Source: Candidatus Limnocylindrales bacterium
GTDB lineage: Bacteria > Chloroflexota > Limnocylindria > Limnocylindrales > CSP1-4
Direction of reading: 5' to 3'
NCBI GenBank assembly: GCA_036278755.1
Contig: DASUKL010000066.1
Location: 625 to 64,624 of the forward strand
Length of the DNA: 64,000 nucleotides
This document shows, in pieces, positions 1 through 64,000 of this stretch; positions within the stretch are counted from its first letter, which is position 1; every line of letters begins with the position of its first letter. Under the pieces are notes generated by a model, which was given only the letters and a program-made list of their open reading frames with translations, did no database searches and was not told the DNA's origin. The translations under genes and the position numbers were made by a program.

Positions 1-453
1 CCTGGGGACGCGACCAGGCCGGCAACGGAGGCGACATTGATGATCCGCCCACCGCCACGCGCGCTCATGTGAGGGATCACCGCTTTGGAGCACAGGAAGA
101 CACTCTTCACATTGACCGCCATCACATGGTCCCAGTCCTCCTCTGCGAGCTCCTCGACCATGCCGAGCCAGCCGGTACCCGCGTTGTTCACGAGCACGTC
201 GATGCGCCCCCAACGGTCGATGACGTCGCCGACCGCTGCCTCGACCTCGGTGCGAGCGGTGACATCCACGGATTGGGCGATCGATGTGCCACCGGCGGCC
301 TCGATCTCAGCGGCAACGGCGACGCCGCGCTCCGGCTGACGTTCGAAGATCGCGATCGCGAAGCCCTCTGCGGCGAGGGCCCGAGCGATCGCCCGCCCGA
401 TCCCCGAACCCGCCCCGGTGACGACCGCTACCGGTCGTGTCTGCTCATCCATG
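1..453 (-). CDS. short-chain dehydrogenase/reductase (SDR); C-terminus cut by the window edge
   Basis: Minus-strand N-terminus MDEQTRPVAVVTGAGSGIGRAIA... has the TGxxxGIG Rossmann motif and an NNAG motif; ATG at 451-453. Confidence 0.8.
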
Positions 454-482
454 ACTTGCACTCCTGCCTGGGCCGCACTTCT

Positions 483-1502
483 TTATGTGATCGAGGCGTG
501 GATAGGAGCCACGAACACGACCACGTCACCGCTCGCGGCAGCGTGGTTGCCATGGCGGGGATAAGCGAGGACGTAGCCTGCCGCCGGGCTCCGGATCTCC
601 TCGAGCACGTCGCCCCAGGCGTCGCGGATCAAGACCACGGACTGCCCGGCCTCGACCCAGGTGCCGATCGGTACCTGAGGGTGGACGAAGCCCCCTCGTT
701 CTGGCGTCACCCGAAGCTGCGGCCCCAGGACCCCCTCGATGACCGGAAGGCCCACTTGTGGCTCTGGCGCGCCCTCGAGCATGTGGAGATGGCGCAGCAC
801 GTTGAGCACACCCCGCACCCCACCCTCGATGATCGTCGAGTCGAAGTCGTAGTTCGGGGTCAACTCCACGGTCAGGGTCGGCTTGCCGGCAGCCAACGAC
901 ATATCCGCGAGCAGCCCGACAAGACGTTCCTCGAAGCCGTATCCCTGTCGCTTGGCCTCGGAGATGATCGTCGTGAAGCCGAAGACCTTGGACAAGGTGA
1001 CGCTCTCACGACCAGCCGCGGAATCGCTCCAGCGCACGAAGTTGAAGAGGATCGAGTCGCGCGCATTGCAGTGCAGGTCGAGCACGTAGTCCGACTGATC
1101 GATGGCATGAGTCGATATCGCGGCGACCGCTCGATTGGTCAACGTCTCCGTCGCATCGCCGGGGAAGATCCGGTTGGCGTTGAGGCCATCCTCGAGGCTG
1201 TGATAGGTGCTCGTCCGGAAGGCCAGCGGATTCTGGATCGGGAAAGCGATGAGTCGCCCAGCCAGCTCTGACGGCTGGATGCGCTCCCGCATGACCCGCC
1301 GGATGACCTCGGCGCCGGAGGGCTCGTCACCGTGGATAAGGCCGCCGAGGTAGACCGTCGGGCCCGGTGCGGCGCCGTTCATGAGCAGGACGGGTAGGGC
1401 TAGCTCCGTGCCATCCTGCTCGTAGCCGACGACGATCCGACCGCGGGCTGACGCGCCCGGCGGGCAGGTGAGGTCGGCGACGACAAGGTCGTTCGTAGGC
1501 AT
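483..1502 (-). CDS. succinylglutamate desuccinylase/aspartoacylase (AstE/AspA) family zinc hydrolase
   Basis: 339 aa with an HGDEPSG zinc-binding-like motif and family-like layout; ATG at 1500-1502. Confidence 0.75.
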   Translation of the reverse strand: MPTNDLVVADLTCPPGASARGRIVVGYEQDGTELALPVLLMNGAAPGPTVYLGGLIHGDEPSGAEVIRRVMRERIQPSELAGRLIAFPIQNPLAFRTSTYHSLEDGLNANRIFPGDATETLTNRAVAAISTHAIDQSDYVLDLHCNARDSILFNFVRWSDSAAGRESVTLSKVFGFTTIISEAKRQGYGFEERLVGLLADMSLAAGKPTLTVELTPNYDFDSTIIEGGVRGVLNVLRHLHMLEGAPEPQVGLPVIEGVLGPQLRVTPERGGFVHPQVPIGTWVEAGQSVVLIRDAWGDVLEEIRSPAAGYVLAYPRHGNHAAASGDVVVFVAPIHASIT

Positions 1503-1534
1503 GTCACGATGCTCCTAAAATGGGTTACGGTCGG

Positions 1535-2271
1535 TCACAGGTTCGACTCGTCCGCAGCGGCGCTGACGAGCTCGGGTAGAGCCGCGGTGACCGCGCGGGC
1601 ACGCTCGGCGTCGCGCTCGCCAAGCGTGGCTGTCACCCGCTGGGCGACCGAATCGATGTGGTCTCGGATCTCGTGCTCTGCCGCGTCCCCATCGCCGGCT
1701 CGGATGGCGGCGACAAGACGCGCGTGCCGATCGGGGACGTCGGCGAGGTCGCGATAGAGGGTGTCCACGACCTGTTGAGACAGCAGCCGGATCTGGTTCG
1801 ACATGCCGTGCCAAGCGTCGAGCAACCGATGGTGGTCAGACGCCCGACAGACCGCCTCGTGGAAGCGCACGTCGAGGGCCGACAGTTTGGCCAGATCCTT
1901 CTCAGCGCCCGCGCGGCGCATCTCGGCCACGATGCCGTCGAGCTCTGCCAGCAAGGCGTCGCTATGGTTGCCGATGACCAGGCGGATGCCCATCGCCTCG
2001 AGCGTCGAACGCAGGCTGTAGACCTCCCATGCGTCCCGCGTCGACAGGGTGCTCACGACCTTGCCCCGTCGGCCCGCGGCCATGACCAGGCCGTCCGCCT
2101 CGAGAGCTCGCAGCGCGTCCCGGACGGGTGCCCGGCTCACGCCCAATCGGGACGCCAGCTGCTCCTCCACGAGCCGCTCGCCGGGCGCGAGGGTCCCCAC
2201 CAGGATCGCGTTCCGCAGACGGCCGTAGACATCGGCGAAGAGATCGGCCCGTTGGATCGGCTCGAGCATCG
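1535..2271 (-). CDS. GntR/FadR-family transcriptional regulator
   Basis: N-terminal winged HTH (LASRLGVSRAPVRDALRALEADGLV) plus an FCD-like C-terminus. Start chosen at the ATG (MLEPIQ) 5 nt after a GGAGAC Shine-Dalgarno; the ORF track extends to a TTG at 2329. Confidence 0.8.
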
Positions 2272-2290
2272 CGTCTCCCATTGCATACGA

Positions 2291-2309
2291 GAGACGGTAC
2301 ACGGTATCC
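2291..2309. promoter_or_regulatory. candidate operator GAGACGGTACACGGTATCC in the gntR/TPP-enzyme divergent promoter
   Basis: 17/19 identical to a second copy at 6289-6307; contains GGTA/TACC-type half-sites. Confidence 0.45.
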
Positions 2310-2369
2310 TGAAGACGAGCGGCGGTCAAGCCCCACCCAGGGCCCGCCCGGGGACATGGAGGAGACGAG

Positions 2370-3965
2370 GTGGCGAACGGGAGCCCTTCGGTCGCGGACG
2401 TGGTGGCCAGGACGATCGCCTCGGGGGGGACCCGCTTCGCCTTCGGTCACCCTGGCGGGGAGGTGGTCCTGCTGATCGATGCCCTTCGTCGGAGTGGCGT
2501 GCCCTTCCTCCTGACCCATCACGAGACGAGCGCGGCATTCATGGCCCTCGGACATGGCGAGATCACCGGGATCCCGGGCGTCTGCGTCGCCACGCTCGGA
2601 CCAGGAGCCACCAATCTCGTTACCGGGGTCGCCAGTGGCCTGCTCGAACGCGCGCCCCTATTGGCCTTGACCGGGGCACTGTCGACCGCCGCTCCGGCCG
2701 GGACGACGCACCAGGCGCTCGACCTCAACGCGCTCTATCGGCCGGTCACGAAGGCCTCCTGGGCCGTGCGCAGAGACGATGCCGCGTCCACGGTCCGATC
2801 TGCGCTGGACCTGACCAGAAGGCCACAGCGTGGAAGCGTCCACCTCAGCGTCCCTGCCGACGTCGCTGCCGCACGGGCGGCCTCGCCCGAGGATCCCGCC
2901 GGTTCGCGCAAGCCTGCGCTCGTGCTACCGGAGCCCGACGGCATGGATCGGGCCGCCCGGATCCTGGCGACCGCGTCTCGGCCGGCCATCATCGTCGGCT
3001 TAGGGGCCGTGCAGACCAACGCGGCCGAGCCGCTGCGCGCATTAGCTCGAGCCCTGCAAGCACCAGTGGCCACGCTGCCCAAGTCAAAAGGCGTGTTTCC
3101 CGAGGATGATCCCTGGTTCGCCGGCACCCTTGAGATGGCGGGCGACGACCTGGTCGTGGAGTTCCTCACCGACGCAGACGCCATCATCGCGGTCGGCGTC
3201 GACCCGGTCGAATTCGACAAGCCCTGGCGGCTTCAGGCGCCGGTCATCCGCGTGGACGAGATCCCGGATCCCGATGGCTACGTCCCGGTCGAAGTCGACC
3301 TTGCGGGCGACGTCCCAGCGACGTTGCAGGTGCTGGCCCAGTCCAGCCACCCATCAGGCTGGCCGAGCGACAGCACCACTTCGCTGCGAGCCCGACTCCG
3401 TGCCCTGCTGCGACCCGACGGAGACCGGCTCCACCCCACCGATGTGGTCGACACGGTGCGCGCAGCTCTCCCCCGTGAGGCGATCGCCACGTCCGACGTG
3501 GGAGCCCACAAGATGCTCGTGGGCCAGGCTTGGTCCAGCTATGCGCCACGCACCTTCTTCATGGCCAACGGCCTCTCATCGATGGGCTACTCGATCCCCG
3601 TCGCCACCGCGGCGTGCCTCCTCCAACCCGAGCGTTCGGTCGTCGCCTTCGTCGGCGACGGGGGGCTGACGATGTATCTCGGCGAGCTCGAGACCTTGGT
3701 CCGCGCGGGGGTGGATCTCCTGATCGTGGTGTTCGCCGATCGCAGCCTCGAGCTCATCCGACGCGCCCAGCTTCGTCGGGAGGTCCCGACCGAAGGCACC
3801 TCCTTCGCCGACCCGGACTTCTCCGCCCTGGGCTCCGTCTTCGGCATCACCTCCGTCGAGGTGGATTCGAAGGCGACCCTGCGGAAGGCCCTGCCTCGGC
3901 TGCTGACGAGCCACGGCGTCCGTCTCCTGGCCGTGAGGATCGACGGTGATGACTACCGCTTCTGA
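2370..3965 (+). CDS. thiamine-pyrophosphate-dependent enzyme, acetolactate-synthase large-subunit family
   Basis: 531 aa with TPP N, middle and C domains (GDGG near the C-terminus); GTG start 6 nt after GGAGGAG. Confidence 0.85.
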   Translation: MANGSPSVADVVARTIASGGTRFAFGHPGGEVVLLIDALRRSGVPFLLTHHETSAAFMALGHGEITGIPGVCVATLGPGATNLVTGVASGLLERAPLLALTGALSTAAPAGTTHQALDLNALYRPVTKASWAVRRDDAASTVRSALDLTRRPQRGSVHLSVPADVAAARAASPEDPAGSRKPALVLPEPDGMDRAARILATASRPAIIVGLGAVQTNAAEPLRALARALQAPVATLPKSKGVFPEDDPWFAGTLEMAGDDLVVEFLTDADAIIAVGVDPVEFDKPWRLQAPVIRVDEIPDPDGYVPVEVDLAGDVPATLQVLAQSSHPSGWPSDSTTSLRARLRALLRPDGDRLHPTDVVDTVRAALPREAIATSDVGAHKMLVGQAWSSYAPRTFFMANGLSSMGYSIPVATAACLLQPERSVVAFVGDGGLTMYLGELETLVRAGVDLLIVVFADRSLELIRRAQLRREVPTEGTSFADPDFSALGSVFGITSVEVDSKATLRKALPRLLTSHGVRLLAVRIDGDDYRF

Positions 3966-5181
3966 GAGCTCCGGCTCGATCTGGTTGAGCGAGGCACGAC
4001 TCGTCGATCTGGAGCAGGCCACTGCGAGCCCGCCGCTCACGCTCGAGATCCAGGACGGTCGGGTGGCGGAACTCCGCGCGGCGCCACCGATGGGGGAGCA
4101 TCACGTCGTCGACTGTCGCGGCCTGTTCCTCATGCCCGCGCTCACCACCTGCCACGTCCATCTCCAGGCGACCTACCCTTACGCGGCTCGGGACCCCGAC
4201 GAGCCCGCGGCGCGCACCGCCCTCCGGGCCGCTGCGCATGCGACACGTCTCCTGCCCCTCGGCATCGCCACGGTCCGCACCGTGCACGAGCAGCATCAGG
4301 CGGACCTTCGCGTCCGCGAGGCGATCGATCGAGGATGGGCGCGCGGTCCCCGGATCATCGCCGGCGGGCGGGCCCTGACGGCGGTGGGTGGGCACGGGGA
4401 TGGCCTGGGTGCGGCGACGGCTTCCGGTGAAGATGGGTTCTATGGAGCCGCGATGCGCGAGCTCGAAGCCGGCGCGGACCACATCAAGATCTTCGCCTCG
4501 GGGGGCCTGGCCCGAGCGGGGGAGGCTCTCGACCGGCCGGAACTTTCCCAGGCCGAGATGCGCGGAGCGGTCCGCGCTGCTCAGTCAGCCGGCACCTACG
4601 TCGTCGCCCATGCAGCCTCGGCGCAGGCGATCAGGGTCGGTCTCGAGGCGGGCGTACGCTGCTTCGAGCACGCCTACCTGCTCGACAGCAGCACTGCGGC
4701 CCGGATGGCCGAAGCGAAGGCCTACCTGACGCCTACGCTGGTCGTTACCCACACTGACGACTGGATGGCGGCGGCGGGATTCGATCGACCGGCCCGCGAG
4801 CGGAGCGCGAGGATGGCCGCGACCCATCTGGCGAGCGCGAAGACCGCCATCGAGGCGGGCGTCCAGATCCTCCACGGCACGGACTTCCCGCCGGACGGGC
4901 ACTCGTCGGGGACGACGCTGACGGTGCGCGAGCTCGAGTTGCTCGTCGCCGCCGGCCTCACCGCCCCCCAGGCCCTCCTCGCCGCGACTCGTGCCCCAGC
5001 AAGTCTCCTCGGGCTCGCCTCGACCTCGACCTCCCTCGGCCGTGGTGCACCGGCGGACCTCATCGGCGTCGCGGACGATCCCCTGTACTCCGTGTCGGCG
5101 CTACGGGATCTACGGCTTGTCATGCACGCAGGTGAGCTGGTCGTGGGGCCTCGAGCCGCAGGCCCTACCCTCCCTTCCTGA
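3946..5181 (+). CDS. metal-dependent amidohydrolase family protein
   Basis: 411 aa with an HxH-like metal site (CHVHLQ) and an amidohydrolase layout; overlaps the upstream gene by 20 nt. Confidence 0.75.
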   Translation: MMTTASESSGSIWLSEARLVDLEQATASPPLTLEIQDGRVAELRAAPPMGEHHVVDCRGLFLMPALTTCHVHLQATYPYAARDPDEPAARTALRAAAHATRLLPLGIATVRTVHEQHQADLRVREAIDRGWARGPRIIAGGRALTAVGGHGDGLGAATASGEDGFYGAAMRELEAGADHIKIFASGGLARAGEALDRPELSQAEMRGAVRAAQSAGTYVVAHAASAQAIRVGLEAGVRCFEHAYLLDSSTAARMAEAKAYLTPTLVVTHTDDWMAAAGFDRPARERSARMAATHLASAKTAIEAGVQILHGTDFPPDGHSSGTTLTVRELELLVAAGLTAPQALLAATRAPASLLGLASTSTSLGRGAPADLIGVADDPLYSVSALRDLRLVMHAGELVVGPRAAGPTLPS

Positions 5182-5214
5182 CCTCTGTCTGATCCGACCT
5201 GGATCGCGTCAGGC

Positions 5215-6243
5215 TCAGACCTGATAGACGCCGTCCTGGACGATAAGCTCGTCATCAAACCACGCCGTGGCAGCGAGAGCGCTGGCATCGATGTGCCATT
5301 TGGTCGCCATCGCGCCGCCGTATGCGGTGTTGGTCCCGATGCCGAGGTGGAAACCGCCGAAGATGCGTTCATCCTCCACCGGCCAACCCACGGGGGTGCG
5401 CGCCCGGAGGTGGCAACCGAAGCCGTACTCGGCGATGGCGAAGGCTCCGGGATCATCGAGCTCGTCGGCCATCCGTTTCCATTCCTGGGCCGCGGGCCCG
5501 CCGTCGATCTCGACGACGTAACCCGCCTCGATCGTGAGGCGCACCGGAGCTTCACCGGTGAGAGGGCGGCGCACCGGCGTGATGCTCGCGTCGACGACGA
5601 GGGTCCCACTCGTCGTCCCGAAGTCCGGTCCGCCCCCTGCCAACCCGGGCACGAAGTGGGTCCATCCGCCGGGACCGTGGTACAGGGCGTCCATGTTGTG
5701 GACCTCGAGGTCGCCGACCGAGCAGGTCACGTCAGTCCCCTTGGCTGTCGTGACGCGGAGCGTGCCACCCCGACGGAAGCGCTCGGACAAGGCCGTAGAC
5801 GTCCGCCCGATCGCCTCGAGCTCCTCCACCGAGCGGGGTACCAGGTCCAGCCCCCTCCCGCGACCGACGGTGTTCGCGGCGCTGTCGCCACCGAAGATCC
5901 CCAGCACGCGAGCGCCCTTGGCCAGCGCGTTCCGCGTGGCCTGCGTATGGAAGGCCGCCATCGTTGTCCCGATGAAGATCACGTCGGCCGCGGCCATGGC
6001 TCCAGCCACGACTTGAGGCAGCTCCTCGTTCGGTCGGGAGCGAGCCGGGAACTCGATGAGACTGACCTCGGCACCGATCGCCCGCGCGGCGACGTAGACG
6101 GCGTCCGCGAGCTCTCGTGAGCCTGGGTAATCGCGAGCAGTCGGATCGGTGACGACGACCGCCCGCTCTCGGGCCTGGAGCCGCGTGGAGTACTCGACGG
6201 CGATCTGGGCCGCCGGCAACCACTGCACGATCCTTGAGTCCAC
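5215..6243 (-). CDS. M29-aminopeptidase / NicX (2,5-dihydroxypyridine dioxygenase)-like protein
   Basis: C-terminal EYGFGCH...GIGTNTA...WHID resembles the NicX/AmpS fold. Start set at the GTG (VDSRIV) 5 nt after GGAGG; the ORF track starts at a TTG at 6318, which would bury the shared operator motif inside coding sequence. Confidence 0.6.
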   Translation of the reverse strand: MDSRIVQWLPAAQIAVEYSTRLQARERAVVVTDPTARDYPGSRELADAVYVAARAIGAEVSLIEFPARSRPNEELPQVVAGAMAAADVIFIGTTMAAFHTQATRNALAKGARVLGIFGGDSAANTVGRGRGLDLVPRSVEELEAIGRTSTALSERFRRGGTLRVTTAKGTDVTCSVGDLEVHNMDALYHGPGGWTHFVPGLAGGGPDFGTTSGTLVVDASITPVRRPLTGEAPVRLTIEAGYVVEIDGGPAAQEWKRMADELDDPGAFAIAEYGFGCHLRARTPVGWPVEDERIFGGFHLGIGTNTAYGGAMATKWHIDASALAATAWFDDELIVQDGVYQV

Positions 6244-6288
6244 GATGACCTCCGATCCCGCCCCCGCACGTTGCACTACTATATACCG

Positions 6289-6307
6289 GAGACGGGATAC
6301 GGTATCC
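6289..6307. promoter_or_regulatory. candidate operator GAGACGGGATACGGTATCC (second copy)
   Basis: Contains the inverted repeat GGATAC-G-GTATCC. Lies between the NicX-like gene (minus strand) and the Gfo/Idh/MocA gene (plus strand). Confidence 0.45.
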
Positions 6308-6352
6308 AATCCTGTCAACGCTCGGTCGCCGGCAACAGCATCGGAGGAAGGC

Positions 6353-7414
6353 GTGGCTGATGGACAAGCCCAGCGCAGTGGACCGCATCGGTTCGCCGCC
6401 GTAGGGGCCGGCAGGTTCGCTCATCTCTACCATTTGCCAGCGCTGCTCGCCCACCCGCGCGCCAGCCTGACGATGATCTGTGACCCCACGCCGTCAGAGC
6501 ACACGGTCGATCTGGCCAGGCAGGCAGACATCCCGATCGTCGCCGACCTCGATGCGGTGCTCCAGCCAGATATCTGCGACGCGGTGGTCATCTCGACGCC
6601 TGACCGCCTCCACGCCCCCCAGGTTCGCAGCGCCCTCGAGGCGGGGAAGCATGTTCTCGTCGACAAGCCATTCGTCCTTGACGGAGCGACCGCGCGAGAC
6701 CTGACTTCGGTCGCTGAGCGCGATCGCCTGGTGACGGCCGTGGCCTTCAACCAGCGGTTCTCCAACGCGTACCTGCATGCGCGGCGGCTCGTTGCAGAGG
6801 GTGAGCTCGGCGTCATCCGACGCGTCGAGACCATCCAGCTCGGTGGCGACTGGGTGATCTCCCAGGATGGATCGGCGCCCCGGCAGACCGGGCCCCTGCG
6901 GCCGGCCTGGTATCAGGACCCCGAGCTCGCGGGCGGTGGCGTCCTCGTCGGTCGCGGCGCACACATGGCGGACATCGTTCCTTGGGTCCTCGGCCGGCGA
7001 CCGGCTCGACTGCGGGCTGAGGTCGTCCCCGGCTTGTCTGGCGAGGTTGACCGAGGCGGGACAGCGGATCTCGATTTCGGCGATCTCACGTGGCGCTTCG
7101 CCTCCCTGGCTGACCCTGCGCCCCTCTGGGACGACGTCCGGATCTACGGATCGGCGGGCCGTCTCGAGATCCGCAAGCCCGAGGGCACGCTGGGCTTCTG
7201 GTCGATCGCTTACGGTGATATCCACGACGTTGTCATCCCGACTCCGGAACCGGGCATCGACACGGTGGCCGTCGACGACTTCATCGAAGCGATCGAGGGG
7301 CTACATGCGCCCCGCTGCGACTTCGCGAGCGCCTGCACGTCGGTGGACATCCTCGAGGCGATGTATCTCTCCGCCGCGGAGGGAGGCCGATGGGTCTCCA
7401 TCGGCCGGCCATGA
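6353..7414 (+). CDS. Gfo/Idh/MocA-family NAD(P)-dependent oxidoreductase
   Basis: FAAVGAGRFAHLYHLPAL Rossmann N-terminus and a family C-domain; GTG start 3 nt after GGAGGAAG. Confidence 0.8.
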   Translation: MADGQAQRSGPHRFAAVGAGRFAHLYHLPALLAHPRASLTMICDPTPSEHTVDLARQADIPIVADLDAVLQPDICDAVVISTPDRLHAPQVRSALEAGKHVLVDKPFVLDGATARDLTSVAERDRLVTAVAFNQRFSNAYLHARRLVAEGELGVIRRVETIQLGGDWVISQDGSAPRQTGPLRPAWYQDPELAGGGVLVGRGAHMADIVPWVLGRRPARLRAEVVPGLSGEVDRGGTADLDFGDLTWRFASLADPAPLWDDVRIYGSAGRLEIRKPEGTLGFWSIAYGDIHDVVIPTPEPGIDTVAVDDFIEAIEGLHAPRCDFASACTSVDILEAMYLSAAEGGRWVSIGRP

Positions 7415-7578
7415 ACCTGGCTCGCCCGCGGCGATCGTAAACAGCGGGTCCTCGGTTGGAATCCGAGCGTCGGCTCCACTTTGCAACCCGTCGGCCAGCC
7501 CGAGCGGGGTGCTGTCGCTGATCCAGGTGCGGCCTGCTCGCCCCCCGGATAGAGCCGTCCCCGAAGTAATGTTGCGGC

Positions 7579-8495
7579 GTGAAGCCCCGTATCTTCCTCG
7601 GCTCGTCCGGGAAGCAGACGAAGCTGGTGCGGTCACTCACGCGTGGCCTGGCGGAGGTCGCGGACGTCGAGCCCTGGACGGCGGCCTTCAATCCGGGCGT
7701 CTCGACCCTCGATCGCCTCGTCGAGCTCACCCGCGAGGTGGACTTCGCGGCGTTCGTCTTCGCCCAGGACGACTGGACCAGCAATCCTTCGGGATCAGCG
7801 GCCTCGGGCCAGGCGTCGCCCCGCGACAACGTCGTCTTCGAAGCCGGCCTGTTCGGCGGCGCGCTGGGCATGCGCCGGACGTTCATCCTCCACGCCACGG
7901 GCGCGAAGCTGCCGTCCGATCTCTTCGGCATGACGGCGGTGCGTTACCCCGTGAACCCCACGCCTGCCGACATCCGCGAGGTGAACCAGAAGGTCCGCAA
8001 GGCGATCGGGGATGAGGGTCGACTGACCCGCCTGGAGGGGGACTGGTGGCAGCATTCGCTAACGGCCCGGAGCGAGCGTGAGCCGTCGGCGATCAGCCTG
8101 CTCCGGATCTCTCGGGATCGCGATGGCGGTCTCCTTGTGGCCGGCCGGGGATGGCAGGAGGACGGGACGCTCTCGTCGCGATACTGGAGCGTCGCCTCCA
8201 AGGAGCACCGCGATCCGCCAGCGGTCTTCTATTTCTGGAACGGCGAGCGACCACGCGATCCCGATACCCCCAGCTGGAGGGCACGGGCGAGATCCGACTC
8301 GAGTCGGTCGACCGGGCCTCCGGCTACTGGACGACCCGATCCGACGTAGATCCGCTGCTCCGCGAGCGAACGTCCGGCGTTTACCTGCGCGCCGATCCGG
8401 ACGACATGCGCACGCTCGACAGCGGCGAGCAGCAACCGCGCGCGGACCTGCTGGCCCGGCGTCTCAGGGAGTGGTCGACGATCTCGCAGTCGTAA
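7579..8495 (+). pseudogene. TIR-like domain protein (COG4271/PF10137-type, like CBASS/Pycsar effector TIR domains) with a +1 frameshift at a C5 run near 8267
   Basis: N-terminus RIFLGSSGKQ...FAAFVFAQDDW...PRDNVVFEAGLFGGALGMRRTFIL...LPSDLFGMTAVRY matches the TIR-like signature. Frame 1 turns into R/P/S-rich junk after ...FWNGERPRDPDTP. Frame 2 continues plausibly (QLEGTGEIRLESVDRASGYW...) to a stop at 8495. Confidence 0.6.
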
Positions 8496-8647
8496 CGCCG
8501 GTCGAGCACCTCCCAGTACGAGTCGAACGTGTCCGCGAGGGGCCGGCTGATAAAGGAACCCAGGCTTATGCCGCAACGCGCTGGCCGATCTCGGGCGAAC
8601 CCGAGAACGGGCAGACGATCGCGAAGCTCTCCCCCTGATCCTGATAG

Positions 8648-9508
8648 TCAGAGCCGAAGGGTCACCCGGTTGCGGAGTTCGCCCACCGCCTCGACCCACA
8701 CGACGACCTCATCGCCGAGTTGCAGGAAGAGCGGCGGGTCGTACGACTCGCCGGTGCCGTGTGGCGTCCCTGTGGTCACGACATCACCAGGACGCAGGGT
8801 GACGAACCGACTGACTTCGGCTAGGATCTCCGCCACCGTCCAACGCATCTCGCTCGTGGAGGCATCTTGGCGGATCTCGCCGTTCACGCGACTCCCGAGG
8901 CGGAGCCGTTGTGGATCCGGCACCTCGGCCACCGGCACGATCCATGGCCCCAGGGGGCAGAAGCCAGGCCCGGACTTGCCGAGGATGTACTGGTCGCCAG
9001 CGAAGCGCTGATCACGCGACGCGGCATCGTTGACGCAGGTATAGCCGAAGACGTAGTGGAGCGCGTCCTCCACGGCGACCCGGTCCATGGTTCGGCCGAT
9101 GACGATGGCGAGCTCGGCCTCGTAATCGAGCTGCGGGTACGCGACCGGGTCCCAGGGGATGTCGTCATCGGGCCCGATGACCGCGCTGGCGAGCTTGGCG
9201 AAGACGAGGGGCGGCCCTCGTCTCGCACCCCGTGAACCGTTGGGCAGAGGGTAGTTCTCGCCGATGGTCAAGATGGTGGCTGGCGCACACGGGGCGCCGA
9301 GGCGGACCTCCTCCAGCGGCCGGCCCGCTCGAGCGACGCTGCGCTCGGCATCTCTCACCACGCCCTCGACTTCCTCAGGCGCGCCATACAGGTCGGCCAC
9401 GCGACTGACACGCCCGTTGCTCGCTCGCTCGAGAGTCACATACCGTTCACCCGCGATCCAGACGCCCTCGGGCGTCCCATCCGCATGCTGGATCTCCGCC
9501 AGCGCCAT
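8648..9508 (-). CDS. fumarylacetoacetate hydrolase (FAH)-family protein
   Basis: 286 aa with family-wide similarity (…YTCVNDASRD…GKS.PGFCPLGPW…). Confidence 0.85.
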   Translation of the reverse strand: MALAEIQHADGTPEGVWIAGERYVTLERASNGRVSRVADLYGAPEEVEGVVRDAERSVARAGRPLEEVRLGAPCAPATILTIGENYPLPNGSRGARRGPPLVFAKLASAVIGPDDDIPWDPVAYPQLDYEAELAIVIGRTMDRVAVEDALHYVFGYTCVNDAASRDQRFAGDQYILGKSGPGFCPLGPWIVPVAEVPDPQRLRLGSRVNGEIRQDASTSEMRWTVAEILAEVSRFVTLRPGDVVTTGTPHGTGESYDPPLFLQLGDEVVVWVEAVGELRNRVTLRL

Positions 9509-9520
9509 CGCCCGGGTTCC

Positions 9521-10378
9521 CTACGCGAGCGCGGTGGGGTCGGCCAGCAGCGGCTCCACGGCGGCGCGCATGACCGACTCCATGCCGGCGTGGCCCGTCC
9601 ACCGTTCGAAGGCCGCGGCGGCCTGGGCGATGAGCATCTCCTCCCCGTTGGCCGCCTTGAGCCCGTGATCACGGGCAGCCGTGACGAACGGCGTCTCCCG
9701 AGGCACATAGACCAGGTCGAAGACGCTCGTGTCGGGGCCGAAGGCCTCGGGAGGCAGCACCATCCCCGAGTCGATCATGCCCACCGTCGTGGCGTTGACC
9801 ACGAGATCCGCCTGCCGCAGGGCCTGGGCCAGCGCGGCAACGTCCAGGAGTGCGGCTCCGAGGTCACAGTCAGCACTCGGTCCCAGGTCAGCGATCAAGC
9901 CGGCAGCCTGACGCAGGGAACGTGCGGCCACGACGACACGGGCCGCTTGGGCGTCGATACAGGCGCGCACGACCGCTCTCGCTGCTCCTCCGGCCCCGGC
10001 CACGACGACCGTCGACGACCGGAACTTGACCCCCAAGGTGGTCTCGACGGCCGCTCGGAACCCGGTGGCGTCGGTATTGAAGCCGATCAATCGGCCGTCG
10101 TCGCTCCGAACGACGCTGTTGACTGCGCCGATGCTGGCCGCGGCGGGCTCGACCGAGTCGAGCAACCCCACGACAAGCTGCTTGTATGGCGCGGTGATCT
10201 GGAAGCCCAGCCAGTCGGGACCGTACGTCTGGGCCACGAATCCCGGCACCGCTTCCGCCTCGAGATCGTGGAGCTCATAGCGGGCGTCGATCCCGGCAGC
10301 CTCGAACGCTGCGTCGTGCATGACCTGTGAGTGGCGTCGGCGCAGCGGGTGACCGATGAGCGCGACGCGCGCGGTCAT
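9521..10378 (-). CDS. aroE: shikimate dehydrogenase
   Basis: Substrate domain and an NAD(P) Rossmann fold (VVAGAGGAARA). Start ATG at 10376-10378 overlaps the upstream LLM stop (ATGA). Confidence 0.8.
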   Translation of the reverse strand: MTARVALIGHPLRRRHSQVMHDAAFEAAGIDARYELHDLEAEAVPGFVAQTYGPDWLGFQITAPYKQLVVGLLDSVEPAAASIGAVNSVVRSDDGRLIGFNTDATGFRAAVETTLGVKFRSSTVVVAGAGGAARAVVRACIDAQAARVVVAARSLRQAAGLIADLGPSADCDLGAALLDVAALAQALRQADLVVNATTVGMIDSGMVLPPEAFGPDTSVFDLVYVPRETPFVTAARDHGLKAANGEEMLIAQAAAAFERWTGHAGMESVMRAAVEPLLADPTALA

Positions 10379-11421
10379 CCGATCGGCGCTCCGACCTCGC
10401 GCCGGATCCGGCCCGCATCGGCAGGGAATCGCAGGGCCGGCACGATCCGCTCGGCCCACCATGTCAGCTGCTCGGGATCGGGCGTCATCGTGTGCAGCAT
10501 GAAGTAGCTCACGCCGGCGTCGATCCGCGCCTGTAGGGAGGTGACGATCTCATCGGGCGTCCCGAACAGGTACACCGTCTCGAGGTACGCGGGCCCCCGC
10601 TCGGCGCTCATGACCCGCAGGAACGCCTCATGCTGCTCCTGGCGGGCCTTCTCGGGGTCGTCGGACAGGACCAGATGCAGGAAGTTCTCGTGCGCCACGA
10701 CGTACTGGCTCGGATCGCGCCCGTGGGCCCGCAGGTACTCCTGGAGCTCCGCCCAGTCTCGTGCGATCTCGTCGGGTGGGCAGGTCGGCCGGGGGATCCA
10801 GCCATCGGTCCGCAGGACGCGTGCCTTGACCGACTCCACGAAACGGGGCAGGTCGGGTGACTTGGGGTCGGCCAGCTGTGACCCGCCCCCGATCCAGACT
10901 TCCGGGCGACGACTGCTGCGGGGCTCGATGGTCACCCCCTCGACCTTATAGAACTCGCCTTCGTAGGTGACTTCCTTGCCCTCGAGCAAGGGGATGATGA
11001 TGTCGAGGATCTCGTCCGTCCGCCGACCCCGCTCCGACTTGTGGACGCCGACTGCCTCGTACTCCGGCGGGTACCAGCCGACCCCGGCACCGAGCACGAC
11101 ACGGTCCTCGGAGAGGAACTGCAGCGTGGCCAGCTGCTTCGCCAGGAGGACGGGGTTGCGCAGGGGCAGGATCATGATCGAGGTGCCGAGGCGGACGCGC
11201 TCGGTCACCCCGGCGGCGATGGCGAGCGTGACCAATGGCTCCAGCCAGGAGACGGAGTAGAACCGTTTCGCGGCCAACAGATGATCCGTGATGAAGAGCG
11301 AGTCGAACCCGAGGTCTTCCACCTTCCGGGCGAAGGCCTTGATGCCCCGCGCGCGGTCCGTTCCGTCGCCGGCCCAGATGTACGAGGGCAGGAAGACGCC
11401 GAATCGCCCGATGTCCGTCAT
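10375..11421 (-). CDS. LLM-class (luciferase-like) F420/flavin-dependent oxidoreductase
   Basis: 348 aa with a luciferase-like monooxygenase TIM-barrel pattern. Confidence 0.8.
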   Translation of the reverse strand: MTDIGRFGVFLPSYIWAGDGTDRARGIKAFARKVEDLGFDSLFITDHLLAAKRFYSVSWLEPLVTLAIAAGVTERVRLGTSIMILPLRNPVLLAKQLATLQFLSEDRVVLGAGVGWYPPEYEAVGVHKSERGRRTDEILDIIIPLLEGKEVTYEGEFYKVEGVTIEPRSSRRPEVWIGGGSQLADPKSPDLPRFVESVKARVLRTDGWIPRPTCPPDEIARDWAELQEYLRAHGRDPSQYVVAHENFLHLVLSDDPEKARQEQHEAFLRVMSAERGPAYLETVYLFGTPDEIVTSLQARIDAGVSYFMLHTMTPDPEQLTWWAERIVPALRFPADAGRIRREVGAPIG

Positions 11422-11451
11422 GTCGTCACGCTCCTTATCGCTCGCTCCGAT

Positions 11452-12228
11452 CTACCCATCCCGGAAGGTGGGGGGCCGCTTCTCGAAGAATGCGCGGCGC
11501 CCTTCCTGGACATCGTCGGTGTCGAATAGCAGCGCCGACGCGTCGAGCTCGTCGGCCAGGCCAGCATCGAGATCGCGGTCGAGCGCCGTGTCGAGGAGAC
11601 GCTTGGCAGCTCGGACCGCCACGGGCCCTCGCGTGGCGATCTGGGAGGCGAGCTCTCGGGCAGCGGCCAGCGCCGTGCCCTTGGGCACGGCCCGCTGCAC
11701 CAACCCGATGCGCTGCGCTTCCGCCGTATCGACCAGGCGGCCCGTCAGGATAAGGTCCTTGGCATGGGCCAGCCCGACGATGCGCGGGAGGCGTTGCGTC
11801 CCACCGCTGCCGGGGATCACGCCGAGACCGACCTCGGGCATGCCCAGACGGATGTGCTCGCTTGCCACCCGCAGATCGCAACACAGCGCCAGCTCCAGGC
11901 CTCCACCCAGGGCGTCGCCCTGCAAGGCGGCCACGGTGGGCACGGCGAGGTTCGCCAGCTGGCGATAGACGTATTTCTCCAGCAACAGCTTGCCTTCGGC
12001 GACCTGCCCGGCAAGGCGTTCGAACTCGTGGATGTCCGAGCCTGCACAGAACGCCCGATCGCCCGTCCCGCTCACGATGACCACGCGCACGCCGTTCGCG
12101 GCGGCCACCTCGGTCAGCGCCGCGTGGAGCTGACGTGTCATCTCGAGCGTGATGAGGTTGAGCGGCGGGGCCTCGAGGACGAGCTCCGATACGGTGCCCA
12201 GGTCGAGTCGGACGTAGCGCTCGCTCAT
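11452..12228 (-). CDS. enoyl-CoA hydratase/isomerase (crotonase family)
   Basis: Crotonase motifs (FCAGSDI, GGGLELAL). Confidence 0.85.
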   Translation of the reverse strand: MSERYVRLDLGTVSELVLEAPPLNLITLEMTRQLHAALTEVAAANGVRVVIVSGTGDRAFCAGSDIHEFERLAGQVAEGKLLLEKYVYRQLANLAVPTVAALQGDALGGGLELALCCDLRVASEHIRLGMPEVGLGVIPGSGGTQRLPRIVGLAHAKDLILTGRLVDTAEAQRIGLVQRAVPKGTALAAARELASQIATRGPVAVRAAKRLLDTALDRDLDAGLADELDASALLFDTDDVQEGRRAFFEKRPPTFRDG

Positions 12229-13775
12229 GCGGACTCGGGGGGTGGCCCCATGGGGCCGTCGCGAAACACGCGAGGGTCCATACGGGCCAGCGGTTCGGCG
12301 ACCCGGACCGGAAATCCGACCTGGTCCAGGACCTCGCGCTGGACGTCGATGCCGTCGGCGACCTCGATGAGCTCGAGCCCGGATCCCCCCAGCGAGAACA
12401 CCGCCCGCTCGGTGATGTACCTCACCTCCTGCCCCCGCTCACGAGCGAGCTGTGCGTTGAAGCTCACCTCCCGGACCTGCGGCACGAACTTCTTCAGCCG
12501 GCCCTCCTTGACGATCCGGATGGCCCCGCCGCCGATGTCGAGCTCCAGTCCCTGGGTCGTGAGCGTCCCGACGAAGTTGATCCGCGGCGTCCGGGCACTG
12601 ATGTTCGGGAACCCACCGGCCCCGCGGATCCGGCCTTCGAAGGCATGGACGTTGACGTTACCGACGGCATCGACCTCGGCGAAGGAGAGGCTCGTGATGT
12701 CCAGGCCGCCACCGTCGTAGAAGTCGAACATGTACGGCTGATCGATCATGGCCTGGTAGTTGAAACCGGTACCGCCCTCGTTCCCCGCCACCGGTACCCC
12801 GCCGAAGATCCCCTGCTCCACGGTGAGCACCAGCTGATCATCCATCCCCTCCTCCCAGGCGACCTGACCGATCAGCTGGCTGATGCCGAAGCCGAGGTTG
12901 CAGATCGCCCCGTTCGGGAATCCGAGGAAGGAGCGGCGTGCGATCACCTTGCGCACGTCGAGGGGCAGCGCCGCCTGGGTGCCGCGCGGCCGCCGCATCC
13001 GCCCGGCGTAGTAGGGCGAGTCCAGGGTCAGATACGTCTGGGACTGGGCGGCGTCGACATAGACATAGTCGACCAGGGCGCCGGGGACACGCACTTGGCG
13101 CATCGGCAGGCTGCCGCGTCCGGCGAGCTCGCGCACCTGGGCGATGACGATGCCGCCGGAATTCCGGGCCGCCATGGCCATGGACAGCATCTCTCCCTGG
13201 ATCGCTTCGCCTTCCAGGGAGAGGTTCCCCTCCTCATCAGCCGTCGTGCCACGGATCACGGCTACGTCGATCGGGAACGCGTGGAAAAGCAGCCACTCCT
13301 TGCCCCGCAGCGTGACGACCTCCACGAGGTCCTCGATCGTACGGGCATTCTGCTTACCGCCGGTGTGGCGAGGGTCGACGTAAGTCCCCAGACCGACGGC
13401 CGTGACGAGGCCGGGCCGCCCAGCCGCGATCTCGCGGCAGAGCTGCGACAGCACTCCCTGCGGGAACGAGTAGGCCTCCAGCTCCCCTGCCTCGACGAGC
13501 GCGCCGAGGCGGGGCTCATTCCCGATGTTGCTGCCGATGGTCCGGCGCATCAGACCCGGGAGAGCCAGTTGGGAGAAGCCCCGATCGGCGAAGTCGCCGA
13601 TCCCGACGACCCGCACGGTGGTCAGATCCCGCGGGTGGGCCTCGCTCGTGTAGACGTCCGCGAGCTCATCGATGAACCGCTGGGGCACGCCGTGCCCGGC
13701 CCCCGAACCCGAGATCAAGACCGTGGCGCCATCGCGGACGAGATGGACGGCCTCCCGGACATCGATCACCTGCAT
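12225..13775 (-). CDS. acyl-CoA:acetate/3-ketoacid CoA-transferase (YdiF-like, fused alpha/beta)
   Basis: 516 aa with CoA-transferase family I signatures; 4-nt overlap with the downstream gene. Confidence 0.75.
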   Translation of the reverse strand: MQVIDVREAVHLVRDGATVLISGSGAGHGVPQRFIDELADVYTSEAHPRDLTTVRVVGIGDFADRGFSQLALPGLMRRTIGSNIGNEPRLGALVEAGELEAYSFPQGVLSQLCREIAAGRPGLVTAVGLGTYVDPRHTGGKQNARTIEDLVEVVTLRGKEWLLFHAFPIDVAVIRGTTADEEGNLSLEGEAIQGEMLSMAMAARNSGGIVIAQVRELAGRGSLPMRQVRVPGALVDYVYVDAAQSQTYLTLDSPYYAGRMRRPRGTQAALPLDVRKVIARRSFLGFPNGAICNLGFGISQLIGQVAWEEGMDDQLVLTVEQGIFGGVPVAGNEGGTGFNYQAMIDQPYMFDFYDGGGLDITSLSFAEVDAVGNVNVHAFEGRIRGAGGFPNISARTPRINFVGTLTTQGLELDIGGGAIRIVKEGRLKKFVPQVREVSFNAQLARERGQEVRYITERAVFSLGGSGLELIEVADGIDVQREVLDQVGFPVRVAEPLARMDPRVFRDGPMGPPPESA

Positions 13776-13821
13776 GGCGTGATCACCAGGTCCTCTCGGC
13801 GGCGGCCGGCGATGCGCCTGC

Positions 13822-14577
13822 TCATGGCATGTACCCGCCGCCGTTGGGGTTCAGCGTCTGGCCGAGGAACAGGCTGGCCGCGTCGCTCAGCAGGAACACG
13901 ATGGCCTCAGCGACCTCCTCGGGTTCCGCGAAGCGTCCCAGGGGCAGTTCGGCACGTCGCTTCTGTCCGACCTTGCCACCCATCGAGAGGTGCCCGAGGT
14001 CGGTGTTGGTCACGCCAGGGGAGACGGCGTTGACGCGGATGCCCCGCGGTCCGAACTCGCGAGCCAGGGACTTGGTCAGGGCCAGGACGCCCCCCTTGGC
14101 AGCGGCATAGTGAGCCAGGCCTGGCCATCCGATCTGGCCGATCCGAGAAGCGACCATCACGATGGCGCCGGAGCCGCGCTCGACCATGCCAGGCAGCACG
14201 GCTTGCGAGCAATGGAACGGGCCCCACAGGTCCGCACGCAAGACGCGTTCCCAGCTCGCCTCCTCGATGTCCAGGAAGTCCTCGTACGGCATGATGCCGG
14301 CGTTGTTGACGAGACCGTCGATGCGCCCGAACCGCTCGATGATGTCGCCGACCATCGCCTGGACCTGGGCTCGCTGGCCGACGTCGGCCGTGAAGGGTTC
14401 GCTCTTGCGCCCCAGGGCCCGGACCTGGTCGACCACCTCGCAGACCCGGTCCTCTTCGGCGAGATGGTTGACCGCCACATCCGCCCCGGCCCTCGCGGCC
14501 GCGATCGCTGTCGCGGCCCCGATGCCCCGGCATCCGCCGGTGACGAGGACCACTCGACCCTCGAGCGCCAGGGTCAC
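13822..14577 (-). CDS. SDR oxidoreductase (FabG-like)
   Basis: TGGxRGIG, NNAG and YxxxK motifs. Confidence 0.85.
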   Translation of the reverse strand: MTLALEGRVVLVTGGCRGIGAATAIAAARAGADVAVNHLAEEDRVCEVVDQVRALGRKSEPFTADVGQRAQVQAMVGDIIERFGRIDGLVNNAGIMPYEDFLDIEEASWERVLRADLWGPFHCSQAVLPGMVERGSGAIVMVASRIGQIGWPGLAHYAAAKGGVLALTKSLAREFGPRGIRVNAVSPGVTNTDLGHLSMGGKVGQKRRAELPLGRFAEPEEVAEAIVFLLSDAASLFLGQTLNPNGGGYMP

Positions 14578-15512
14578 GACAGCAATCCCGCGGCGACGAG
14601 TCCGGCCCGGATACGGCCTTCCTCTTCCTTACCGACACCTCGCAGTGGCGGGCGCATGACCGTCGAAGCGATCACGCCTTGCAGGGCCAAAGCCACCTTG
14701 GTCCGGGCACGGTAGTCCCGCACCGGCGACGCGTAGATGGCCTCTTCGAGGGGCAGGATGCACTCCCAGATCGCACCGGCCTCGGCCCAGGCACCACGCT
14801 TGGAGAGTTCGATCATCCGCACCTGCATCGCGGTCGCGACGGTGCCGAAGCCGATGAGTGCTCCTTCGGCACCCAGGACGAGCGATTCGAACACGAAGTT
14901 GTCATTGCCGGTCAAGAGGCTGATCGGCCTGTCGAGGCGTTCGACCATCCGCCGCGTCGCCGCGAACAGCCGAGCATCGAACGACGCCTCCTTCAGAGCG
15001 ACGACGCTCTCGATGGCCGCGATGCGGGCCAACGTCTCCTCATCGAAGATGACGCCGCCGAGGGCCGGTTGGAGCTGGAAGGCCACCAGCGGCAGGGGCA
15101 CGGCCTGGGCGATCGCCTCGTGGTACGAGACGGGCACGGCCGGATCGAGTGGTTGTCCCTGATAGGCGGGGATGGGGAAGACGAGCAGGCCGGACGCTCC
15201 GGCCTGCTCTGCGCGCTTGGCTTCTTCGATGGCTTGTTCCGTGAACGTGCCGGAGAGTCCGGCGATGACGGGCACCGACCCCGCGGCAGCGACAGCCGCC
15301 CGGAGAACGCGTTCTCGCTCGTCCGGCCAAAGATGTGGACCCTCGCCGGTGTCGGCGTTGATGGCGAGGGCGACGGGGCCCTGAGGGAGAAGCCAGTCGA
15401 GGTAGCCGCGGTAGGCCACCTCGTCGAATCGCCCGTCGGCATCAAAGGTCGTGATGCAGGCCGGGATGATGCCCGCAAGATCGAGCTTCATCGTCCGCTC
15501 ATTGGTAGTCAT
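14574..15512 (-). CDS. dihydrodipicolinate synthase/N-acetylneuraminate lyase-family aldolase
   Basis: DapA-family TIM-barrel pattern; an alternative start is the ATG at 15491. Confidence 0.75.
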   Translation of the reverse strand: MTTNERTMKLDLAGIIPACITTFDADGRFDEVAYRGYLDWLLPQGPVALAINADTGEGPHLWPDERERVLRAAVAAAGSVPVIAGLSGTFTEQAIEEAKRAEQAGASGLLVFPIPAYQGQPLDPAVPVSYHEAIAQAVPLPLVAFQLQPALGGVIFDEETLARIAAIESVVALKEASFDARLFAATRRMVERLDRPISLLTGNDNFVFESLVLGAEGALIGFGTVATAMQVRMIELSKRGAWAEAGAIWECILPLEEAIYASPVRDYRARTKVALALQGVIASTVMRPPLRGVGKEEEGRIRAGLVAAGLLS

Positions 15513-16542
15513 TGGTGAAGAACTCGTTGGGGTCCAGCGTCTTGGTGATGATCGATGCTCCAGCTAGCAGCTTCTGGGTGGCATCCCACTTGGCGGCATC
15601 CTGAGCAAGGAACTGATCGCCTGAGTACGCCCAGACCCCGTCCAGCATCTTCTGCTGGACATCCGGCTTGTCCTTCGTCTCCGGGACTGCAGCGTAGAGG
15701 GCCTGCAGCGCCGCGTCGGGATCGGCCTTCGCGGCCTGCAGTCCCTTCTCGACACCCTGGACGAAGCACTTCACCTGGTCAGGGTGGCCGGAGATGTACG
15801 AGTCGTTCGACGCGATGGCGAGGCCATAGATGTCTTGCCCATAGTCCTTGAACGGGATGTCATTGAGGTCCTTGTCGGGATCCGGATCGATGTTCACGAT
15901 CTCGTTGGCGAAGAAGGTGATGAAGTCGACCTGACCCGTCTTGAGCTGGGCGATCCCAGGGCTCGGCACGGTCACTTCGTGGTAGTCGCTCGCGCTGATC
16001 CCTTTTGCCTGGAAGAGTGCCTTCAACAGGAGGTACGGCGATCCTCCTGGCACCGCCCCGAACGTCTTGCCCTTGACATCCTGGAGCGTCGTGATCCCCT
16101 CCTTCTTCAGGGAGACGATCGAGCCTGGGTTGGTCTGATACAAGACGCCTAGAGACTTGACCCCGATGCCCTTCGTGCGAGCAGCGGCGATCGACACGGC
16201 GTCAGTGAGGCCGAATTCCTGAGACCCGTTGCCGACCAGCTGGGCCGTGTCACCCGAGCCCTGGCCGGCGTGCAGTGAAACGTCCAAGCCGCAGGACGAC
16301 CAGTAGCCCTTCTCCTTGGCGAGGTAGAAGGGCGCATGGTTCCCGGCGATGACCCAGTTGAGCCTGAAGTTGACCGGCGTCAGGGAAGCCGGCGACGCTG
16401 TCTGCGCACTGGACGAGCTGGCCGATGCGCTGGCACTCGACGCCGGCGACGATGGCGATGAGGACGCCGCGGAGCCTCCACAGGCGCTGGCCACGAAGAC
16501 GGCGGCCGCCAAGATGGCCCCGGTGCGCGTTCGCACTCCCAT
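15499..16542 (-). CDS. ABC transporter substrate-binding lipoprotein (NMT1/THI5, SsuA/TauA-like)
   Basis: Signal peptide with a lipobox Cys (VFVASACGG). Start at the ATG 6 nt after GAGGAGG; the ORF-track start at 16560 covers the RBS. Confidence 0.8.
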   Translation of the reverse strand: MGVRTRTGAILAAAVFVASACGGSAASSSPSSPASSASASASSSSAQTASPASLTPVNFRLNWVIAGNHAPFYLAKEKGYWSSCGLDVSLHAGQGSGDTAQLVGNGSQEFGLTDAVSIAAARTKGIGVKSLGVLYQTNPGSIVSLKKEGITTLQDVKGKTFGAVPGGSPYLLLKALFQAKGISASDYHEVTVPSPGIAQLKTGQVDFITFFANEIVNIDPDPDKDLNDIPFKDYGQDIYGLAIASNDSYISGHPDQVKCFVQGVEKGLQAAKADPDAALQALYAAVPETKDKPDVQQKMLDGVWAYSGDQFLAQDAAKWDATQKLLAGASIITKTLDPNEFFTNDYQ

Positions 16543-16668
16543 GTCACTACCTCCTCTCAAGGTCGCCTGATCGCACCGAGATCGATGCGATCCCAGAACA
16601 TTGAAACCCTTTTCACCTCGCTGAGCCTCCTTCGACTTCCCGTACCGGATGGACTAGCTGGGTTCGGA

Positions 16669-17520
16669 CTAGCCCCCCAGCACGACCGAGTCGCCGCCCT
16701 GGTGCCACGGCAGCAGGAGGCGCTCGGCGAACTCTACGATGATGAACGACACGACCCCCAAACCTATGAGCAGGAACAGGGAGGCGAACAGCAAGGTGGA
16801 GTCGAGCAGGGTATTCGCATAGACAAGGAGATACCCGAGCCCGCTATCGGCACCGACCCACTCGCCCACCACCGCGCCGACGACTGCGAGGGTGATGCCG
16901 ATCTTCAGACCGCTGAAGATCTGCGGCAGCGCATGGGGAATACGGATCCTCAGGAAGATCTGCAAGGGACTCGCGTGCACCGATCGCAAGAGGTCGAGCA
17001 GGCTGGGGTCGACCGATGCGAGGCCTTCGGCTGCTGTGACGGTGACTGGGAAGAACACCATCAGGGCAGTGACCGCGATCTTCGGCCCGAGTTCGAACCC
17101 AAGCCAAAGGACAAGCAAGGGAGCGATCGCGATCTTCGGTACGGCCTGCGAGGCGATGATCAGTGGGTAAAGCGTATCGCGTATCAGCCGCGAGTAGGCG
17201 ATCGGGACAGCCAGCGCGAAGCCCAAGACGACGCCGATGACGAAGCCGATCACGACTTCACTCATCGTCACCAGCAAGGAGTGCCAGAGGATGGACCAGG
17301 ACTGGATGATCCTCGCGAAGATCGCCGTGGGCGCCGGCAGGATGTACTCCGGGACGCTTCCCAGCTCGGAGACGAACTCCCACAGGACGAGAACGACGAT
17401 GATGAACGCCACAGGCAGGAAAGCGCGGGTCACCCTGCCACCCAACGAACCGCTGTCGAGTCCGGGATCCGTGGTTGCCGCCGTCCTCGCACGCAACACG
17501 TTGGTCGAACGTTCGGTCAC
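16669..17520 (-). CDS. ABC transporter permease (SsuC/TauC-like)
   Basis: BPD_transp_1-type membrane protein. Confidence 0.85.
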   Translation of the reverse strand: MTERSTNVLRARTAATTDPGLDSGSLGGRVTRAFLPVAFIIVVLVLWEFVSELGSVPEYILPAPTAIFARIIQSWSILWHSLLVTMSEVVIGFVIGVVLGFALAVPIAYSRLIRDTLYPLIIASQAVPKIAIAPLLVLWLGFELGPKIAVTALMVFFPVTVTAAEGLASVDPSLLDLLRSVHASPLQIFLRIRIPHALPQIFSGLKIGITLAVVGAVVGEWVGADSGLGYLLVYANTLLDSTLLFASLFLLIGLGVVSFIIVEFAERLLLPWHQGGDSVVLGG

Positions 17521-18320
17521 GAGGGCCCCGCCTCGATGTAGCTTCGCAGCTTCGCTTCATAGCGAAGGAATTCGGGGCTGACTCGAACGTCGCCCCGCCT
17601 CGGCCTCGGCAGGTCGATAGCGACCTCAGCGACGATCCTCCCAGGTCGTGCCGAGAGGACCACGACGCGGTCGGAGAGCAGGACCGCCTCGGGGATCGAG
17701 TGGGTCACGAAGACGACCGTCCGTGTGCCGTCCAGGATGCCGAGGAGCTCATCCCCCATGCGGTCGCGGTTGATCGCATCCAAGGCCGCAAACGGCTCAT
17801 CCATGAGCAGGATGGAAGGGCCCAGAGCGAGGGCCCGCGCCAGCGCGACGCGTTGCTTCATCCCGCCGGAGAGCTGCGATGGGTAGTAGTCCTCGAAGCC
17901 GGCAAGGCCGACCTTCTGCAGCAGAGCGATCGCCTTCTCGCGCTGGTCCCGTTGGCCAGTGATATCCAGCAGCAGCATCGCGTTGTCCAGGACCCGCTTC
18001 CAAGGCAATAGGGTCGGATCCTGGAAGACGAAACCGAATTTCCGTTGGCGGAGTGCCTGATCCACGGTAGCGCCGTCGATGGTCAGATCTCCGGCCGTGC
18101 GCGGGACGAGACCTCCGATGATCTTCAACAACGTCGTCTTGCCGCATCCGGACGGGCCTAAGAGAGAGACGAACTCGCCCCGATCGATCTGGAGGTCGAC
18201 CGACGACAGCGCCTCTTGGGTCCCGTGCCTGGCCCGGTAGCGCTTCGCCACACCGGACAGCTCGATCTGGTGCTGCCCCGTCGTGGTCGGTTCGGTGGAA
18301 ACCGCAGGCGCCACCATCAT
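17517..18320 (-). CDS. ABC transporter ATP-binding protein (SsuB/TauB-like)
   Basis: Walker A GPSGCGKTT and LSGGMKQR signature; overlaps its neighbours. Confidence 0.85.
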   Translation of the reverse strand: MMVAPAVSTEPTTTGQHQIELSGVAKRYRARHGTQEALSSVDLQIDRGEFVSLLGPSGCGKTTLLKIIGGLVPRTAGDLTIDGATVDQALRQRKFGFVFQDPTLLPWKRVLDNAMLLLDITGQRDQREKAIALLQKVGLAGFEDYYPSQLSGGMKQRVALARALALGPSILLMDEPFAALDAINRDRMGDELLGILDGTRTVVFVTHSIPEAVLLSDRVVVLSARPGRIVAEVAIDLPRPRRGDVRVSPEFLRYEAKLRSYIEAGPS

Positions 18321-19387
18321 CGTGCGCCCGCCATGACAGTGGCTCGAGGACGCCGCGCCGTTCGGCGCACAGGGTTGGCGGGCCCCACGGAGCCGCGCTC
18401 GATGACCTCGAGGTCCAGAAGCTGTCGGCGCGGTCGAGAGCCCGCAAGCAGCCGGGCCGCATATTCGAAGCCGCCGGATCCCATGTCCCGCAAGGGCAAG
18501 CGCACCGTCGTCAAGCCCGGAACGATCTCACCCGCCTGGCGGATATCGTCGAAACCCGTGACCGAGATCCCATCGGGCACCCGCACGCCGAGCTGATCGA
18601 GTCGGGCCATGGCGCCGATCGCCAGGAGGTCATTGGCGCATGCGACCGCCGTGAAGGAAGTGTCGAGGCTTAGGAGCTTGTCGACGCCTTTGGCACCACC
18701 ATCGCTATTGAAGGCCGTCTCGATGACCAGTCGGGGCTCGAACGGCAACCCCGCCGCAGCAAGCCCAGCTCGGTACCCAGCTAGCCGCTCTCGAGTCACG
18801 AACAGACGCGTTGGGCCGGATAGGTATGCGACCTTGCGATGCCCTGCATCGACAAGCGTCTTGACGATCGAGGCCATGCCCGCGGAGTTGTCCACCCCGA
18901 CCTCAGCTGCGCCGAACGCGTGTGGCGACAGATGGACCACCGCACCGCCATAGGCGCGAATCCCTTCAGTGTGCCGACCGATCGCGCGACTCAATCCAGG
19001 GTCGTCGATCCCACTGCCAGCGAAGATCACCACCGCCGCACGGATCGACCTCAGCAAGCGAACGTAGGACTCCTCCCGCTCAGCGACTCGATCCGAGCTA
19101 CAGGTGATGACCAGATAGCCCTCCGAGGATGCAGCGTCCTCGATACCGCGTACCACCTCGTTGAAATAGGGATCGGTGATGTCGTGGACGATGACCCCGA
19201 CGACCGGCACGTGGCTCTTGAGCAGTCCCCTGGCGAGGGCGTTCGGGACGAAGTCGAGAGCCCGTGCAGCCTCCAGGACCCTCGCGCGCGTCGCGTCCCC
19301 GACCGGCTGGGGCCGGGTGGACAGCACGCGGGAGACCGTGGCCGGCGAGACGCCGGCGAGTTTGGCCACGTCGACGATCGAGGCCAA
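18317..19387 (-). CDS. LacI-family transcriptional regulator
   Basis: N-terminal HTH (MASIVDVAKLAGVSPATVSRVL) and a periplasmic-binding-like core. Confidence 0.85.
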   Translation of the reverse strand: MASIVDVAKLAGVSPATVSRVLSTRPQPVGDATRARVLEAARALDFVPNALARGLLKSHVPVVGVIVHDITDPYFNEVVRGIEDAASSEGYLVITCSSDRVAEREESYVRLLRSIRAAVVIFAGSGIDDPGLSRAIGRHTEGIRAYGGAVVHLSPHAFGAAEVGVDNSAGMASIVKTLVDAGHRKVAYLSGPTRLFVTRERLAGYRAGLAAAGLPFEPRLVIETAFNSDGGAKGVDKLLSLDTSFTAVACANDLLAIGAMARLDQLGVRVPDGISVTGFDDIRQAGEIVPGLTTVRLPLRDMGSGGFEYAARLLAGSRPRRQLLDLEVIERGSVGPANPVRRTARRPRATVMAGAR

Positions 19388-19482
19388 TCTGCCACTCCTG
19401 AAAAGGTTTCCAGTCGTGCTAGGCTAGCCACTCGAGGCAGAGGCGTCAAGGGCCGAAGGAGCCTGGTCGAGCGGGAGCGCTG

Positions 19483-20715
19483 ATGAGGAACATAGGCGGA
19501 GACATCGGGGCTCGAGGTCGACCAGACTGGCGTGGGGCGTGGGTCGAGCTCGACCCGGATGCGTTGGTCGGGAACGTCGCGGCGCTCGCATCCCTGTGCC
19601 CGTCTGGCACCGATCTGATGCCCGTGATCAAGGCTGATGCCTACGGACACGGCGCCCCGTGGGCGGCGCACACACTGATCGAGTCCGGGAGTACGGTCCT
19701 ATGCGTGGCCACGCTCGCCGAGGCGGTCGCCCTCCGTCGGGCCGGGGTCGCAGCACGGCTCCTCTGCCTATACGAGCCGCCTCCGGACGCGTGGCCGGTC
19801 GCGATCGAGGCCGGGATCGAACTGTCGATCGCCAGCGTGGAAGGGATCGACGCGGCCCTGGCGAACCACGGCCGGCCAAGTGCAAGGGTCGGGTTTCACC
19901 TGGCCGTGGACACCGGGATGTGTCGGCAGGGCCTCCTTCCGAGACAGCTGGTCGCTCGAGGGCGAGATCTGGCGCGCATCGCGGGGTCGGTGAACGCGAT
20001 CTGGACGCACCTCGCCGACGGTGCCGACCCGGCCAGCACGAGCCAGCAGCTCGCCCGCTTCGACGAAGCCGTCGCACAGGTCCGGGGCAACGGGATCGAG
20101 GTGCCCCGCCATGTGGCGGCATCGGCCGCGATCCTGGCTCGCCTCGGCGTGACGTATGAGGGCGCGCGGCCGGGCATGGCGATCTACGGCGCCATACCGT
20201 CGGAGTTCACCGCCCGCGGTACCCCGCCGCCCATCGATCTGCGCCCGGTGATGGCCGTGCGGGCTCAGGCGATGAGGATCGAGACCGTGCCGGTCGGCAC
20301 GGCGGTGGGCTATGGCGGGACGTATATCACCGAGCGGCGCTCTCGGCTCGCCACTTTGCCCGTCGGCTACGCTGATGGTCTACCCCGGGCGCTCGGCAAC
20401 GGGGTGGGGTCGATCATCGTCCGAGGTCAACGAGTCCCCATCGTCGGTCGGATGAGCATGGACTCGTGTGTCGTCGATGTGACCGGGTGCCCACGGGTGA
20501 CGAAGGGCACAGTGTTCACCATGCTTGGGAAGGAAGGTCGAGAGCGGATCACCATAGAGGAGCTCGCACTCCTCAGCGGGACGATCCCCCAGGACATCGC
20601 CGTACGTCTCGGCGCCCGTCTGGAACGCACTCGGTCATCTCACGCCGTCGGTCTTGCCGGTGCCCTCGACCGACATACAGGGGGGCCAGGACCTGCCGGC
20701 GCAGGTGGTAGATGA
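19483..20715 (+). CDS. alr: alanine racemase
   Basis: PLP motif VIKADAYGHG, C-terminal beta domain, RBS-like AGGAG upstream. Confidence 0.85.
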   Translation: MRNIGGDIGARGRPDWRGAWVELDPDALVGNVAALASLCPSGTDLMPVIKADAYGHGAPWAAHTLIESGSTVLCVATLAEAVALRRAGVAARLLCLYEPPPDAWPVAIEAGIELSIASVEGIDAALANHGRPSARVGFHLAVDTGMCRQGLLPRQLVARGRDLARIAGSVNAIWTHLADGADPASTSQQLARFDEAVAQVRGNGIEVPRHVAASAAILARLGVTYEGARPGMAIYGAIPSEFTARGTPPPIDLRPVMAVRAQAMRIETVPVGTAVGYGGTYITERRSRLATLPVGYADGLPRALGNGVGSIIVRGQRVPIVGRMSMDSCVVDVTGCPRVTKGTVFTMLGKEGRERITIEELALLSGTIPQDIAVRLGARLERTRSSHAVGLAGALDRHTGGPGPAGAGGR

Positions 20716-21302
20716 CAACGTCCATCCTGTACATGTCGATGTCGCTCGACGGGTTCATCGCCGGGCCGGATGACGGTCCTGACAACGGGCTCGGCGATGG
20801 CGGACACCGGCTGCACGAGTGGTTCGGCGGTCCGGCTGGCCTCAGCGCGCACTCCGGCCTGCCGGCACTCAGCGCGCAGGTGTTCTCCGAGATGCTGGCC
20901 AGCGGTGCGGTGGTCGTGGGGCGCAAGACATTCGACTACGCCGGCCACTGGGGCGGCGACCATCACGGCGTTCCGATCTTCGTGCCCACGCGCGGCAGCC
21001 CGTCAGAGCCGACCAGCGACTGGGTCCATTACGTGCCCGACGCCGCGACCGCGATGCGTGAGGCCAAGGCGGCCGCGGGCGCGCGGGACGTGATGGTCCA
21101 CGGCGCGGCCCTGGCCCAGTCGCTGCTGCACGACGGCCTGCTCGACGAGCTGGAGATCAGCCTCGTCCCGATCCTGCTGGGCGATGGGCGGCGGCTGTTC
21201 GCCACGGACCGGATCGAGCTCGAGCTGACCCGGATCCTGGAGGCACCCAGCGTGACCCACCTCCACTACCGCGTGCCGGGGAGGCCGCTGCCCCCGACGT
21301 GA
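20712..21302 (+). CDS. dihydrofolate-reductase-like (RibD C-terminal / YwjB-family) protein
   Basis: 196 aa starting MSMSLDGFIAGPDDGPD...; ATGA overlap with alr. Confidence 0.75.
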   Translation: MTTSILYMSMSLDGFIAGPDDGPDNGLGDGGHRLHEWFGGPAGLSAHSGLPALSAQVFSEMLASGAVVVGRKTFDYAGHWGGDHHGVPIFVPTRGSPSEPTSDWVHYVPDAATAMREAKAAAGARDVMVHGAALAQSLLHDGLLDELEISLVPILLGDGRRLFATDRIELELTRILEAPSVTHLHYRVPGRPLPPT

Positions 21303-21320
21303 TCGGGCCGCCGATCCGCT

Positions 21321-22697
21321 TCAGTCGCCGGCCAGGACCTCGCGCAGCCTTGCGGCGAACTCGGCCGGTTTGCCGCCCCAGCTGCCCTCGCCGGCGACGA
21401 AACCGCCGTGGTGGCTCGGGAACAGCGTCACCGGGGAGCCCAGGCGCTCGGCGACGGCGTACGCGCCCCGGCTGGCCAGCGTGTCGGCCGACTCCTCGCC
21501 GGCGGCCACCACGATCCGCGTCGCGGCCGCCCTGAGGGCGTCGAAGTCGGGCTCGTAGAAGGTCGTGGCGATGAGGTTCTGCTCGAGGAGGACGTCGTCC
21601 CGCGCGCCATCGTCAGCGGTGGGCAGGCCGAACATCGCTGGATCGGGCGCCGGCTGACTCGCGATCTCGCGGGTGAAGGGCCCGCGGTGGGCGGTCAGGG
21701 CCATGAAAGCCGCCATCCCCGCGCCGAAGCCGCGCTCCTGATACGCCTTGCCGATCCCCCGGATGGCGGCCATCGCAGGCTCACTATCCGGCAGGATCGG
21801 GGCCAGAGGCGGCTCGTGGGCCACGAGCGTCCGGACGTCGTCGGGGTGGCGCGCGACCAGGGCCAGGCCGTTGACCGCGCCGCCGCTGCTGGCGAAGGCG
21901 TCGACCGGCCCCCCGACGGCCTGGATGACCCGATGGAGGTCTTCGGCCTGGTCTTCGGTGCTGTTGGGCGTGGAAGGATCGGCCTTGACGCTCCGGTCGC
22001 TGCCGCGCGGGTCGTAGGTCACGATCGTCCGATCGGGGAAGTGGCTGGCCAGGGGCCCGAAGAACGAGGCTGCCATGGGCGAGCCGAAGAGGAACAGCGG
22101 GGGCTCGGGGGTCCGCTCGCTCCGTCGGACGTCGTACGTCAAGCGCAGGCCCGGAAGCTCGATCGTGTGGGTCGTGATGGTCGGATCCGTCGGGCTCATC
22201 GGGGCCCCATCGTTCGCCAGGATGCCCTCGATCTGACCCACGGCCTCCGTCATGCCCTGTTCCATGCCCATGGCCAGAAGCTGCTCCATGGCCGCGGTGT
22301 CGGGGAAGCGGCTCTGGATCGACATGCGGGTCCGGCCGCCACCGATGTCGGCGATGGTCACCCGGGCCTCGGTGAGGGGCATGTCGGTGTTCGGCCTCCC
22401 ATCGGCATCGGCGAAGCCGTCGCGGAAGGTGAGCCGATATGGCGGCTCCGCCTCCAGCACCTCCCAGTAGCCGTGGGGCTGATCGCCGCTGGGGCCGGTC
22501 ATGTGGTACTCGACCCGTCCGCCGGGGCGCAGGTCGTGGGCCGTCACGGTGGCCGGGTAGATGGGCGGGCCCCACCAGCGCTCGAGCTGACGGGGGTCGG
22601 ACCACAGCTGCCAGATGCGCTCGGGCGGAGCTTCGAACTCGGCCTCGACGATCATCGTCAGCCCCTCAGGGTCCTTGGTCACGGCGGTCACGGTCAT
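21321..22697 (-). CDS. fusion of SRPBCC (AHSA1-like) domain and alpha/beta hydrolase
   Basis: N-terminal 150 aa is AHSA1/SRPBCC-like; the C-terminus is an alpha/beta-hydrolase fold. Confidence 0.7.
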   Translation of the reverse strand: MTVTAVTKDPEGLTMIVEAEFEAPPERIWQLWSDPRQLERWWGPPIYPATVTAHDLRPGGRVEYHMTGPSGDQPHGYWEVLEAEPPYRLTFRDGFADADGRPNTDMPLTEARVTIADIGGGRTRMSIQSRFPDTAAMEQLLAMGMEQGMTEAVGQIEGILANDGAPMSPTDPTITTHTIELPGLRLTYDVRRSERTPEPPLFLFGSPMAASFFGPLASHFPDRTIVTYDPRGSDRSVKADPSTPNSTEDQAEDLHRVIQAVGGPVDAFASSGGAVNGLALVARHPDDVRTLVAHEPPLAPILPDSEPAMAAIRGIGKAYQERGFGAGMAAFMALTAHRGPFTREIASQPAPDPAMFGLPTADDGARDDVLLEQNLIATTFYEPDFDALRAAATRIVVAAGEESADTLASRGAYAVAERLGSPVTLFPSHHGGFVAGEGSWGGKPAEFAARLREVLAGD

Positions 22698-23083
22698 CGG
22701 TCGATCTCCTTCGGATCAGGGGTCTCGTCGGTGGTGTCGTCGCTGGTCTCGTCGGTCACGATGGCGGCCATCCGGTCGATCCGGCCCCGCCACAGGGCTT
22801 CGTACTGGTCCAGCAGCCCGCGGGCGATGCGGAGCGTCTCGGGGTCCGTTCGCACGACCTTGCGCCGGCCGACGCGCTCCTTGGTCACCAGGCCGGCCCG
22901 CTCGAGGACCGCCACGTGCTTCTGGACCGCGGCGAAGCTCATGGGGTAGTGCCCGGCCAGCTCGGCCACACCTTCGCAGCCGTCGATCGCCCGACGCAGG
23001 ATGTCGCGTCGGGTGGCATCGGCGAGGGCCCCGAACATGCGGTCGAACTCGGCCTGGACGAGGGCGAGCGGCGGCGGCGGCAT
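22694..23083 (-). CDS. ArsR/SmtB-family metalloregulator
   Basis: HTH core (ATRRDILRRAI...VAELA...SFAAVQKHVAVLERAGLV); start MPPPP at 23083, with an alternative at 23098. Confidence 0.75.
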   Translation of the reverse strand: MPPPPLALVQAEFDRMFGALADATRRDILRRAIDGCEGVAELAGHYPMSFAAVQKHVAVLERAGLVTKERVGRRKVVRTDPETLRIARGLLDQYEALWRGRIDRMAAIVTDETSDDTTDETPDPKEIDR

Positions 23084-23087
23084 ACAT

Positions 23088-23103
23088 ACAACCATATAGT
23101 TGT
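23088..23103. promoter_or_regulatory. AT-rich imperfect palindrome ACAACCATATAGTTGT at the arsR start (candidate ArsR operator)
   Basis: 14 of 16 positions are palindromic; it is AT-rich in a ~70% GC background. Confidence 0.35.
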
Positions 23104-23644
23104 AGGCCGGCCCTGTCAAGCCGAGGCAGCGGCCGACCGGGCCCTGAAGAGGGACCCCCACCCGAGCCACTGACGCCGCGGCCCCTTGGTGACGCGCAAA
23201 GTCACATGGTGACTACCGCCGGGGCAGGTGAGCGCACAGGGCGAGCGGACTGAACGCTACGCCTCGACCGTAGTCACACGATGACTGCCAGGGCGGGGCG
23301 GGGCTCACAAGCTCGGCGGCGAAGGTGCCGAGCGTCGGCCCCCTGGGGTGTCGTGTCGGGCTTGTCGATCGCCTTCGCCTGGAGCAAGTCATCGGACGCC
23401 ATATGGCCGACGTGGACGGGCCGGGGGCCGCTGCGGGAAGCCTCGCCGGCGGAGGATCCGCTGCCGGAAGGCTCGCCGCCGGAAGCAGGCACGCCCGCTG
23501 GACGAGCCCAAGGTGAACGGCCGCACCGGCGAATGACGCCCTGACCTCAGCGCACCGCACCTGGGAGCATGAGCGCCCAGATTCCGCGATCCACGCGTTG
23601 TACGCTCCCAAACGCTTCCTGGAAGTCGCGCCGGAGGGAGGACC

Positions 23645-25138
23645 ATGCCCAGCGCATCGCGTGCCGTCGCCGGTCGCCTGATCGCCGTCGCAGCGCTCGT
23701 CGGGATCGGAGCGGTCGGCCTGGCAGTGAGACCGCCCGTTTCGACCGCAGCGGCACGGGATTTCACGGTCGGCCCGACGGAGCTCGACTTCCCCGATACG
23801 CCGGTCAGCGCTGCGACCCCGATGCTGTCCGTCCACATCACCAACGTCAGCGGCATCGCGAAACAACCGAGTCTGGCCGGCGGTGCGCTCATCGGGCGCA
23901 AGGACTTCGTGGGCGACGGGCAGGACTGCGGTGTCGTGCAGCCCGGCATGAGCTGCGCCTTCAGGTACCACTTCGCTCCCACGGAGGTGGGCGATCTGGC
24001 CGACAGCACCACGATCGGCGTCGATGGGCTCACCTACCCGATCACGCTGAAGGGCAAGGGCATCACCGGGATGACCGTCGGGCCGACCACCCTGACGTTC
24101 CCCGACACGCTCCCCGGGTCCACGACGGCCGAGCAGTCGGTCGTGCTCACCAACATCAGCAGTCAGACCCTGAAACCCAACCTGGCCGGTGGAGCGCTTA
24201 TCTACAGGAATGACTTCGTTAGCGATGGGCAGACCTGCGGCTCGCTCGCGCCCCACGCGGCCTGCGCCTTTCGGTACCACTTCGCACCAACGACCTACGG
24301 CGAGCTCACCGATCGCACGACGATCGGCGTCGATGGGCTGGACTACGGCATCACCCTCGTCGGGCGGGGCATCACGGGCATCGACGTGTCGCCGACGACC
24401 CTGCCGTTCCCCGACACGCCGGTCGGCCAGCTCAGCGGCATCGTGCAGGTCACGTTCAGGAACATCACCACCCAGGTGCTCCATCCGGGGATCGGCGGCG
24501 GGAGCTTGGCCAGCGGCCACGACTTCATCTACGACGGCGAGGACTGCCCCATCTTCATGGCCGCGGGCGTCACCTGCCACGCCACCTACCAGTTCGCGCC
24601 CAAGTCGAAGGGCCAGCACACCGACACGGCGACATTCCAGATCAACGGGACGCCCATGGTCATCGCGCTCGTCGGCGGCCACGCTCTGCCGACGCCGTCG
24701 CCCACGAAGCGTCCGACGCCAAAGCCGACGCCTCGGTCGACCCCGACATCGAAGCCGACGACCCCAAGGAACTCGAGTCCCACGCCTTCACCGAACGCCA
24801 CGTCCTCCCCGACCGGGTCCTCGTCCTCGAGCGGACCGCCGTCCTCGAGCGGATCGGCGTCCTCGAGTGGATCCGACTTCCCGGCCACGTCCTCCGCGCC
24901 GACGGGCAGTGCCGGCGGAACGGGGCTGCTGGGCCTTGGCGCGACCATCGGCCCGAACGGATCGCCCGGGGACGGCGCGGCCGCCTCGGGGAACGCGCAG
25001 GCCGCGACCAGTCACGTGCCCGGGTCGACTGCCGCGGCCTCGGAAGACGGGCCGTGGCTGCTCGTCCTGGTGATCGTCGTGCTCGTGGCCCTCTTCGGGG
25101 TCGGCGCCTACGTCGTCCGCCAGCGTCGGCGGGCCTGA
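23645..25138 (+). CDS. secreted, membrane-anchored protein with three tandem choice-of-anchor-D-like beta-sandwich repeats, a Pro/Thr/Ser-rich stalk and a C-terminal TM helix
   Basis: Signal peptide; three repeats of ~105 aa (TVGPT.L.FPDT...C.FRYHFAPT...TTIGVDGL.Y.ITL.G.GITG); PTPKPTP stalk; TM helix LLVLVIVVLVALFGVGAYVV; RBS GGAGGGAGG. Confidence 0.7.
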   Translation: MPSASRAVAGRLIAVAALVGIGAVGLAVRPPVSTAAARDFTVGPTELDFPDTPVSAATPMLSVHITNVSGIAKQPSLAGGALIGRKDFVGDGQDCGVVQPGMSCAFRYHFAPTEVGDLADSTTIGVDGLTYPITLKGKGITGMTVGPTTLTFPDTLPGSTTAEQSVVLTNISSQTLKPNLAGGALIYRNDFVSDGQTCGSLAPHAACAFRYHFAPTTYGELTDRTTIGVDGLDYGITLVGRGITGIDVSPTTLPFPDTPVGQLSGIVQVTFRNITTQVLHPGIGGGSLASGHDFIYDGEDCPIFMAAGVTCHATYQFAPKSKGQHTDTATFQINGTPMVIALVGGHALPTPSPTKRPTPKPTPRSTPTSKPTTPRNSSPTPSPNATSSPTGSSSSSGPPSSSGSASSSGSDFPATSSAPTGSAGGTGLLGLGATIGPNGSPGDGAAASGNAQAATSHVPGSTAAASEDGPWLLVLVIVVLVALFGVGAYVVRQRRRA

Positions 25139-25574
25139 CCTCCGGGGCAGCGGGCCTGCGTCGCCCGGCCTTTGGCCCGGGCATGGAGCCTGGGATCCGC
25201 GGTAGTCGCCACATGACTCGTTTCTGGCCAGGGCGTGTCCCAAGCTCCGGTCCTCATCGACGCGGCCCCACGGTTCGCGGGCTAGCGCGACCGCGTAGTC
25301 ATCGGCTGACTGATTGAGGCCGTGGGGGTCGACAAGGGCGCCCACGGTCGGCCACGAGCGGATGACATCCAGGGCCGCGGACGCTCACCGCGCACCTTCC
25401 TAGCGGCCCTGCGCAGGAGCCATGCATCAGGTGCATACGGCCAAAGCGAAGGGTCCTCGACCTTCATCGACGCCGACCGCCGAGCCCGAACCTACGGAGG
25501 CCCGAGCCGCCGAGCCGGACGCCCAGCCCGAACCTACGGAGGCCGACGCCGCCTCCGAACGCCCGAACCGACCC

Positions 25575-26234
25575 TCAGGGAGCCCCGGCAACCGAGCCCG
25601 ACCCTCCTGCCTCCAGGGCGAGGAGCGTCCGCTTCGCATCGAGCCCGCCGGCGTAGCCGCCCAGGCTGCCGTCCGAACGGAGCACGCGGTGGCAGGGGAC
25701 GACGATCGGCAGCGGGTTCGTGGCGCAGGCCGTGCCCACGGCGCGCATCGCCCGGGGACGACCCAGCCAACCGGCGATCGCGGCGTAGCTGGCCGTGCCG
25801 CCATAGGGGATCGAGGGCAGGCGTTCCAGCACCTCGCGACGGAAGCCGACGGAGAGGCGGCGGTCGAGCGGCAGGTCGAAGATCGTCCGCGCCCCGGCGA
25901 AGTACTCGTCGAGCTCGCGGGCGACCGGGTCCAGCCGCCGCGGGGCGCGCAGGATCCGGGGGCTGATCCGTTCGGCCAGGGTGGCCAGCACGGCCTCGTG
26001 GCGCTCACCTTCGACGGCGACGCGCACGAGCCCAGCCTCGGTGGCCGCCAGCAGCAGCGAGCCGATCGGCGAGTCGACCGTCCGGTACGCGACGTCCAGG
26101 TCGCTGCTCGCTTCGGCTGCGGCGGCCAGCCGGACCCGCAGGCGGGCCAGCGTCTGAGGGTCAGCGGGCGCCAGGGCCCCCAGGAGCTGGGAGTCGGTCG
26201 TCATCGGGTCGGTCGTCATCGGGTCGGTCGTCAT
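25575..26234 (-). CDS. ogt: methylated-DNA--protein-cysteine methyltransferase
   Basis: PCHRVL active-site motif. The N-terminus is MTTDPMTTDPMTTD, encoded by three 15-bp tandem units. The first ATG overlaps the ECF sigma stop (ATGA). Confidence 0.8.
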   Translation of the reverse strand: MTTDPMTTDPMTTDSQLLGALAPADPQTLARLRVRLAAAAEASSDLDVAYRTVDSPIGSLLLAATEAGLVRVAVEGERHEAVLATLAERISPRILRAPRRLDPVARELDEYFAGARTIFDLPLDRRLSVGFRREVLERLPSIPYGGTASYAAIAGWLGRPRAMRAVGTACATNPLPIVVPCHRVLRSDGSLGGYAGGLDAKRTLLALEAGGSGSVAGAP

Positions 26235-26237
26235 CGG
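26193..26237. repeat. 15-bp tandem repeat x3 (GTCGGTCGTCATCGG) inside the ogt 5' coding region
   Basis: Three perfect copies, each carrying an in-frame ATG. Confidence 0.9.
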
Positions 26238-26737
26238 GATCGTCCTTTCGTCGGTTCGGAGGCCGGGGCGTAGGTCCGGCGCAGGGTGCGGATGCCGTCG
26301 GCCGCGGCGCGACGGGCCGCCTCGGCGGTGCCGCCGACGATGGCCGCGACCTCCGCGTACGGCAGGTCGGCGAGGTAGTGGTAGGCCACGGTCTGGCGCT
26401 GCCGGGCAGGCAGGGCACGGATGGCCGCCCACAGCTCGTCGTCGGGAGCGTGGCCGGGCAGCCCGTCCGTGGCGGGACGGTCGTCCGGCGGCTGGCCCAC
26501 GCTGGCTGGTCGGCGAGCCTGGGAACGGCCGAGGTCGATGGCCTTGCGATGGGCGATCGTCACCAGCCAGGCTTCCATGTTGGCCCCCTCGTCGAGGGCC
26601 GGGTAGGCCCGCATGGCAGCGAGGAACGTTTCGGACCAGGCGTCCTCGGCGTCGGCCGGACCGACGACGGCCCGAGCCACGCGGAACACGGTCGCGCCGT
26701 GCTGCTCGACGATCTCTTCGAAGGGTCGTTTCGACAC
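26231..26737 (-). CDS. ECF-type RNA polymerase sigma-70 factor
   Basis: Sigma-2 and sigma-4 regions (…ETFLAAMRAYP…LPARQRQTVAYHYLADLPYAEVAAI…); GTG start 8 nt after GGAGGAG. Confidence 0.75.
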   Translation of the reverse strand: MSKRPFEEIVEQHGATVFRVARAVVGPADAEDAWSETFLAAMRAYPALDEGANMEAWLVTIAHRKAIDLGRSQARRPASVGQPPDDRPATDGLPGHAPDDELWAAIRALPARQRQTVAYHYLADLPYAEVAAIVGGTAEAARRAAADGIRTLRRTYAPASEPTKGRSR

Positions 26738-26987
26738 GCGGGGCGCTCCTCCACGAGTTGCCAGGCTAGCGGACCAACACCCCGTAGACGCCGTGAGGCC
26801 GCGGAACGTGAGGTCGGATCCGCGCCCCGGAACGCCCCCCGGTAGGGCGAAATGCCAGTGAGTGCTGGATGCGCGGTCGAGCGTGCACGACGTGGTGCCC
26901 GTATGGCAGCCCGGGCGTGCCATCCTGCATGGTCGCGAGCGGTTCCGAGTCCTGGGAATGATCAGCGAGCAACGCGGCCGGGGCGGG

Positions 26988-27066
26988 CAATGCGGCCGGC
27001 GCGGAACAGCGGCCGGCGCGGAACAGCGGCCGGTGCGGAACAGCGGCCGGTGCGGACCAGCCGCCA
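26988..27066. repeat. 17-bp tandem repeat (GCGGAACAGCGGCCGGY) about 3.5 copies, 250-330 bp upstream of the ECF sigma gene
   Basis: Directly visible in the sequence. Confidence 0.85.
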
Positions 27067-27154
27067 GCGAGGGCAAGCGGCCGAAGGAAGCGTGCCGCGA
27101 CGCCCGCCGTTTCTGGACCGTCCGAGGAGGGCGGGAAGCGGCCAGGCTCCGCGT

Positions 27155-27819
27155 TCAGTCGGCCGAGGAGTCACCCTCCGATTCGGCAGCGCCCTCGGCA
27201 GGCTGGGCCTCGCCCTCCGGGGCCCCCTCGGCCGCCTCGGCGACCACCGGGGCCTCCTCGACCCGCGGCGCCTGGACGCGAGCGATCGGCTCGTCGAGGT
27301 CCGTCACCAGGGTGACCCGCTCGGGGATGCGCAAGTCGCGAGCATGGAGGGTCGTCTCGAAGGTCTCGAGGGGGGTGATGTCGAATTCCAGCGACGAGGG
27401 CAGGTCCGTGGGGAGGGCCCGCACCCGGACCGTGTCGACGAAGTGGAGGAGCGTGCCGCCCAGCTTGTCCACGGCGAACGACGTGCCGACCGCGGCGATG
27501 GGCACATCGACCGTCATCTCCTCGGTCATCTTGACGAGGTAGAAGTCGACATGGAGCGGCTTGCGGCTGACGGGGTGCTCCTGGACGGCGTGGACCATGA
27601 CCGGCCGGGCCGTGCCGCCGTCCACCTTGAGGTCCACCAGCGCGTTGCGGCCGGCCTGACGGCGCAGCAGGGCGAAGGCCTTGTCCTCGATCTGGAGCGA
27701 CTCCGAGGCCTGGCCGTGCCCGTAGACGACGGCGGGCAGGAGGCCCTGGGCACGCAGGTGCCGGACGGCCTTGCCCTGGATCTCGCGCCGCTGCGCGACC
27801 AGCTCGGGACGGGTGCTCA
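27155..27819 (-). CDS. rplY: 50S ribosomal protein L25 / general stress protein Ctc
   Basis: MSTRPELVAQRREIQGKAVRHLRAQGLLPAVVYGHGQ... with an acidic Ala/Glu-rich tail. Confidence 0.85.
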
Positions 27820-27946
27820 TCGGTTCGAAGGGGACCTCGTGGGGGCGCAGCGGGGCTGGCGCCGGAGTCTCTCGGTGGAGGACACGGATGGCGATGGAGG
27901 GCGAACATCGTACCAGACGCGTCACTTGTGCCACCATCAGACAGCC

Positions 27947-28642
<696 letters not shown>

Positions 28643-28736
28643 CGGCCAGGGACCAGGCCAGCGGCTGGGCCGCCTGAGCGCCGGCCTCCGGCGGCGGCTG
28701 CGGGCTCGACCGGCCCTGGCCTGGATCCCGCTCGGC

Positions 28737-30272
28737 ATGCGTGCCCTCCAATGGCGTCTCGTCATCGCCTTCGTCGGCGTGGTCACCCTGGCCATCGCCA
28801 TCGTCCTCGTGACCCTGCCCAACCTCCTCGACGGCTACTTCGCCCAGCAGGAGCAGAAGAACCTCGACGCCCGGGCCCGGGTCATCGCCACGGTCGTCAC
28901 CCTGCGCATCGGCCTGGCCACAGGCGGCAGCAACGGCGCGGCGCCCATCGTCCTGCCGACCGACCCGCCGACCGCCTCCTCCGTCGTGGCCGATGCCCTG
29001 GGCCGGGCCGGCGATTCGAGCGGGCTGCTAGAGCAGGTCACCTCGAGCATCGCCGAATCGGACCTGGAGCTGACGATCTCCACCAGCCCCGACAGCACGG
29101 GCACGGTGGCCTACCGCCTCACGATCCCCTACCGGCCGCCCCAGCCGATCGCCGGCCAGGAGCCCGACACGATCACCGACACCTACGCCTTCCGCCTGGC
29201 CGACACCTACTGGTCGCAGTTCCCCGGCCAGGCCCCCGCCCGCCTCGTGACGATCACCCTCTCGCACCCCTGGACCTACCGGGCCCAGACCCTCCGCGAC
29301 GTGGTGGGGGTCATGCTCCTCGGCGGCCTCATCGCGGTCGCCGTCTCGATCGTCCTGGCCGTCTTCATCGCCACCCGCCTGACCACGCCCATCCGGCGCT
29401 TGACCCTGGCCTCACGAGCCCTGGCCGAGGGCGACTTCGACGCCCGCGTGACCCATGCCGCGGACAGCGGCGCGCCGGAGGTGGCGGAGCTAGGCGTGGC
29501 CTTCAACCGCATGGCCGATAGGCTCCAGGAATCCATCGAGCTCATCCGCCGCGATCGCGACCGGAGCCGCGACTTCCTGGCCGACGTGAGCCACGAGCTG
29601 CGGACGCCTCTGGCCGCGCTGCGGACCTTCAATGAGCTGCTCCAGGAAGGCGCCGACGACGATCCATCGACCCGAGCCGAGTTCCTCGAGTCCAGCCGGG
29701 GCCAGATCGAGCGCCTCGACTGGTTGGCCCAGAACCTCCTCGACCTGTCCAAGCTCGACTCCGGGCTGGTGGCCCTCGACCTCCGTCCCGACGACCTGCG
29801 GGCAACGGTCGAGGACGCCCTCGAGCAGTCCCAGCCGGCGGCGTCCCGACGCGGCGTGCGCCTCGTGGCCGACTTGCCGCCGGAGCCCGTCCGCCAGCGC
29901 CACGACCCCCAGCGACTGGCCCAGGTGCTCAGCAACCTCATCGGCAACAGCCTGAAGTTCACGCCGCCCGGGGGCAGCGTCCGGGTAGCCCTGAGCGTCT
30001 CGAACACGGGAGCCCGACTGCGGGTCAGCGACACCGGCGTGGGCATCGACCCGGGCGAGCTGCCCCACGTCTTCGACCGCTTCTACCGCGGCACGAGGGC
30101 CGGTGAGGTGCGGGCGGCCGGTTCGGGGCTGGGGTTGTCGATCGTCCGCTCGATCGTGGAGATGCACGGCGGACGAGTGGCCATCGAGAGTACCCCGGGC
30201 CAGGGGACGAGCGTGTCGGTCGACCTGCCGCGTGATGTGGTGCAATCTTCACCCGCCCCTTCCCCGCTCTGA
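28737..30272 (+). CDS. sensor histidine kinase (two TM helices, HAMP, HisKA, HATPase)
   Basis: H-box SHELRTPL and N/G boxes; partner of the upstream response regulator. Confidence 0.85.
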   Translation: MRALQWRLVIAFVGVVTLAIAIVLVTLPNLLDGYFAQQEQKNLDARARVIATVVTLRIGLATGGSNGAAPIVLPTDPPTASSVVADALGRAGDSSGLLEQVTSSIAESDLELTISTSPDSTGTVAYRLTIPYRPPQPIAGQEPDTITDTYAFRLADTYWSQFPGQAPARLVTITLSHPWTYRAQTLRDVVGVMLLGGLIAVAVSIVLAVFIATRLTTPIRRLTLASRALAEGDFDARVTHAADSGAPEVAELGVAFNRMADRLQESIELIRRDRDRSRDFLADVSHELRTPLAALRTFNELLQEGADDDPSTRAEFLESSRGQIERLDWLAQNLLDLSKLDSGLVALDLRPDDLRATVEDALEQSQPAASRRGVRLVADLPPEPVRQRHDPQRLAQVLSNLIGNSLKFTPPGGSVRVALSVSNTGARLRVSDTGVGIDPGELPHVFDRFYRGTRAGEVRAAGSGLGLSIVRSIVEMHGGRVAIESTPGQGTSVSVDLPRDVVQSSPAPSPL

Positions 30273-30353
30273 ACGTGCTGATGGCATGCTGGAACAAGCG
30301 GAGACGGACGCAGACCAGGTCCGGCCGCCGCGCGCACGGGAGCCTCGATCCGC

Positions 30354-31868
30354 ATGACCGACCAGCGAGACGACGATCCGACGCGGCCGTATGGCCCGCC
30401 GCCGTCGTCCCCCTCGCCCTTCCCGACCTCGCAGCCCTATCAGGCTCCGACCTCCCAGCCCTCCCAGCCCTCCCAGCCCTCCCAGCCGGCGAGCTCACTC
30501 CCCTATCAGGCCCCGAGCTCCTCGTCCGCTCAGGCGCCCGCTTCCCAGCCCTACACCCCGCCCTCGGAGGCCCGACCCCAGTGGACCCAGGACGCGCTCG
30601 GCCCGGCCACGCCGCCGACGCCCAGCCACTGGTTCGAGCCGGAGCCGGCACCCGCTCGCGTGGCGCCCGTGGCGGCCCCGGGGCAGGGCGGCTCGCGAGG
30701 CCGTAGCCTCGGCGGACTGGTCGCCCTCCTCTTCGTCGTGGCCTTGGCCGCTGCCCTCCTCGCTTCGGGCGGCACCTACCTAGCCCTGAAGGCCAACGGG
30801 CTCCTGGGGTCGGCCCAGGCGACCGACGCGCCGGGGGCCAGTGCCTCGGCCGCCACGGCGGTCTCCAATCAGACCATCACCATCGATGAGCAATCGGCCA
30901 TCACCCATGCCGCCGAGGTCGTCGGCCCGGCCGTGGTCACCATCACCGGCCGGGAGGTCGATCCCAACCAGCTCTTCGGCAACCAGCAGGTCACCGGCAT
31001 CGGCTCCGGCGTGATCTTCGAGCAGTCCGGCTGGATCCTCACCAACCGCCACGTGGTCTGTGGCACGAACCAGCTGCAGGTCAGCCTGGCCGACGGCCGG
31101 ACCTTCTCCGGCTCGCTCTACGGCACCGACACGCTGACCGACCTGGCCATCGTCAAGATCCAGGCCAACGACCTGCCGGTGGCCCCCATCGGGGACTCCA
31201 GCACCCTCAAGCAGGGCCAGATCGCGGTCGCCATCGGGAGCCCCCTGGGCAACTTCACCAACAGCGTGACGGCCGGCATCATCAGCGCCAGCAACCGTGA
31301 CATCCAGGTCGCCGACGACTGCAACCAGGGCCAGTCCGTGGCCGTCCACAACCTCCTCCAGACCGACGCCGCGATCAACCCCGGCAACTCGGGCGGGGCG
31401 CTCGTGGACTCGGGCGCCGAGGTCATCGGCATCAACACGGCCGTGGCCGGCAACGCCCAGGGCATCGGCTTCGCCATCCCCATCGACATCGCCAAGCCGA
31501 TCATGCAGCAGGCCGTGGCCGGCCAGCCCCTGGCCCGGCCCTACATGGGCATCCGCTACGAGCCGGTCGACGTGGCCCTGGCCAACGCCAACAACCTGCC
31601 CATCGACTACGGGGCCTGGATCGCGCCGTCCTCGTCGTCCGGCGGGGGCGGGGGCATCACCGCTGGCAGCCCCGCGGAGAAGGCGGGCCTCCAGGAGAAC
31701 GACATCATCACCGCCGTGGACGGCCAGCGGGTCGACGCCGACCACGACCTCAACAACCTGCTCCTGCGCTCCAAGCCGGGCGACAGCGTCAAGCTCACCG
31801 TCCTGCGCGACGGGAAGACGCTGACGATCTCGGTCACCCTGGGCACGCGCCCCGCCGGCCTGCAGTAG
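30354..31868 (+). CDS. HtrA/DegP-family serine protease with a PDZ domain
   Basis: Pro/Gln-rich N-terminus, a TM helix, a trypsin-like domain (GNSGGAL) and a C-terminal PDZ. Confidence 0.85.
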   Translation: MTDQRDDDPTRPYGPPPSSPSPFPTSQPYQAPTSQPSQPSQPSQPASSLPYQAPSSSSAQAPASQPYTPPSEARPQWTQDALGPATPPTPSHWFEPEPAPARVAPVAAPGQGGSRGRSLGGLVALLFVVALAAALLASGGTYLALKANGLLGSAQATDAPGASASAATAVSNQTITIDEQSAITHAAEVVGPAVVTITGREVDPNQLFGNQQVTGIGSGVIFEQSGWILTNRHVVCGTNQLQVSLADGRTFSGSLYGTDTLTDLAIVKIQANDLPVAPIGDSSTLKQGQIAVAIGSPLGNFTNSVTAGIISASNRDIQVADDCNQGQSVAVHNLLQTDAAINPGNSGGALVDSGAEVIGINTAVAGNAQGIGFAIPIDIAKPIMQQAVAGQPLARPYMGIRYEPVDVALANANNLPIDYGAWIAPSSSSGGGGGITAGSPAEKAGLQENDIITAVDGQRVDADHDLNNLLLRSKPGDSVKLTVLRDGKTLTISVTLGTRPAGLQ

Positions 31869-32385
31869 GGTCGGGCCGGACCCCCAACTCCGCCGGCCCA
31901 CTCAGCCCCCGGAGCCGGCCCCTTAGCCACGATCCGGCCCAGCCTCGTTCCGGCCCAGCCTCGTGCCGGCCCCTCAGCCACGATCCTTGGCCGAACCATG
32001 CCGATTCGGCACCCTTATGCCCGATCCCCTTGACAGCCACGGTGTCTTGGCCACGCTGGAGCGCTCATCACAGCCGGATCCGGCCTGATCCGTGGCCATA
32101 CCATCTTCCCGGCGTGTATATGGCCACCGTCGAGGCCGATCCGGAGGATCAGGAAGCCGCGAGCCGGACCGGTTCGGATATAACGCGCTGCTGACAGCGT
32201 ATTTGGCCAGGGTTGGGCCCCTCAGGACGCTCCGGCCCTGATGCGCCCGGATAAGACGCCGTGGGCGACGTGTTTGGCCAAGGTTGGGCCTTGTGGGCCC
32301 TGATGGAGAGCGGCCGGGGCCGTAGTGGCCTTTGGATCGACCCGCTCCGGCGCCGATCGGCCCCCGCCGCGAAGGCTCGCGCCGC
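31869..32385. repeat. 517-bp convergent intergenic region rich in diverged direct repeats
   Basis: Two diverged ~70-bp units (…TTTGGCCARGGTTGGGCC…GGCCCTGATG…); repeated CCTYAGCCACGATCC and CCGGCCCAGCCTCGT. Confidence 0.6.
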
Positions 32386-32772
32386 TCAGCCCTGGCGGCT
32401 GCGGTCGCCCAGGGTGCGGGTGCGGAGGATCTCCACGCCGGCCCAGTCGAGGCGGCCGGAGATCGGCGGCTTCATCTTCCGCACCCGCACGGTGACCTCG
32501 CTGACCGGGAACTCACGCAGGATCTCGTGGGCGATGCCCTCCGCGATGGCCTCCAGGAGCTTGAAGTTCGTGGCCTCCACCAGCTCCCGGCAGATCTCGA
32601 AGACGCGGGCGTAATCCACGGTCAGGGCCAGGTCGTCGTCCACGCCGGCCGGCTGCAGGTTGGTGGCCAGTTCGACATCGACCTCGAAGGGCTGCGGGAC
32701 GGCCCGCTCCTCGGGCGTCTGGCCATGACGGCCGCTGAAGCGCATGCGGTGGAGGACGATGCGATCGCTCAT
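32386..32772 (-). CDS. folB: dihydroneopterin aldolase
   Basis: 128 aa starting MSDRIVLHRMRFSGRHG... Confidence 0.85.
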   Translation of the reverse strand: MSDRIVLHRMRFSGRHGQTPEERAVPQPFEVDVELATNLQPAGVDDDLALTVDYARVFEICRELVEATNFKLLEAIAEGIAHEILREFPVSEVTVRVRKMKPPISGRLDWAGVEILRTRTLGDRSRQG

Positions 32773-32845
32773 CGGCGGCGCATGGGCTCGGCGGTCAGGG
32801 CCATCGGGGGCCGCAGGTCGGGGGCCATCGGGGGCTGTCGGTGGC

Positions 32846-33805
32846 TCATCGGTCGGCGGCGGAGGCGAGCGGCTGGCGCACGATCGCGTCGGACATGCGG
32901 GCCACGCGGCGGTTCGGCTCGACGTCGTGGACGCGCACGATATCCACCCCTGACCGGACCCCCAGCGCAGTCGTGGCCAAGGTGCCTTCGAGGCGCTCGG
33001 GAGCGGGCAGGTCCAACACGCGACCGATGGTCGACTTGCGGCTCATGCCCAGGAGGATGGGCCGGCCCAGGGCGCGCAGCAGCGAGAGGTGATGGAAGAG
33101 GGCCAGGTTCTGGTCGGCCGTCTTCCCGAAGCCCATGCCAGGGTCGACGATGAGCGACTCACGCCCGACCCCCAGGGCCGTCGCCCGCTCCAAGGCCCGC
33201 TCGAGGTCGGCCAGGACCTCCGACACGACGTTGGCGTAGCGCGCCTCGCGGCGGTTGTGCATGACGATGAGCGGCACGCCGTGGGCCGCCGCGACGCGGG
33301 CGATGCCTTCACCGCTGGGCCCCACGCCCCACACGTCGTTGATCATGTCCGCCCCGGCAGCCAGGGCGGCCTCGGCCACCGCCGGCTTGACCGTGTCGAT
33401 GCTGAGAGGCATGTCGGGCAGGACGGTCCGGAGCGCCCGCACCACGGGGATGGCCCGCCGGAGCTCCTCGGCCTCGTCCACGACCGGGTGGCCGGGCCGG
33501 CTCGATTCGCCGCCGACATCGAGGAGGTCGGCCCCCTCGGCCGCCATGCGCTGGCCCTGGGCCACCGCCGCAGCCACGAAGGGCTCGTCCTTCTCGCCCG
33601 ATCCCGTGCGCGCGCCGGGCTCCGATCCGGCCAGCAGCCCGTCGCCGCTGAACGAATCCGTGGTGACGTTGATGATGCCCATGAGATACGTCTGGATCCC
33701 CCAGATGAACGTGCGCGGCCCGATGCGCAGCGGGGCGGGGACGTCCGCGGCGACGCCGGTCGATGCATCGCCGGGCAGAGACACGAAGGGCGTCGCGTCG
33801 GCCAT
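32846..33805 (-). CDS. folP: dihydropteroate synthase
   Basis: Pterin-binding TIM-barrel motifs (…INVTTDSFSGDG…, …DVGGESSRPG…). Confidence 0.85.
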   Translation of the reverse strand: MADATPFVSLPGDASTGVAADVPAPLRIGPRTFIWGIQTYLMGIINVTTDSFSGDGLLAGSEPGARTGSGEKDEPFVAAAVAQGQRMAAEGADLLDVGGESSRPGHPVVDEAEELRRAIPVVRALRTVLPDMPLSIDTVKPAVAEAALAAGADMINDVWGVGPSGEGIARVAAAHGVPLIVMHNRREARYANVVSEVLADLERALERATALGVGRESLIVDPGMGFGKTADQNLALFHHLSLLRALGRPILLGMSRKSTIGRVLDLPAPERLEGTLATTALGVRSGVDIVRVHDVEPNRRVARMSDAIVRQPLASAADR

Positions 33806-33823
33806 GGCGGCGAGTCTACGAGG

Positions 33824-35209
33824 TCAGGGCCGCTCGGGGCGGAGGAGGCGGCCGCGGACCTCACCGACGAGGTAGAGGGAGCCGGCCACGATGAGCGGCC
33901 CGCCGGCCGCCCGCGCGAGCTCGAGGGCCCGTTCGAGGGCCACCGCGCATCCGAGGACCGCCTCGACATCGACGGAACCGCCGCCGTGCCGCCCGCGGTC
34001 ACCGCCCATCGAAGCCGGATCCCGATCCGCCGGGCCTCCGGACCAGGCCGCGGCCAGCGTCGCCGGATCCAGGGCCCGGGGCACGTCGACGGCCGTGGCC
34101 ACCACCCGCGCCTCGCGGAGAGTCGCCGAGCCGGCCAGGGCCGCGACGACCTTGGCCACCTCCTTGTCGGCCATCATCGCCAGCAGCAGCGAGGGGCGGC
34201 CGGGCGCCAGGCTCGGCCTGATCTCGTCGAGGGCCGCCGCCAGGGCCGCGGCGCCGGCTGCGTTGTGGGCCCCGTCCAGAAGGACCTCGACCCCCTGACC
34301 AGGCCCGCCCCGCGGCCGCATCAGCTCCATCCGGCCCGGCCAGCGGACCGCGGCGCAGCCGGCCCGGATCGCCTCGGGCGTGACGCTGGCGATGCCGGCC
34401 CGGTCGAGGGCTCGCAGCACGCCGAAGGCCAGACCGGCGTTGGCGGCCTGATGTCGGCCCACGAGGGCCAGCCGGAGCTCGCCGAGCTCGGGGTCGCGAA
34501 GCTGGAGCCCGTGGCGGTCCATGGCCAGCACGCTGGGCGGCGTGACCTCGTCGAGCGACACCCGCAGGCGCCGAGCCCGGCGGCGGATGACAGCCAGGCC
34601 CTCGCCGTCGGCCGCGGTCACCGCCAGGTCACCGGGCTTGATGATGGCCGCCTTCTCCCGTCCGATGGCCGTCAGCGTCGGGCCCAGCTGGGCCATGTGG
34701 TCGAAGTCGACGTTGGTGATCGCCGCCACGCCACCATCCCAGGCATTGGTCGCGTCGAGGCGGCCGCCGAGGCCCACCTCCACCACCGCCACGTCGACAT
34801 CGCGGCGGACGAACCAGGTCAGGGCGGCCACGGTCAGGACCTCGAATTCGGTCGGCGGCCCATGGCGGCGGGCGACGTGGTCGGCCACCTCGAGGACCTC
34901 GGCCACGAGGCCGGCGAAGTCCGTCGGCGCGATGGGTCGGCCGTCGATGACGATCCGCTCGCGGTAGCTCACGAGATGCGGTTTGGGCGTCTGGCCGACG
35001 CGGTAGCCGCCCGCCGCCAGGCAGGCCGCGACGATGGCCTGGGCGCTGCCCTTACCGTTGGTGCCCCCGATGAGCGGCCCCCGCGACTCGCGCTCCGGTG
35101 AGCCCATGGCCCGCAACAGGGCCCGGGTCCGGCCCAGGCCGAGCCGGATGCCGTACCGGCCGCGGGCCTGCAGCGAGCCCAGGACAGCGGCGTACGAGGG
35201 GGCGCTCAA
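33824..35209 (-). CDS. folC: bifunctional folylpolyglutamate synthase / dihydrofolate synthase
   Basis: Mur-ligase-like P-loop (IGGTNGKGS) and family layout. Confidence 0.8.
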   Translation of the reverse strand: MSAPSYAAVLGSLQARGRYGIRLGLGRTRALLRAMGSPERESRGPLIGGTNGKGSAQAIVAACLAAGGYRVGQTPKPHLVSYRERIVIDGRPIAPTDFAGLVAEVLEVADHVARRHGPPTEFEVLTVAALTWFVRRDVDVAVVEVGLGGRLDATNAWDGGVAAITNVDFDHMAQLGPTLTAIGREKAAIIKPGDLAVTAADGEGLAVIRRRARRLRVSLDEVTPPSVLAMDRHGLQLRDPELGELRLALVGRHQAANAGLAFGVLRALDRAGIASVTPEAIRAGCAAVRWPGRMELMRPRGGPGQGVEVLLDGAHNAAGAAALAAALDEIRPSLAPGRPSLLLAMMADKEVAKVVAALAGSATLREARVVATAVDVPRALDPATLAAAWSGGPADRDPASMGGDRGRHGGGSVDVEAVLGCAVALERALELARAAGGPLIVAGSLYLVGEVRGRLLRPERP

Positions 35210-35781
35210 TGGTGGGTCAGGTCATCCTCGTAGAAGACGCACTGGTTGAACCGCGATGAGAGGCAGATGTCGGTCACGTAGCCGGCGTCGAGGTGGACCC
35301 CGCCCCGCAGCTGGCAGCGGCTGATATTCGAGTCCTGCCGCATGAGCGCCTTGAGGAGGTGCGGCGCCTGGACCGGGATGGCCCCCCGCGCCCCGGTCAT
35401 GTAGAAGTGGGGGCAGACGTTGCGGCGCAGGTGGGGGATGGGCAGCACGGGCCGCGGCGGACCCACTGGCAGGGGGGTCCGCTCGCCACGCACCGGGATC
35501 GTGGCCACGGCCGCGCTCGCGACCCGGGCGATGGGACCGGGCGGCGGCGGGGGCGGCAGGTGGCGGCCGCTCGGGCCGCTGCGGCGCGGCTGCTCGTCGC
35601 GACCGCTCCCCGGACGACCCGTCGAGGCGTCTTCGCGGAGCCCGGACCCCGGTCCGGGGCGCTGGGCGATGTCCGGCCCCCGATGTCCGCCGACGATATA
35701 CGGGCGCGCCGGCACGTACACCGACCGGAGCCTCGCCGGCCCGGCAGGCGCTGGACCGGGCTTGCGCGCCGTCGACTCCAT
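35206..35781 (-). CDS. hypothetical protein with a Pro/Gly-rich N-terminus and a conserved-looking Cys-containing C-terminal domain
   Basis: ATG 2 nt after GGAGGAG; C-terminus CPHFYMTGARG...GGVHLDAGYVTDICLSSRFNQCVFYEDD; the stop overlaps the folC start. Confidence 0.4.
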   Translation of the reverse strand: MESTARKPGPAPAGPARLRSVYVPARPYIVGGHRGPDIAQRPGPGSGLREDASTGRPGSGRDEQPRRSGPSGRHLPPPPPPGPIARVASAAVATIPVRGERTPLPVGPPRPVLPIPHLRRNVCPHFYMTGARGAIPVQAPHLLKALMRQDSNISRCQLRGGVHLDAGYVTDICLSSRFNQCVFYEDDLTHH

Positions 35782-35909
35782 CGCTCCTCCGTGGGCCGCC
35801 TCAGGACGTTGCGGCCGGGCACAGGGTACACCGCAGCCGCCGGCTGGAGCCGCCGGGCGGACCCCCCGAGCCCGAGGCGCCAGGCCGACCCGTGGGAGAA
35901 TGCGCCCGC

Positions 35910-37097
35910 ATGGCCGCACCCAGGCGCCGCGAGCGTCGCGATCCGATCAGGCAGACGGCGCCCCGCCGACCGCAGCCCCCGCTGCCCCGCCGCAAGCCGA
36001 GCTACACGGTCGGGCCCCGGCCCGTCCGCCACAGCCCCCTGCCCACCTCCGGGAGCCTGCCCTGGCCCACCCGTCTCCTGCTGCTGGCCGGCCTGGTGGT
36101 CCTCGTCGCGGTCATCGTCAGCGCCGGCAGCGGGGCCCTCGGCCGGGCCGCCGGCAGCTTCGTGGGGAACGTGGGTGGGCTGGTCGGCGACCTCGTCCCC
36201 ACCGCGGCGACGCCCAGCCCCACGCCCGTCCCGGCCCTCGTGCCACGGCTCGACAAGCCGCGTGAGCGCTACACCCGGGAGCAGACCTACACCATCGTGG
36301 GCCACCTGCCGACCGGCTTCCGCGGCACGCCCGACGCCAGCGTGCGCATCTACGACAACGGCAAGTTCGTCGTCGCCGTGGCCGTTTCCACGACGACCGA
36401 CTTCGTCGTCCCCGACGTGCCGCTGGTCGAGGGCGACAACGAGTTGACCGCAGCCATCGCCCTGCCCGGTGAGGAGGGTGAGCCGTCCGACGCCATCTCC
36501 ATCATCCGCGACGACAAGGCCCCGACCATCAAGCTGACCAGCCCCAAGGACGGGCTCGAGGTCACCGCCGCCACGGTCCGCGTGGCAGGCACGACCGAGG
36601 CCGGCTCGGCGGTCACCATCCACAACGTCTCGTCCGGCGGCAGCACGACCGTCATCGTCGACGACAAGGGCGCCTTCCGGGTCGACGTCACCCTCATCGA
36701 CGGCCAGAACGAGCTGTCCGTGACGGTCACCGACCCGGCCGGCAACAGCGGCCAGAAGACGGTCACCGTGACGCGCAAGGCGGGTGGCGTGACGGCCACC
36801 CTGACCCTGTCCAGCAAGACCGTGGCCGGCGACGGCCAGGGCAGCCTGTCGATGACGGCCACGATCAAGGACGACAAGGGCCGGGCGGTCAGCGGCGGGA
36901 CGGCGACCTTCATCGTCACCCCGCCCAACCAGGGGGCCCTCGTCTCCCAACCTCAGGACATCGCCGGGGGCGTGGCCCGATGGTCCGTGACCCTCGCCCG
37001 TGACCCGCTTGGAGGATCGGGTCAGGTGGTGGTCAACGTCCAGCTGCCCGACGGGCGCTCGACGACCACCCTGGCCACGTTCACCGTCCGACCCTGA
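35910..37097 (+). CDS. membrane-anchored protein with tandem bacterial Ig-like domains
   Basis: Arg-rich N-terminus, TM helix LLLLAGLVVLVAVIVSA, repeated beta-rich segments; start uncertain (35892 or 35910). Confidence 0.6.
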   Translation: MAAPRRRERRDPIRQTAPRRPQPPLPRRKPSYTVGPRPVRHSPLPTSGSLPWPTRLLLLAGLVVLVAVIVSAGSGALGRAAGSFVGNVGGLVGDLVPTAATPSPTPVPALVPRLDKPRERYTREQTYTIVGHLPTGFRGTPDASVRIYDNGKFVVAVAVSTTTDFVVPDVPLVEGDNELTAAIALPGEEGEPSDAISIIRDDKAPTIKLTSPKDGLEVTAATVRVAGTTEAGSAVTIHNVSSGGSTTVIVDDKGAFRVDVTLIDGQNELSVTVTDPAGNSGQKTVTVTRKAGGVTATLTLSSKTVAGDGQGSLSMTATIKDDKGRAVSGGTATFIVTPPNQGALVSQPQDIAGGVARWSVTLARDPLGGSGQVVVNVQLPDGRSTTTLATFTVRP

Positions 37098-37344
37098 CCT
37101 CCGCCGCCGGCCACAGGCCGTCGGCCGGATAGGCCACCTCCTTCCGCCCCTCCCAGCAGGGCCGGATCTCCGTGCCCCGCAGCGGCGCCCGGCGCGGATC
37201 CAGGCCGCACGTCCCCAGCGAGCCCGTCACCGAGCGGCGGAAGTGGAGGCAGGTCGAACAGGTGGTCGAGGAGGTGGCGCAGACCCAGCACCGCGCCGTC
37301 TCCGGCTGCGGCGTGCCACACGTCGGGCAGCGCCAGGTCGGCAT
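37081..37344 (-). CDS. possible small Cys-rich (zinc-ribbon-like) protein
   Basis: 87 aa: MPTWRCPTCGTPQPETARCWVCATSSTTCSTC... Very high GC3; it is in the same frame as pknB, 30 codons past the pknB stop. Confidence 0.25.
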   Translation of the reverse strand: MPTWRCPTCGTPQPETARCWVCATSSTTCSTCLHFRRSVTGSLGTCGLDPRRAPLRGTEIRPCWEGRKEVAYPADGLWPAAEVRVGR

Positions 37345-37434
37345 GGCCCGCAGTGTAGCTGCGCTCGCGGCCCCGTGCCGCCAGACCGCGAGGGTCGCCA
37401 GCGCCTCGAGGTCCCGGCGCCCGGTACGCAGGCG

Positions 37435-39216
37435 CTACGGCACGCTGGGGCTGGGCGTGGGTGTGGGCGGTGCGACGGTGGGGCTGGGGGTCGGCTCGGG
37501 CGTCGGGGACGGCGTGGGGGAAGGCGTGGGCCGCGGTGTGGGCGACGGCGTGGGCTCGGGCGTCGGGGACGGTGTCGGCGGAGGCGTCGGCGATGGCGTG
37601 GGACTCGGTGTCGGCTCCGGGCCCTTCGAGACCACGTAGTCGACCGTCTGGCCGGGTGTGACCTGGACGAGCGCCGCGGGCGAGGTGCTGATGACGGCGC
37701 CCTCCGGATAGAGCGGGTCGTAGGCCTCCGTCCGCTGGCCCACGCGGAGGCCCGCATCCTGGATGTCGGCCACGGCCTGGGCCTCCGGCTCGCCACGGAC
37801 ATCGGGCACGGACACGGTGCCGCTGCCGGTGGCGATAGTGACGCTGATCGTGCCGCCCGAGGCGGCCAGCGTGTTGGCCGGCGGCGTCTGCGAGAGGACC
37901 GTGTTGGGCGCCTCGCCCGAGTCGCTGCGCGAGTCGGTGATGACGACCTGGAAGCCGGAATCCTGGGCCATCGACTTGGCCTGGTCGAAGGTCTTGCCGA
38001 CGAGGTCGGGGACCGCCACCTGGGCACCCGAGGGGCTGGGCTGGGGACCCGTCACGCCCTGGAAGAGGATGAAGGCCAGGGCCGCCGCGGCGAGGAGGAT
38101 GATGATGCCCAGGATCCCGGCCGCCCAGGCCCAGGCGTTGCTGGCCCGCCCGTCGTCGTCCAGGTCGTCCTCGTCGACCGGGGGTCGGCCGGGTCCGCCC
38201 GTCCCGCCCGGTCCACCGGGACGACCAGCCGTGCCCGGTGGGCCGCTGCGTACGCCGAGGGCTGCCGCGCCGGCTGGCCCCGCAGCCCTGCCCGCGGCCG
38301 CCGCCGCGACCGGGGCCACCGGGGCGCCGACGACGGTCGGCGAGGCGTCGGGCGGCATGGCTCGCGGCACGGGCGGCGGGCTGGTGATGCCGGAGAGGTA
38401 CTGGCCCAGGGCGTCGCTCATCTGGGCCGCCGAGCCGAAGCGCGCGGCCGGATCCCGGGCCGTGGCCCGGCGCACGATGGCGTCGAGCGCCGGCGGTACG
38501 TCGGGCCGGAGCGACGAGGGGGCCGCGACGTCGGCCGTCAGGCGGGCCATGGCCACGGCGGCGGCGGAGTCCCCGCCGAAGGGCCGCCCGCCGGTGAGCA
38601 TCTCGAAGAGGACGAGGCCCAGGGAGTACACGTCCGTGGCCGGGGTGACCTGCTCGCCCCGCGCCTGCTCGGGGCTGAAGTAGTTGACGCTGCCGAGGGT
38701 CGTGCCGGGCAAGGTCAGCTGGGCTTCCGCCACGGCTCGGGTGATGCCGAAGTCCACGACCCGGACCTGACCGGAGGTGGTGACCAGGACGTTGGACGGC
38801 TTGATATCGCGATGGACGAGGCCACGGGCGTGGGCCGCGGCGAGGGCGTCGGCGATGCCCAGGGCGATGCGCCCCGCGACGGTCGGTGGCAGGGCGCCGC
38901 GCTCGCGCAGGATGGCCGCCAGGTCCTCGCCGTCCACGAGCTCCATGACGATGAACGGCCCGGCCTCGTCCGTGCCGTAGTCGTAGACGCTGACGACATT
39001 GGGGTGGCTGAGCGAGGCCGCGGCCTGGGCCTCCTGACGGAAGCGGGCCACGAAGGCGGCGTCGCGACCGTACTCGGGCCGCAGGAGCTTGACCGCCACG
39101 TCGCGTCCCAGCTGCGTGTCGTGGGCCCGGTAGATGGTGGCCATGCCACCCTCGCCGATCAGTTCGACCAGCCGGTAGCGTCCGCCCAGGACCCGCCCGA
39201 TCTCGGGCACGCTCAC
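37435..39216 (-). CDS. pknB: Ser/Thr protein kinase with PASTA domains and a Pro/Thr-rich tail
   Basis: Kinase subdomains (…VAVK…HRDIKPSN…DFG), a TM helix, two PASTA-like domains, and a (PTPS)n C-terminal tail. Confidence 0.85.
   Translation of the reverse strand: MSVPEIGRVLGGRYRLVELIGEGGMATIYRAHDTQLGRDVAVKLLRPEYGRDAAFVARFRQEAQAAASLSHPNVVSVYDYGTDEAGPFIVMELVDGEDLAAILRERGALPPTVAGRIALGIADALAAAHARGLVHRDIKPSNVLVTTSGQVRVVDFGITRAVAEAQLTLPGTTLGSVNYFSPEQARGEQVTPATDVYSLGLVLFEMLTGGRPFGGDSAAAVAMARLTADVAAPSSLRPDVPPALDAIVRRATARDPAARFGSAAQMSDALGQYLSGITSPPPVPRAMPPDASPTVVGAPVAPVAAAAAGRAAGPAGAAALGVRSGPPGTAGRPGGPGGTGGPGRPPVDEDDLDDDGRASNAWAWAAGILGIIILLAAAALAFILFQGVTGPQPSPSGAQVAVPDLVGKTFDQAKSMAQDSGFQVVITDSRSDSGEAPNTVLSQTPPANTLAASGGTISVTIATGSGTVSVPDVRGEPEAQAVADIQDAGLRVGQRTEAYDPLYPEGAVISTSPAALVQVTPGQTVDYVVSKGPEPTPSPTPSPTPPPTPSPTPEPTPSPTPRPTPSPTPSPTPEPTPSPTVAPPTPTPSPSVP
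37440..37640. repeat. low-complexity coding repeat (GGYGTSGGSGTSGG…) encoding the PknB PTPSPT tail
   Basis: Visible periodicity in the sequence. Confidence 0.8.
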
Positions 39217-39261
39217 TCCTTCACCGTGGGCCGCATGGCCTGCGGATCGGCCCTGACCGCC

Positions 39262-40158
39262 TCAGCCGAGGTCGAGGCCGGCCAGATAGCGCCGGAACTC
39301 CGGCCCCACATCCGGACGCTCCAGGGCCAGTTCGACGGAAGCCTGGAGCCAGCCCATCGTGGTCCCGGCATCGTAGCGCACGCCCTCGAAGGCGTAGCCG
39401 TAGACGTCCTGCTCGATCATGAGGGCCTGGATGGCGTCGGTGAGCTGGATCTCGCCGTTCGCCCCTCGCGGCGTCTGCTCGAGCTTCTCGAAGATCTTGG
39501 GGGTCAGCACGTAGCGCCCGATGATGGCCAGGTTGCTGGGGGCCTGGTCCGCATCCGGCTTCTCCACCAGGCCCCGGACGCGGTGGAGCCGGGGGTCCGG
39601 CTCGGCCTCGCCGGGGCCGACCTCGCGAGCCGGCTCCGGATCGATGACCCCGTAGCGCCGGATCTCGTCGCGCGGCACCTCCATGACGGCCACGATCGAG
39701 CTGTGGGTCTCCTCGTAGGCTCGCACCAGCTGCCCGATGCAGGGCCGCTCGCCGACCACCACGTCGTCGGACAGGATGACCGCGAAGGGCTCGTGGCCCA
39801 CCAGCTCGCGGGCCATGAGCACGGCATGCCCCAGGCCCAGCTGCTCCTTCTGGCGAACGTAGCTGATCTGGGCCAGGTCGCTGATGTGCCGCACCCGGCG
39901 GAGCATCTCGATGTCGCCCTTGGCTTCGAGCAGGGCCTCGAGCTCGTAGGAGCTGTCGAAGTGGTCCTCGATGGCCCGCTTCTGCGAGCTGGTGACGATG
40001 ATGACCTGCTCGATGCCGGCCGCCACGGCCTCTTCGACCGCGTACTGGATGACCGGCTTGTCGACCAGGGGCAGCATCTCCTTGGGCTGGGCCTTGGTCG
40101 CGGGCAGGAACCTGGTCCCCCAGCCTGCGGCGGGGAAGACGGCTTTGCGGACGCGCAC
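39262..40158 (-). CDS. galU: UTP--glucose-1-phosphate uridylyltransferase
   Basis: AAGWGTRFLPATKAQPKEMLP and VEKP motifs. Confidence 0.85.
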   Translation of the reverse strand: MRVRKAVFPAAGWGTRFLPATKAQPKEMLPLVDKPVIQYAVEEAVAAGIEQVIIVTSSQKRAIEDHFDSSYELEALLEAKGDIEMLRRVRHISDLAQISYVRQKEQLGLGHAVLMARELVGHEPFAVILSDDVVVGERPCIGQLVRAYEETHSSIVAVMEVPRDEIRRYGVIDPEPAREVGPGEAEPDPRLHRVRGLVEKPDADQAPSNLAIIGRYVLTPKIFEKLEQTPRGANGEIQLTDAIQALMIEQDVYGYAFEGVRYDAGTTMGWLQASVELALERPDVGPEFRRYLAGLDLG

Positions 40159-40342
40159 GTGTACCTCGGTGGAAGCGCCACCGGCGTCGGGCGGGCGGCG
40201 GGGTGGAGCGGCGGTCGATGGCTGGACGCACCGCGATTCGGGCGTTCGACGGTCGGGAGGGAGCCTCTCGGAAGGACGGCTCCTCCGCCTGGGCCGGGAC
40301 CCAGTATAACGGCCGAACCCTGGGCCGCGGCCGGGTCGCTCC

Positions 40343-41449
40343 TCAGGCCTGGGCGGGGTGGTCGGCTTCGGCGCCCGGCGGCGGGCCGGCCGTCTCGGGT
40401 CCCGGGACGCGCTCGGTGCGGGCGGCGCGGAGGACGACGTCGGTGAAGGGGATGCGCAGATCGCGGAAGATCTCGATCGAGACGAGGAAGCCGGCGAAGA
40501 TGAAGACGGCCCCGATGAGCAGGCCCAGCGAGAAGAAGTCGATGACCCCGAACCGATTGAGGCTGTCGGTGAAGGTCGGCACGAAGCCGCCGATGGCGAT
40601 GAGGATGGTGGCCGGCACCCGGCTGTGGATGCGGCCGCTGAGGAGGGCCCGGATGGCGCCCGGCAGGGAGGCCAGGAAGTTGACCGTGATGGCTACCGGC
40701 GAGATGAGCAGGTTGAAGAGGAACTGCTCGCCCGGCTGGGTGGGGTCGAGGGAGTAGGCCAGGACCCGCCGCTTGGGCATGAAGACATAGGCCGAGAAGA
40801 GGGCGCCCAGGATGAGGGCGAAGCCGCCGGTCACGTTCATGAACGGCGTGAGCAGGCGCAGCACCGGCGGGAAGAGGTCGCTGACTGGGGCGCCGGTGGT
40901 GGGATCGACCTTCCAGCCTGGGGCCGGCAGGCTGGCCGTGACCATGAGGATGAAGCTGAGGATGGTGGCCCCCACCACGGCCACGCCGGCCAGTACCGGC
41001 CAGCGCTCGTTCTGAAAGTAGGTCTCCACGGCCACCGCGACGGCCAGCACGCCGGCCACGATGAAGTAGAGGATGGCCTGGCTGGCGACCTCGCCGTAGA
41101 TGGCCGGGAACTTGGCGAAGGTGGCGATGGTCAGCAGCCCGGCCAGGAAGAGGCACAGGGCGAAGGCGTAGCCGAAGCGGGTCCGACCCAGAAGGAAGGC
41201 ACTGCCCAGGCCCAGCCAGGCGGCCGTCCACATGGCCCCCGTCAGGTACCAGGTCCGGTACAGCGGATCGTTCCAGCCGGCCAGGGCGGCGAGCGCCTCG
41301 GCCCCCGCGCCGAGGGCGTAGAAGAGCATGCCCAGGGCCCAGATGGCCTGGAAGGCATGGCGGCGGCGCGACCACTGGTCGACGAGAGCCAGGAACATGA
41401 CCAGCGAGACGAGGGCCGTGATCGTGGAGACGACGAAGGTGAAGGTCAT
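40343..41449 (-). CDS. polytopic integral membrane protein (about 10 TM helices), function unknown
   Basis: Hydrophobic periodicity; ATG overlaps the upstream MerR-like stop (ATGA). Confidence 0.6.
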   Translation of the reverse strand: MTFTFVVSTITALVSLVMFLALVDQWSRRRHAFQAIWALGMLFYALGAGAEALAALAGWNDPLYRTWYLTGAMWTAAWLGLGSAFLLGRTRFGYAFALCLFLAGLLTIATFAKFPAIYGEVASQAILYFIVAGVLAVAVAVETYFQNERWPVLAGVAVVGATILSFILMVTASLPAPGWKVDPTTGAPVSDLFPPVLRLLTPFMNVTGGFALILGALFSAYVFMPKRRVLAYSLDPTQPGEQFLFNLLISPVAITVNFLASLPGAIRALLSGRIHSRVPATILIAIGGFVPTFTDSLNRFGVIDFFSLGLLIGAVFIFAGFLVSIEIFRDLRIPFTDVVLRAARTERVPGPETAGPPPGAEADHPAQA

Positions 41450-42201
41450 GGCTGTGGTTCCTCGTGCTCCTCCTGCTGGTAGCCGTCGAGGAAGGCCAGC
41501 AGGAGGCCGTCCAGGAGGGCCGACGCTTCGTCGTAGAGATGGCTCAGCTGGCTGGGATCGAGGTGGCGGCGCCGGCCGATGGCCCCGATCTCGGCCAGGA
41601 AGGGGCGGCGGGCGGCCACGAAGAGGGCCACGGCCCCGCGCAGGCTGGCGCCCGTGGCGCGCATCCGGCGGCCCATCTCGGTGGCTAATCCGGCCGACAC
41701 CAGGCGAGCCTCGGCCCGGGCCCTGGGGGCGGCCGGATCGAGCTGCCCGAGGAGGGCCTCGACGAGGCGGCGGCCCTCGTCCCGGAAGGCCGCCTCGTCG
41801 CCGGGCCCGATGGCCGGCGCCGTAGCCGTCGCGGTGGTCAAGGCCCCCGCGGCCACGGCGCCCGAGGCGGCCGGTCGGCGACGCTGCACGCTGTACCCCC
41901 GCCGGTAGGCCGCGGCGAACCGTTCGGTCGTGCCGCCCAGGCGAGACAGGGAGAGCGGATCGCGGCGCTGCACGGCGATGAGTTGCTCGAGCGAGCGACG
42001 GTTGAAGCGCCGGTGCCCGCCGGGCGTGGCGAAGGCCTCGACCTGCCCCGCATCGGCCCAGCGGCGGAGGGTGTCCGGGTCCACCCCCAGGAGCCGGCTG
42101 GCCGGACCCAGGGACAGCCACTCGTCCACGCCGCTGCTCGACACGGCCACCGGCGTCACGTCAGGCATGGACGGCCCACTCCTTGTCACGATCCTGGGCA
42201 A
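41446..42201 (-). CDS. MerR/excisionase-family HTH protein with a C-terminal extension
   Basis: WLSLGPASRLLGVDPDTLRRWADAGQVEAFATPGGHRRF HTH; precise start uncertain. Confidence 0.55.
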   Translation of the reverse strand: MPRIVTRSGPSMPDVTPVAVSSSGVDEWLSLGPASRLLGVDPDTLRRWADAGQVEAFATPGGHRRFNRRSLEQLIAVQRRDPLSLSRLGGTTERFAAAYRRGYSVQRRRPAASGAVAAGALTTATATAPAIGPGDEAAFRDEGRRLVEALLGQLDPAAPRARAEARLVSAGLATEMGRRMRATGASLRGAVALFVAARRPFLAEIGAIGRRRHLDPSQLSHLYDEASALLDGLLLAFLDGYQQEEHEEPQP

Positions 42202-42299
42202 ATCTACGTAAAGGGAGAGGTTACCGCCCGATGCTACGGCCCGGCCTCCGCGCCGTCAAGCCCGAGCCCGGCCTCCGCGCCGCCAAGGCCTCCGGGTGA

Positions 42300-42690
42300 T
42301 CAGGCCGGCACGAGCTCGTGAGGGCCACGGTGCTCGGCGTCGCACAGGCCCAGCCGCGGCTGCCCGCCCGCGGCGGCCGCCGGCACGACCACGGGCCGCA
42401 TCAGCTCGCGCACACCCGACAGGCGGCAGAGGAGGTAGCCTCGCTCGCGGGCCCAGGCCTGGAAGCAGGTCGGGTCGGTATGGAACTCGTGCGGGCCCGG
42501 GTTCAAGGGCGCCTGCTCGGACCAGTCCACGGCCGTCTCCGCCGCGGCCGCGTCCAGGAGCGAGACGCGGAAGGGGACCACGGTGATGGGCTGGCCGCAG
42601 CCGGCGCAGCGGATGGCATCGTTGTCGGCGAAGACGGTCGGCATGCGGATGCCGTAGATGCTCCCGCCGCGAAAGGTCCGGGGTTCCATG
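42300..42690 (-). CDS. hypothetical small protein with a CxxC motif
   Basis: MEPRTFRGGSIYGIRMPTVFADNDAIRCAGCGQPITVV... Confidence 0.45.
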
Positions 42691-42709
42691 TCGACTCGAT
42701 TGTAGTGTC

Positions 42710-43702
42710 TCAACCGCCGCTGGCCGTGGCCAGGGCGGCCTGCAGCTCGTCCGACCCGAAGGCGCCCTCGAACTTGGCCGCCAGCGTGCCGTCCTTGCCC
42801 ACGACGAAGACCCACGGCTCGCTGGGCAGGTGGAGGGGGGCCAGGGCCGGCTGGAGCTGGAAGTTACCGGTCGCGTCGAGGACCGGCTGGAGCCCGTTGC
42901 CGTCCCACTTCAGGACGTAGGGCTCGACGTGGATGAAGTCGACCGTGGCCTCGTACGGCGGGGCGACCTCCTTGACGTGGTCGAGGGTGGGGCCGCAGAC
43001 CTGGCTCTGGCAGAACTGGGGCGTGGCGATGACCAGGACGAAGGGGGTGTGGGAGGCCAGGGCCTGAGCCTCGGAGACCTTGTAGAAGTCGGGGTCGGGG
43101 TCGGGGTCCGTCGAGATCCGCTTGATCGCCTCGGCGCCCGTGGCGGTGGGCGTGTCGATGGAGGGGAAGGCCTCTCCCACGGCCGTTGTGGAGCTGTGGG
43201 CCGACACCTGGAACTGGAGCCGCACGCTCTTGCCTGTCCCGGCCTTGCCGCCCGACAGGTCGAACTGGACGCCCCAGTCGCCGGTGGCCGTGAAGTCGAC
43301 CGTGGCATGGTAGAGGCCCACCTTGTCAGGGATGGCCCAGACGAACGTTCCGCTGGCCGTGGCCAGGGACGTGGCCGGATCCTTGGCCAGGTCGTAGAAA
43401 GACAGTTGGGCGGCGATCGAGGGGTCGGCCACGGGCGCGCCGCTGGACGGGTCGAGGAGGGAGAAGAGGAAGCGGCTGGGCCCTACCGCCAGCTCGCCCG
43501 GCCCGTTGACGATGGTCGGCTCGTAGACCAGCCCCTCGACCGGCCCGATGGGCCATCCGGGGTACCGCCCCGAGGCCGCGTCGGCGCTGGACGTGGGGCT
43601 GCCGGCGGACCCGCTGCCACAGCTGGCCACCAGAAAGCACGCGGCCAGGACGGCCAGCAGTGACCGGCGGCCTGGCGCGCGGGAGGGTCGAAGGCGGGAC
43701 AT
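42710..43702 (-). CDS. lipoprotein with a Cys-pair (FCQSQVC) thioredoxin/SCO-like C-terminal region; possible cytochrome oxidase copper/redox accessory
   Basis: Lipobox LAACFLVASC; sits at the start of the cytochrome oxidase cluster. Confidence 0.45.
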   Translation of the reverse strand: MSRLRPSRAPGRRSLLAVLAACFLVASCGSGSAGSPTSSADAASGRYPGWPIGPVEGLVYEPTIVNGPGELAVGPSRFLFSLLDPSSGAPVADPSIAAQLSFYDLAKDPATSLATASGTFVWAIPDKVGLYHATVDFTATGDWGVQFDLSGGKAGTGKSVRLQFQVSAHSSTTAVGEAFPSIDTPTATGAEAIKRISTDPDPDPDFYKVSEAQALASHTPFVLVIATPQFCQSQVCGPTLDHVKEVAPPYEATVDFIHVEPYVLKWDGNGLQPVLDATGNFQLQPALAPLHLPSEPWVFVVGKDGTLAAKFEGAFGSDELQAALATASGG

Positions 43703-43818
43703 GGTCCCACCATAGCCCGTCCCTCCGGCGACCGCCGCTGGCGGGTCCGGGCCGCCCAGTCCGGCCATCGCCCGCGGCGCTGACGGGTCCGGGCCGATGC
43801 TACGATGGCCGGGCCCCG

Positions 43819-44817
43819 ATGACTCGCTTCCAGAAGCTCACGCTTGCCACGGCCCTGGTGACCTACCTCGTCGTGGTCATGGGGGCCATCACCCGCAGCA
43901 CCGGCTCCGGCATGGGTTGCGGCTATGAGTGGCCCCTCTGCCACGGCGTCCTGCCACCGATCGACGACGGGCAGGCCTGGATCGAGTGGTTCCACCGCCT
44001 CCTGGCGCTCATCATCGGCTTCCTCATCACCGCCGTCCTCGTCGTGGCCGTCCTCCGCCACCGCGATCGGCCGGTCGTCGTGGGCTCGGCCGTGATCGGC
44101 TTCCTGCTCGTCCTCATCCAGGCCCAGCTGGGCCAGATCACCGTCGTCACCGGCAACGCCAGCCAATGGGTGGTGGCCCACCTGGCCACGGCCATGCTGG
44201 TCCTGGCCGTCCTGACCTTCATCGCCATCCGGGTCCAGCACCCCGGCCGCTTCAGCGCGTCCGGCGTGAGCCAGCGCTTCACCCTACTCGCGGCCTTCGG
44301 CGCGCTGGCCGTCTACGTCCTCCTCCTGGTGGGCTCGCAGGTCACGGCCAGCGGCGCGGCCCTCGTCTATCCCGACTGGCCGCTCTTCGGTGGAGCGATC
44401 CTGCCCTCCTTGTCGCCCGACGCCTCGATCGCGGCGCTCCAGGCCACGCAGTTCATCCATCGGCTGCTGGCGGCCCTGGTCGGGCTGGTCGTGCTGGCCG
44501 TGGCCTGGGTGGCCTGGCGGCCCTACGCCGATGGGACCTGGGGAGCACCCGGCGCCCAGCCGGCCCTGGTCCGGCTGACGGGCCTGGCGGTCCTTCTCTA
44601 CGCCGTCCAGATCGTCGTCGGGGCGCTCCAGATCTGGACGCTCCTCAGCTCCTGGGCGGTGGCCCTCCACGTGGCCCTCGGGGCGGCCATCTGGGCCCTC
44701 CTCGTGGCGGCCGCGGCCCACGCTTACTGCGAGGCGCGCTCGGCCCAGGCGGTCGTCGCGCCGGGTTCGGCCGGGCCGGCGCCGGTCGGCGCATCGAAGG
44801 AGCTCGGCGAGATCTAG
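43819..44817 (+). CDS. ctaA: heme A synthase (COX15/CtaA)
   Basis: N-terminus MTRFQKLTLATALVTYLVVVMGAITRSTGSGMGCGYEWPLCHG with a conserved Cys pair and His-containing TM helices. Confidence 0.8.
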   Translation: MTRFQKLTLATALVTYLVVVMGAITRSTGSGMGCGYEWPLCHGVLPPIDDGQAWIEWFHRLLALIIGFLITAVLVVAVLRHRDRPVVVGSAVIGFLLVLIQAQLGQITVVTGNASQWVVAHLATAMLVLAVLTFIAIRVQHPGRFSASGVSQRFTLLAAFGALAVYVLLLVGSQVTASGAALVYPDWPLFGGAILPSLSPDASIAALQATQFIHRLLAALVGLVVLAVAWVAWRPYADGTWGAPGAQPALVRLTGLAVLLYAVQIVVGALQIWTLLSSWAVALHVALGAAIWALLVAAAAHAYCEARSAQAVVAPGSAGPAPVGASKELGEI

Positions 44818-44827
44818 GCCCCGCGGG

Positions 44828-45847
44828 TCAGGGCGTCCGGTCGGACCGCGCCCGCTCACGCTCGAGGATGGCATCGATGCGCAGCCCTTCGCGCTCCTCA
44901 TGGGCGATCCAAGCCGCCGCCACGGCCAGGATCACGACGAGGAAGAAGAGGTCCCCGCCCATCATCATGATCCCGCCGGCCAGGTGCTGATCGTCGATGG
45001 GCTGCAGCCAGCCCGGCACCTGGACCGCCGCGTAGTGAGGGTAGAGCACGTCCTGGGCCTGCCAGATGGCCAGGCTAAGGAACGAGCCCTGGGCCATCTG
45101 GAGGAAGAGGTAGCCGATCCGCACCGGGAACGAGAGGCGATGGTGGATCGGGTCGGCGGCCACGACCGGCAGCCAGAAGAGGTAGCCGCTGACGATATAG
45201 AGCAGGTGCTCGAGGATGTGGACGGCAGGGTCCTCGAGAGACAGCTCGTAGAGCGGGCTGAAGTGGCTGACCCAGAGGGCCGCCGTGAAGAGGCCCCAGG
45301 TCACCAGCGGGTGGGTCAGCAGACGGACCACGCGCGAATCGAGCAGGGGCAGGATCCGGCGCCGCCGGCGGGCGGCCGAGCTGACCCGCAGGAGCAGCGT
45401 GCCCGGCGCCCCGAGGGCCAGAAGGGGCGCCCCGACGAGCATCAGCAGCAGGTGCTGGACCATGTGGATGCTGAACAGCTCGGTGGCGTAGACATCCACG
45501 AACGAGGCCAGGGCGACGAAGGTGACCAGCACCCCAGCCACCCACGAGACGACACGCCACATCGGCACGGGCGTGGCCGGGTGGGCCTCATCGACCTTGA
45601 TCACGGCCGCCAGGTAGAGCGTCAGGCTGAGGACCGTGCCGCCCACGACGAAGGGCTGGAAGGTCCAGGTGCCCAAGGCGCTGGCCAGGTCGAGGCGGCC
45701 CACGCTGCTGGCGACCGCGGCCGCGACGACGGGCCGGACGGCGACCAGGCCGAGGATCAGGCCCCCGATCAGACCGACGATCCGGGCACCCAGACCCGGT
45801 CGGCGGACGGGGAGGCGAGGACGGATGGTCGGCGCGAGGTGGTGCAC
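44828..45847 (-). CDS. ctaG: cytochrome c oxidase assembly factor CtaG (Caa3_CtaG family)
   Basis: Polytopic membrane protein with HxxEH-like motifs; start uncertain (GTG 45847 or ATG 45943). Confidence 0.65.
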   Translation of the reverse strand: MHHLAPTIRPRLPVRRPGLGARIVGLIGGLILGLVAVRPVVAAAVASSVGRLDLASALGTWTFQPFVVGGTVLSLTLYLAAVIKVDEAHPATPVPMWRVVSWVAGVLVTFVALASFVDVYATELFSIHMVQHLLLMLVGAPLLALGAPGTLLLRVSSAARRRRRILPLLDSRVVRLLTHPLVTWGLFTAALWVSHFSPLYELSLEDPAVHILEHLLYIVSGYLFWLPVVAADPIHHRLSFPVRIGYLFLQMAQGSFLSLAIWQAQDVLYPHYAAVQVPGWLQPIDDQHLAGGIMMMGGDLFFLVVILAVAAAWIAHEEREGLRIDAILERERARSDRTP

Positions 45848-45996
45848 GGAGGCCTTGAAAATGTACGACGAGTGTCGTATAAAGGGGTCCAGACGGCCCG
45901 GCGGGACGGCGTTACGTCCCGCGGCTCGAACGTACGGGCGCATCGGGCCGTATGATAGGCGCCCCTGGTCCCACCGCTGGTAAGGAGCCTTTGCGC

Positions 45997-47088
45997 GTGT
46001 TCCGCGCCCTTCGATCCTTCGCCCGGTCGCCCCGGATCCGACTCGCCGCCCTCATCGGCTTCAGCCTGCTCGTGATCGCCGGTTGCGCTCAGGCCACCAA
46101 CGACAACCCCATCCCCGGGTTCTTCCCGCCCCCTGCGGCCACCGTGCAGGGTGAGGACACGAGCGGCCTGTACGACCTCGTCTTCTGGATCGTGGCCGTC
46201 ATCTTCGTCCTCGTCGAGGGCCTGATCATCTACTCCGTCTTCCGCTACCGCCGGAAGAAGGGGGACCAGGAGCTGCCCAAGCAGACCCACGGCTACTTCC
46301 CCCTCGAGGTCGCCTGGACGGTCATCCCCATCGTCCTCGTCCTCTTCGTCTGGGTCGTCGCCCTGCAGGTCCAGGACAAGGTCCTGGCTGAGTCCCCCGA
46401 CCCCGCCGTCACCGTGGACGTCACCGGCTTCCAATGGCAGTGGACCTTCGACTACAAGTCCCTTGGCCTGTCCTACACCGGGGCCGGCGCGGACGGACCC
46501 ACGATGGTCGTCCCGGTCGGCGAGCCGGTCCACATCAACGAGCACTCGAATGACGTCATCCACTCCTTCTACATCCGGGACTTCCTCTTCAAGCGGGACG
46601 TCGTCCCGGGTCGCGTGAACTCGTTCGAGTTCACGGTCAAGGAGCCGGGCACGTACAGCGGCCAGTGCGCCGAGTTCTGCGGCCTGGGCCACCACCAGAT
46701 GTTCTTCACCATCAAGGCCGTCTCACCGACCGACTACCAGGCCTGGGTGAAGTCGGAGCAGGCCAAGGCCCAGGCCACCCAGGCGCCGCCGCCCAGCGGG
46801 GCCACGGTGATCCAGCTCAGCGCCTCGAACACCACGGCCTTCGACGAGTCGACCCTCACCGCTCCGGCGAACAAGCCGTTCGTCATCGCCTTCACCAACA
46901 AGGAGGCCACGGGCGGCCCGCCCCACGACGTGGTGATCGTCGGCCCCGACAACAAGAGCATCACCGGGATGCCCCTGGCCCAGCCCGGCCAGACCGTCAA
47001 CTACTCGGAGCCGGCTCTGCCGGCCGGCACCTACAAGTTCTTCTGCATCGTCCATCCCAATATGACTGGCACGCTCACGGTCAAGTAG
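45997..47088 (+). CDS. ctaC: cytochrome c oxidase subunit II with an extra C-terminal cupredoxin (type-1 copper) domain
   Basis: CuA site HSFYIRDF...CAEFCGLGHHQM, followed by a second cupredoxin-like domain (HDVVIVGPD...YKFFCIVHPNMTGTL). GTG start 9 nt after AAGGAG. Confidence 0.8.
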   Translation: MFRALRSFARSPRIRLAALIGFSLLVIAGCAQATNDNPIPGFFPPPAATVQGEDTSGLYDLVFWIVAVIFVLVEGLIIYSVFRYRRKKGDQELPKQTHGYFPLEVAWTVIPIVLVLFVWVVALQVQDKVLAESPDPAVTVDVTGFQWQWTFDYKSLGLSYTGAGADGPTMVVPVGEPVHINEHSNDVIHSFYIRDFLFKRDVVPGRVNSFEFTVKEPGTYSGQCAEFCGLGHHQMFFTIKAVSPTDYQAWVKSEQAKAQATQAPPPSGATVIQLSASNTTAFDESTLTAPANKPFVIAFTNKEATGGPPHDVVIVGPDNKSITGMPLAQPGQTVNYSEPALPAGTYKFFCIVHPNMTGTLTVK

Positions 47089-47097
47089 GAGGTCCCG

Positions 47098-48756
47098 ATG
47101 GCGACGACCGCGCTTCCGCAGACCGGGACCTATTCACGGGCCTGGCTGTATGACTGGCTGACGACGACCGATCACAAGAAGATCGGCATCATGTACATCA
47201 CCAGCAGCTTCATCTTCTTCCTCGTGGGAGGCGTGCTGGCCCTCGGCATCCGGACCCAGTTGTGGGTGCCCCACAACACGTTCCTCGATCCGACCCTCTA
47301 CAACCAGGTCTTCACGATGCACGGCACGACGATGATCTTCTTCTTCGTCATGCCCATGCTGGCCGGCTTCGGCAACTACGCCATGCCGCTGATGATCGGC
47401 GCGGCCGACATGGCCTTCCCGCGCATCAACGCCCTGGCCTTCTGGATCATCCCCTTCAGCGGCATCCTGCTCTTCAGCGGCTTCCTGCTGGGTGGGGCGG
47501 CCAACGCCGGTTGGACCTCCTACGCGCCGCTCTCGGAGGCCAAATACTCCGGCGTGGGCCAGGACCTGTGGATCATGTCGATCCTGCTCAACGGGGTCAG
47601 CTCGATCCTGGGGGCCATCAACTTCCTGGTCACGATCTTCAAGCTCCGCGCGCCGGGCATGACCCTGCTGCGGATGCCGATCTTCGTGTGGACCGTCCTG
47701 GTCACGGCCGTGCTGCTGCTCTTCGCCGTGCCGGTCCTGGCCAGCGCCCTGGTCATGCTCTTCATCGACCGTAACTACGGCGGCTCGTTCTTCGACCCAG
47801 CCTCCGGCGGTGACGCCATCCTGTGGCAGAACGTGTTCTGGTTCTTCGGCCACCCCGAGGTCTACATCATGATCCTGCCCGCCTTCGGGATCATCTCCGA
47901 GACCACACCGGTGTTCAGCCACAAGCCGATCTTCGGCTACAAGGCCTTCGTCCTGGCCACCATCGCCATCGGCGTCATGAGCTTCGGCGTGTGGGCTCAC
48001 CACATGTTCGCCACCGGCGCGGTCTACCTGCCCTTCTTCTCCCTGACGACCTTCCTCATCGGCGTCCCGACCGGCGTGAAGATGTTCAACTGGACCTTCA
48101 CCATGGTCCGCGGCAAGATCCAGTTCACGACCGCGATGCTGTTCACCGTCGCCTTCCTGATGTCGTTCCTCATCGGCGGTCTCGACGGCGTCTTCGCCGC
48201 GGCCACGCCGGTCGACTTCGCCATCACCGATACCTACTTCATCGTCTCTCACATCCACTACGTGCTCTTCGGCGGATCGGCCACGGCCATCATGGCCGGC
48301 ATCTACTACTGGTTCCCCAAGATGTTCGGCCGCAAGCTCGACGAGCGGATCGGCAAGGTCCACTTCGTCCTGTGGTTCGTGGGCACCCAGATGACCTTCT
48401 TCTCGATGCACCTCCTGGGCCTGGCCGGCATGCCCCGCCGGATCGAGGACTACGCCCCCACGGCCTGGGAGCCGCTCAACCAGCTCGAGACCATCGGCGC
48501 CTTCGTCATCGCCCTCTCGATGGCCGTCTTCCTGTGGAACGTCTTCGTCTCGGCCCGCTCGGGTGAGATCGCCGAGGACGACCCCTGGGATGCCAACACC
48601 CTGGAGTGGGCCACGACCAGCCCACCCCCGCCGCACAACTTCGACTCGCTGCCGGAGATCCACTCCGAGCGCCCGCTGTTCGACCTCAAGCATGGCGGCG
48701 CCCACGGTGGGCCGCCGCTGCCGGCCCTGGCCGGTGATGGTGGAGGGGCCGCCTGA
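47098..48756 (+). CDS. ctaD: cytochrome c oxidase subunit I
   Basis: 552 aa with canonical heme-copper oxidase helices and His ligands. Confidence 0.9.
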   Translation: MATTALPQTGTYSRAWLYDWLTTTDHKKIGIMYITSSFIFFLVGGVLALGIRTQLWVPHNTFLDPTLYNQVFTMHGTTMIFFFVMPMLAGFGNYAMPLMIGAADMAFPRINALAFWIIPFSGILLFSGFLLGGAANAGWTSYAPLSEAKYSGVGQDLWIMSILLNGVSSILGAINFLVTIFKLRAPGMTLLRMPIFVWTVLVTAVLLLFAVPVLASALVMLFIDRNYGGSFFDPASGGDAILWQNVFWFFGHPEVYIMILPAFGIISETTPVFSHKPIFGYKAFVLATIAIGVMSFGVWAHHMFATGAVYLPFFSLTTFLIGVPTGVKMFNWTFTMVRGKIQFTTAMLFTVAFLMSFLIGGLDGVFAAATPVDFAITDTYFIVSHIHYVLFGGSATAIMAGIYYWFPKMFGRKLDERIGKVHFVLWFVGTQMTFFSMHLLGLAGMPRRIEDYAPTAWEPLNQLETIGAFVIALSMAVFLWNVFVSARSGEIAEDDPWDANTLEWATTSPPPPHNFDSLPEIHSERPLFDLKHGGAHGGPPLPALAGDGGGAA

Positions 48757-49388
48757 TGACCGCGCAGACCGAACATCTCGCCGCCGGCGGCCACGGCGCC
48801 CCGGCCCACGGCCCGCAGATCCACGGCCATGCGCAGGAGGGCACGAACACCGCCCTCATGGGCATGCTCCTGTTCATCGGCAGCGAGGTGATGTTCTTCT
48901 CGGGCCTCTTCGCCGCCTACTTCACCGTCAAGGGCATGAACGACGTCTGGCCCCCCCAGGGCTTCGCCGAGCACATCGAGCCGTTCCCTCTGCCGGCCAT
49001 CCTGACGGCGGTCCTGATCATCAGCTCCTTCACCATGCAGTGGGCCGTCTCGGCCATCCGCCGTGGCGACCGCCAGGGCATGGTCCGCGGCTTGTCCGTG
49101 ACGATGGTCCTCGGCATCCTCTTCCTGATCGGCCAGCTGTACGACTACTCGACCCTGGGCTTCGGCATCAACAGCGGCATCTACGGTTCGCTGTTCTTCA
49201 CCATGACCGGTTTTCACGGGGCCCACGTCTTCGGCGGGGTCCTGGGCATCTTCGTCGTCACCTCACGCGGCGCCAGCGGCCAGTTCTCGGCCAAGCACCA
49301 CGTCGCGGTCGAGGCGGTGAGCGCATACTGGCACTTCGTCGACATCGTTTGGATCGTGCTCTTCACGACCCTGTACTTCCTCCGCTAG
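48756..49388 (+). CDS. ctaE: cytochrome c oxidase subunit III
   Basis: 210 aa, COX3 family. Confidence 0.85.
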   Translation: MTAQTEHLAAGGHGAPAHGPQIHGHAQEGTNTALMGMLLFIGSEVMFFSGLFAAYFTVKGMNDVWPPQGFAEHIEPFPLPAILTAVLIISSFTMQWAVSAIRRGDRQGMVRGLSVTMVLGILFLIGQLYDYSTLGFGINSGIYGSLFFTMTGFHGAHVFGGVLGIFVVTSRGASGQFSAKHHVAVEAVSAYWHFVDIVWIVLFTTLYFLR

Positions 49389-49398
49389 GAGGCCGTCC

Positions 49399-49584
49399 AT
49401 GCAGAGCGGTCGCGCCGCCATCGTCATCTTCCTCGGCTTCGTCCTGACCGGGATCGTCTACTACCTGCTCAACAGCACGGTCAAGGCAGAGATCGACCCA
49501 GGCGGCGCCACGATGCTCATCTTCGCCGGGGTGGCCATGGGCTTCGGGTTCTTCGTGATGCTGCGCGGGTCGCGCGAGCTCTAG
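49399..49584 (+). CDS. small two-helix membrane protein resembling the N-terminal half of actinobacterial oxidase subunit IV (CtaF)
   Basis: 61 aa; AGGAGG RBS 6 nt upstream. Confidence 0.55.
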   Translation: MQSGRAAIVIFLGFVLTGIVYYLLNSTVKAEIDPGGATMLIFAGVAMGFGFFVMLRGSREL

Positions 49585-49602
49585 CCCGGCCAGCTCAGCG
49601 AG

Positions 49603-50775
49603 ATGCCCTGGGACACCCTCTGGAACGACGTCCTGGCCTGGCTGGGCCAGGTCATCACACCTGACTGGAACGATGTCATCGGCTGGCTGCCCAGCCTGAC
49701 GTTCATCCTCCTCGTCCTCTTCTTCCTCGACCTGGCCCATCGCTGGCGGGCCGAGCGATCGCGCAACGCCTCTCGCCTGCCAGCGCCCCGCAAGCCGGCC
49801 CCACCGGCGGGCGTCCACATCCCCGGCGGCTCGCTGTGGCCGTTCCTGTTGCCCATCGGGGCGGCCGTCCTGCTCTTCGGGCTGGTCGACCATCCGGCCC
49901 GCATCGGTACGCCGACCCTCGACGCCTCCGGCATCCCCACCCCGGCGGCCGCGGTGGACCTGGCCCACGTCTTCAACCTGCCGATCATGGGCCTGGGCAT
50001 CCTCATCGGGCTCATCGGCATCGTGGGCTGGTATCGTGACGCCGGTCACGAGTGGCATCACACCGACCACCCCCAGCTGGCTGTCGCTCCCGCCCTGCCG
50101 GCCCCCAGCGCGTCCGGACCGCCGCCCGGCGTCCATCTGCCGGGCCCCAGCCCCTGGCCGTTCTTCGTGCCCATCGCCATGGCGGTCATCCTCTTCGGGC
50201 TCATCTTCAGCCCGGCCCTCGTCGTGGGCGGCCTGCTCATGGGCGCCATCGCCGCCAGCGGCTGGTATCGCGATGCCAACCATGAGCTGCGCCAGATCCA
50301 GGCGGGCCAGCCCGCGGCCGAGCCCCGCACCCGCGACCCGCACCGCGCCTTCCCCACCGCCCTGGTGGGCGTCTATGCCGCCATCGGGGTCGTGGCCGTG
50401 GCCCTGACCTTCGCCCCCCAGACGATCGACTTCGTCAACGCCACGCCGGCGCCCAGCACCGCAGCCCCAGAGGCTAGCGGCGGGGCGGCCACGAGCGCGG
50501 TCAAGATCAGCGCCAAGGACCTCAGGTTCAGCCTCTCCACGATTACCGTGGCGGCCGATAAGCCCTTCACCATCACCTTCGACAACGAGGATTCGGTGCC
50601 CCACAACGTGGCCATCTTCGAGGGCCGCGACGCGACCGGCAAGAACGTCTTCCGGGGCACGATCGACGCTGGGCCCAAGACCCTGACCTACGACGTGCCT
50701 GCCCTGCCGGCCGGCACCTACTACTTCCATTGCGACGTCCATCCCACGATGAACGGGACGCTCATCTCGAAGTGA
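49603..50775 (+). CDS. membrane protein with two tandem CtaF-C-terminal-like modules fused to a C-terminal cupredoxin domain
   Basis: Repeated PPAGVHIPGGSLWPF...GWYRDAGHE and PPPGVHLPGPSPWPF...GWYRDANHE modules; C-terminus HNVAIF...YYFHCDVHPTMNGTL (type-1 copper ligand pattern H...C..H..M). Confidence 0.6.
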   Translation: MPWDTLWNDVLAWLGQVITPDWNDVIGWLPSLTFILLVLFFLDLAHRWRAERSRNASRLPAPRKPAPPAGVHIPGGSLWPFLLPIGAAVLLFGLVDHPARIGTPTLDASGIPTPAAAVDLAHVFNLPIMGLGILIGLIGIVGWYRDAGHEWHHTDHPQLAVAPALPAPSASGPPPGVHLPGPSPWPFFVPIAMAVILFGLIFSPALVVGGLLMGAIAASGWYRDANHELRQIQAGQPAAEPRTRDPHRAFPTALVGVYAAIGVVAVALTFAPQTIDFVNATPAPSTAAPEASGGAATSAVKISAKDLRFSLSTITVAADKPFTITFDNEDSVPHNVAIFEGRDATGKNVFRGTIDAGPKTLTYDVPALPAGTYYFHCDVHPTMNGTLISK

Positions 50776-50824
50776 GGCGACGACGCCCACCGTCCTGAGA
50801 TCGCACCGGCTCCTGGGGGCCGGG

Positions 50825-51364
50825 GTGGGCCTGGTCGCGGTCGTGGCCATCGTGGCCGTGGCGTTCAACGTCGACCTCGGCCCGCCGACGAGCGGATCGG
50901 ACGACGCCAGCGGGACGTCCATCGTCATCGGTGGCTCGCCCCTCCTCGACAAGCCGGCGCCGGGCTTCACCCTGGCCACGGACAGCGGCCAGGAGGTCAG
51001 CCTGGCGGCGTATCGGGGGCGGCCGGTGATCGTCAACTTCTGGGCCTCCACCTGCGTGCCCTGCACGGTCGAGTTCCCTCTCTTCAAGGCCGCCCTGACG
51101 GCCCACGCTGATGATCAGCTGACCATCCTTGGCGTCGTCTACAAGGACACCGCCAGCGCCGCCCGAGCCTTCATGACCCAGGAAGACGCGACCTGGCCGA
51201 TGCTCCTCGACCCGGGCAGCAAGATCGCCGCGGCCTACAAGGTCGAGGCCATCCCCATGAGCTTCTACGTCGACCCCCAGGGGATCGTGCGCTACGTGAG
51301 CTTCGGGCCACCACCGGCAGGCACCATCGACGAGGAGCTGGCCCGGATGCTGGGCCGCTCGTGA
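50825..51364 (+). CDS. TlpA/ResA-like membrane-anchored thiol-disulfide oxidoreductase
   Basis: WASTCVPC thioredoxin motif and an N-terminal TM anchor; GTG start. Confidence 0.75.
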   Translation: MGLVAVVAIVAVAFNVDLGPPTSGSDDASGTSIVIGGSPLLDKPAPGFTLATDSGQEVSLAAYRGRPVIVNFWASTCVPCTVEFPLFKAALTAHADDQLTILGVVYKDTASAARAFMTQEDATWPMLLDPGSKIAAAYKVEAIPMSFYVDPQGIVRYVSFGPPPAGTIDEELARMLGRS

Positions 51365-51368
51365 GGGT

Positions 51369-52451
51369 GTGACCGCCGCCGGATCGTCAGCCGCTGGGTC
51401 CGCTGCCGCTGGCTCCGCTGCTCCCACTGGCCCGCCGGCCATCGAGCTGCTGGGGCTGACGAAGCGGTACGAGGGCCGTCCCGTCGTCGATGGGCTCGAC
51501 CTCAGCGTCCAACACGGCGAGGTGCTAGCCCTCCTGGGGCCCAACGGGGCCGGCAAGACGACGACCGTCGAGACCATCGAGGGCTACCGCCTGCCCGACG
51601 CGGGCACGGTCCGCGTCCTGGGCCTCGAGCCCCGCCGGGACCGGGCCGCGCTGCGCGGCCGGACCGCGGTCATGCTCCAGCGGGCGGACCTGTGGAACCA
51701 GTGCCGGGTCGGGGAGGCCGTCCGACTCTTCGCCGCCTTCTATCGCGACCCGCTGCCCGTGGACGAGGTGCTGGAACGGGTGGGCCTGGCCCGCCTGGCC
51801 GGCGCCCGCTATCGCACCCTCTCGGGCGGTGAGCGGCAGCGTCTGGCCCTCGCCCTGGCCCTCGTCGGTCGGCCCGAGCTGGCCATCCTCGACGAGCCCA
51901 CCGCGGCCATGGACGTCACCGCCCGGCGCCAGACCTGGGAGCTCCTGCGGGAGCTGCGCGCTGGCGGGGCGACGATCCTCCTGACCACCCACCTCCTCGA
52001 CGAGGCGGAGCAGCTAGCCGACCGGGTGGCCATCATCGACCATGGGCGCCTCCTGGCGGTGGGCGCGCCGGCCGACCTGCGGGCCGGCTTGGGCTCGGCT
52101 CCCGCTGGGCCTGCGGCGGAGGGCGGGGCTGGGGGCCTAGCGGCGGCTTCGGCTTCCGGTTCGGCTAGCGGTTCGGCTGTCGGACAGCGTCGCCTGCGGC
52201 TCGACCTGCGGACACCGCTGGACGATGGGCAGCGGGCCGCGCTGGCCGCCCTCGCGGGCGTGGCCGGGATCCACGACGAGGGCCCCGCCTCATTGCTGTT
52301 GGCGACGAGCGATCCGGGGGCCCTGCTGGTGAGCCTCGCTGGCTGGCTGCACGAACGCCGCATCGAGCCCCTGAGCATCAGCCTCGGCGAGGCCAGCCTC
52401 GAGGAGGTCTTCCTCCGCCTCACCGGCAGCGACCCGGAGGCAGAGGCATGA
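51369..52451 (+). CDS. ABC transporter ATP-binding protein (ABC-2/CcmA-like) with a C-terminal extension
   Basis: Walker A GPNGAGKTT, signature LSGGERQRL, Walker B ILDEPT. Confidence 0.8.
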   Translation: MTAAGSSAAGSAAAGSAAPTGPPAIELLGLTKRYEGRPVVDGLDLSVQHGEVLALLGPNGAGKTTTVETIEGYRLPDAGTVRVLGLEPRRDRAALRGRTAVMLQRADLWNQCRVGEAVRLFAAFYRDPLPVDEVLERVGLARLAGARYRTLSGGERQRLALALALVGRPELAILDEPTAAMDVTARRQTWELLRELRAGGATILLTTHLLDEAEQLADRVAIIDHGRLLAVGAPADLRAGLGSAPAGPAAEGGAGGLAAASASGSASGSAVGQRRLRLDLRTPLDDGQRAALAALAGVAGIHDEGPASLLLATSDPGALLVSLAGWLHERRIEPLSISLGEASLEEVFLRLTGSDPEAEA

Positions 52452-52467
52452 GCCTCGCGTCGGCAGC

Positions 52468-53232
52468 GTGAGCGCCCCCGCCTCGGCCATGGCCGCCTAT
52501 CGGGCCCAGGCGGCCATGGAGCTGCGTCTCACCGTGCGCCGCGGCGAGAACCTGCTCGTGACCCTGGGCATCCCCGTCGTGCTGCTCATCTTCCTCGTCG
52601 GCGTGCCGGTCGTCCCAGCCCCGGCCGGGGTGCGTCTGGTCGACGAGCTCGTGCCGGGCATCCTGGCCCTGGCCCTCCTCTCCACCGGGCTCGTCTCCCT
52701 GGCCATCGCCACGGCCTTCGAGCGCAGCCAGGGCGTGCTCAAGCGCCTCGCCGGCTCGCCCCTGCCGACGAGCGGCCTGCTGGCGGCTAAGACGACGGCC
52801 GTGGTGGCCACCGTGGTGGTCCAGGTCGCGATCATCACCGCGGTCGGCCTGGCCCTCGGCTGGCAGCCACGCGGCGGACTCGGGGGCGGGCTGGCCGCCG
52901 CCCTCCCCTGGCTCATCCTGGGCACGGTGGCCCACGCCGCGGTGGGCCTGCTGCTGGCCGGCACCCTGCGCGCGGAGGCGACGCTGGCCGTGGCCAACGC
53001 CCTCTACCTGCTCTGCCTCCTCGTGGGCGGCGTCGTCGTACCGCTGACCGACCTACCGTCGGTGGTGGCCGTGCCGGCCTCCGTCCTGCCGCCAGCCCTT
53101 ATGGCCGACCTGTTGCGGGGCGCCCTCGTCCCGGGCGGCACGATCGATCTCGGCCAGGGGCTGGCCTTGCTGGCCTGGACCGCGGTCCTGGCCATCGCGG
53201 CGGTGCGCGGTTTCCGGGTCGAGGAGGCCTGA
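52468..53232 (+). CDS. ABC-2 family transporter permease
   Basis: Six-TM ABC-2 pattern. Confidence 0.75.
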   Translation: MSAPASAMAAYRAQAAMELRLTVRRGENLLVTLGIPVVLLIFLVGVPVVPAPAGVRLVDELVPGILALALLSTGLVSLAIATAFERSQGVLKRLAGSPLPTSGLLAAKTTAVVATVVVQVAIITAVGLALGWQPRGGLGGGLAAALPWLILGTVAHAAVGLLLAGTLRAEATLAVANALYLLCLLVGGVVVPLTDLPSVVAVPASVLPPALMADLLRGALVPGGTIDLGQGLALLAWTAVLAIAAVRGFRVEEA

Positions 53233-53243
53233 GCCCCGGGGAC

Positions 53244-53963
53244 TCAGGCCGGCAGGTCCTCGAAGACGTAGATGTAGCGCTTCTTGCGGCCCGGGGTGCC
53301 CAGCTCCACCCGGGTCGGCACGACCGGGGCGAACCACGAGAGGGCCTTCTCGTCGGAGAGCATGTGGTGGACGTTTCGCGGGTCGTCCATCTCCCAGTCG
53401 ATGGGCAGCGAGATGATGGCGTGACGCGCCACGCGCCGGACCTCGCTGAAGGCGGCCGCCTGGCCGGTCCCCAGGTGCTCGAAGACCTGGAGGCCCACGA
53501 ACAGGCCGTAGGCCTTGTCCTCGAAGGGCCAGGGCGTCTCGGTCGCGTCGTGGATGATCACCCGACCCTCGCACTGCAGGTCCGGCGTGACCCGCAGGTC
53601 CATCACGTCCGCGCCGACGATGAGGGGCCGGATGTGCGGGCCGAGCTCGAGGGCCGTCTCGAGCTTGTGGTCCTCGATGAGCTGGGCCGCGATCTTCCCG
53701 GCCAGCGACATGTAGCCCCAACGGCCGCGGTAGTAGGGCACGCGCGCGGCCAGGGCATCGAACTCGCGCTTGCGCAAGGGCCGGATGGGCGCGCCGCTGA
53801 TGCGGTCGCGTCGGGCCAGGAGACCGTCCCACGCGAGCAGCAGCCGCGAGTGGAGCCGCTCGACCGGCGCGTCCTTGCCCTGGATCAGGGGCCGGACCGG
53901 CCGCCACACCGGCATGAGGACCGGGCGAAGCGGTTGGAAGAGCTCCTTCAGGCGAGCGAGCAT
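53244..53963 (-). CDS. hypothetical protein (possible SAM-methyltransferase-like fold)
   Basis: ORF with coding-like composition; weak LELGPH...VFEHL motifs only. Confidence 0.4.
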   Translation of the reverse strand: MLARLKELFQPLRPVLMPVWRPVRPLIQGKDAPVERLHSRLLLAWDGLLARRDRISGAPIRPLRKREFDALAARVPYYRGRWGYMSLAGKIAAQLIEDHKLETALELGPHIRPLIVGADVMDLRVTPDLQCEGRVIIHDATETPWPFEDKAYGLFVGLQVFEHLGTGQAAAFSEVRRVARHAIISLPIDWEMDDPRNVHHMLSDEKALSWFAPVVPTRVELGTPGRKKRYIYVFEDLPA

Positions 53964-54073
53964 GCGCACGGACCTCGCGACGGGGTGGATCGCCGCACAC
54001 GATACCCGCCCGGACCCGGACAAGGAACGACCCTGCGGGCGGGCGCAGGGTCGTTTCGTCAGTATTCGGAGAT

Positions 54074-54149
54074 TGGTTGCGGGGGACGGATTCGAACCGC
54101 CGACCTTCGGGTTATGAGCCCGACGAGCTGCCGCTGCTCCACCCCGCGA
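54074..54149 (-). tRNA. initiator tRNA-fMet (CAT)
   Basis: Cloverleaf with anticodon CAT, GGG:CCC anticodon stem, C1·A72 mismatch, and an encoded CCA. Confidence 0.85.
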
Positions 54150-54195
54150 CCTCGAATGGTAGCCTCATCCACGAAAACGGTCAACTGCGGGTCCG

Positions 54196-54262
54196 GCGAA
54201 GGCCGACGAGGTGGACATGGCACGTCTTCGGGCGAAGGCGGACGAGGTGGACATGGCACGTC
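54196..54262. repeat. tandem duplication of a 31-bp unit at a 36-bp period (CGAAGGCSGACGAGGTGGACATGGCACGTCT), 30/31 identical, covering the SD and ATG of the LLM gene
   Basis: Copies at 54196-54226 and 54232-54262. Confidence 0.85.
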
Positions 54263-55164
54263 TCAGGATCGGGCTCCAGCTGCCCGAGGCCGAGCGTCCG
54301 GTCCGCTGGGCCGATCTGGCGGACCTGGCCCGGGCCGCGGAAGACGCGGGCTTCGACTCGCTGTGGGTCGGCGACCACCTCCTCTATCGCGGGGCCGACG
54401 GCGCGCCACGAGGGCCGTGGGAGGCCTGGTCCGTGCTGGCCGCCCTGGCCGCCGTGACCAGCCGGGTGGAGCTCGGCCCGCTCGTGGCCGCGACGAGCTT
54501 CCGCCAGCCGACTCTGCTGGCCAAGGAGGCGGCCACGATCGACGAGATCAGCGGCGGCCGGCTCATCCTGGGCCTGGGCGCCGGCTGGAACGAGGTCGAG
54601 TATCGAGCCTACGGCTTCCCCTACGACCGTCGTGTGGACCGCTTCGAGGAGGCCTTCACGATCATCAGGACGCTGCTGCGGGAGGGGCACATCGACTTCG
54701 CCGGGCGCTACTACACGGCTCGCGACTGCGAGCTCGTGCCGCGCGGCCCGCGGCCCCAGGGCCCGCCGCTCATGGTGGGCTCCATCGGCCAGCGGATGCT
54801 GGCCATCACCGCCCCGCACGTGGACGCCTGGAACGCCTGGCACGACTGGTTCGGCAACACGCCCGACGGTCTCCGCCCCCTGCTGGACCAAGTGGACGCC
54901 GCGGCCCAGGCGGCCGGTCGCGAGCCGGGGGCCATCCGACCCACGGCCACGGTCCTGGTCCGCCTGCCCGGTGGGGCGACGCGCTATGCCGACGATGGGG
55001 CCGACCACGCGCCCCCACTGACCGGGAGGCCCGAGGAGATGGCCGAACGCCTGCGGGCCTACGGGAGGCTGGGCGTCAGCCACCTCCAGCTGGTGCTGGA
55101 GCCGATCGAACGCCGGGCGGTCGAGGCGCTCGGGCCGGTCCTGGAGCTGGCCCGCCAAGCCTGA
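54253..55164 (+). CDS. LLM-class F420/flavin-dependent oxidoreductase
   Basis: MARLRIGLQLPE... luciferase-like; the duplicated start region gives an alternative in-frame ATG at 54217. Confidence 0.75.
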   Translation: MARLRIGLQLPEAERPVRWADLADLARAAEDAGFDSLWVGDHLLYRGADGAPRGPWEAWSVLAALAAVTSRVELGPLVAATSFRQPTLLAKEAATIDEISGGRLILGLGAGWNEVEYRAYGFPYDRRVDRFEEAFTIIRTLLREGHIDFAGRYYTARDCELVPRGPRPQGPPLMVGSIGQRMLAITAPHVDAWNAWHDWFGNTPDGLRPLLDQVDAAAQAAGREPGAIRPTATVLVRLPGGATRYADDGADHAPPLTGRPEEMAERLRAYGRLGVSHLQLVLEPIERRAVEALGPVLELARQA

Positions 55165-55209
55165 AGCTGGGCGGGCCTGACGGGTTTTCGGAGGCTGCTG
55201 GGGGGCGGC

Positions 55210-55707
55210 TCAGACGCCCGGCTTCACCACCATGAGGGCGATGATCACGACGAGGAGGGCCCCCAGGATCATCCCGGTCCGCTGCGACTTCCGGACGAGG
55301 GTCATCAACGCGGGCGGAGGGCCGGCAGGAGCGCTGCCGGGCGCGGCCGGGGCGGGAGCATGGGCGCTCATCTCGGCCATCCGTCGCACGGTGGGGGTCT
55401 GGATGAAGATCGCGACGGCCGCGGCGATGGCATAGAGCACGATGGCCGCCACCAGCCAGCGCGAGGACGCGGCGAAGAAGTCGATGCCTGCGGCCCAGAT
55501 CACGATGAAACCGCTGATCGGCTGGACGACGAGGCCGACCATGACGAGGCGAGACTCGAGCAGGTCGGTGAGGCGGATGGCGAAGTTGCCGTGCATGGGC
55601 TCGCGGCCGCCGGCCGCCCCGATCAGGGGGAAGGCGAACGTCGGCCCGAAGAGCGCGATGGCGCTCAGGACATGGACGAGCAGGGCGACCTCGAAGATGA
55701 CGTTCAT
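55210..55707 (-). CDS. DUF2269-like small membrane protein
   Basis: MNVIFEVALLVHVLSAIALFGPTFAFP...; GGAGG 4 nt upstream of the ATG. Confidence 0.65.
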   Translation of the reverse strand: MNVIFEVALLVHVLSAIALFGPTFAFPLIGAAGGREPMHGNFAIRLTDLLESRLVMVGLVVQPISGFIVIWAAGIDFFAASSRWLVAAIVLYAIAAAVAIFIQTPTVRRMAEMSAHAPAPAAPGSAPAGPPPALMTLVRKSQRTGMILGALLVVIIALMVVKPGV

Positions 55708-55959
55708 GGATCCTCCAACCCTCGGTCCCCCGACGTGACGACGACGCAACGATACCGAAGCCCAGGGGCGGGCACAAGGCGATCCGTCCGGTCGGCCATG
55801 AGGTCTGGCCGGCCCGTGCCGCTCAGCGCCACAGATGGAGAACGGGCCCCTCCGCCGTTTCGCGTGGCGTGACAAGCGACCATCGGCCCACTCGCCGTTC
55901 GTCCATCGTTGCGTGGAGCGCGACGGATGACCGGCGAGCCGCGACCTCCTGGTCGTTCG

Positions 55960-56215
55960 TACCGCTAGGCGTGACGAGCGCCGACCGCCAGGACGCCGAT
56001 CCGCCCCTTGTACCGCTCGGCGTGACGCACTGCCACGGATCGGCGCGCAGTTCGTCAGTCTTGCCGCTGAGCGTGACAGGCGGCCGCGGCGTGGGAGCGG
56101 CGTTGGTCGATCCTGCCGCTGAGCGTGACAGGCGGCCGCAGCGTGGGAGCGGCGTTGGTCGATCCTGCCGCTGAGCGTGACAGACGGTCGCAGCGCGGCC
56201 GAGGATCGGGGGTGG
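55960..56215. repeat. ~52-bp tandem repeat array: two near-identical copies plus at least three progressively diverged copies
   Basis: Copy at 56062-56113 versus copy at 56114-56165 are 51/52 identical; flanking copies share a CCGCTNNGCGTGAC core. Confidence 0.85.
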
Positions 56216-56266
56216 GCGGCCCAGGCACGACGGGACACGGCGCAGGATCGGCGGCCAGAGGAGCAG

Positions 56267-56728
56267 TCAGGCCGACCGGCCGGACTGCTGCTCCCAGAGC
56301 TGGCGAGTGAGCAGCGCCTGGCCCACATGCTCCTGGGTGTGCTGGATGGCCCGGATGAGGCAGCTGGCGCGGGTGAGTCGGTCGCCGGCGGCGGAAGCGG
56401 GACGGGCCTCGGCGTAGCCGTCGGGCTCGACGGCGTCCAGGATCCCTTCGATGCGCTCGAGGCCCTGGTCGATCAGGCGGTCCAGGCCGGCCTTCGTGGT
56501 CTCGATCGTGAACTCCGCGTCACGGTCGCGCGGGATCTCCTGGCCGGCGGCCCGGGCGGTCCATGCCTCGGCGGCGCCCCAGGCGTGGGTGACGAGGATC
56601 GCCAGGGAGTTGGTGTCGGGCCCGGGTCGCCAGTCGAGCGCCTGCGGAGGCAGCCCCTCGATGACCTCGTGCAGGCTCCGCGCCTGCCGCCGCAGCTCGG
56701 CGCGTCCGGCTTCCGTGAGCGCATCCAT
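56267..56728 (-). CDS. DinB/YfiT-like (DinB_2) metal-dependent protein
   Basis: His triad including the HTQEHVGQ motif. Confidence 0.7.
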   Translation of the reverse strand: MDALTEAGRAELRRQARSLHEVIEGLPPQALDWRPGPDTNSLAILVTHAWGAAEAWTARAAGQEIPRDRDAEFTIETTKAGLDRLIDQGLERIEGILDAVEPDGYAEARPASAAGDRLTRASCLIRAIQHTQEHVGQALLTRQLWEQQSGRSA

Positions 56729-56756
56729 GTTCGGTTCCTCCGGGCCTCGACGCCGG

Positions 56757-56829
56757 TGAGCCGGCTGGGATTCGAACCCAGGACACGAGGATTAAAAGTC
56801 CCCTGCTCTGACCGCTGAGCTACCGGCCC
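56757..56829 (-). tRNA. tRNA-Lys (TTT)
   Basis: Cloverleaf with anticodon loop CTTTTAA; CCA is not encoded. Confidence 0.85.
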
Positions 56830-56857
56830 GGGGCCAACGATACCTGACTGGCGCAGC

Positions 56858-56922
56858 CGAGCCCCGACCTCCGAGCCCCGACCTCCGAGCCCCGACCCGG
56901 GAGGCCACCGAGCCCCGAGACC
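56858..56922. repeat. 14-bp tandem repeat (CGAGCCCCGACCTC) about 3 copies plus a diverged copy, just 5' of tRNA-Lys
   Basis: Directly visible in the sequence. Confidence 0.8.
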
Positions 56923-56976
56923 GAACCCCAACGGGCAGAGGCACCGCGGCCCGCCCGGGCGCCGCAGCGCCCCTGC

Positions 56977-57738
56977 TCAGCCGATGAGCAGCTTGACCGC
57001 CACGGTCGTGCCGATGACGACGATGAGCGAGCGCAGGACGATCGGTGGCAGGCGGCGGCCGATGCCCGCCCCGACCTGGCCCCCGACGATCGAGCCCAGG
57101 GCCAGGAAGAGGGCCGGCAGCCAGGCCACGTGGGCCACGAGGATGAAGAGGACCGCCGCGACGCCGTTGACGAGCGCGGCCAGGACGTTCTTCAGGGCGT
57201 TGAGGCGCTGGAGGGTATCGGAGAGGAAGATGGCCAGGAGGGAGATGAGGAGGACCCCCTGGCCGGCCCCGAAGTAGCCGCCGTAGACGGCCGTGGCGAA
57301 GACGGTCAGGCCGAGCACCACGCCGCCGTCGCCCGCCCCGCCGCCAGCACGCGCCCGGGCCGCGACGTAGCGCGAGAGGCGGGGCTGGACGATGACCAGG
57401 CCGACCGCGATGAGCAGCAGGAAGGGCACGATGTGGTCGAAGGCCGCCGAGGGCAGGACGAGGAGCAGCAACCCGCCGCAGATGCCACCGCCCAGGGCCA
57501 CGAGACCCAGGCGCAGGCAGCGGCCGCGCTGCCCGACGAGTTCGCGGCGATAGCCCACGGCCCCCGAGGCCGAGCCCGGCACGAGGCCCACGGTGTTGCT
57601 GACGTTGGCCACGACCGGGCTGTAGCCGAAGGCCAGGAGCGTCGGGAACGTGATCAACGAGCCCGAGCCGACGATGGTGTTGATCGTCCCGGCGGCGAGG
57701 CCGGCGCCCAGGATGGCCAGGGCCTGAAGGGGATCCAT
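56977..57738 (-). CDS. sulfite exporter TauE/SafE-family membrane protein
   Basis: Internal duplicated 4-TM repeat with Gly-rich helices. Confidence 0.8.
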   Translation of the reverse strand: MDPLQALAILGAGLAAGTINTIVGSGSLITFPTLLAFGYSPVVANVSNTVGLVPGSASGAVGYRRELVGQRGRCLRLGLVALGGGICGGLLLLVLPSAAFDHIVPFLLLIAVGLVIVQPRLSRYVAARARAGGGAGDGGVVLGLTVFATAVYGGYFGAGQGVLLISLLAIFLSDTLQRLNALKNVLAALVNGVAAVLFILVAHVAWLPALFLALGSIVGGQVGAGIGRRLPPIVLRSLIVVIGTTVAVKLLIG

Positions 57739-57745
57739 CGGCGCC

Positions 57746-58573
57746 TCAGCCCACGGCCAAGAGGCCGATGCCGGCCACGACCAGGACCGCCCCCGCGGCT
57801 CGGCCCCGACTCACCCGCTCGTGGAGCACGGCGTAGGCCAGGGCCGTGGCGATGACCACGCTCGACTCACGGACCGCCGAGACCGACGCCGCTGAGGCCA
57901 AGGTCAGGGCGATGAGGACGAGGCCGTAGGTGAGGTTGATGAGCACGCCCGAGACCACGACCGACCGATCCCACACCGCCCCCAACGACGACGGCCCGCC
58001 GCGACGCCACAGGACGGCGGCCAGGTAGGCCACCGTGGGCAGCGTCTGCTCGACGAAGAGGTAGGCGAACGGCGAGGCGTGACGCAGGCCCTGCTGGTCC
58101 ACGACCGTGTATCCGGCGATGGTGAGGGCCACCCCGACGGCCAGCAGCGCGCCGGGGCCCCGGCCGGCATCGCGCAGGCCGCGAACGAGGAGGACCCCCA
58201 GGGCCACGAGGAAGACAGCGACGACCTCGCCGATGGTCGGCACGACGCCCACGGCGGCGACGGCCAGGAACAGGACGAGGACCGGGGCCAGGCCGCGGGC
58301 CAGGGGGTAGACGAGGCTCATCTCGGCCCGTTGGTAGGCCGCCGCGAGGAGGCCATAGTAGACCGTCTGGAGCAGGCCGCCGGCCAGGACGAAGGGCACC
58401 GCGGCCGCCTCCAGGCGCCAGGTCAGGAGGGCCACGGGCAGGATCGCGCACCAGCCCACGGCCAGGGCCAGGGCGGTGAACCCGCTGATGTCCCGAGCCC
58501 GGGCCAGGAGGGTGTTCCAGGAGGCGTGGAGGAAGGCCGCGCCGAGCGCCAGGGCGAGGGCGGTCAGCGGCAC
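57746..58573 (-). CDS. DMT/EamA-like transporter
   Basis: 10-TM hydrophobic protein. Confidence 0.65.
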   Translation of the reverse strand: MPLTALALALGAAFLHASWNTLLARARDISGFTALALAVGWCAILPVALLTWRLEAAAVPFVLAGGLLQTVYYGLLAAAYQRAEMSLVYPLARGLAPVLVLFLAVAAVGVVPTIGEVVAVFLVALGVLLVRGLRDAGRGPGALLAVGVALTIAGYTVVDQQGLRHASPFAYLFVEQTLPTVAYLAAVLWRRGGPSSLGAVWDRSVVVSGVLINLTYGLVLIALTLASAASVSAVRESSVVIATALAYAVLHERVSRGRAAGAVLVVAGIGLLAVG

Positions 58574-58604
58574 GAACCCATCCTAGCCGACCGCATGGAC
58601 TACG

Positions 58605-61052
58605 ATGGCGCCGCTCCCTCATCGCCGACCCAGCGAGGTCCTCTGCCGCGTGAGCCCTGCCCCGAAGCCTGCGCCGACCGCCGCCCCGAGGCCCGCAGCC
58701 GGGCCCGGAGCCGCCGCCGTCGACCGCCTCTATGCCGAGGCCGAGCCTCAGTTCCCGGCCTGGGAGGTCGCCAAGGACCTCGTCGACGAGCTCATCGACC
58801 AGACGCTCGACCATCGCCAGAGCGGCCACCCCGGCGGCTCCCGCTCCAAGGTCCACCTCCTCCTGGCGACGCTTCTCTCGGGCGCCATGCGCTGGGACCT
58901 CCGCCAGCCCTGGCGGCCGTTCCAGGATCGCTTCGTCCTCTCGGCCGGGCATACCGTGCCCCTCGTCTACGCCACCCTGGCCCTCCTCAACGAGGTCCTC
59001 AGGGCACGCCACGAGCGGGATGGCGATCCGCGCTTCGCCCTCCCCGATGACGGCCGCTGGGCCCTCACCTGGGAGCATCTCCTGACCCTCCGCCACCGGG
59101 GCGGGCTACCGGGCCATGCCGAGATGGCCGGGCGGACCCTCTTCCTGAAGTTCAACACCGGCCCCTCTGGCCACGGCCTGCCCCCGGCGGCGGGCGAGGC
59201 GTTGGCCCTCAAGCTGGCCGGGGCCGAGGCGGTCAAGGTCTTCGTCGTCGAAGGCGAGGGCGGCCTGACGCCCGGCGCGGCGCACGAGACCAAGAACAGC
59301 GCCTGGGGGCTGGGCCTCGGCAACCTCGTCTTCCTCATCGACTGGAACGACTTCGGGATCGACGAGCGGGCCGCCTCGAGCGTCGTCCACGGCGGCCCGG
59401 AGGAGTGGTTCGCGCCGTACGGCTGGCGGGTCGTGGGCACCCAGGAAGGCATGAGCTGGGGACCCGTGACACATGCCGTCCTCGAGGCCGCCCGAGGCGA
59501 CAACCCCGACGGCGGGCCGAGCATGGCCTGGTTCCGGACCCAGAAGGGCCGTGGCTACGGCAAGGTCGACGCCAGCAGCCACGGCACACCATGGCCCCGC
59601 CATGCGCCCGAGTTCTGGGCCGTCCGCAAGGCCTTCATGGAGCGCTACGGGGTCGAGTATGCGGGCGTGGACGAGCCGGCGCCCGAGGACCCGGCCGCCC
59701 GGACCGCCCAGGCCGAGCACAACTTCGGCGTCGCCCTGAGCGTCCTGCGGCGGGATCCCGCCCTGGTCGACGCCCTGGCCGAACGGCTGGTCGCGGCGGC
59801 GGCGTCCGTGCCCGACGAGGTGGCCGGCTTCGCGCTCGGTGGTCGGTCGGTCGGGATCTTCGAGGACCGGCGCATCTTCGACGTGGCCGCCTACCCGCCC
59901 GAGATCTGGAAGCAGCCCGGCGAGAAGGCCGCCAACCGGGCCGCCCTGGCCGCTTGGGGGGCCTACGTCAACAGCTTGGCGAAGGAGGCCTACGGGCGGC
60001 CGCTGGTCATCGCCTGCTCGGCGGACCTGGCCGAATCGACCAACATCGCCGGCTTCGCCAAGGGCTTCGCCGGCCGCGAGGGCTGGGGCTGGTACGACCG
60101 GATCAGCAACCCGCGAGGCGCCCTCCTGCCGACCGAGATCACCGAGTTCACCAATGCCGGGATGATGGCCGGCCTAGCCTCGGTCAACCTGGCCCCCGAC
60201 CCTCGCGACACCTTCGACGGCTTCTGGGGTGCCTGCTCCACCTACGGCTCGTTCAGCTACCTGAAATACGGCGCCATGCGCCTCTTCAGCCAGCTGGCCC
60301 AGGACACCGAGCTCAAGGTCGGCAAGGTCATCTGGGTCGCCGGCCACTCCGGCCCCGAGACGGCCGAGGACTCGCGGACCCACTTCGGCATCTACGAGCC
60401 GGGCATGACCCAGCTCTTCCCGGCCGGTCATGTCATCGACCTCCACCCGTGGGAGTACAACGAGGTGCCGGTGCTGCTCGCCGCGGCCCTCTCGCTCGAC
60501 GTGCCGATCGTGGCCCTCCACCTCGTCCGGCCGGCGGTGGAGGTGCCGGACCGGGCCGCCCTGGGCATGGATCCCTACCTCGAAGCGTCCCGCGGGGCTT
60601 ACGTCCTGCGGCCGTACCGCGACGGTGTGCCACGCGCTGGGCTGGTCGTGGTCCGGGGCAGCCAGACCACGGCCAACCTGGTCTCGATCCTGCCTCAACT
60701 CGACGCCCGCGGCCTCAACGTCAAGGTCGTGGCCTCGGTCAGCCCGCAGCTCTTCGAGCGCCAGGATGCGGCCTGGCAGGAGCGCGTGGCCAGCGAGGCC
60801 GAGCGCTGGGACGCTATGTGCATCAGTAACGGCTCGCTGCGCTTCATGGCCGAGTGGCTGACCCATCCTCTCGTGGCGGCGTACTCACTCTCGCCCGACT
60901 GGGACGGCCGCTGGCGGACGGGTGGCTCGGTCGAGGAGGTCTACGACGAGGCCCACCTCTCGCCGGCCCATCTCCTGGCCGGCATCGAGCGCTTCGTGGC
61001 CGAGCGATCGGCTCGCCTGGAGCGGCTCAAGGGCATCGTCGACCGCCTCTGA
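58605..61052 (+). CDS. transketolase-family TPP-dependent enzyme (long, 815 aa)
   Basis: SGHPGGS...DRFVLSAGH and GEGGLTPGAAHE (TPP/Mg site) motifs, plus pyrimidine-binding and C-terminal domains. Confidence 0.7.
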   Translation: MAPLPHRRPSEVLCRVSPAPKPAPTAAPRPAAGPGAAAVDRLYAEAEPQFPAWEVAKDLVDELIDQTLDHRQSGHPGGSRSKVHLLLATLLSGAMRWDLRQPWRPFQDRFVLSAGHTVPLVYATLALLNEVLRARHERDGDPRFALPDDGRWALTWEHLLTLRHRGGLPGHAEMAGRTLFLKFNTGPSGHGLPPAAGEALALKLAGAEAVKVFVVEGEGGLTPGAAHETKNSAWGLGLGNLVFLIDWNDFGIDERAASSVVHGGPEEWFAPYGWRVVGTQEGMSWGPVTHAVLEAARGDNPDGGPSMAWFRTQKGRGYGKVDASSHGTPWPRHAPEFWAVRKAFMERYGVEYAGVDEPAPEDPAARTAQAEHNFGVALSVLRRDPALVDALAERLVAAAASVPDEVAGFALGGRSVGIFEDRRIFDVAAYPPEIWKQPGEKAANRAALAAWGAYVNSLAKEAYGRPLVIACSADLAESTNIAGFAKGFAGREGWGWYDRISNPRGALLPTEITEFTNAGMMAGLASVNLAPDPRDTFDGFWGACSTYGSFSYLKYGAMRLFSQLAQDTELKVGKVIWVAGHSGPETAEDSRTHFGIYEPGMTQLFPAGHVIDLHPWEYNEVPVLLAAALSLDVPIVALHLVRPAVEVPDRAALGMDPYLEASRGAYVLRPYRDGVPRAGLVVVRGSQTTANLVSILPQLDARGLNVKVVASVSPQLFERQDAAWQERVASEAERWDAMCISNGSLRFMAEWLTHPLVAAYSLSPDWDGRWRTGGSVEEVYDEAHLSPAHLLAGIERFVAERSARLERLKGIVDRL

Positions 61053-61108
61053 GTCTCGGGGGCGCCGAGGCTCGGGCTTGGCGCGCCCGCGCTCCGGTCC
61101 CGGGGCGC

Positions 61109-61948
61109 CTACTTCAGGCCGGTGTGGAGGAAGCTCTCTACGAACTGGCGCTGGAAGAGCAGGAAGAGGACGAGCAACGGGCCCACGACGATGATCGTGC
61201 CCGCCGTGACCAGCGGCCACTGGGCGCCGATCTCGCCCAGCTGGGTGAAGACCGCCAAACCTACCGTCAGGGGCCGGCTGGCCTGGCTGTTGGTCACCAC
61301 CAGGGGCCACAGGAAGTCGTTCCAGTGGAAGCTGATCGAGGACAGGGCGAAGGCGATCATGGCCGGTCGGGCGGGCGGCAGGTAGACGTGCCAGAGGGTC
61401 TGCCACCAGCTGGCCCCATCGACTCGGGCGGCGTCGTCGAGGTCTTGTGGCACGGTCTTGAACGTCTGGCGCATGAGGAACGCGCCGAAGGCCGAGCCGA
61501 AGAAGGGCAGCATGACCGCGACCAGGGTGTCGAAGAGGTGGAGGGAGCGGATGGTCGCGTAGTTGGGGACGATGAGGGCGCTGGAGGGGACGAGCAGCTG
61601 CAGCAGGATGAGGAAGAAGAGCAGATTCTGGCCGCGGAACCGGAAGCGGGCGAAGGCGTAGCCGGCGAGGCTGATGGTGATGAGCTGCACGACCAGGATG
61701 CCGCCCACGATGATGATGGTGTTGATGTAGTACTGGGCGAAGGGGGCGATGTCGAAGGCCTGGCCGTAGTTGGCCAGAGTGGGCTGGCTGCCGAACCACA
61801 GGTTGGAGGCGCTGAGCGGCTCGTCGGGCGGATGGAACGACACGGCCAGGGTCCAGATCAGGGGCAGGGCCCAGGCCAGGGCCACGATGGCCAGGCCCAG
61901 AAGGCGGACGGCCTCGGCCAGTCGAGCCCGCGGGCTGCGCCTACTCAT
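61109..61948 (-). CDS. carbohydrate ABC transporter permease (MalG-like)
   Basis: EAA-loop-containing BPD_transp_1 protein. Confidence 0.85.
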   Translation of the reverse strand: MSRRSPRARLAEAVRLLGLAIVALAWALPLIWTLAVSFHPPDEPLSASNLWFGSQPTLANYGQAFDIAPFAQYYINTIIIVGGILVVQLITISLAGYAFARFRFRGQNLLFFLILLQLLVPSSALIVPNYATIRSLHLFDTLVAVMLPFFGSAFGAFLMRQTFKTVPQDLDDAARVDGASWWQTLWHVYLPPARPAMIAFALSSISFHWNDFLWPLVVTNSQASRPLTVGLAVFTQLGEIGAQWPLVTAGTIIVVGPLLVLFLLFQRQFVESFLHTGLK

Positions 61949-62840
61949 AGGTGGTCCGCCGCTCCATGTAGATGAAGTTGCCCACCGTGAAGAGGAGCAG
62001 GACGGCGATGAGGATGACGCTGATGGCGCTGGCCTTGCCCAGGTCGAAGAAGCTGAAGAGCGTCTGCCACAGGTCGAAGAGGAGCATCCCCGTCGAGTTG
62101 TTCGGCCCGCCGCCGGTCATGATGTACAGCTGATCGACCGTCTCGAAGGCGTTGACCACGGCGATGGTGGTCACGAACAGCGTCGTCCCCCGAAGCAGCG
62201 GCAGGGTCAGGTAGCGCAAGGTCTGGAAGCGGGTGGCGCCGTCCAGATCGGCCGCCTCGAAGACGTCTCGGGAGAGCCCCTGGAGGCCGGCCAGGAAGAA
62301 GATCATGAAGTAGCCGGTCTGCTTCCAGATACCCAGGATCATGAGCGCCCCGAGGGCCAGGCCGGGGGTCCCCAGGAAGTTCTGGCTGGGGATGTGCACG
62401 ATGCCCAGGATCACGTTGAGCAGGCCGTAATCCGGCGTGTACATGAAGAGCCACACCGTGGCCGCGCTGACCATGGGCAGGATGGCGGGATAGAAGAAGG
62501 CCAGGCGGAGGAGGCCCAGGCCCCGGAAGCGACGGTTGAGGGCGAGGGCCAGAAGGAGGGCCAGGACCACGCTGGCCGGGACCGTCACCGCCACGTAGAT
62601 GATGGTGTTGATCAGGACCTGGCGGAAGGCCGGGTCGGCGGCCAGGGCGGCGTAGTTGCCGAGGCCGGTGAAGACCGGCACGGGGGTCGAGCTGTCGGAC
62701 CGGAAGAGGCTGTCGTGGACGACCAGGACGGTCGGCCAGAGGGTGAAGAGGGCGACGAAGAAGAGCGTCGGGAGGAGGAGCAGGTAGGGCAGCCAGGCCG
62801 CCGCGCGGGACCGCCGGGGCCGGACCTGGATAGGGGCCAT
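61941..62840 (-). CDS. carbohydrate ABC transporter permease (MalF-like)
   Basis: BPD_transp_1 protein; 8-nt overlap with the downstream permease. Confidence 0.85.
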   Translation of the reverse strand: MAPIQVRPRRSRAAAWLPYLLLLPTLFFVALFTLWPTVLVVHDSLFRSDSSTPVPVFTGLGNYAALAADPAFRQVLINTIIYVAVTVPASVVLALLLALALNRRFRGLGLLRLAFFYPAILPMVSAATVWLFMYTPDYGLLNVILGIVHIPSQNFLGTPGLALGALMILGIWKQTGYFMIFFLAGLQGLSRDVFEAADLDGATRFQTLRYLTLPLLRGTTLFVTTIAVVNAFETVDQLYIMTGGGPNNSTGMLLFDLWQTLFSFFDLGKASAISVILIAVLLLFTVGNFIYMERRTTYE

Positions 62841-62892
62841 CTCCCCGGCCGACGGCAGCCCGCCGGCCGGGGAGATGCGGGCGGTCAGAGCC

Positions 62893-64000
62893 CTAGTCCT
62901 TGAACGCGGAGAGGATCTGCTCGGCTTGTTGCTGGGCCGCGGCGAGCGCCGACGAAGCGTCGCTCTTGCCCGTCAGGACGGCCTGCACGGCGTCGCCCAG
63001 GGCCTTCTGGATCTGGGCGTTGTCGTGCGCCGCCAGCTCCGCGCCGGCGTACTGGAGGCCTTCCGGGGCGACGCCGGCCTGCGGCGTCTGGGCCAGGTAG
63101 TCCTTCATGGCGCTGGTCTGGTAGGAGGCCGGGCGGGCGGCGATGTAGCCCGTGTTCTTGCTCCAGTCGGCCTGGATGTCGGTGGAGGACATGAACTGGA
63201 TGAACTTCCAGGCCGCGGCGACGTGGTCGCTGGGGATGCCCTTCAGCATGTACAGGTTGCCGCCGCCGGTGGGGGCCCCGAAGCCGTTCTCACCGACCGT
63301 GTAGCTCACCCCGACGGGGAACTTGGCCTGCTGGAGGATGCTGGCCAGCGAGCCGCTCGAGTGCCAGATCATGGCCGCCTTGCCGTTGACGAAGTCGTTG
63401 GGCATGTTGGCCCAGGCCAGGATGCCGGTAGGCATGACCTTGTCCTTGCCGCTCAGGTCGGCGAAGTCCTGGAGCGCGGAGATGACCTTGGGATCGTCGA
63501 AGTCGACCTTGTTGGGGGCGCTGCCCACGACGTTCGTGCCGTTGCCAATGACGAACGACTGGAAGAGCCAGTAGGGGATGCCGTCGGAGGAGATCTCGAG
63601 GCCCCACTGGCTGCCGTCAGCCTTCGTCAGCTTCTGGGCGTCGGCCACCATCTCGGCGTAGTTCGCCGGGCCCTTGGAGGGATCCAGCCCGGCCGCCGTG
63701 AAGAGGTCCTTGTTGTAGTAGAGGACGGGCGTGGAGCGCTGGAAGGGCAGGCTCCAGACGTGATCCTGGTACTTGGAGTTGGCCAGGAAAGCGGGATAGA
63801 AGTCGCCCAGGAAGCTGTCGCCGCCGGCTGCCGCGATCTGGCTGTCGAGGGGCTGGACGGCGTCCGAGTCGACGAGGGAGTAGAGGTCGGTCGAGAGCAT
63901 GACCGCCACGTCCGGCGGGGTGCCGCCGCCCTTGATGGTCGTCTCGATCTTGGTCAGGGTGTCGGGATAACCGCCCGACAGGACGGCGTTGACCTTGATG
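62893..64000 (-). CDS. extracellular solute-binding protein (family 1), N-terminus beyond the window
   Basis: The open frame continues without a stop to the window end. Confidence 0.8.
   Translation of the reverse strand, partial: IKVNAVLSGGYPDTLTKIETTIKGGGTPPDVAVMLSTDLYSLVDSDAVQPLDSQIAAAGGDSFLGDFYPAFLANSKYQDHVWSLPFQRSTPVLYYNKDLFTAAGLDPSKGPANYAEMVADAQKLTKADGSQWGLEISSDGIPYWLFQSFVIGNGTNVVGSAPNKVDFDDPKVISALQDFADLSGKDKVMPTGILAWANMPNDFVNGKAAMIWHSSGSLASILQQAKFPVGVSYTVGENGFGAPTGGGNLYMLKGIPSDHVAAAWKFIQFMSSTDIQADWSKNTGYIAARPASYQTSAMKDYLAQTPQAGVAPEGLQYAGAELAAHDNAQIQKALGDAVQAVLTGKSDASSALAAAQQQAEQILSAFKD

What the first reader, a model, noticed from the sequence alone, without database searches (positions are those of the whole stretch)
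2291..6307. Shared 19-bp motif in two divergent promoters defines a candidate GntR regulon
GAGACGGTACACGGTATCC (2291-2309) and GAGACGGGATACGGTATCC (6289-6307) are 17/19 identical. The second contains the inverted repeat GGATAC-G-GTATCC. Both lie in divergent promoter regions, the only two in this block. The first sits between the gntR gene and the TPP-enzyme/amidohydrolase genes. The second sits between the NicX-like gene and the Gfo/Idh/MocA gene. GGTA/TACC half-sites are typical of GntR/FadR operators. Accepting the motifs as regulatory moves two start codons to SD-supported positions (gntR at 2271; NicX-like at GTG 6243). The regulated set (desuccinylase-like, SDR, TPP enzyme, amidohydrolase, NicX-like, Gfo/Idh/MocA) looks like a pathway for an N-acylated or heterocyclic substrate, identity unknown.
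Basis: seen in the sequence. Interest (0 to 1): 0.6.

Follow-up and report, generated by a model that had tools for sequence, protein, structure and literature searches.

The report
Conserved GntR operator in two promoters
Two short look-alike DNA sequences between back-to-back genes are very probably the docking sites of the neighbouring GntR-type repressor that switches a small nutrient-breakdown gene cluster on and off in an uncultured Chloroflexota bacterium: a sound but ordinary regulatory prediction.

Summary
No dinucleotide shuffle of the two intergenic regions reaches this match. The decisive evidence is comparative. The same element sits next to the orthologous FadR-type gntR gene in eight other Chloroflexota lineages. 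A matrix built only from those orthologous sites ranks the window's two sites first and second among all positions of the 64 kb. Two other lineages (L015, L098) also carry a second copy in another divergent region of their cluster. The real element is larger than the 19-mer. It is about 27-30 bp, made of three (A)CSG(T) boxes spaced 7 bp apart (lag-7 self-match z about 10). Its best-conserved part is a CSGT-NN-ACSG palindrome, the GT-N2-AC class known for FadR-subfamily regulators. The GAGA bases and the GGATAC-G-GTATCC palindrome are lineage- or site-specific. The one other lineage with a separate NicX/Gfo divergent region (L004-6) has no site. Most likely this is the operator of an autoregulated repressor overlapping divergent promoters. 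Binding itself is inferred, not shown. It is a new member of a known kind; moderate-to-low interest.

The parts
2283..2309 (.). Site M1: 27-bp element GCATAC-g-AGAGAC-g-GTACAC-g-GTATCC in the gntR/TPP divergent region
   Evidence: It is the top hit of the ortholog-only matrix (27.7 bits) and was found by unbiased EM. It lies inside a block (CTCCC at 2274-2278 to GCC at 2330-2332) that is identical between the window and L001, whose overall DNA identity is 88-92%.
2295..2304 (.). Best-conserved core, CGGTACACGG (class CSGT-NN-ACSG, i.e. GT-N2-AC)
   Evidence: The C, G, C and G columns are invariant across the promoter-oriented sites compared by eye (window M1, L003, L004, L007, L015), and M2 read on the minus strand fits them too. 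The palindrome is perfect in L004 (CCGTCGACGG) and L098 (CGGTATACCG). It matches the FadR-subfamily motif class described in PMC4494728.
2281..2310 (+). Inferred promoter of the TPP-amidohydrolase operon: TTGCAT (2281-2286), 18-nt spacer, TATCCT (2305-2310)
   Evidence: Hexamers and spacing are invariant in window, L001, L003, L095, L004, L007/8, L097 and L015. The consensus scan does not call it. This is inference from conservation only, and the hexamers could equally be the outer arms of the operator.
2301..2329 (-). Inferred gntR promoter: TTGACC (complement of 2324-2329), 17-nt spacer, TACCGT (complement of 2301-2306)
   Evidence: A TTGAC box at matching distance is conserved in L003, L004, L007 and L009. 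Both L098 sites have the same TTGACA-N17-TACSGT layout. The consensus scan does not call it. Inference.
6281..6307 (.). Site M2: ATATAC-c-GGAGAC-g-GGATAC-g-GTATCC in the NicX-like/Gfo divergent region
   Evidence: It is the second-best hit in the 64 kb for the ortholog-only matrix, read on the minus strand (23.5 bits; the next unrelated hit scores 15.0). It lies inside a 42-nt block (6276-6317) identical to L001, while the flanks differ.
6280..6309 (-). Inferred promoter of the NicX-like gene: TTGGAT (complement of 6304-6309), 18-nt spacer, TATATA (complement of 6280-6285)
   Evidence: It has the same hexamer-N18-hexamer layout as the TPP promoter and matches the 30-mer matrix. The TTGCAC (6271) and TGTCAA (6313) boxes are not conserved in L001. 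The consensus scan does not call it. Inference.
1535..2269 (-). gntR: FadR-subfamily regulator (winged HTH plus FCD domain), 244 aa, the proposed binder
   Evidence: Pfam GntR 1.1e-18 and FCD 3.7e-25. Below every NCBIfam equivalog cut-off. Orthologs of 53-92% identity sit next to the element in every lineage examined.
1..1502 (-). Downstream genes of the gntR operon: AstE/AspA-family deacylase (483-1502) and an SDR (3-452, cut by the window edge)
   Evidence: Pfam. The same genes follow gntR in L001, L003 and L095.
2370..5181 (+). TPP-dependent acetolactate-synthase-like enzyme (2370-3965) and amidohydrolase (3946-5181), the operon facing gntR
   Evidence: Pfam and NCBIfam. This gene pair faces gntR in L001, L003, L004, L007/8, L009, L095 and L097. 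In L015 the first gene facing gntR is an M29/NicX-like gene, followed by TPP. L098 has a different gene set.
5215..6243 (-). NicX/M29-like protein (PF26233), GTG start at 6243
   Evidence: Match to 7CN3 NicX, E 5.7e-12, C-terminal half only. Orthologs are 342 aa and carry PF26233.
6353..7414 (+). Gfo/Idh/MocA oxidoreductase, GTG start with a GGAGGAAG Shine-Dalgarno sequence
   Evidence: Pfam. In other lineages this gene lies in the TPP or gntR operon.

Best explanation
The two motifs are copies of the operator of the adjacent FadR-subfamily GntR repressor (1535-2269).

Each operator is about 27 bp. It is built from three (A)CSG(T) boxes spaced 7 bp apart, and two neighbouring boxes form a CSGT-NN-ACSG palindrome of the GT-N2-AC class. 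ATAC/GTAT arms flank the boxes.

At M1 the operator lies across the overlapping, oppositely directed promoters of gntR-AstE-SDR and TPP-amidohydrolase. At M2 it lies across the promoter of the NicX-like gene and upstream of Gfo/Idh/MocA.

Without inducer, one or more repressor dimers occupy the boxes and exclude RNA polymerase, so the regulator also limits its own synthesis. A small molecule, probably a carboxylate intermediate of the pathway held at the FCD domain's conserved Asp/His metal site, releases the protein and turns on the whole cluster. In relatives the cluster also includes a family-5 (Opp/Dpp-type) ABC importer.

Shown here: the sites, their conservation, their pairing with the regulator gene, and their periodic structure. 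Inferred: that this protein binds them, that it represses, where the promoters are, and what the inducer is.
For: 1. Both sites exist and are unique in 64 kb. No shuffle reaches their similarity.
2. Phylogenetic footprint: the element is present in the gntR-proximal divergent region of L001, L003, L095, L004, L007/8, L097, L015, L009 and L098, whose GntR is 92-53% identical.
3. Independent prediction: a 30-mer matrix built only from L003, L004, L007 and L015 ranks M1 first and M2 second in the window, at 27.7 and 23.5 bits against 15.0 for the next unrelated hit.
4. Unbiased EM finds the element in 12 of 12 cluster intergenic regions.
5. Regulon logic: in L003, L095, L007/8, L097 and L009 every cluster gene is driven from the single gntR divergent region. 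In lineages where the cluster is split, a second site appears at the new divergent region. This holds for the window and L001 (NicX|Gfo), L015 (AstE operon|amidase-ABC operon, 8380-8409) and L098 (M19 peptidase|Gfo-SBP5).
6. Within a genome the two sites share lineage-specific bases: GAGACGG in the window, CT.CC.T.TCCCGTAT in L015.
7. NicX loci without this GntR (L011-14) have no site.
8. The core matches the FadR-subfamily rule (TKGT/ACMA boxes, GT-N2-AC in some groups, extra boxes 7-12 nt from the centre, a central site in divergons) (PMC4494728).
9. The site blocks are 100% identical between the window and L001, against 88-92% identity overall.
Against: - No binding or expression data exist.
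- The NicX|Gfo divergent region of L004/5/6 has no site (at most about 12 bits), so control of NicX/Gfo is not universal.
- The invariant outer hexamers (TTGCAT, TATCCT) and TACSGT could be promoter elements rather than protein contacts. This would explain part of the conservation without a repressor.
- The consensus promoter scan calls no promoter in either region, so promoter overlap is only inferred.
- The short core alone is not enriched in the window (9 matches against 9.4 expected with one mismatch).
- A 7-bp phase places neighbouring boxes on different faces of the helix. This is awkward for a single classical dimer.
- The recognition helix (GVSRAPVRDAL) is also shared by a 45%-identical paralog, so the protein sequence does not single out this regulator as the binder.
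- The rest of the source genome could not be scanned.
Confidence: 0.72

Rival explanations
1. The shared sequence is only promoter architecture. The conserved hexamers (TTGCAT/TTGGAT, TATCCT/TATATA, TACSGT) at fixed spacing are recognised by RNA polymerase. The similarity between M1 and M2 then reflects a common promoter type, not a repressor site.
For: The hexamer-N18-hexamer layout is invariant in eight lineages, and M2 fits it on the minus strand. A TTGAC-N17-TACSGT layout recurs on the opposite strand and in both L098 sites.
Against: - Promoter spacers are not normally conserved, yet four spacer columns are invariant and the sites show a strong 7-nt periodicity (self-match 0.53 against 0.25, z about 10).
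- The L098 sites keep the CGGTA.ACCG core without the TTGCAT/TATCCT hexamers.
- The hexamers are poor sigma-70 matches, and the consensus scan finds no promoter.
- In every locus examined the element scores only in intergenic regions of the gntR cluster, not elsewhere in the fetched flanks.
Confidence: 0.12
2. It is a genuine operator, but for a different transcription factor encoded elsewhere in the genome. The neighbouring GntR would bind some other sequence.
For: Nothing ties the protein to the DNA except adjacency. The recognition helix is generic for FadR-type regulators. The 7-bp direct-repeat phasing is atypical for the subfamily (PMC4494728).
Against: - The element travels with the gntR ortholog through at least five different gene arrangements, and even into a different gene set in L098.
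- It is absent from NicX loci that lack this GntR.
- Its GT-N2-AC core is the GntR-family signature.
- No other regulator gene is conserved in the cluster.
Confidence: 0.1
3. M2 resembles M1 by chance, or as a neutral leftover of a duplicated M1 promoter fragment, and has no function of its own.
For: - 0.3-0.4% of random real segment pairs in the window reach 17/19, and many pairs were implicitly scanned.
- The exact M2 19-mer also occurs inside an unrelated purD-like coding sequence in a metagenome (L127).
- L004-6 lack a site at NicX|Gfo.
Against: - M2 is the second-best hit of a matrix that contains no window sequence.
- It lies in a 42-nt block perfectly conserved with L001, whereas adjacent intergenic bases differ.
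- L015 and L098 independently carry second sites in other divergent regions.
- Similarity to M1 ends at the element's borders, so there is no sign of a larger duplication.
Confidence: 0.05

Closest known systems
FadR-subfamily GntR repressors with GT-N2-AC palindromic operators in divergons (the groups PMC4494728 lists with 2-nt spacing: GntR, HpxS, HypR, MdcY, PrpR)
   Same: - wHTH plus FCD domain architecture.
- The gene sits divergently from the catabolic operon it is proposed to control.
- The site lies near the middle of a short intergenic region.
- The core is a GT-NN-AC palindrome with an additional box about 7-12 nt from the centre.
   Different: - The boxes read CSGT/ACSG rather than the A/T-rich TKGT/ACMA.
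- The element is longer (about 27 bp) with a clear 7-bp repeat phase.
- The regulator falls below every NCBIfam equivalog cut-off. The best is phnR_burk at 132.6 bits against 271.5.
- The host is an uncultured Chloroflexota lineage, and the controlled pathway is uncharacterised.
E. coli NanR on the (GGTATA)3 operator (PMC8012715)
   Same: - It is a FadR-subfamily, FCD-domain repressor.
- Its operator is a tandem array of three short boxes containing GGTA, lying over a promoter.
- It controls a regulon of several operons with the same operator.
   Different: - NanR cooperativity needs a 32-residue N-terminal extension. This protein has only about 12 residues before the HTH region.
- The box sequence and phase differ.
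- The boxes here are themselves near-palindromic, so a palindromic reading is equally possible.
- No binding data exist.
P. putida NicX (2,5-dihydroxypyridine 5,6-dioxygenase; PDB 7CN3), as a label for gene 5215-6243
   Same: Both belong to Pfam family PF26233. The C-terminal halves align at E 5.7e-12, and the H-x-D of the metal site is kept (H317, D319).
   Different: - Only the C-terminal half aligns.
- NicX His265 and Ser302 align with invariant Glu272 and Gly301. The NicX ligand identities are recalled from the literature on the NicX structure, not checked here.
- Sources annotate many orthologs as aminopeptidase T.
- No nicotinate-pathway neighbours are present.

Membership tests
GntR family, FadR subfamily (regulator 1535-2269) | N-terminal GntR-type winged helix-turn-helix domain | tested here: met
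   PF00392, E 1.1e-18, residues 13-72.
GntR family, FadR subfamily (regulator 1535-2269) | C-terminal all-helical FCD effector domain | tested here: met
   PF07729, E 3.7e-25, residues 82-206. D133, H137, H182 and H204 are invariant among orthologs. Their role as metal ligands rests on general knowledge of FCD domains.
GntR family, FadR subfamily (regulator 1535-2269) | Membership of a named, functionally defined equivalog (NanR, LldR, PdhR, PhnR and others) | tested here: not met
   The best NCBIfam hit is phnR_burk at 132.6 bits against a cut-off of 271.5. All other hits are far below their cut-offs.
FadR-subfamily operator (DNA element) | Palindrome with conserved GT and AC pairs separated by 2-3 nt (NyGTNxACNy) | tested here: met
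   CSGT-NN-ACSG is conserved. It is perfect in M1 (CGGTACACGG), L004 (CCGTCGACGG) and L098 (CGGTATACCG). M2 has one mismatch in each register. The rule is taken from PMC4494728.
FadR-subfamily operator (DNA element) | Located in the regulator's own upstream or divergent region and conserved with the regulator across genomes | tested here: met
   Nine lineages. Absent where the regulator is absent.
FadR-subfamily operator (DNA element) | Specific binding by the cognate protein, relieved by an effector | not testable with these tools
   Needs EMSA, footprinting or DAP-seq.
NanR-type tandem-repeat operator | Three direct repeats of a short box, each bound by one dimer | tested here: inconclusive
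   A 7-nt periodicity with three boxes is clear. However, the boxes are self-complementary, so direct and inverted readings cannot be told apart. Stoichiometry is unknown.
NanR-type tandem-repeat operator | N-terminal extension of about 30 residues that mediates cooperativity between dimers | tested here: not met
   The HTH region starts about 12 residues from the N-terminus in all orthologs. The requirement comes from PMC8012715.
NicX 2,5-dihydroxypyridine dioxygenase (gene 5215-6243) | Full set of four Fe(II) ligands (His265, Ser302, His318, Asp320 in P. putida NicX) | tested here: not met
   In the alignment to 7CN3, His318 and Asp320 are kept as H317 and D319, but His265 aligns with E272 and Ser302 with G301. 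The ligand list is from memory of the NicX structure paper.

The most novel reading that the evidence does not exclude
The element is not a classical single-dimer palindrome. It would be a tandem array of 7-bp units on which two or three GntR dimers assemble cooperatively, as NanR does on (GGTATA)3. It would do so in a Chloroflexota FadR-type regulator that lacks NanR's N-terminal extension, implying a different way of achieving cooperativity. The regulon it controls would encode an uncharacterised pathway for a peptide-like or N-acylated compound imported by an Opp/Dpp-type transporter.
Probability: 0.2. Interest if true: 0.45.

Novelty: new member of a known kind. Interest (0 to 1): 0.3.

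Why it matters
The result gives a testable operator model, a defined local regulon and corrected gene starts for a conserved but uncharacterised catabolic cluster in uncultured Chloroflexota. The cluster comprises a TPP enzyme, two kinds of amidohydrolase, an AstE-type deacylase, an M29/NicX-like protein, two oxidoreductases and, in relatives, an Opp/Dpp-type importer. Few regulators have been studied in this phylum. The regulator-operator pair could be used as a biosensor to find the unknown substrate. The 7-bp phased box structure is a small addition to the known variety of GntR-family operators. It does not change how such systems are understood.

Tried and rejected
- **Exact-protein look-up.** The window's NicX-like protein is not on record.
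- **Metagenome scan with a NicX alignment.** 117 pattern matches, none confirmed.
- **Metagenome scan for GACGGNNNACGGTATCC.** At least 120 hits from unrelated organisms (GC 0.36-0.73). None lies next to cluster genes. The one exact M2 19-mer is inside a purD-like ORF. All were treated as chance.
- **Genome collection scan with a GntR alignment.** Only one true ortholog was found (L015). The other 79 loci are 28-45% paralogs. The source genome is not in the collection, so a genome-wide site count was impossible.
- **Consensus promoter and terminator scan.** Nothing in either region.
- **Rfam.** No RNA family in 1-9000.
- **TTGCAC (6271) and TGTCAA/TTGACA (6313) as M2 promoter boxes.** Rejected because they are not conserved in L001 and their spacing is wrong.
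- **The short core CSGTNNACSGTA as a stand-alone search pattern.** Not specific: 9 matches against 9.4 expected.
- **A hand-written spaced pattern over all loci.** It had the wrong spacing and matched nothing.
- **IolD/IolG-type inositol pathway and ectoine DoeB.** Considered as identities for the enzymes and dropped, because all scores are far below the equivalog cut-offs.

Full report
**Observation**

The window reads GAGACGGTACACGGTATCC at 2291-2309 and GAGACGGGATACGGTATCC at 6289-6307. These are the only matches to GAGACGGNNNACGGTATCC in 64 kb, even with three mismatches allowed. The shared register continues leftward as ATAC-NN-GAGACGG-NNN-ACGGTATCC, which gives 21 of 25 identical.

ORF listing and Pfam/NCBIfam scans give this gene map:

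| Coordinates | Strand | Gene |
|---|---|---|
| 3-452 | - | SDR (cut by the window edge) |
| 483-1502 | - | AstE/AspA-type deacylase |
| 1535-2269 | - | GntR with FCD domain |
| 2370-3965 | + | TPP-dependent acetolactate-synthase-like enzyme |
| 3946-5181 | + | amidohydrolase |
| 5215-6243 | - | NicX/M29-like protein |
| 6353-7414 | + | Gfo/Idh/MocA oxidoreductase |

The two motifs therefore lie in the only two divergent intergenic regions of the block (2270-2369 and 6244-6352).

The gntR ATG is at 2269, not 2271. The GTG at 6243 is right. Both starts give N-termini that match the orthologs (MLEPIQR..., MDSR..QW) and have GGAG-type ribosome-binding sites.

**Is it more than chance?**

The best ungapped match between the two intergenic regions is 17/19 and 21/25. 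It is reached by none of 5000 dinucleotide shuffles. It is reached by 0.3-0.4% of random pairs of real 105-nt segments of the window. For a reader who scanned a whole window this alone is suggestive, not decisive. The decisive evidence is comparative.

**Related loci**

Homologs of the NicX-like protein and of the GntR are rare and come from Chloroflexota metagenome assemblies. The DNA around them was fetched as loci L001-L015 and L095-L099. It shows the same gene set in several arrangements.

- L001 (88-92% DNA identity) has the window's layout.
- L003 and L095 have TPP-amidohydrolase-Gfo on one side. On the other side they have gntR-NicX-amidohydrolase2-AstE-SDR followed by Opp/Dpp-type ABC transporter genes.
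- L007/8 and L097 place NicX in the TPP operon.
- L009 places NicX and Gfo behind gntR and the transporter.
- L015 has M29-like-TPP facing gntR, plus a second divergent pair: the AstE operon against an amidase-transporter operon.
- L098 (GntR 58% identical) carries a different enzyme set but again has two divergent regions.

**The element is conserved with the regulator**

With the TPP gene oriented to the right, the gntR-proximal region reads as follows:

| Locus | Sequence |
|---|---|
| window, L001 | TTGCAT ACGAGAGACGGTACACGG TATCCT |
| L095 | TTGCAT ACGAAAGACGGTACACGG TATCCT |
| L003 | TTGCAT ACGGACGTCGGTACACGG TATCCT |
| L004 | TTGCAT CCCGTCGTCCGTCGACGG TATCCT |
| L007/8 | TTGCAT TCCGTCTTCCGTCGACCG TATCCT |
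| L097 | TTGCAT TCCGTCTTTCGTCGACCG TATCCT |
| L015 | TTGCAT ATTGTCTTCCGTCTCCCG TATCCT |

L009 and L098 carry recognisable variants: GGATAC-G-GTACAT-G-GTATGT in L009, and CGGTAGACCG and CGGTATACCG in L098.

A 30-mer weight matrix was built only from L003, L004, L007 and L015, so it contained no window sequence. It ranks M1 first (27.7 bits) and M2, read on the minus strand (6280-6309, TTGGATACCGTATCCCGTCTCCGGTATATA), second (23.5 bits) among all positions of the window. The next unrelated hit scores 15.0.

An EM motif search seeded from subsequences of three of the regions, with no prior motif model, recovers the element in 12 of 12 cluster intergenic regions. Distant NicX loci that lack this GntR (L011-L014) have no site.

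Between the window and L001, the blocks from CTCCC (2274-2278) to GCC (2330-2332) and 6276-6317 are perfectly identical, while neighbouring untranslated bases differ.

**Regulon logic**

Where the whole cluster hangs on one divergent region (L003, L095, L007/8, L097, L009) there is one site. Where the cluster is split, a second site sits in the new divergent region:

- NicX|Gfo in the window and L001.
- 8380-8409 in L015 (GCATAC-N15-GTATGC), between the AstE operon and the amidase-transporter operon.
- M19 peptidase|Gfo in L098.

Within a genome the two sites share lineage-specific bases, for example GAGACGG in the window. This is what co-evolution with one protein predicts.

The exception is L004/5/6. 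Their separate NicX|Gfo region has no site (at most about 12 bits).

**Anatomy**

Across sites the invariant spacer columns give CSGT-NNA-CSGT-ATCC, with a third, weaker CSG(T) box 7 nt upstream.

The self-match of the sites at lag 7 is 0.53 against 0.25 for shuffles (z about 10). At lag 14, z is about 5.5.

Each ACSGT box is self-complementary, so two neighbouring boxes form a CSGT-NN-ACSG palindrome. Direct-repeat and inverted-repeat readings cannot be separated from sequence alone. The outer arms (G[CG]ATAC ... GTAT[CG]C, 15 nt apart) add dyad symmetry (6-10 of 13 pairs).

**Promoters (inferred)**

Conservation of hexamers and spacing suggests three promoters:

- TTGCAT-N18-TATCCT for the TPP operon.
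- TTGACC-N17-TACCGT on the opposite strand for gntR.
- TTGGAT-N18-TATATA for the NicX-like gene.

Both L098 sites sit as the TACSGT -10 of a TTGACA-N17 promoter. The consensus scan calls none of these. The promoter assignment therefore rests on conservation only, and the outer hexamers might instead be operator arms. Either way the element covers the region where polymerase must bind.

**Comparison with what is known**

A comparative study of the GntR family (PMC4494728) reports four relevant points for the FadR subfamily:

- Palindromes with TKGT/ACMA boxes. GT and AC are usually 3 nt apart, and 2 nt apart in some groups.
- Frequent weaker extra boxes 7-12 nt from the centre.
- Single sites placed near the middle of divergons.
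- A few members (NanR, NagQ) that bind direct repeats.

NanR places three dimers on (GGTATA)3 and needs an N-terminal extension for cooperativity (PMC8012715). The present protein has no such extension.

The regulator meets the family's domain criteria but no equivalog cut-off. This is therefore a new member of a known kind: a locally acting, probably autoregulated FadR-type repressor with a GT-N2-AC operator extended by phased boxes.

**Pathway**

The substrate remains unknown. The conserved neighbours are deacylase, amidohydrolases, an amidase in L015, an M29-like protein and a family-5 solute-binding ABC importer. They point to a peptide-like or N-acylated compound rather than a pyridine.

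The NicX-like protein keeps only two of the four NicX iron ligands in the alignment to 7CN3. The ligand list is from memory.

**Limits**

- No binding or expression data exist.
- The two metagenome scans gave nothing usable.

**Verdict**

Confidence that this is the cognate GntR operator is about 0.7. Novelty is low to moderate.

Noticed in passing
window 1529-1534 (junction); L001 6249-7486: The window lacks the roughly 1.24-kb second amidohydrolase gene that lies between gntR and the AstE-type gene in L001, L003 and L095 (L097 has the amidohydrolase2-AstE pair elsewhere in its locus). The BLASTN alignment breaks cleanly there, so this looks like a deletion in the window's lineage.
   Followed up: partly
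window 7579-8638: A Cap12/Pycsar-type TIR-domain ORF (7579-8349) overlaps a second ORF in another frame (8078-8638). A C5 run at 8274-8278 suggests a frameshift or a sequencing error. The flank to the right of Gfo is variable: in L002 the same position holds resolvase, RepSA-like and DNA methylase genes, which looks like a mobile element.
   Followed up: no
window 5215-6243: The 'NicX-like' protein aligns with NicX (7CN3) only over its C-terminal half. It replaces two of the four reported iron ligands (His265 to Glu272, Ser302 to Gly301). Many orthologs are annotated as aminopeptidase T. It may be a metallohydrolase rather than a ring-cleaving dioxygenase.
   Followed up: partly
L098 8263-8390 and 10324-10531: A 58%-identical GntR ortholog sits in a different gene set (aminotransferase, aldolase, phosphotriesterase-family; M19 dipeptidase, Gfo, SBP_bac_5, two SDRs, ABC transporter). 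It still has two sites with the CGGTA.ACCG core. The regulator-operator pair seems to have been re-used for a related pathway.
   Followed up: partly
L127 717-733 (contig JAABUZ0100000910.1): The exact 19-mer of site M2 occurs inside a purD-like coding sequence of an unrelated high-GC metagenome contig. A 19-mer match in very large collections can be pure chance.
   Followed up: yes
L003 4376-5568; L097 8274-9873: In L003 the amidohydrolase is called as a truncated 286-aa gene followed by 332 nt without a gene. In L097 the TPP enzyme is split into two ORFs. These are probably frameshifts from assembly errors or pseudogenes in those contigs.
   Followed up: no
L001 9316-9570 and onward: Downstream of the SDR gene, L001 continues with a gene that starts with a lipoprotein-like signal sequence. 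In L003, L004, L007/8, L095 and L097 the SDR gene is followed by an SBP_bac_5 gene, usually with Opp/Dpp-type ABC transporter genes. The window is cut inside the SDR gene, so its transporter probably lies just beyond the left edge. No operator-like site was found in the L001 gap.
   Followed up: partly

Follow-up and report, generated by a model that had tools for sequence, protein, structure and literature searches.

A frameshifted gene in a Candidatus Limnocylindrales contig belongs to an abundant family joining a Cap12/Pycsar-type TIR domain to a predicted β-barrel

Results

A TIR domain gene interrupted at a run of five cytosines

The window, a 64,000-nucleotide stretch of a Candidatus Limnocylindrales contig, contains a TIR domain gene at positions 7579–8495 of the forward strand. 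Upstream on the same strand lies a gene for a Gfo/Idh/MocA oxidoreductase, and downstream on the opposite strand a gene for an FAA hydrolase; further genes of the window encode a shikimate dehydrogenase, a luciferase-like monooxygenase, an enoyl-CoA hydratase, an amidohydrolase and a TPP enzyme, all of them metabolic. As sequenced, the open reading frame starts at a GTG codon and runs from 7579 to 8349 on the forward strand, giving a product of 256 amino acids whose last 25 residues are out of frame. This product is deposited as HEX5466130.1 under the title [quoted passage not shown]. A second open frame, at 8151–8495, overlaps the first. A C5 run at 8267–8271 (forward strand), the sole run of five or more cytosines within the gene, is one base short relative to every homolog, and restoring one C yields a whole gene at 7579–8495 that encodes 305 amino acids and ends at a TAA stop codon (8493–8495).

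The repaired protein is made up of a TIR domain, a β-barrel and two C-terminal helices. The TIR domain, of the Cap12/Pycsar type, spans amino acids 4–123 (7588–7947) and was located with PF10137, phmmer and Foldseek. A predicted linker helix (amino acids 129–146; 7963–8016), placed from the AlphaFold2 (AF2) model of the homolog P0001, leads from the TIR domain to the barrel, of which strands 1–5 (amino acids 154–231; 8038–8271) are encoded in the upstream frame, as judged from AF2 models and invariant columns. The remainder, amino acids 232–305, is encoded in the −1 frame at 8272–8495 and comprises barrel strands 6–8, the two C-terminal helices and the stop codon; all of these features lie on the forward strand. 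The C5 run maps to the loop between strands 5 and 6, and amino acids 232–305 are untranslated in the sequence as it stands. A sequence-only reading of this locus had proposed that a one-base frameshift at the C5 run divides a single gene, and both parts of that proposal hold. The frames join into 305 amino acids when one C is added, in agreement with the homologs, and the 7579–8349 and 8151–8495 frames are assigned to one gene because intact 305-amino-acid homologs match the repaired protein end to end at 82–85% identity.

A frameshift of very recent origin, or an error of assembly

In 25 of 25 blastn alignments with the best-matching homologous genes, the window carries a single-base gap at the C5 run, and the homologs align gap-free across the site. 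At this position the homologs read GCC CCN CAG (Ala-Pro-Gln), with a C6 run in two of them, and the window reads ACC CC- CAG. The phase of GC3 switches at the C5 run, and GC3 stays high in the downstream frame. Across the 74 codons that follow the shift, identity to the homologs is 0.76, compared with 0.75 for intact homologs among themselves, and dN/dS is 0.25, compared with 0.21 in intact pairs. Because these downstream codons still bear the mark of purifying selection, the frameshift would be either very recent or not real, that is, an error of assembly. Programmed frameshifting and phase variation were considered and rejected, since homologs differ in the final base of the proline codon and hence keep no common C6 run, and since the tract is short.

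An artefact of assembly or consensus calling, with the organism's own gene intact, has to be taken seriously, although we place it somewhat below an even chance. The undiminished conservation of the post-shift codons would be expected under this explanation, as would a post-shift frame that stays open up to exactly the conserved stop codon. In addition, the contigs of an independent Logan assembly, that of SRR25158533, match the window at 5993–7529 and 8647–11052 at 100% identity and stop short of the gene on both flanks, at 7529 and at 8647, a pattern that suggests allelic heterogeneity in the reads. Several observations weigh on the other side. Sister records of this MAG series bear MEGAHIT-style k141 contig names, suggesting short-read data, and homopolymer indels are uncommon in short-read assemblies. 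None of the approximately 60 other open reading frames of the window looks split: three pairs of overlapping frames were candidates, and each proved to consist of two distinct genes whose starts had been over-called. Neither the intact sequence nor near-identical DNA turned up in the collections searched: the intact 305-amino-acid sequence of the window gene is absent from a 15-billion-protein collection, and two metagenome pattern scans returned no other assembly with the same DNA. Taken together, we lean modestly towards a real frameshift. Such a frameshift would remove barrel strands 6–8 and both C-terminal helices from the modelled fold, and the product should be non-functional. The copy in the window would thus be a null allele of very recent origin, unless it is an error of assembly.

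The window copy belongs to a large and conserved family

A search of 5.8 billion proteins scored at least 8000 matches, and the best 120 of these at least 8000 are nearly all 305 amino acids long and 81–85% identical, at a query coverage of 100%. In a scan covering one genome per GTDB species, relatives were recovered in 460 stretches from about 460 GTDB species genomes, with kept matches 73–89% identical to the query, P0001. The closest relatives come from Candidatus Limnocylindrales and other Limnocylindria (Chloroflexota), and a large second clade belongs to the Actinomycetota (Gaiellaceae, Thermoleophilia and Solirubrobacterales), in which Nocardioides gansuensis WSJ-1 (NZ_QDGZ01000002.1, within 264022–280924) and Aeromicrobium sp. 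9AM (NZ_LR733303.1, within 958878–975792) are cultured carriers. The window gene falls into the Chloroflexota clade. Across the family there is very little variation in domain architecture, and a dN/dS of about 0.14 indicates purifying selection.

Immune genes seldom keep an identity of 73–89% between two phyla, and the conservation of this gene far exceeds what is typical of defence genes. The sequence-only reading had offered a choice between a decaying defence gene and a new single-gene TIR system. That choice is borne out in part; the image of a dying relic does not fit, and a role in defence was not supported. The window copy is better described as a broken or misassembled member of a live family, since the family is intact elsewhere, abundant and under purifying selection.

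The N-terminal domain has the active site of an SfSTING-type NADase

The N-terminus had been assigned to the PF10137 type of TIR domain by eye, and the profile search bears this out. PF10137 (CAP12-PCTIR_TIR) matches amino acids 4–123 with 78.3 bits against a gathering threshold of 24.7 (E = 6.1e-22), covering profile positions 1–117 of 119. The closest structures are those of TIR-STING: phmmer aligned the TIR half, and that half only, with the TIR-STING protein of Sphingobacterium faecium (SfSTING; 7un8_A) at E = 4.7e-18, and Foldseek likewise matched only the TIR half to 9lmq and 7un8 at E = 6e-9, with sequence and fold matches to both structures ending at about residue 150. The PADLOC models for the CBASS “Effector TIR” and for PycTIR also match the TIR half. 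The TIR half of the full-length AF2 model of P0001 is only moderately confident (pLDDT 56–79), and the TIR-barrel protein contains no hydrophobic segment.

In SfSTING, the active site is formed by F6, S10, W33, F37, L47, R78, N80, E84 and D110, of which E84 is catalytic and D110 acts in trans, completing the active site of the neighbouring subunit (PMC9402430). In the alignment with 7un8_A, the corresponding residues of the family (F6, S10, W33, F37, L47, R82, N84, E88 and D114) are identical at nine of nine positions, with little or no variation across 11 members of the family. This conservation is strong evidence, at the level of sequence, that the TIR domain would be an NADase that needs TIR domains to pack against one another before its active site is complete. 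As the nine identical residues include the trans-acting aspartate, the oligomerisation-dependent mechanism of SfSTING is expected here as well.

The C-terminal domain is a predicted eight-stranded barrel

The sequence-only reading had described the C-terminal ~170 amino acids as belonging to no recognisable family, and this description stands for searches of Pfam, NCBIfam, PADLOC and the PDB, none of which returned a sequence match for the C-terminal 154 amino acids (approximately 150–305) even at E ≤ 10. When 1.84 billion cluster representatives were searched exhaustively with HMMER for the C-terminal domain, only 372 matches came back, mostly fragments of members of the same family. AF2 modelled the domain with high confidence (pLDDT 87.5, pTM 0.84) as eight antiparallel strands followed by two helices, and the full-length model agrees. 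Invariant residues in strands 1–5 include G-x-W-W-Q, W192 and Y218-x-W220-x-G, and strands 6–8 carry the motifs G-x-G-E-I, A-x-G-Y and Y269-x-R271, with the invariant aromatic and arginine residues at alternating strand positions.

In structural comparison, the natural barrel closest to the C-terminal domain is that of Cap15, at a score that de novo designed barrels equal. A Foldseek search with the domain returned calycin-type barrels only, none below E = 1e-3, with Cap15 outside the top 50. From these models we concluded that the domain is predicted to fold as a ligand-binding barrel like that of Cap15 or of the calycins. A STING or cyclic nucleotide-binding (CNBD) identity of the domain was rejected, as AF2 folds it into an up-and-down barrel built of β-strands throughout and neither PF00027 nor STING was matched.

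Sequence homology to the Cap15/OptE family was looked for and not found. PF18153 (Cap15_CD_rec) gave no hmmscan match at E ≤ 10 for 16 C-domain sequences, nor for the relatives P0201, P0271 and P0272, and scored VnOptE at E = 2e-19. An OptE-family profile was built from the VnOptE sequence (supplement of PMC12657218) and 120 collected relatives; hhalign aligned the C-domain family profile to it at 7% probability and out of register.

Distant relatives of the protein show the same barrel on different N-terminal modules. P0206 and P0229 keep the PF10137 TIR domain and have C-terminal domains of 38–41% identity. In P0255, a TIR_2 domain (PF13676) is followed by one hydrophobic or transmembrane (TM) segment and then by the C-terminal domain. 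In P0201, P0271 and P0272, which are rare relatives, the C-terminal domain begins at about residue 70 and follows two hydrophobic or TM segments, a layout that is the same as in Cap15 and OptE. The two-TM and TIR_2 variants lie on short contigs, whose gene content gives little guidance. Because the domain is swapped between killing modules, and because it stands where STING stands in the nearest TIR relative, we infer by analogy that it behaves like a signal receptor.

The gene is an orphan in metabolic surroundings

Open reading frames were called in 79 homolog loci and clustered; no neighbour or partner is conserved in 78 homolog loci. The claim that the gene stands alone, with neither a cyclase nor a SLOG partner, is therefore upheld here and in the 78 homolog loci. 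Up to four genes away, the families that occur most often are α/β hydrolases (18 loci), class III cyclases (14), RibD_C proteins (12) and CBS-pair proteins (12), and a stand-alone CBS-pair gene is adjacent in 12 of 78 loci. Linkage to a cyclase was considered and rejected, as the 14 class III cyclases near the gene compare with 13.9 expected from background; class III cyclases account for 27 of the 1131 open reading frames in the homolog loci. A conserved operon partner was rejected as well, because the upstream same-strand genes at short gaps all fall into different clusters. Among 127 immediately flanking proteins, about five matched any PADLOC model and one matched a PycC model, and no CD-NTase was present among the PADLOC matches; by Pfam the flanking proteins belong to ordinary metabolic families. 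Conservation between loci reaches no further than ~100 nt upstream of the coding sequence and ~40 nt beyond its end. No relatives were found in a phage collection or in IMG/VR, and plasmids matched only through the TIR domain. The gene is a true orphan, a single-gene unit found in unrelated contexts and outside defence islands.

The locus had also been singled out as defence-like. The types of its domains are all that points that way; the absence of defence islands, the small number of PADLOC matches among flanking genes (about 5 of 127), the lack of phage and plasmid relatives of the whole protein and the high conservation of the family speak against it.

A −10-like hexamer, TAATGT, is located at 7567–7572 on the forward strand, 6 nt before the GTG start codon. 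The pattern TANNNT occurs 6–7 nt before the start codon in most homologs of the Chloroflexota clade and in 1.6% of random 25-mers from the same loci. The hexamer suggests a leaderless transcript from the gene's own promoter. A consensus scan returned no full sigma-70 promoter, and Rfam gave no match to a riboswitch or other RNA element in 6500–9500 at E ≤ 1.

Discussion

Relation to known sensor-fused TIR systems

The closest TIR domain by sequence and fold is that of Cap12/TIR-STING (SfSTING, 7UN8; 9LMQ), which shares the order of an N-terminal TIR and a C-terminal sensor and a similar length (312–331 amino acids, against 305 here). The sensors differ, however, as the C-terminal domain of SfSTING has the α/β STING fold and that of the window gene is predicted to be an all-β, eight-stranded barrel. 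The NCBIfam Cap12 equivalogs NF050172 and NF050171 score 81.4 and 40.5 bits, against the at least 450 required, and align to the N-terminal ~130 amino acids only. Cap12 is encoded in an operon with a CD-NTase, whereas no locus of the window family has an adjacent CD-NTase, and the hosts of the family, Chloroflexota and Actinomycetota, are unlike those of Cap12.

PycTIR (8JSJ) shares its TIR clade with the window protein, which matches the PADLOC PycTIR model at E = 1e-20 and, by phmmer, 8jsj at E = 1.4e-7, and PycTIR is likewise a two-domain protein of about 300 amino acids that joins a sensor to a TIR NADase. Its domains are in the reverse order, with the sensor N-terminal and the TIR C-terminal, and the PADLOC model aligns by its TIR part only (profile positions 151–284 to amino acids 2–145); the window family has no adjacent PycC. 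In Cap15/OptE (S-2TMβ; PF18153; 7N34) the barrel sits on two TM helices, whereas here it sits on a TIR NADase, and the domain described here has two extra C-terminal helices and no adjacent CD-NTase or mCpol. The S-2TMβ barrel has been described as obligately fused to its 2TM element (PMC12657218). Thoeris ThsB differs in that its family, PF08937, gave no match at E ≤ 1, and the window family has no conserved ThsA-like neighbour. Lipocalins, avidins and nitrobindin, the calycin-type ligand binders among the best Foldseek matches, resemble the barrel with none below E = 1e-3.

As far as sequence and domain layout go, the TIR-barrel protein would work like TIR-STING and PycTIR, yet by defining features it falls outside Cap12, PycTIR, Cap15 and ThsB. 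What is new is a predicted TIR NADase effector whose fused sensor is a Cap15-like barrel lacking annotation and which has no synthase. A description of such a TIR-barrel fusion was not found in the literature searched, the coverage of which was incomplete.

A ligand-gated NAD+ hydrolase and its alternatives

We propose, at what we judge to be roughly an even chance, that this stand-alone, monocistronic 305-amino-acid gene of soil Chloroflexota and Actinomycetota encodes a ligand-gated NAD+ hydrolase. By analogy with Cap15, the barrel would bind a small molecule, most likely a nucleotide-derived signal, and its occupancy would decide whether the protein assembles into an oligomer with active TIR domains. 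NAD+ would then be depleted and growth would stop, most plausibly as abortive defence against phage, with an unlinked enzyme or the invader as the source of the ligand. Both the ligand and the defence role are drawn from analogy with the related systems. No synthase is linked to the gene, and domain types alone indicate defence; both points count against a ligand-gated immune model.

An unlikely alternative, although one with several observations behind it, is a non-immune switch of NAD+ turnover, for example in dormancy or stress, with the barrel sensing a metabolite as lipocalin and avidin barrels do. The metabolic neighbourhoods without a defence-island signal agree with such a switch, as do the strong purifying selection with 73–89% identity across phyla, the near-constant architecture, the CBS-pair gene adjacent in 12 of the 78 loci and the calycin-type ligand binders among the best Foldseek matches. 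To our knowledge, however, every characterised PF10137 TIR protein is an abortive-infection effector, and in rare relatives the same barrel sits on two TM helices, a killing module. Furthermore, a single cassette in unrelated contexts points to horizontal transfer and not to a core function.

Two immune variants lie within or next to the proposed ligand-gated hydrolase model, and we consider each of them improbable. In the first, a Panoptes-like inverse guard, a housekeeping nucleotide (c-di-AMP or c-di-GMP) would occupy the barrel and keep the TIR domain monomeric, and phage sponges or nucleases that drain the pool would allow oligomerisation and NAD+ destruction. There is a precedent in the Cap15-family barrel of OptE/2TMβ, which works by such inverse logic with 2′,3′-c-di-AMP (PMC12657218, PMC12657230). 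The gene is an orphan in 78 of 78 loci, and the absence of a dedicated linked synthase would be explained if ordinary host cyclases supplied the ligand; high conservation would also fit a ligand that does not change. On the other hand, homology of the barrel to OptE is undetectable by sequence, and the Panoptes synthase adjoins its effector. In its more general form, which we regard with similar doubt, this would be a single-gene immune sensor with no dedicated synthase, whose barrel either monitors a housekeeping nucleotide or binds a phage-made one and then fires the TIR domain. Such a synthase-less guard of the Panoptes kind would have reached its hosts among soil Chloroflexota and Actinomycetota by horizontal transfer.

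In the second variant, for which the likelihood again appears low, the protein would be a CBASS- or Pycsar-type effector acting in trans, receiving its cyclic nucleotide from a CD-NTase or PycC-like cyclase elsewhere in the genome. Its TIR domain lies in the Cap12/Pycsar clade, its barrel resembles the Cap15 receptor (in a predicted fold, with designed barrels scoring alike), and class III cyclases are plentiful, at 27 of 1131 open reading frames in the loci. Yet PycC models are matched by one of 127 flanking genes, cyclases near the gene are no commoner than in the surrounding DNA, and no CD-NTase is found among the flanking genes. We also know of no CBASS or Pycsar effector that is not operonic with its synthase.

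Why the family matters

TIR NADases with a fused STING, SAVED or cNMP-binding sensor recur as a central theme both in the immunity of bacteria and in its connection with that of eukaryotes. In every studied case known to us, the signal was revealed by a neighbouring synthase. In the very abundant family described here, a TIR domain of the SfSTING type is joined to a β-barrel that lacks annotation, and a partner gene is missing altogether. Should this barrel be a receptor for nucleotides, the Cap15-type barrel would be a portable sensor that is not tied to membrane effectors, and the source of its signal becomes the question. If it senses a metabolite instead, the family would provide a rare case in which ordinary physiology makes use of a TIR NADase. 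That the window copy is broken or misassembled lowers the value of this locus and not that of the family, and the question can be put to the test because cultured carriers exist among the Actinomycetota.

Divergence, probable horizontal spread and possible population variation of the TIR-barrel gene

The 300-aa proteins of the 81 compared loci share a mean pairwise identity of 82%, and copies from Chloroflexota and Actinomycetota, the two clades into which the homologs fall, are still ~75% identical to one another. Within the Chloroflexota clade, which includes the window copy, synonymous divergence is only ~0.6. As the similarity between phyla is far greater than expected under vertical descent, comparison of these sequences points to horizontal spread of the TIR-barrel gene.

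At the window locus itself, contigs from an independent Logan assembly (SRR25158533; L090, L091) match window positions 5993-7529 and 8647-11052 at 100% identity, with one ending 50 nt ahead of the TIR gene start and the other 152 nt past its stop (break points 7529/7530 and 8646/8647). The assembler made no join across the TIR gene in this run, which suggests that the cassette varies in the population, either as alleles or as presence and absence.

Many of the representatives of the family's 50% clusters are frameshifted ORFs themselves (P0136, P0162, P0261, P0253, P0196, P0180 and P0218), in which out-of-frame stretches rich in Arg, Pro, Ala and Gly take the place of part of the TIR domain or of the barrel. 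Behind these representatives lies either repeated inactivation of a gene that is toxic or noise from assembly that the clustering has enriched.

Upstream sequence and neighbouring genes

Most Chloroflexota-clade copies (loci L002-L020 and the window) carry a -10-like hexamer, TANNNT, 6-7 nt ahead of the start codon (TAATGT at 7567-7572 in the window), a spacing that is the layout of a leaderless mRNA. In place of this layout, Actinomycetota copies are preceded by a conserved block of ~40 nt that comes in two versions, each shared between copies although their upstream genes differ.

In 12 of 78 loci, all 12 of them from the Actinomycetota clade (L024, L027, L032, L035, L039, L054, L057, L058, L060, L064, L077 and L082), the TIR-barrel gene, which mostly spans about 8001-8906 there, lies directly next to a stand-alone CBS-pair gene (~144 aa, PF00571). 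The CBS-pair gene is divergent where it is upstream and convergent where it is downstream. Conversely, every ORF of the CBS cluster found in the homolog loci (12/12) adjoins the TIR-barrel gene. Because CBS pairs bind adenine nucleotides, this adjacency could hint at the signal, or else it could be synteny of the lineage.

Two further arrangements were observed. In a single Chloroflexia MAG (L001/L014), and only there, an ORF of 242 aa (9276-10004) that matches no Pfam family shares 4 nt with the TIR-barrel gene start in an operon-like arrangement. In a Maribacter sp. MAG, P0201 (L083, 3893-4558) joins two TM helices to the C-terminal predicted β-barrel domain, and 51 nt upstream of it lies a gene whose 1279-aa product contains a TcA/TcB toxin-binding domain; a search of 5.8 billion proteins found only four of this two-helix form.

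Start calls of other window genes

The Gfo/Idh/MocA ORF at 6149-7414 (+) is over-called at its 5' end. As a GTG at 6353 follows GGAGGA and yields a 353-aa product that a Logan assembly contains in identical form, the true gene is 6353-7414, without overlap with the gene upstream. In the 555-aa ORF at 27155-28822 (-), ribosomal protein L25/TL5 domains are confined to aa 341-520; this ORF either bears a long N-terminal extension or is over-called at its start. A weak tblastn match of class III cyclase type (27959-28255) also falls inside its coordinates.

What the first reader, a model, noticed from the sequence alone, without database searches (positions are those of the whole stretch)
42710..53232. 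aa3-type oxidase cluster with two extra cupredoxin domains and a split, duplicated subunit IV
CtaC carries its CuA domain plus a second C-terminal cupredoxin with a type-1 copper ligand pattern (H…C..H..M). After ctaD and ctaE, a 61-aa protein resembles the N-terminal helices of actinobacterial CtaF. The next gene encodes two tandem copies of the CtaF C-terminal module (…P.S.WPF…GWYRDA.HE) fused to another cupredoxin. No cytochrome c domain or gene is present. Blue-copper domains may therefore replace cytochrome c as electron entry, as sulfocyanin and halocyanin do in archaeal oxidases. A thioredoxin-like lipoprotein, ctaA, ctaG, TlpA and an ABC-2 exporter complete what looks like a copper-centre biogenesis set. 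This architecture is unusual for bacteria.
Basis: partly seen in the sequence, partly recalled or inferred. Interest (0 to 1): 0.65.

Follow-up and report, generated by a model that had tools for sequence, protein, structure and literature searches.

The report
Oxidase with two built-in blue-copper domains
This is the oxygen-respiring enzyme operon of an uncultured soil and freshwater bacterial class (Limnocylindria), in which two blue-copper electron-carrier domains are fused to the enzyme's own subunits, roughly where some bacteria fuse a cytochrome c; the design is conserved in dozens of species, and I found no description of it in the literature I could search.

Summary
Window 42710-53232 is an A1-type aa3 haem-copper oxidase operon from a Candidatus Limnocylindrales MAG (Chloroflexota).

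- **CtaC:** it has an intact CuA site plus a C-terminal cupredoxin with invariant type-1 ligands (H325, C365, H368, M371).
- **390-aa gene:** it encodes two tandem copies of a two-helix hairpin plus a second cupredoxin (H334, C377, H380, M383). The hairpin is best described as transmembrane helices 1-2 of canonical subunit III, which the short 5-helix CtaE lacks. This is the same element that CtaF supplies in mycobacteria.
- **61-aa gene:** it is conserved. Joined to hairpin 1, it aligns collinearly with the lineage's own CtaF-like subunit (hhalign 78%).
- **Conservation:** the operon recurs in about 80 species-level genomes. Both cupredoxins are present in 52 loci, neither in 10, CtaC only in 3. 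The two domains are old, separately conserved paralogues.

The window has no CxxCH motif at all. The lineage is not free of cytochrome c, however: a related MAG with this same operon also carries qcrCAB (dihaem cytochrome c) with a second oxidase.

Best reading: the copper domains are tethered electron-entry sites, a copper analogue of caa3. The upstream donor is unknown. I rate it a new variant of a known kind.

The parts
42710..43702 (-). Conserved lipoprotein. The N-terminal domain has no confirmed family (weak YtkA/CopC-like hints). The C-terminal domain is thioredoxin-fold, with an invariant F-C-x4-C-G-P motif.
   Evidence: Present in synteny in most loci. Alignment A8 gives invariant C231 and C236. 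The profile hits thiol-disulfide isomerase 3ia1 (E 6.4e-5) and CycY (E 0.05). YtkA scores only E 0.08.
43813..44817 (+). CtaA, haem A synthase. It is not fused to CtaB here, and CtaB is absent from the window.
   Evidence: PF02628, E 5.4e-42. Relatives carry CtaA-UbiA fusions. tblastn finds only the CtaA part in the window.
44828..45943 (-). CtaG, a Bacillus-type oxidase assembly factor, transcribed divergently from ctaC.
   Evidence: PF09678, E 8.6e-71. It holds the same position in about 70 loci.
45952..47088 (+). CtaC, subunit II: lipoprotein signal, 2 TM helices, CuA domain, a short helix and linker, then a C-terminal type-1 cupredoxin.
   Evidence: Pfam. Invariant in alignment A4: lipobox C45 and CuA ligands H204, C239, C243, H247, M250. 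AF2 pLDDT 87, pTM 0.69. Best structural match is Thermus caa3 subunit II, 2yev_B.
46798..47085 (+). Cupredoxin domain of CtaC (residues 283-378). Ligands H325, C365, H368, M371, with amicyanin-like C-x2-H-x2-M spacing.
   Evidence: Cupredoxin_1. Ligands invariant in 42 sequences. 42% identical to the other cupredoxin in the window.
47098..48756 (+). CtaD, subunit I, A1-type. GHPEVY, WAHHMF, PTGVKMF and SHIHYV motifs can be read directly.
   Evidence: PF00115, E 1.4e-160. TIGR02891 at 715.7 bits is above its cutoff. Sequence.
48756..49388 (+). CtaE, a short 5-helix subunit III that lacks TM1-2.
   Evidence: Matches COX3 profile positions 69-255 of 258. aa3_CtaE_Actin scores 158.6 bits, below its cutoff of 190.
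49399..49584 (+). 61-aa protein with two TM helices. Probably corresponds to the N-terminal half of a CtaF-like subunit IV.
   Evidence: Found in synteny. 12 short representatives among 1.8 billion proteins. Against the lineage's CtaF-like subunit: E 4.9e-4 alone, and E 1.7e-5 at 78.5% probability when joined to hairpin 1. Not significant against mycobacterial CtaF.
49603..50775 (+). 390-aa subunit: TM0, hairpin 1, hairpin 2, TM5, a flexible linker, then a type-1 cupredoxin.
   Evidence: Alignment A1. AF2 helices at 22-50, 79-95, 126-155, 185-202, 204-233 and 252-280. The linker at 281-294 has pLDDT below 50, while the cupredoxin scores above 90.
49798..50067 (+). Hairpin 1 (residues 66-155): a copy of subunit III TM1-2, with a variable insert in the periplasmic loop.
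   Evidence: Invariant H72, P74, S77, W79, P80 ... G142, W143. Hits P. denitrificans COX3 residues 13-73, E 1.5e-3.
50116..50301 (+). Hairpin 2 (residues 172-233): a second copy of subunit III TM1-2.
   Evidence: Invariant H178, P180, P182, S183, W185, P186 ... G220, W221, E228. Hits COX3 residues 4-65: E 2e-6 for mammalian COX3 and E 5.5e-5 for R. sphaeroides. Repeat 1 against repeat 2: hhalign 99.9%.
50485..50772 (+). Cupredoxin domain of the 390-aa subunit (residues 295-390). Ligands H334, C377, H380, M383.
   Evidence: Cupredoxin_1 and Copper-bind. Ligands invariant in 41 sequences. Top Foldseek hits are auracyanins 6kol and 2aan and amicyanin 1id2, all at probability 1.00.
50825..51364 (+). 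TlpA/ResA-like periplasmic thiol-disulfide oxidoreductase (CVPC motif).
   Evidence: AhpC-TSA, E 7e-27; ResA, E 5e-22. It follows the 390-aa gene in nearly all loci.
51369..53232 (+). ABC ATPase (51369-52451) and ABC-2 permease (52468-53232). The link to the oxidase is loose and the role is unknown.
   Evidence: ABC_tran, E 9.5e-29; DrrB family, E 4e-24. Present after tlpA in roughly one third of loci.

Best explanation
The region encodes a proton-pumping A1-type aa3 haem-copper oxidase of Limnocylindria that has two tethered type-1 (blue) copper domains.

**Shown**
- The core is CtaC-CtaD-CtaE with intact CuA and subunit I motifs.
- CtaE lacks subunit III helices 1-2. The next-but-one gene supplies that hairpin twice.
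- A 61-aa two-helix protein lies between CtaE and that gene.
- One cupredoxin is fused to the C-terminus of subunit II by a short linker. This is the position the cytochrome c domain occupies in caa3 oxidases.
- The other cupredoxin hangs from the hairpin subunit on a low-confidence, Pro/Ala/Ser-rich linker of variable length.
- Both domains have complete His-Cys-His-Met sites and an auracyanin/amicyanin-like fold.
- The predicted topology places both domains in the periplasm.

**Inferred**
- Electrons enter through these copper centres and pass to CuA, then haem a, then haem a3-CuB.
- The long-tethered domain most likely collects electrons from a donor complex, and the CtaC-fused domain acts as a fixed relay next to CuA.
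- The donor is not encoded here. In some relatives an actinobacterial-type bcc complex with a dihaem cytochrome c is a candidate.
- One hairpin probably fills the canonical subunit III TM1-2 position. The second hairpin and the extra helices may form a docking surface.
- The Trx-like lipoprotein, TlpA, CtaG and CtaA serve copper-site and haem A assembly.
For: - **Architecture and ligands:**
- **Fold:** the cupredoxin has pLDDT above 90, and its top hits are auracyanin and amicyanin at probability 1.00. The CtaC model's best match is caa3 subunit II, 2yev_B.
- **Hairpin identity:** it matches subunit III TM1-2, which complements a CtaE truncated to COX3 profile positions 69-255. The literature states that CtaE and CtaF together equal subunit III in M. 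smegmatis (PMC8361435).
- **Conservation:** the gene order is the same in about 80 species-level genomes.
- **Co-occurrence:** both cupredoxins in 52 loci, neither in 10, CtaC only in 3, hairpin subunit only in 0.
- **Old, non-redundant paralogues:** each domain's nearest neighbour is of its own type in 47 of 47 genomes. Identity is 52% and 47% within types, and 37-39% between types.
- **Carrier interchangeability:** three loci that lack the hairpin-subunit cupredoxin carry a separate secreted tandem double-cupredoxin gene inside the operon.
- **No haem c motif:** no CxxCH occurs in the window. In 1562 coding-like ORFs from the loci, the only convincing c-type cytochromes are the adjacent QcrC in L021 and L070 and the caa3-type CtaC of the Actinomycetota outlier L082. 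None lies within a Chloroflexota copy of this operon.
- **Topology:** positive residues follow TM0. Both hairpins keep the canonical N-in orientation, and six helices place the C-terminal domain outside (read).
Against: - There are no functional data. Copper binding, redox potential and electron transfer are all inferred.
- The tools return no model coordinates or PAE, so Cu-Cu and Cu-CuA distances could not be measured.
- The order of the two copper centres in the relay is a guess based on linker length.
- Ten loci have neither cupredoxin, so the core enzyme can work with a separately encoded donor. The fused domains are therefore an option, not a necessity.
- The lineage has c-type cytochromes, so the 'replaces cytochrome c' reading may be wrong.
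- AF2 confidence for how the membrane part of the 390-aa protein packs is low (pTM 0.43).
Confidence: 0.65

Rival explanations
1. The cupredoxins do not replace cytochrome c. They are adaptors within a bcc-aa3-type supercomplex. The dihaem QcrC reduces the tethered copper domain or domains, which pass electrons to CuA. The duplicated hairpin subunit is mainly the III-IV docking interface, as CtaE and CtaF are in mycobacteria.
For: - qcrC-qcrA-qcrB lies directly beside ctaG, divergent from the cupredoxin operon, in L070 and L021.
- One MAG has both systems.
- In M. smegmatis the main III-IV contacts run through CtaE and CtaF (PMC8361435).
Against: - In every case seen, qcrCAB is co-operonic with a different oxidase (COX2 without a cupredoxin, COX1, and a CtaF-like subunit).
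- This QcrC type has only 79 clusters in the database, about 45 of them at 45% identity or more. The 390-aa protein has over 300, which suggests QcrC is present in a minority of carriers. The two counts are not strictly comparable.
- qcr is adjacent in only 2 of about 70 loci.
Confidence: 0.2
2. The two copper domains are parallel, independent entry ports for different periplasmic donors, such as different dehydrogenases or quinol-oxidising complexes, rather than a two-step relay.
For: - The two domains are old paralogues kept separately.
- Three loci retain only the CtaC domain.
- Amicyanin-type carriers are donor-specific in methylotrophs (my own knowledge).
Against: - The hairpin-subunit domain never occurs without the CtaC domain (0 of 65 loci). 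This fits a dependency better than independence.
- No dehydrogenase is linked to the operon.
Confidence: 0.1
3. The cupredoxin domains are not electron carriers. They would be copper-handling or structural modules, for example storing or delivering Cu for CuA/CuB assembly. Alternatively, the fusions are assembly or annotation artefacts.
For: - The operon is rich in copper-site assembly genes.
- Some Cupredoxin_1 proteins have unknown roles (4hcf/4hcg).
Against: - A full His-Cys-His-Met type-1 site with amicyanin spacing is conserved in at least 93 of 94 domains. Known CuA chaperones (PCuAC, Sco) use different ligand sets (my own knowledge).
- The fusions recur in 52 independent assemblies and hundreds of metagenome clusters. 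That excludes an artefact.
Confidence: 0.05

Closest known systems
caa3-type cytochrome c oxidase (Thermus thermophilus 2yev; Bacillus caa3)
   Same: - A-family oxidase with its electron-donor domain fused to the C-terminus of subunit II.
- Subunit II of 2yev is the best structural match to this CtaC (34% identity).
- Subunit III helices 1-2 are supplied by a separate small polypeptide (Thermus subunit IV; from my memory of the 2yev paper, not checked here).
- A Bacillus-type CtaG assembly factor is present.
   Different: - The fused domain is a type-1 cupredoxin, not a haem c domain, and there is no CxxCH anywhere.
- There is a second donor domain on another subunit.
- The hairpin is duplicated.
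Actinobacterial bcc-aa3 supercomplex oxidase (M. smegmatis/M. tuberculosis CtaC-D-E-F; 6adq, 8hcr)
   Same: - Lipoprotein CtaC and a 5-helix CtaE.
- Subunit III TM1-2 is supplied by a separate subunit (CtaF) (PMC8361435).
- NCBIfam actinobacterial CtaC, CtaD and CtaE models are the best or near-best hits, though all score below their cutoffs.
- Relatives possess qcrCAB with a dihaem cytochrome c.
   Different: - The CtaF equivalent is split into a 61-aa protein plus a larger protein. In the larger protein the hairpin is duplicated and joined to two extra helices and a cupredoxin.
- CtaC carries a cupredoxin.
- No qcr genes are in the operon.
- The Pfam Cyt_c_ox_IV gathering score is not reached (20.9 against 26.9 bits).
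Auracyanin-dependent electron transfer in Chloroflexus/Roseiflexus (ACIII - auracyanin - oxidase or reaction centre)
   Same: - Same phylum.
- A membrane-tethered type-1 copper protein acts as the periplasmic carrier (PMC10873879 abstract).
- Auracyanins are the top structural matches for the hairpin-subunit cupredoxin.
   Different: - Auracyanin is a separate protein with about 17-23% identity over the structural alignment. Here the carriers are fused to oxidase subunits.
- The ligand loop is amicyanin-length.
- No ACIII genes were seen.
Archaeal oxidases with blue-copper partners (SoxM complex with sulfocyanin SoxE; haloarchaeal ba3 with halocyanin)
   Same: A type-1 copper protein serves as the integral or dedicated donor to a haem-copper oxidase in place of cytochrome c (my own knowledge). 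2 of 41 family members give a weak SoxE Pfam match.
   Different: - The host is bacterial and the oxidase is A1-type.
- The domains are fused rather than separate subunits.
- They are not orthologous to SoxE or halocyanin.
Quinol oxidases bo3 / aa3-600 (subunit I with C-terminal extra helices)
   Same: They show the same mobile hairpin. The repeat profile also hits B. subtilis QoxB residues 579-617 (E 0.011). This illustrates that subunit III TM1-2 moves between polypeptides.
   Different: These enzymes lack CuA and oxidise quinol. In this enzyme the CuA ligands are intact.

Membership tests
A1-type aa3 haem-copper oxidase (CtaC/D/E) | Subunit I with the haem a and haem a3-CuB histidines, and the D-channel glutamate in the GHPEVY motif | tested here: met
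   TIGR02891 scores 715.7 bits, above its cutoff of 670.75. GHPEVY, WAHHMF, PTGVKMF and SHIHYV are readable in the translation.
A1-type aa3 haem-copper oxidase (CtaC/D/E) | Subunit II with a binuclear CuA site (H, C, C, H, M) | tested here: met
   H204, C239, C243, H247 and M250 are invariant in 42 homologues. The FQWQW entry tryptophan is conserved.
A1-type aa3 haem-copper oxidase (CtaC/D/E) | Haem A as cofactor | tested here: inconclusive
   CtaA is adjacent. CtaB is not in the window, though it is fused to CtaA in relatives. The haem type itself cannot be tested with these tools.
caa3-type oxidase | C-terminal cytochrome c domain (CxxCH) on subunit II | tested here: not met
   No CxxCH in CtaC or anywhere in the window. 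The C-terminal domain is a Cupredoxin_1.
Type-1 (blue) copper cupredoxins (amicyanin/auracyanin/plastocyanin class) | His, Cys, His, Met ligand set, with Cys-His-Met on the C-terminal loop | tested here: met
   Invariant in alignments A1 and A4. Across 94 domains: H 94, C 94, H 93, M 93.
Type-1 (blue) copper cupredoxins (amicyanin/auracyanin/plastocyanin class) | Greek-key beta-sandwich cupredoxin fold | tested here: met
   AF2 pLDDT above 90 for residues about 300-390. Foldseek probability 1.00 to auracyanin, amicyanin and plastocyanin.
Type-1 (blue) copper cupredoxins (amicyanin/auracyanin/plastocyanin class) | Copper bound, ~600 nm absorption, narrow-hyperfine EPR, reversible one-electron redox | not testable with these tools
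   This needs purified protein.
Actinobacterial CtaF (Pfam PF12270 Cyt_c_ox_IV) | A single ~140-aa, 4-helix polypeptide that matches PF12270 above its gathering score | tested here: not met
   - The 390-aa protein scores 20.9 bits against a cutoff of 26.9, over profile positions 83-122 only.
- 23 of 41 family members match at E<0.01.
- The 61-aa family matches in 1 of 15 members.
- hhalign against mycobacterial CtaF: probability 16% for the hairpin and 7% for the 61-aa protein.
Actinobacterial CtaF (Pfam PF12270 Cyt_c_ox_IV) | Collinear equivalence: N-terminal two helices, then the subunit III-like hairpin | tested here: inconclusive
   The 61-aa protein joined to hairpin 1 aligns over 104 columns with the lineage's own 160-178-aa CtaF-like subunit (probability 78.5%, E 1.7e-5). 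That subunit matches mycobacterial CtaF only weakly (E 1.2e-3, C-terminal half only). The concatenate against mycobacterial CtaF gives E 0.018.
Subunit III (COX3) N-terminal TM1-2 hairpin | The H-x-x-x-PS-x-WP ... W-(W/Y)-R-D motif pair flanking two helices, matching COX3 N-termini | tested here: met
   Repeat 2 profile: COX3 residues 4-65, E 2e-6 (mammalian) and E 5.5e-5 (R. sphaeroides). Repeat 1 profile: P. denitrificans residues 13-73, E 1.5e-3. PF00510 matches 7 of 41 members.
TlpA/ResA thiol-disulfide oxidoreductases | Membrane-anchored or periplasmic thioredoxin fold with a CxxC motif | tested here: met
   AhpC-TSA, E 7e-27; ResA subfamily, E 5e-22; CVPC motif present. Its substrate (CuA/T1Cu cysteines or apocytochrome c) was not tested.

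The most novel reading that the evidence does not exclude
This oxidase has an all-copper electron input chain: a tethered T1Cu on the hairpin subunit, then a fixed T1Cu on subunit II, then CuA. This would make it independent of c-type cytochromes. The duplicated subunit III hairpin subunit would dock an as yet unidentified quinol-oxidising partner. If so, it would be the first bacterial 'cupredoxin-aa3' supercomplex, and it would be the main aerobic respiratory route of an abundant uncultured class.
Probability: 0.25. Interest if true: 0.75.

Novelty: new variant of a known kind. Interest (0 to 1): 0.55.

Why it matters
- **Abundant, uncultured hosts.** Limnocylindria (formerly Ellin6529/CSP1-4/SL56) are abundant, uncultured soil, sediment and freshwater bacteria. 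The papers I could search do not describe their terminal oxidase.
- **A copper counterpart of caa3.** If the fused copper domains are the electron entry, this enzyme is the copper counterpart of caa3. It would give a defined, sequence-tractable case of a tethered blue-copper domain feeding CuA in a bacterial A-type oxidase.
- **A natural experiment.** The clade contains operons with two, one or zero cupredoxins. These can be compared to find out what the domains contribute.
- **A mobile structural module.** The subunit III TM1-2 hairpin is already known at the subunit III N-terminus, at the subunit I C-terminus, and in CtaF. This case adds a form that is duplicated and fused to a redox domain.

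Tried and rejected
**Tests of the 61-aa protein against known CtaF**
- Against mycobacterial CtaF: hhalign probability 0.8-7%.
- No PDB hit.
- Pfam Cyt_c_ox_IV matches only 1 of 15 members.
- The concatenate of the 61-aa protein and hairpin 1 does no better against mycobacterial CtaF or Pfam.
- I therefore do not file it as CtaF. Only the comparison with the lineage's own CtaF-like subunit gave a usable signal.

**Searches that found nothing useful**
- Looking up the window's own protein to annotate the contig returned only a 2.2-kb copy.
- Literature searches for the fusion or for Limnocylindria respiration found nothing relevant.
- A tblastn search of plasmids for a cultured carrier gave only an unrelated Streptomyces cupredoxin.
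- A naive C-terminal regex count of T1 sites was misled by frameshifts and C-terminal tails. I replaced it with a frame-independent tally.

**Readings considered and rejected**
- Quinol oxidase: the CuA ligands are intact.
- Assembly artefact: the fusions recur in 52 loci.
- Recent duplication or gene conversion of the cupredoxins: the two types are cleanly orthologous across 47 genomes.
- A cytochrome c-free lineage: qcrC occurs in relatives.

Full report
**What is in the sequence**

The window is about 70% G+C. The genes at 42710-53232 stand out by GC3 above 0.9. Domain searches give this map:

| Coordinates | Strand | Gene product |
|---|---|---|
| 42710-43702 | - | lipoprotein |
| 43813-44817 | + | CtaA |
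| 44828-45943 | - | Bacillus-type CtaG |
| 45952-47088 | + | CtaC (COX2_TM + COX2 + Cupredoxin_1) |
| 47098-48756 | + | CtaD |
| 48756-49388 | + | CtaE |
| 49399-49584 | + | 61-aa two-helix protein |
| 49603-50775 | + | 390-aa protein ending in a cupredoxin |
| 50825-51364 | + | TlpA/ResA-like redoxin |
| 51369-53232 | + | ABC ATPase and ABC-2 permease |

The 390-aa protein is 100% identical to an NCBI entry from a 'Candidatus Limnocylindrales bacterium' MAG, on a 65.7-kb contig.

**The oxidase core is an ordinary A1-type aa3 enzyme**

- CtaD passes the TIGR02891 cutoff (715.7 against 670.75 bits). It shows GHPEVY, WAHHMF, PTGVKMF and SHIHYV.
- In 42 CtaC homologues the lipobox cysteine and the CuA ligands (H204, C239, C243, H247, M250) are invariant. 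The FQWQW tryptophan motif is conserved.
- Electrons therefore enter through CuA, and this is not a quinol oxidase.
- CtaE is the short form. It matches only positions 69-255 of the 258-position COX3 profile, so it lacks helices 1-2 of canonical subunit III.

**Two type-1 copper domains**

- CtaC continues past the CuA domain with a helix, a linker of about nine residues, and a cupredoxin (residues 283-378). Its ligands H325, C365, H368 and M371 are invariant.
- The 390-aa protein ends in a second cupredoxin (residues 295-390). Its ligands H334, C377, H380 and M383 are invariant in 41 homologues.
- Both have the short amicyanin-type C-x2-H-x2-M loop.
- The AF2 model of the second domain has pLDDT above 90. 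Its best PDB matches are auracyanins (6kol, 2aan, 1qhq) and amicyanin (1id2), all at probability 1.00.
- The CtaC model (pLDDT 87, pTM 0.69) is closest to subunit II of the Thermus caa3 oxidase (2yev_B, 34% identity). In that enzyme the C-terminal appendage is a cytochrome c domain.
- The two cupredoxins of the window are 42% identical.

**The repeated membrane module is subunit III helices 1-2**

- The 390-aa protein contains two copies of H-x-P-G-P-S-x-W-P-F ... G-W-Y-R-D-A-x-x-E flanking two helices. The copies align at 99.9% hhalign probability (E 1e-33).
- A profile of copy 2 finds the N-terminal residues 4-65 of canonical 7-helix COX3 in the PDB (E 2e-6 mammalian; E 5.5e-5 R. sphaeroides). 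It also finds the C-terminal extra helices of B. subtilis QoxB (E 0.011).
- Copy 1 finds P. denitrificans COX3 residues 13-73 (E 1.5e-3).
- Pfam on 41 members gives Cyt_c_ox_IV in 23 and COX3 in 7.
- Against mycobacterial CtaF (8hcr_H and 6adq_H, sequences confirmed) the hairpin aligns to CtaF residues 88-128, but weakly (E 1.5e-3).
- A Chem Rev review (PMC8361435) states that in M. smegmatis CtaE plus CtaF make up subunit III, with CtaF providing helices 1-2.
The accurate description is a split subunit III whose missing hairpin is supplied, twice, by the next-but-one gene.
- The predicted helices (22-50, 79-95, 126-155, 185-202, 204-233, 252-280) and the positive residues after the first helix give six transmembrane segments. 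Both hairpins sit in the canonical N-in orientation, and the cupredoxin is outside.
- The tether (residues 281-294) has pLDDT below 50 and varies in length.

**The 61-aa protein**

- It is real. It sits in the same position in distant relatives, and it has 12 short representatives among 1.8 billion proteins.
- Its likeness to the N-terminal half of CtaF is not significant against mycobacterial CtaF (hhalign E 0.07 to 0.005, probability 7% or less, although in the same register). It is also not significant against Pfam (1 of 15 members) or the PDB.
- A better comparator turned up in related MAGs. This is the 160-178-aa subunit that follows COX1 in a qcr-linked second oxidase operon, and it has a weak precomputed Cyt_c_ox_IV hit.
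- Against that subunit, the 61-aa family alone gives E 4.9e-4.
- The 61-aa protein joined to hairpin 1 aligns collinearly over 104 columns (probability 78.5%, E 1.7e-5).
- I regard 'split CtaF-like subunit' as moderately supported, but I do not file it as a member of PF12270.

**Distribution and evolution**

- A scan of one genome per GTDB species found 93 relatives, and 80 loci were kept. Of these, 76 are labelled Chloroflexota of some kind, including CSP1-4 and two complete chromosomes.
- The gene order is near constant: lipoprotein(-), ctaA..., ctaG(-) | ctaC, ctaD, ctaE, 61-aa gene, hairpin gene, tlpA. The ABC pair follows in roughly a third of loci.
- A frame-independent tally of loci with both core genes gives the following:

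| Cupredoxins present | Loci |
|---|---|
| Both | 52 |
| Neither | 10 (one is an Actinomycetota outlier with a true caa3-type CtaC) |
| CtaC only | 3 |
| Hairpin subunit only | 0 |

- In the clade without cupredoxins, the hairpin protein is 263-265 aa and stops after helix 6.
- The three CtaC-only loci carry an extra secreted tandem double-cupredoxin gene between ctaC and ctaD.
- Across 47 genomes each cupredoxin's nearest neighbour is always of its own type. Identity is 52% (C-C) and 47% (H-H), against 37-39% for C-H.
- The duplication is therefore old, and both copies have been kept separately.

**Is cytochrome c absent?**

- In the window, yes. No ORF of 80 aa or more in any frame has CxxCH, and the flanking genes are housekeeping.
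- In the lineage, no. Among 1562 coding-like ORFs in the fetched loci, L021 and L070 have a dihaem cytochrome c next to ctaG. It is followed by QcrA (QcrA_N + Rieske), QcrB and a second, cupredoxin-less COX2.
- Homologues of this QcrC sit in qcrC-qcrA-qcrB-COX2-COX1-CtaF-like operons (L085, L086).
- L086 (CAYRMQ010000010.1) and L031 (CAYRMQ010000128.1, carrying the cupredoxin operon) belong to the same assembly, GCA_964425305.1.
- At least some carriers therefore make c-type cytochromes and have two oxidases.
- This QcrC type has only 79 database clusters, against more than 300 for the hairpin protein. It may be a minority trait, but the two counts are not strictly comparable.
- Whether the window's own genome has qcr or a cytochrome c maturation system could not be tested.

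**Most likely mechanism**

- Shown: an intact A1 oxidase; two periplasmic, ligand-complete, auracyanin/amicyanin-like domains fused to its subunits; strong co-occurrence; and separate conservation of the two domains.
- Inferred: the copper centres are tethered electron-entry sites feeding CuA, as the haem c domain does in caa3.
- Inferred from linker lengths: the CtaC domain is a fixed relay and the hairpin-subunit domain a mobile collector.
- Inferred: one hairpin probably completes subunit III. The second hairpin, with the extra helices, could form a docking surface. In mycobacteria the III-IV contact runs through CtaE and CtaF (PMC8361435).
- Inferred: TlpA, the Trx-fold lipoprotein (F-C-x4-C-G-P), CtaG and CtaA are plausibly assembly factors.
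- The donor remains unknown. Candidates are the bcc dihaem cytochrome c, where present, or an unidentified complex.

**Comparison and novelty**

The enzyme works like a caa3 oxidase with copper in place of haem c. It resembles the actinobacterial enzyme in splitting subunit III, and it echoes auracyanin, sulfocyanin and halocyanin systems in using blue copper. It fails the defining test for caa3 (no haem c domain) and for PF12270 CtaF (below threshold, different architecture). I found no paper describing the fusion or the hairpin-cupredoxin subunit. Public annotations call them only 'cytochrome c oxidase subunit II' and 'cupredoxin domain-containing protein/plastocyanin'. I rate it a new variant of a known kind, with moderate to good interest.

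**Limits**

- There are no model coordinates or PAE, so no metal-metal distances could be measured.
- No whole-genome access was available for the source MAG.
- Two structure libraries were unavailable.
- All functional statements are inferences from sequence, predicted fold, synteny and co-occurrence.

Noticed in passing
L070 1108-4860 (-); L021 1-1295 (-); L085 10001-16036; L086 10001-16114: Related Limnocylindria MAGs encode an actinobacterial-style qcrC (dihaem c)-qcrA-qcrB operon. It is followed by a second oxidase: COX2 without a cupredoxin, COX1, and a 160-178-aa CtaF-like subunit, with no COX3. In L070 and L021 this operon abuts the cupredoxin operon.
   Followed up: partly
L073 6308-7174 (-); L066 6291-7154 (-); L069 about 6233-7099 (-): A secreted 287-288-aa protein made of two tandem cupredoxin-like domains (PHE...C-x11-H-x4-M) lies between ctaC and ctaD. 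It occurs only in the three loci whose hairpin subunit lacks its cupredoxin.
   Followed up: partly
window 52414-52495 (-) and 5478-5567 (+): ARAGORN calls a tRNA-Gly that overlaps the junction of the two ABC genes, and a 90-nt tRNA-Glu. Rfam at gathering threshold confirms only tRNA-Met (54077-54148) and tRNA-Lys (56757-56829). The other two are probably false positives.
   Followed up: yes
window 1-20000: G+C is lower here (0.64-0.70) than in the rest of the window (0.71-0.76), and fewer ORFs pass the GC3 filter. This could be a compositionally distinct segment.
   Followed up: no
window 43813-44817: CtaA stands alone here and no CtaB is found in the 64 kb. In L001-L003 CtaA is fused to a UbiA-family haem O synthase (531-634 aa).
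   Followed up: partly
window 48756-48850 (CtaE N-terminus): CtaE has a His-rich N-terminal tail (HLAAGGHGAPAHGPQIHGH). tblastn matches in many relatives start only at about residue 24, so the tail seems poorly conserved.
   Followed up: no
window 41446-42255 (-): A MerR-family regulator lies immediately beside the lipoprotein gene. Whether it is a copper-responsive (CueR-like) regulator of the cluster was not examined.
   Followed up: no
P0241 (3675 aa) and P0249 (3177 aa): Two giant proteins match the second helix of the 61-aa protein many times (28 and 8 stretches). These are most likely hydrophobic repeats of biased composition rather than homology.
   Followed up: no
L077, L078, L006: Contigs labelled Gaiellaceae, Rubrivivax and Sulfotelmatobacter carry the Limnocylindria-type operon, with CtaD about 66-79% identical to the window's CtaD. 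They are probably mis-binned or mislabelled contigs rather than cases of horizontal transfer.
   Followed up: no
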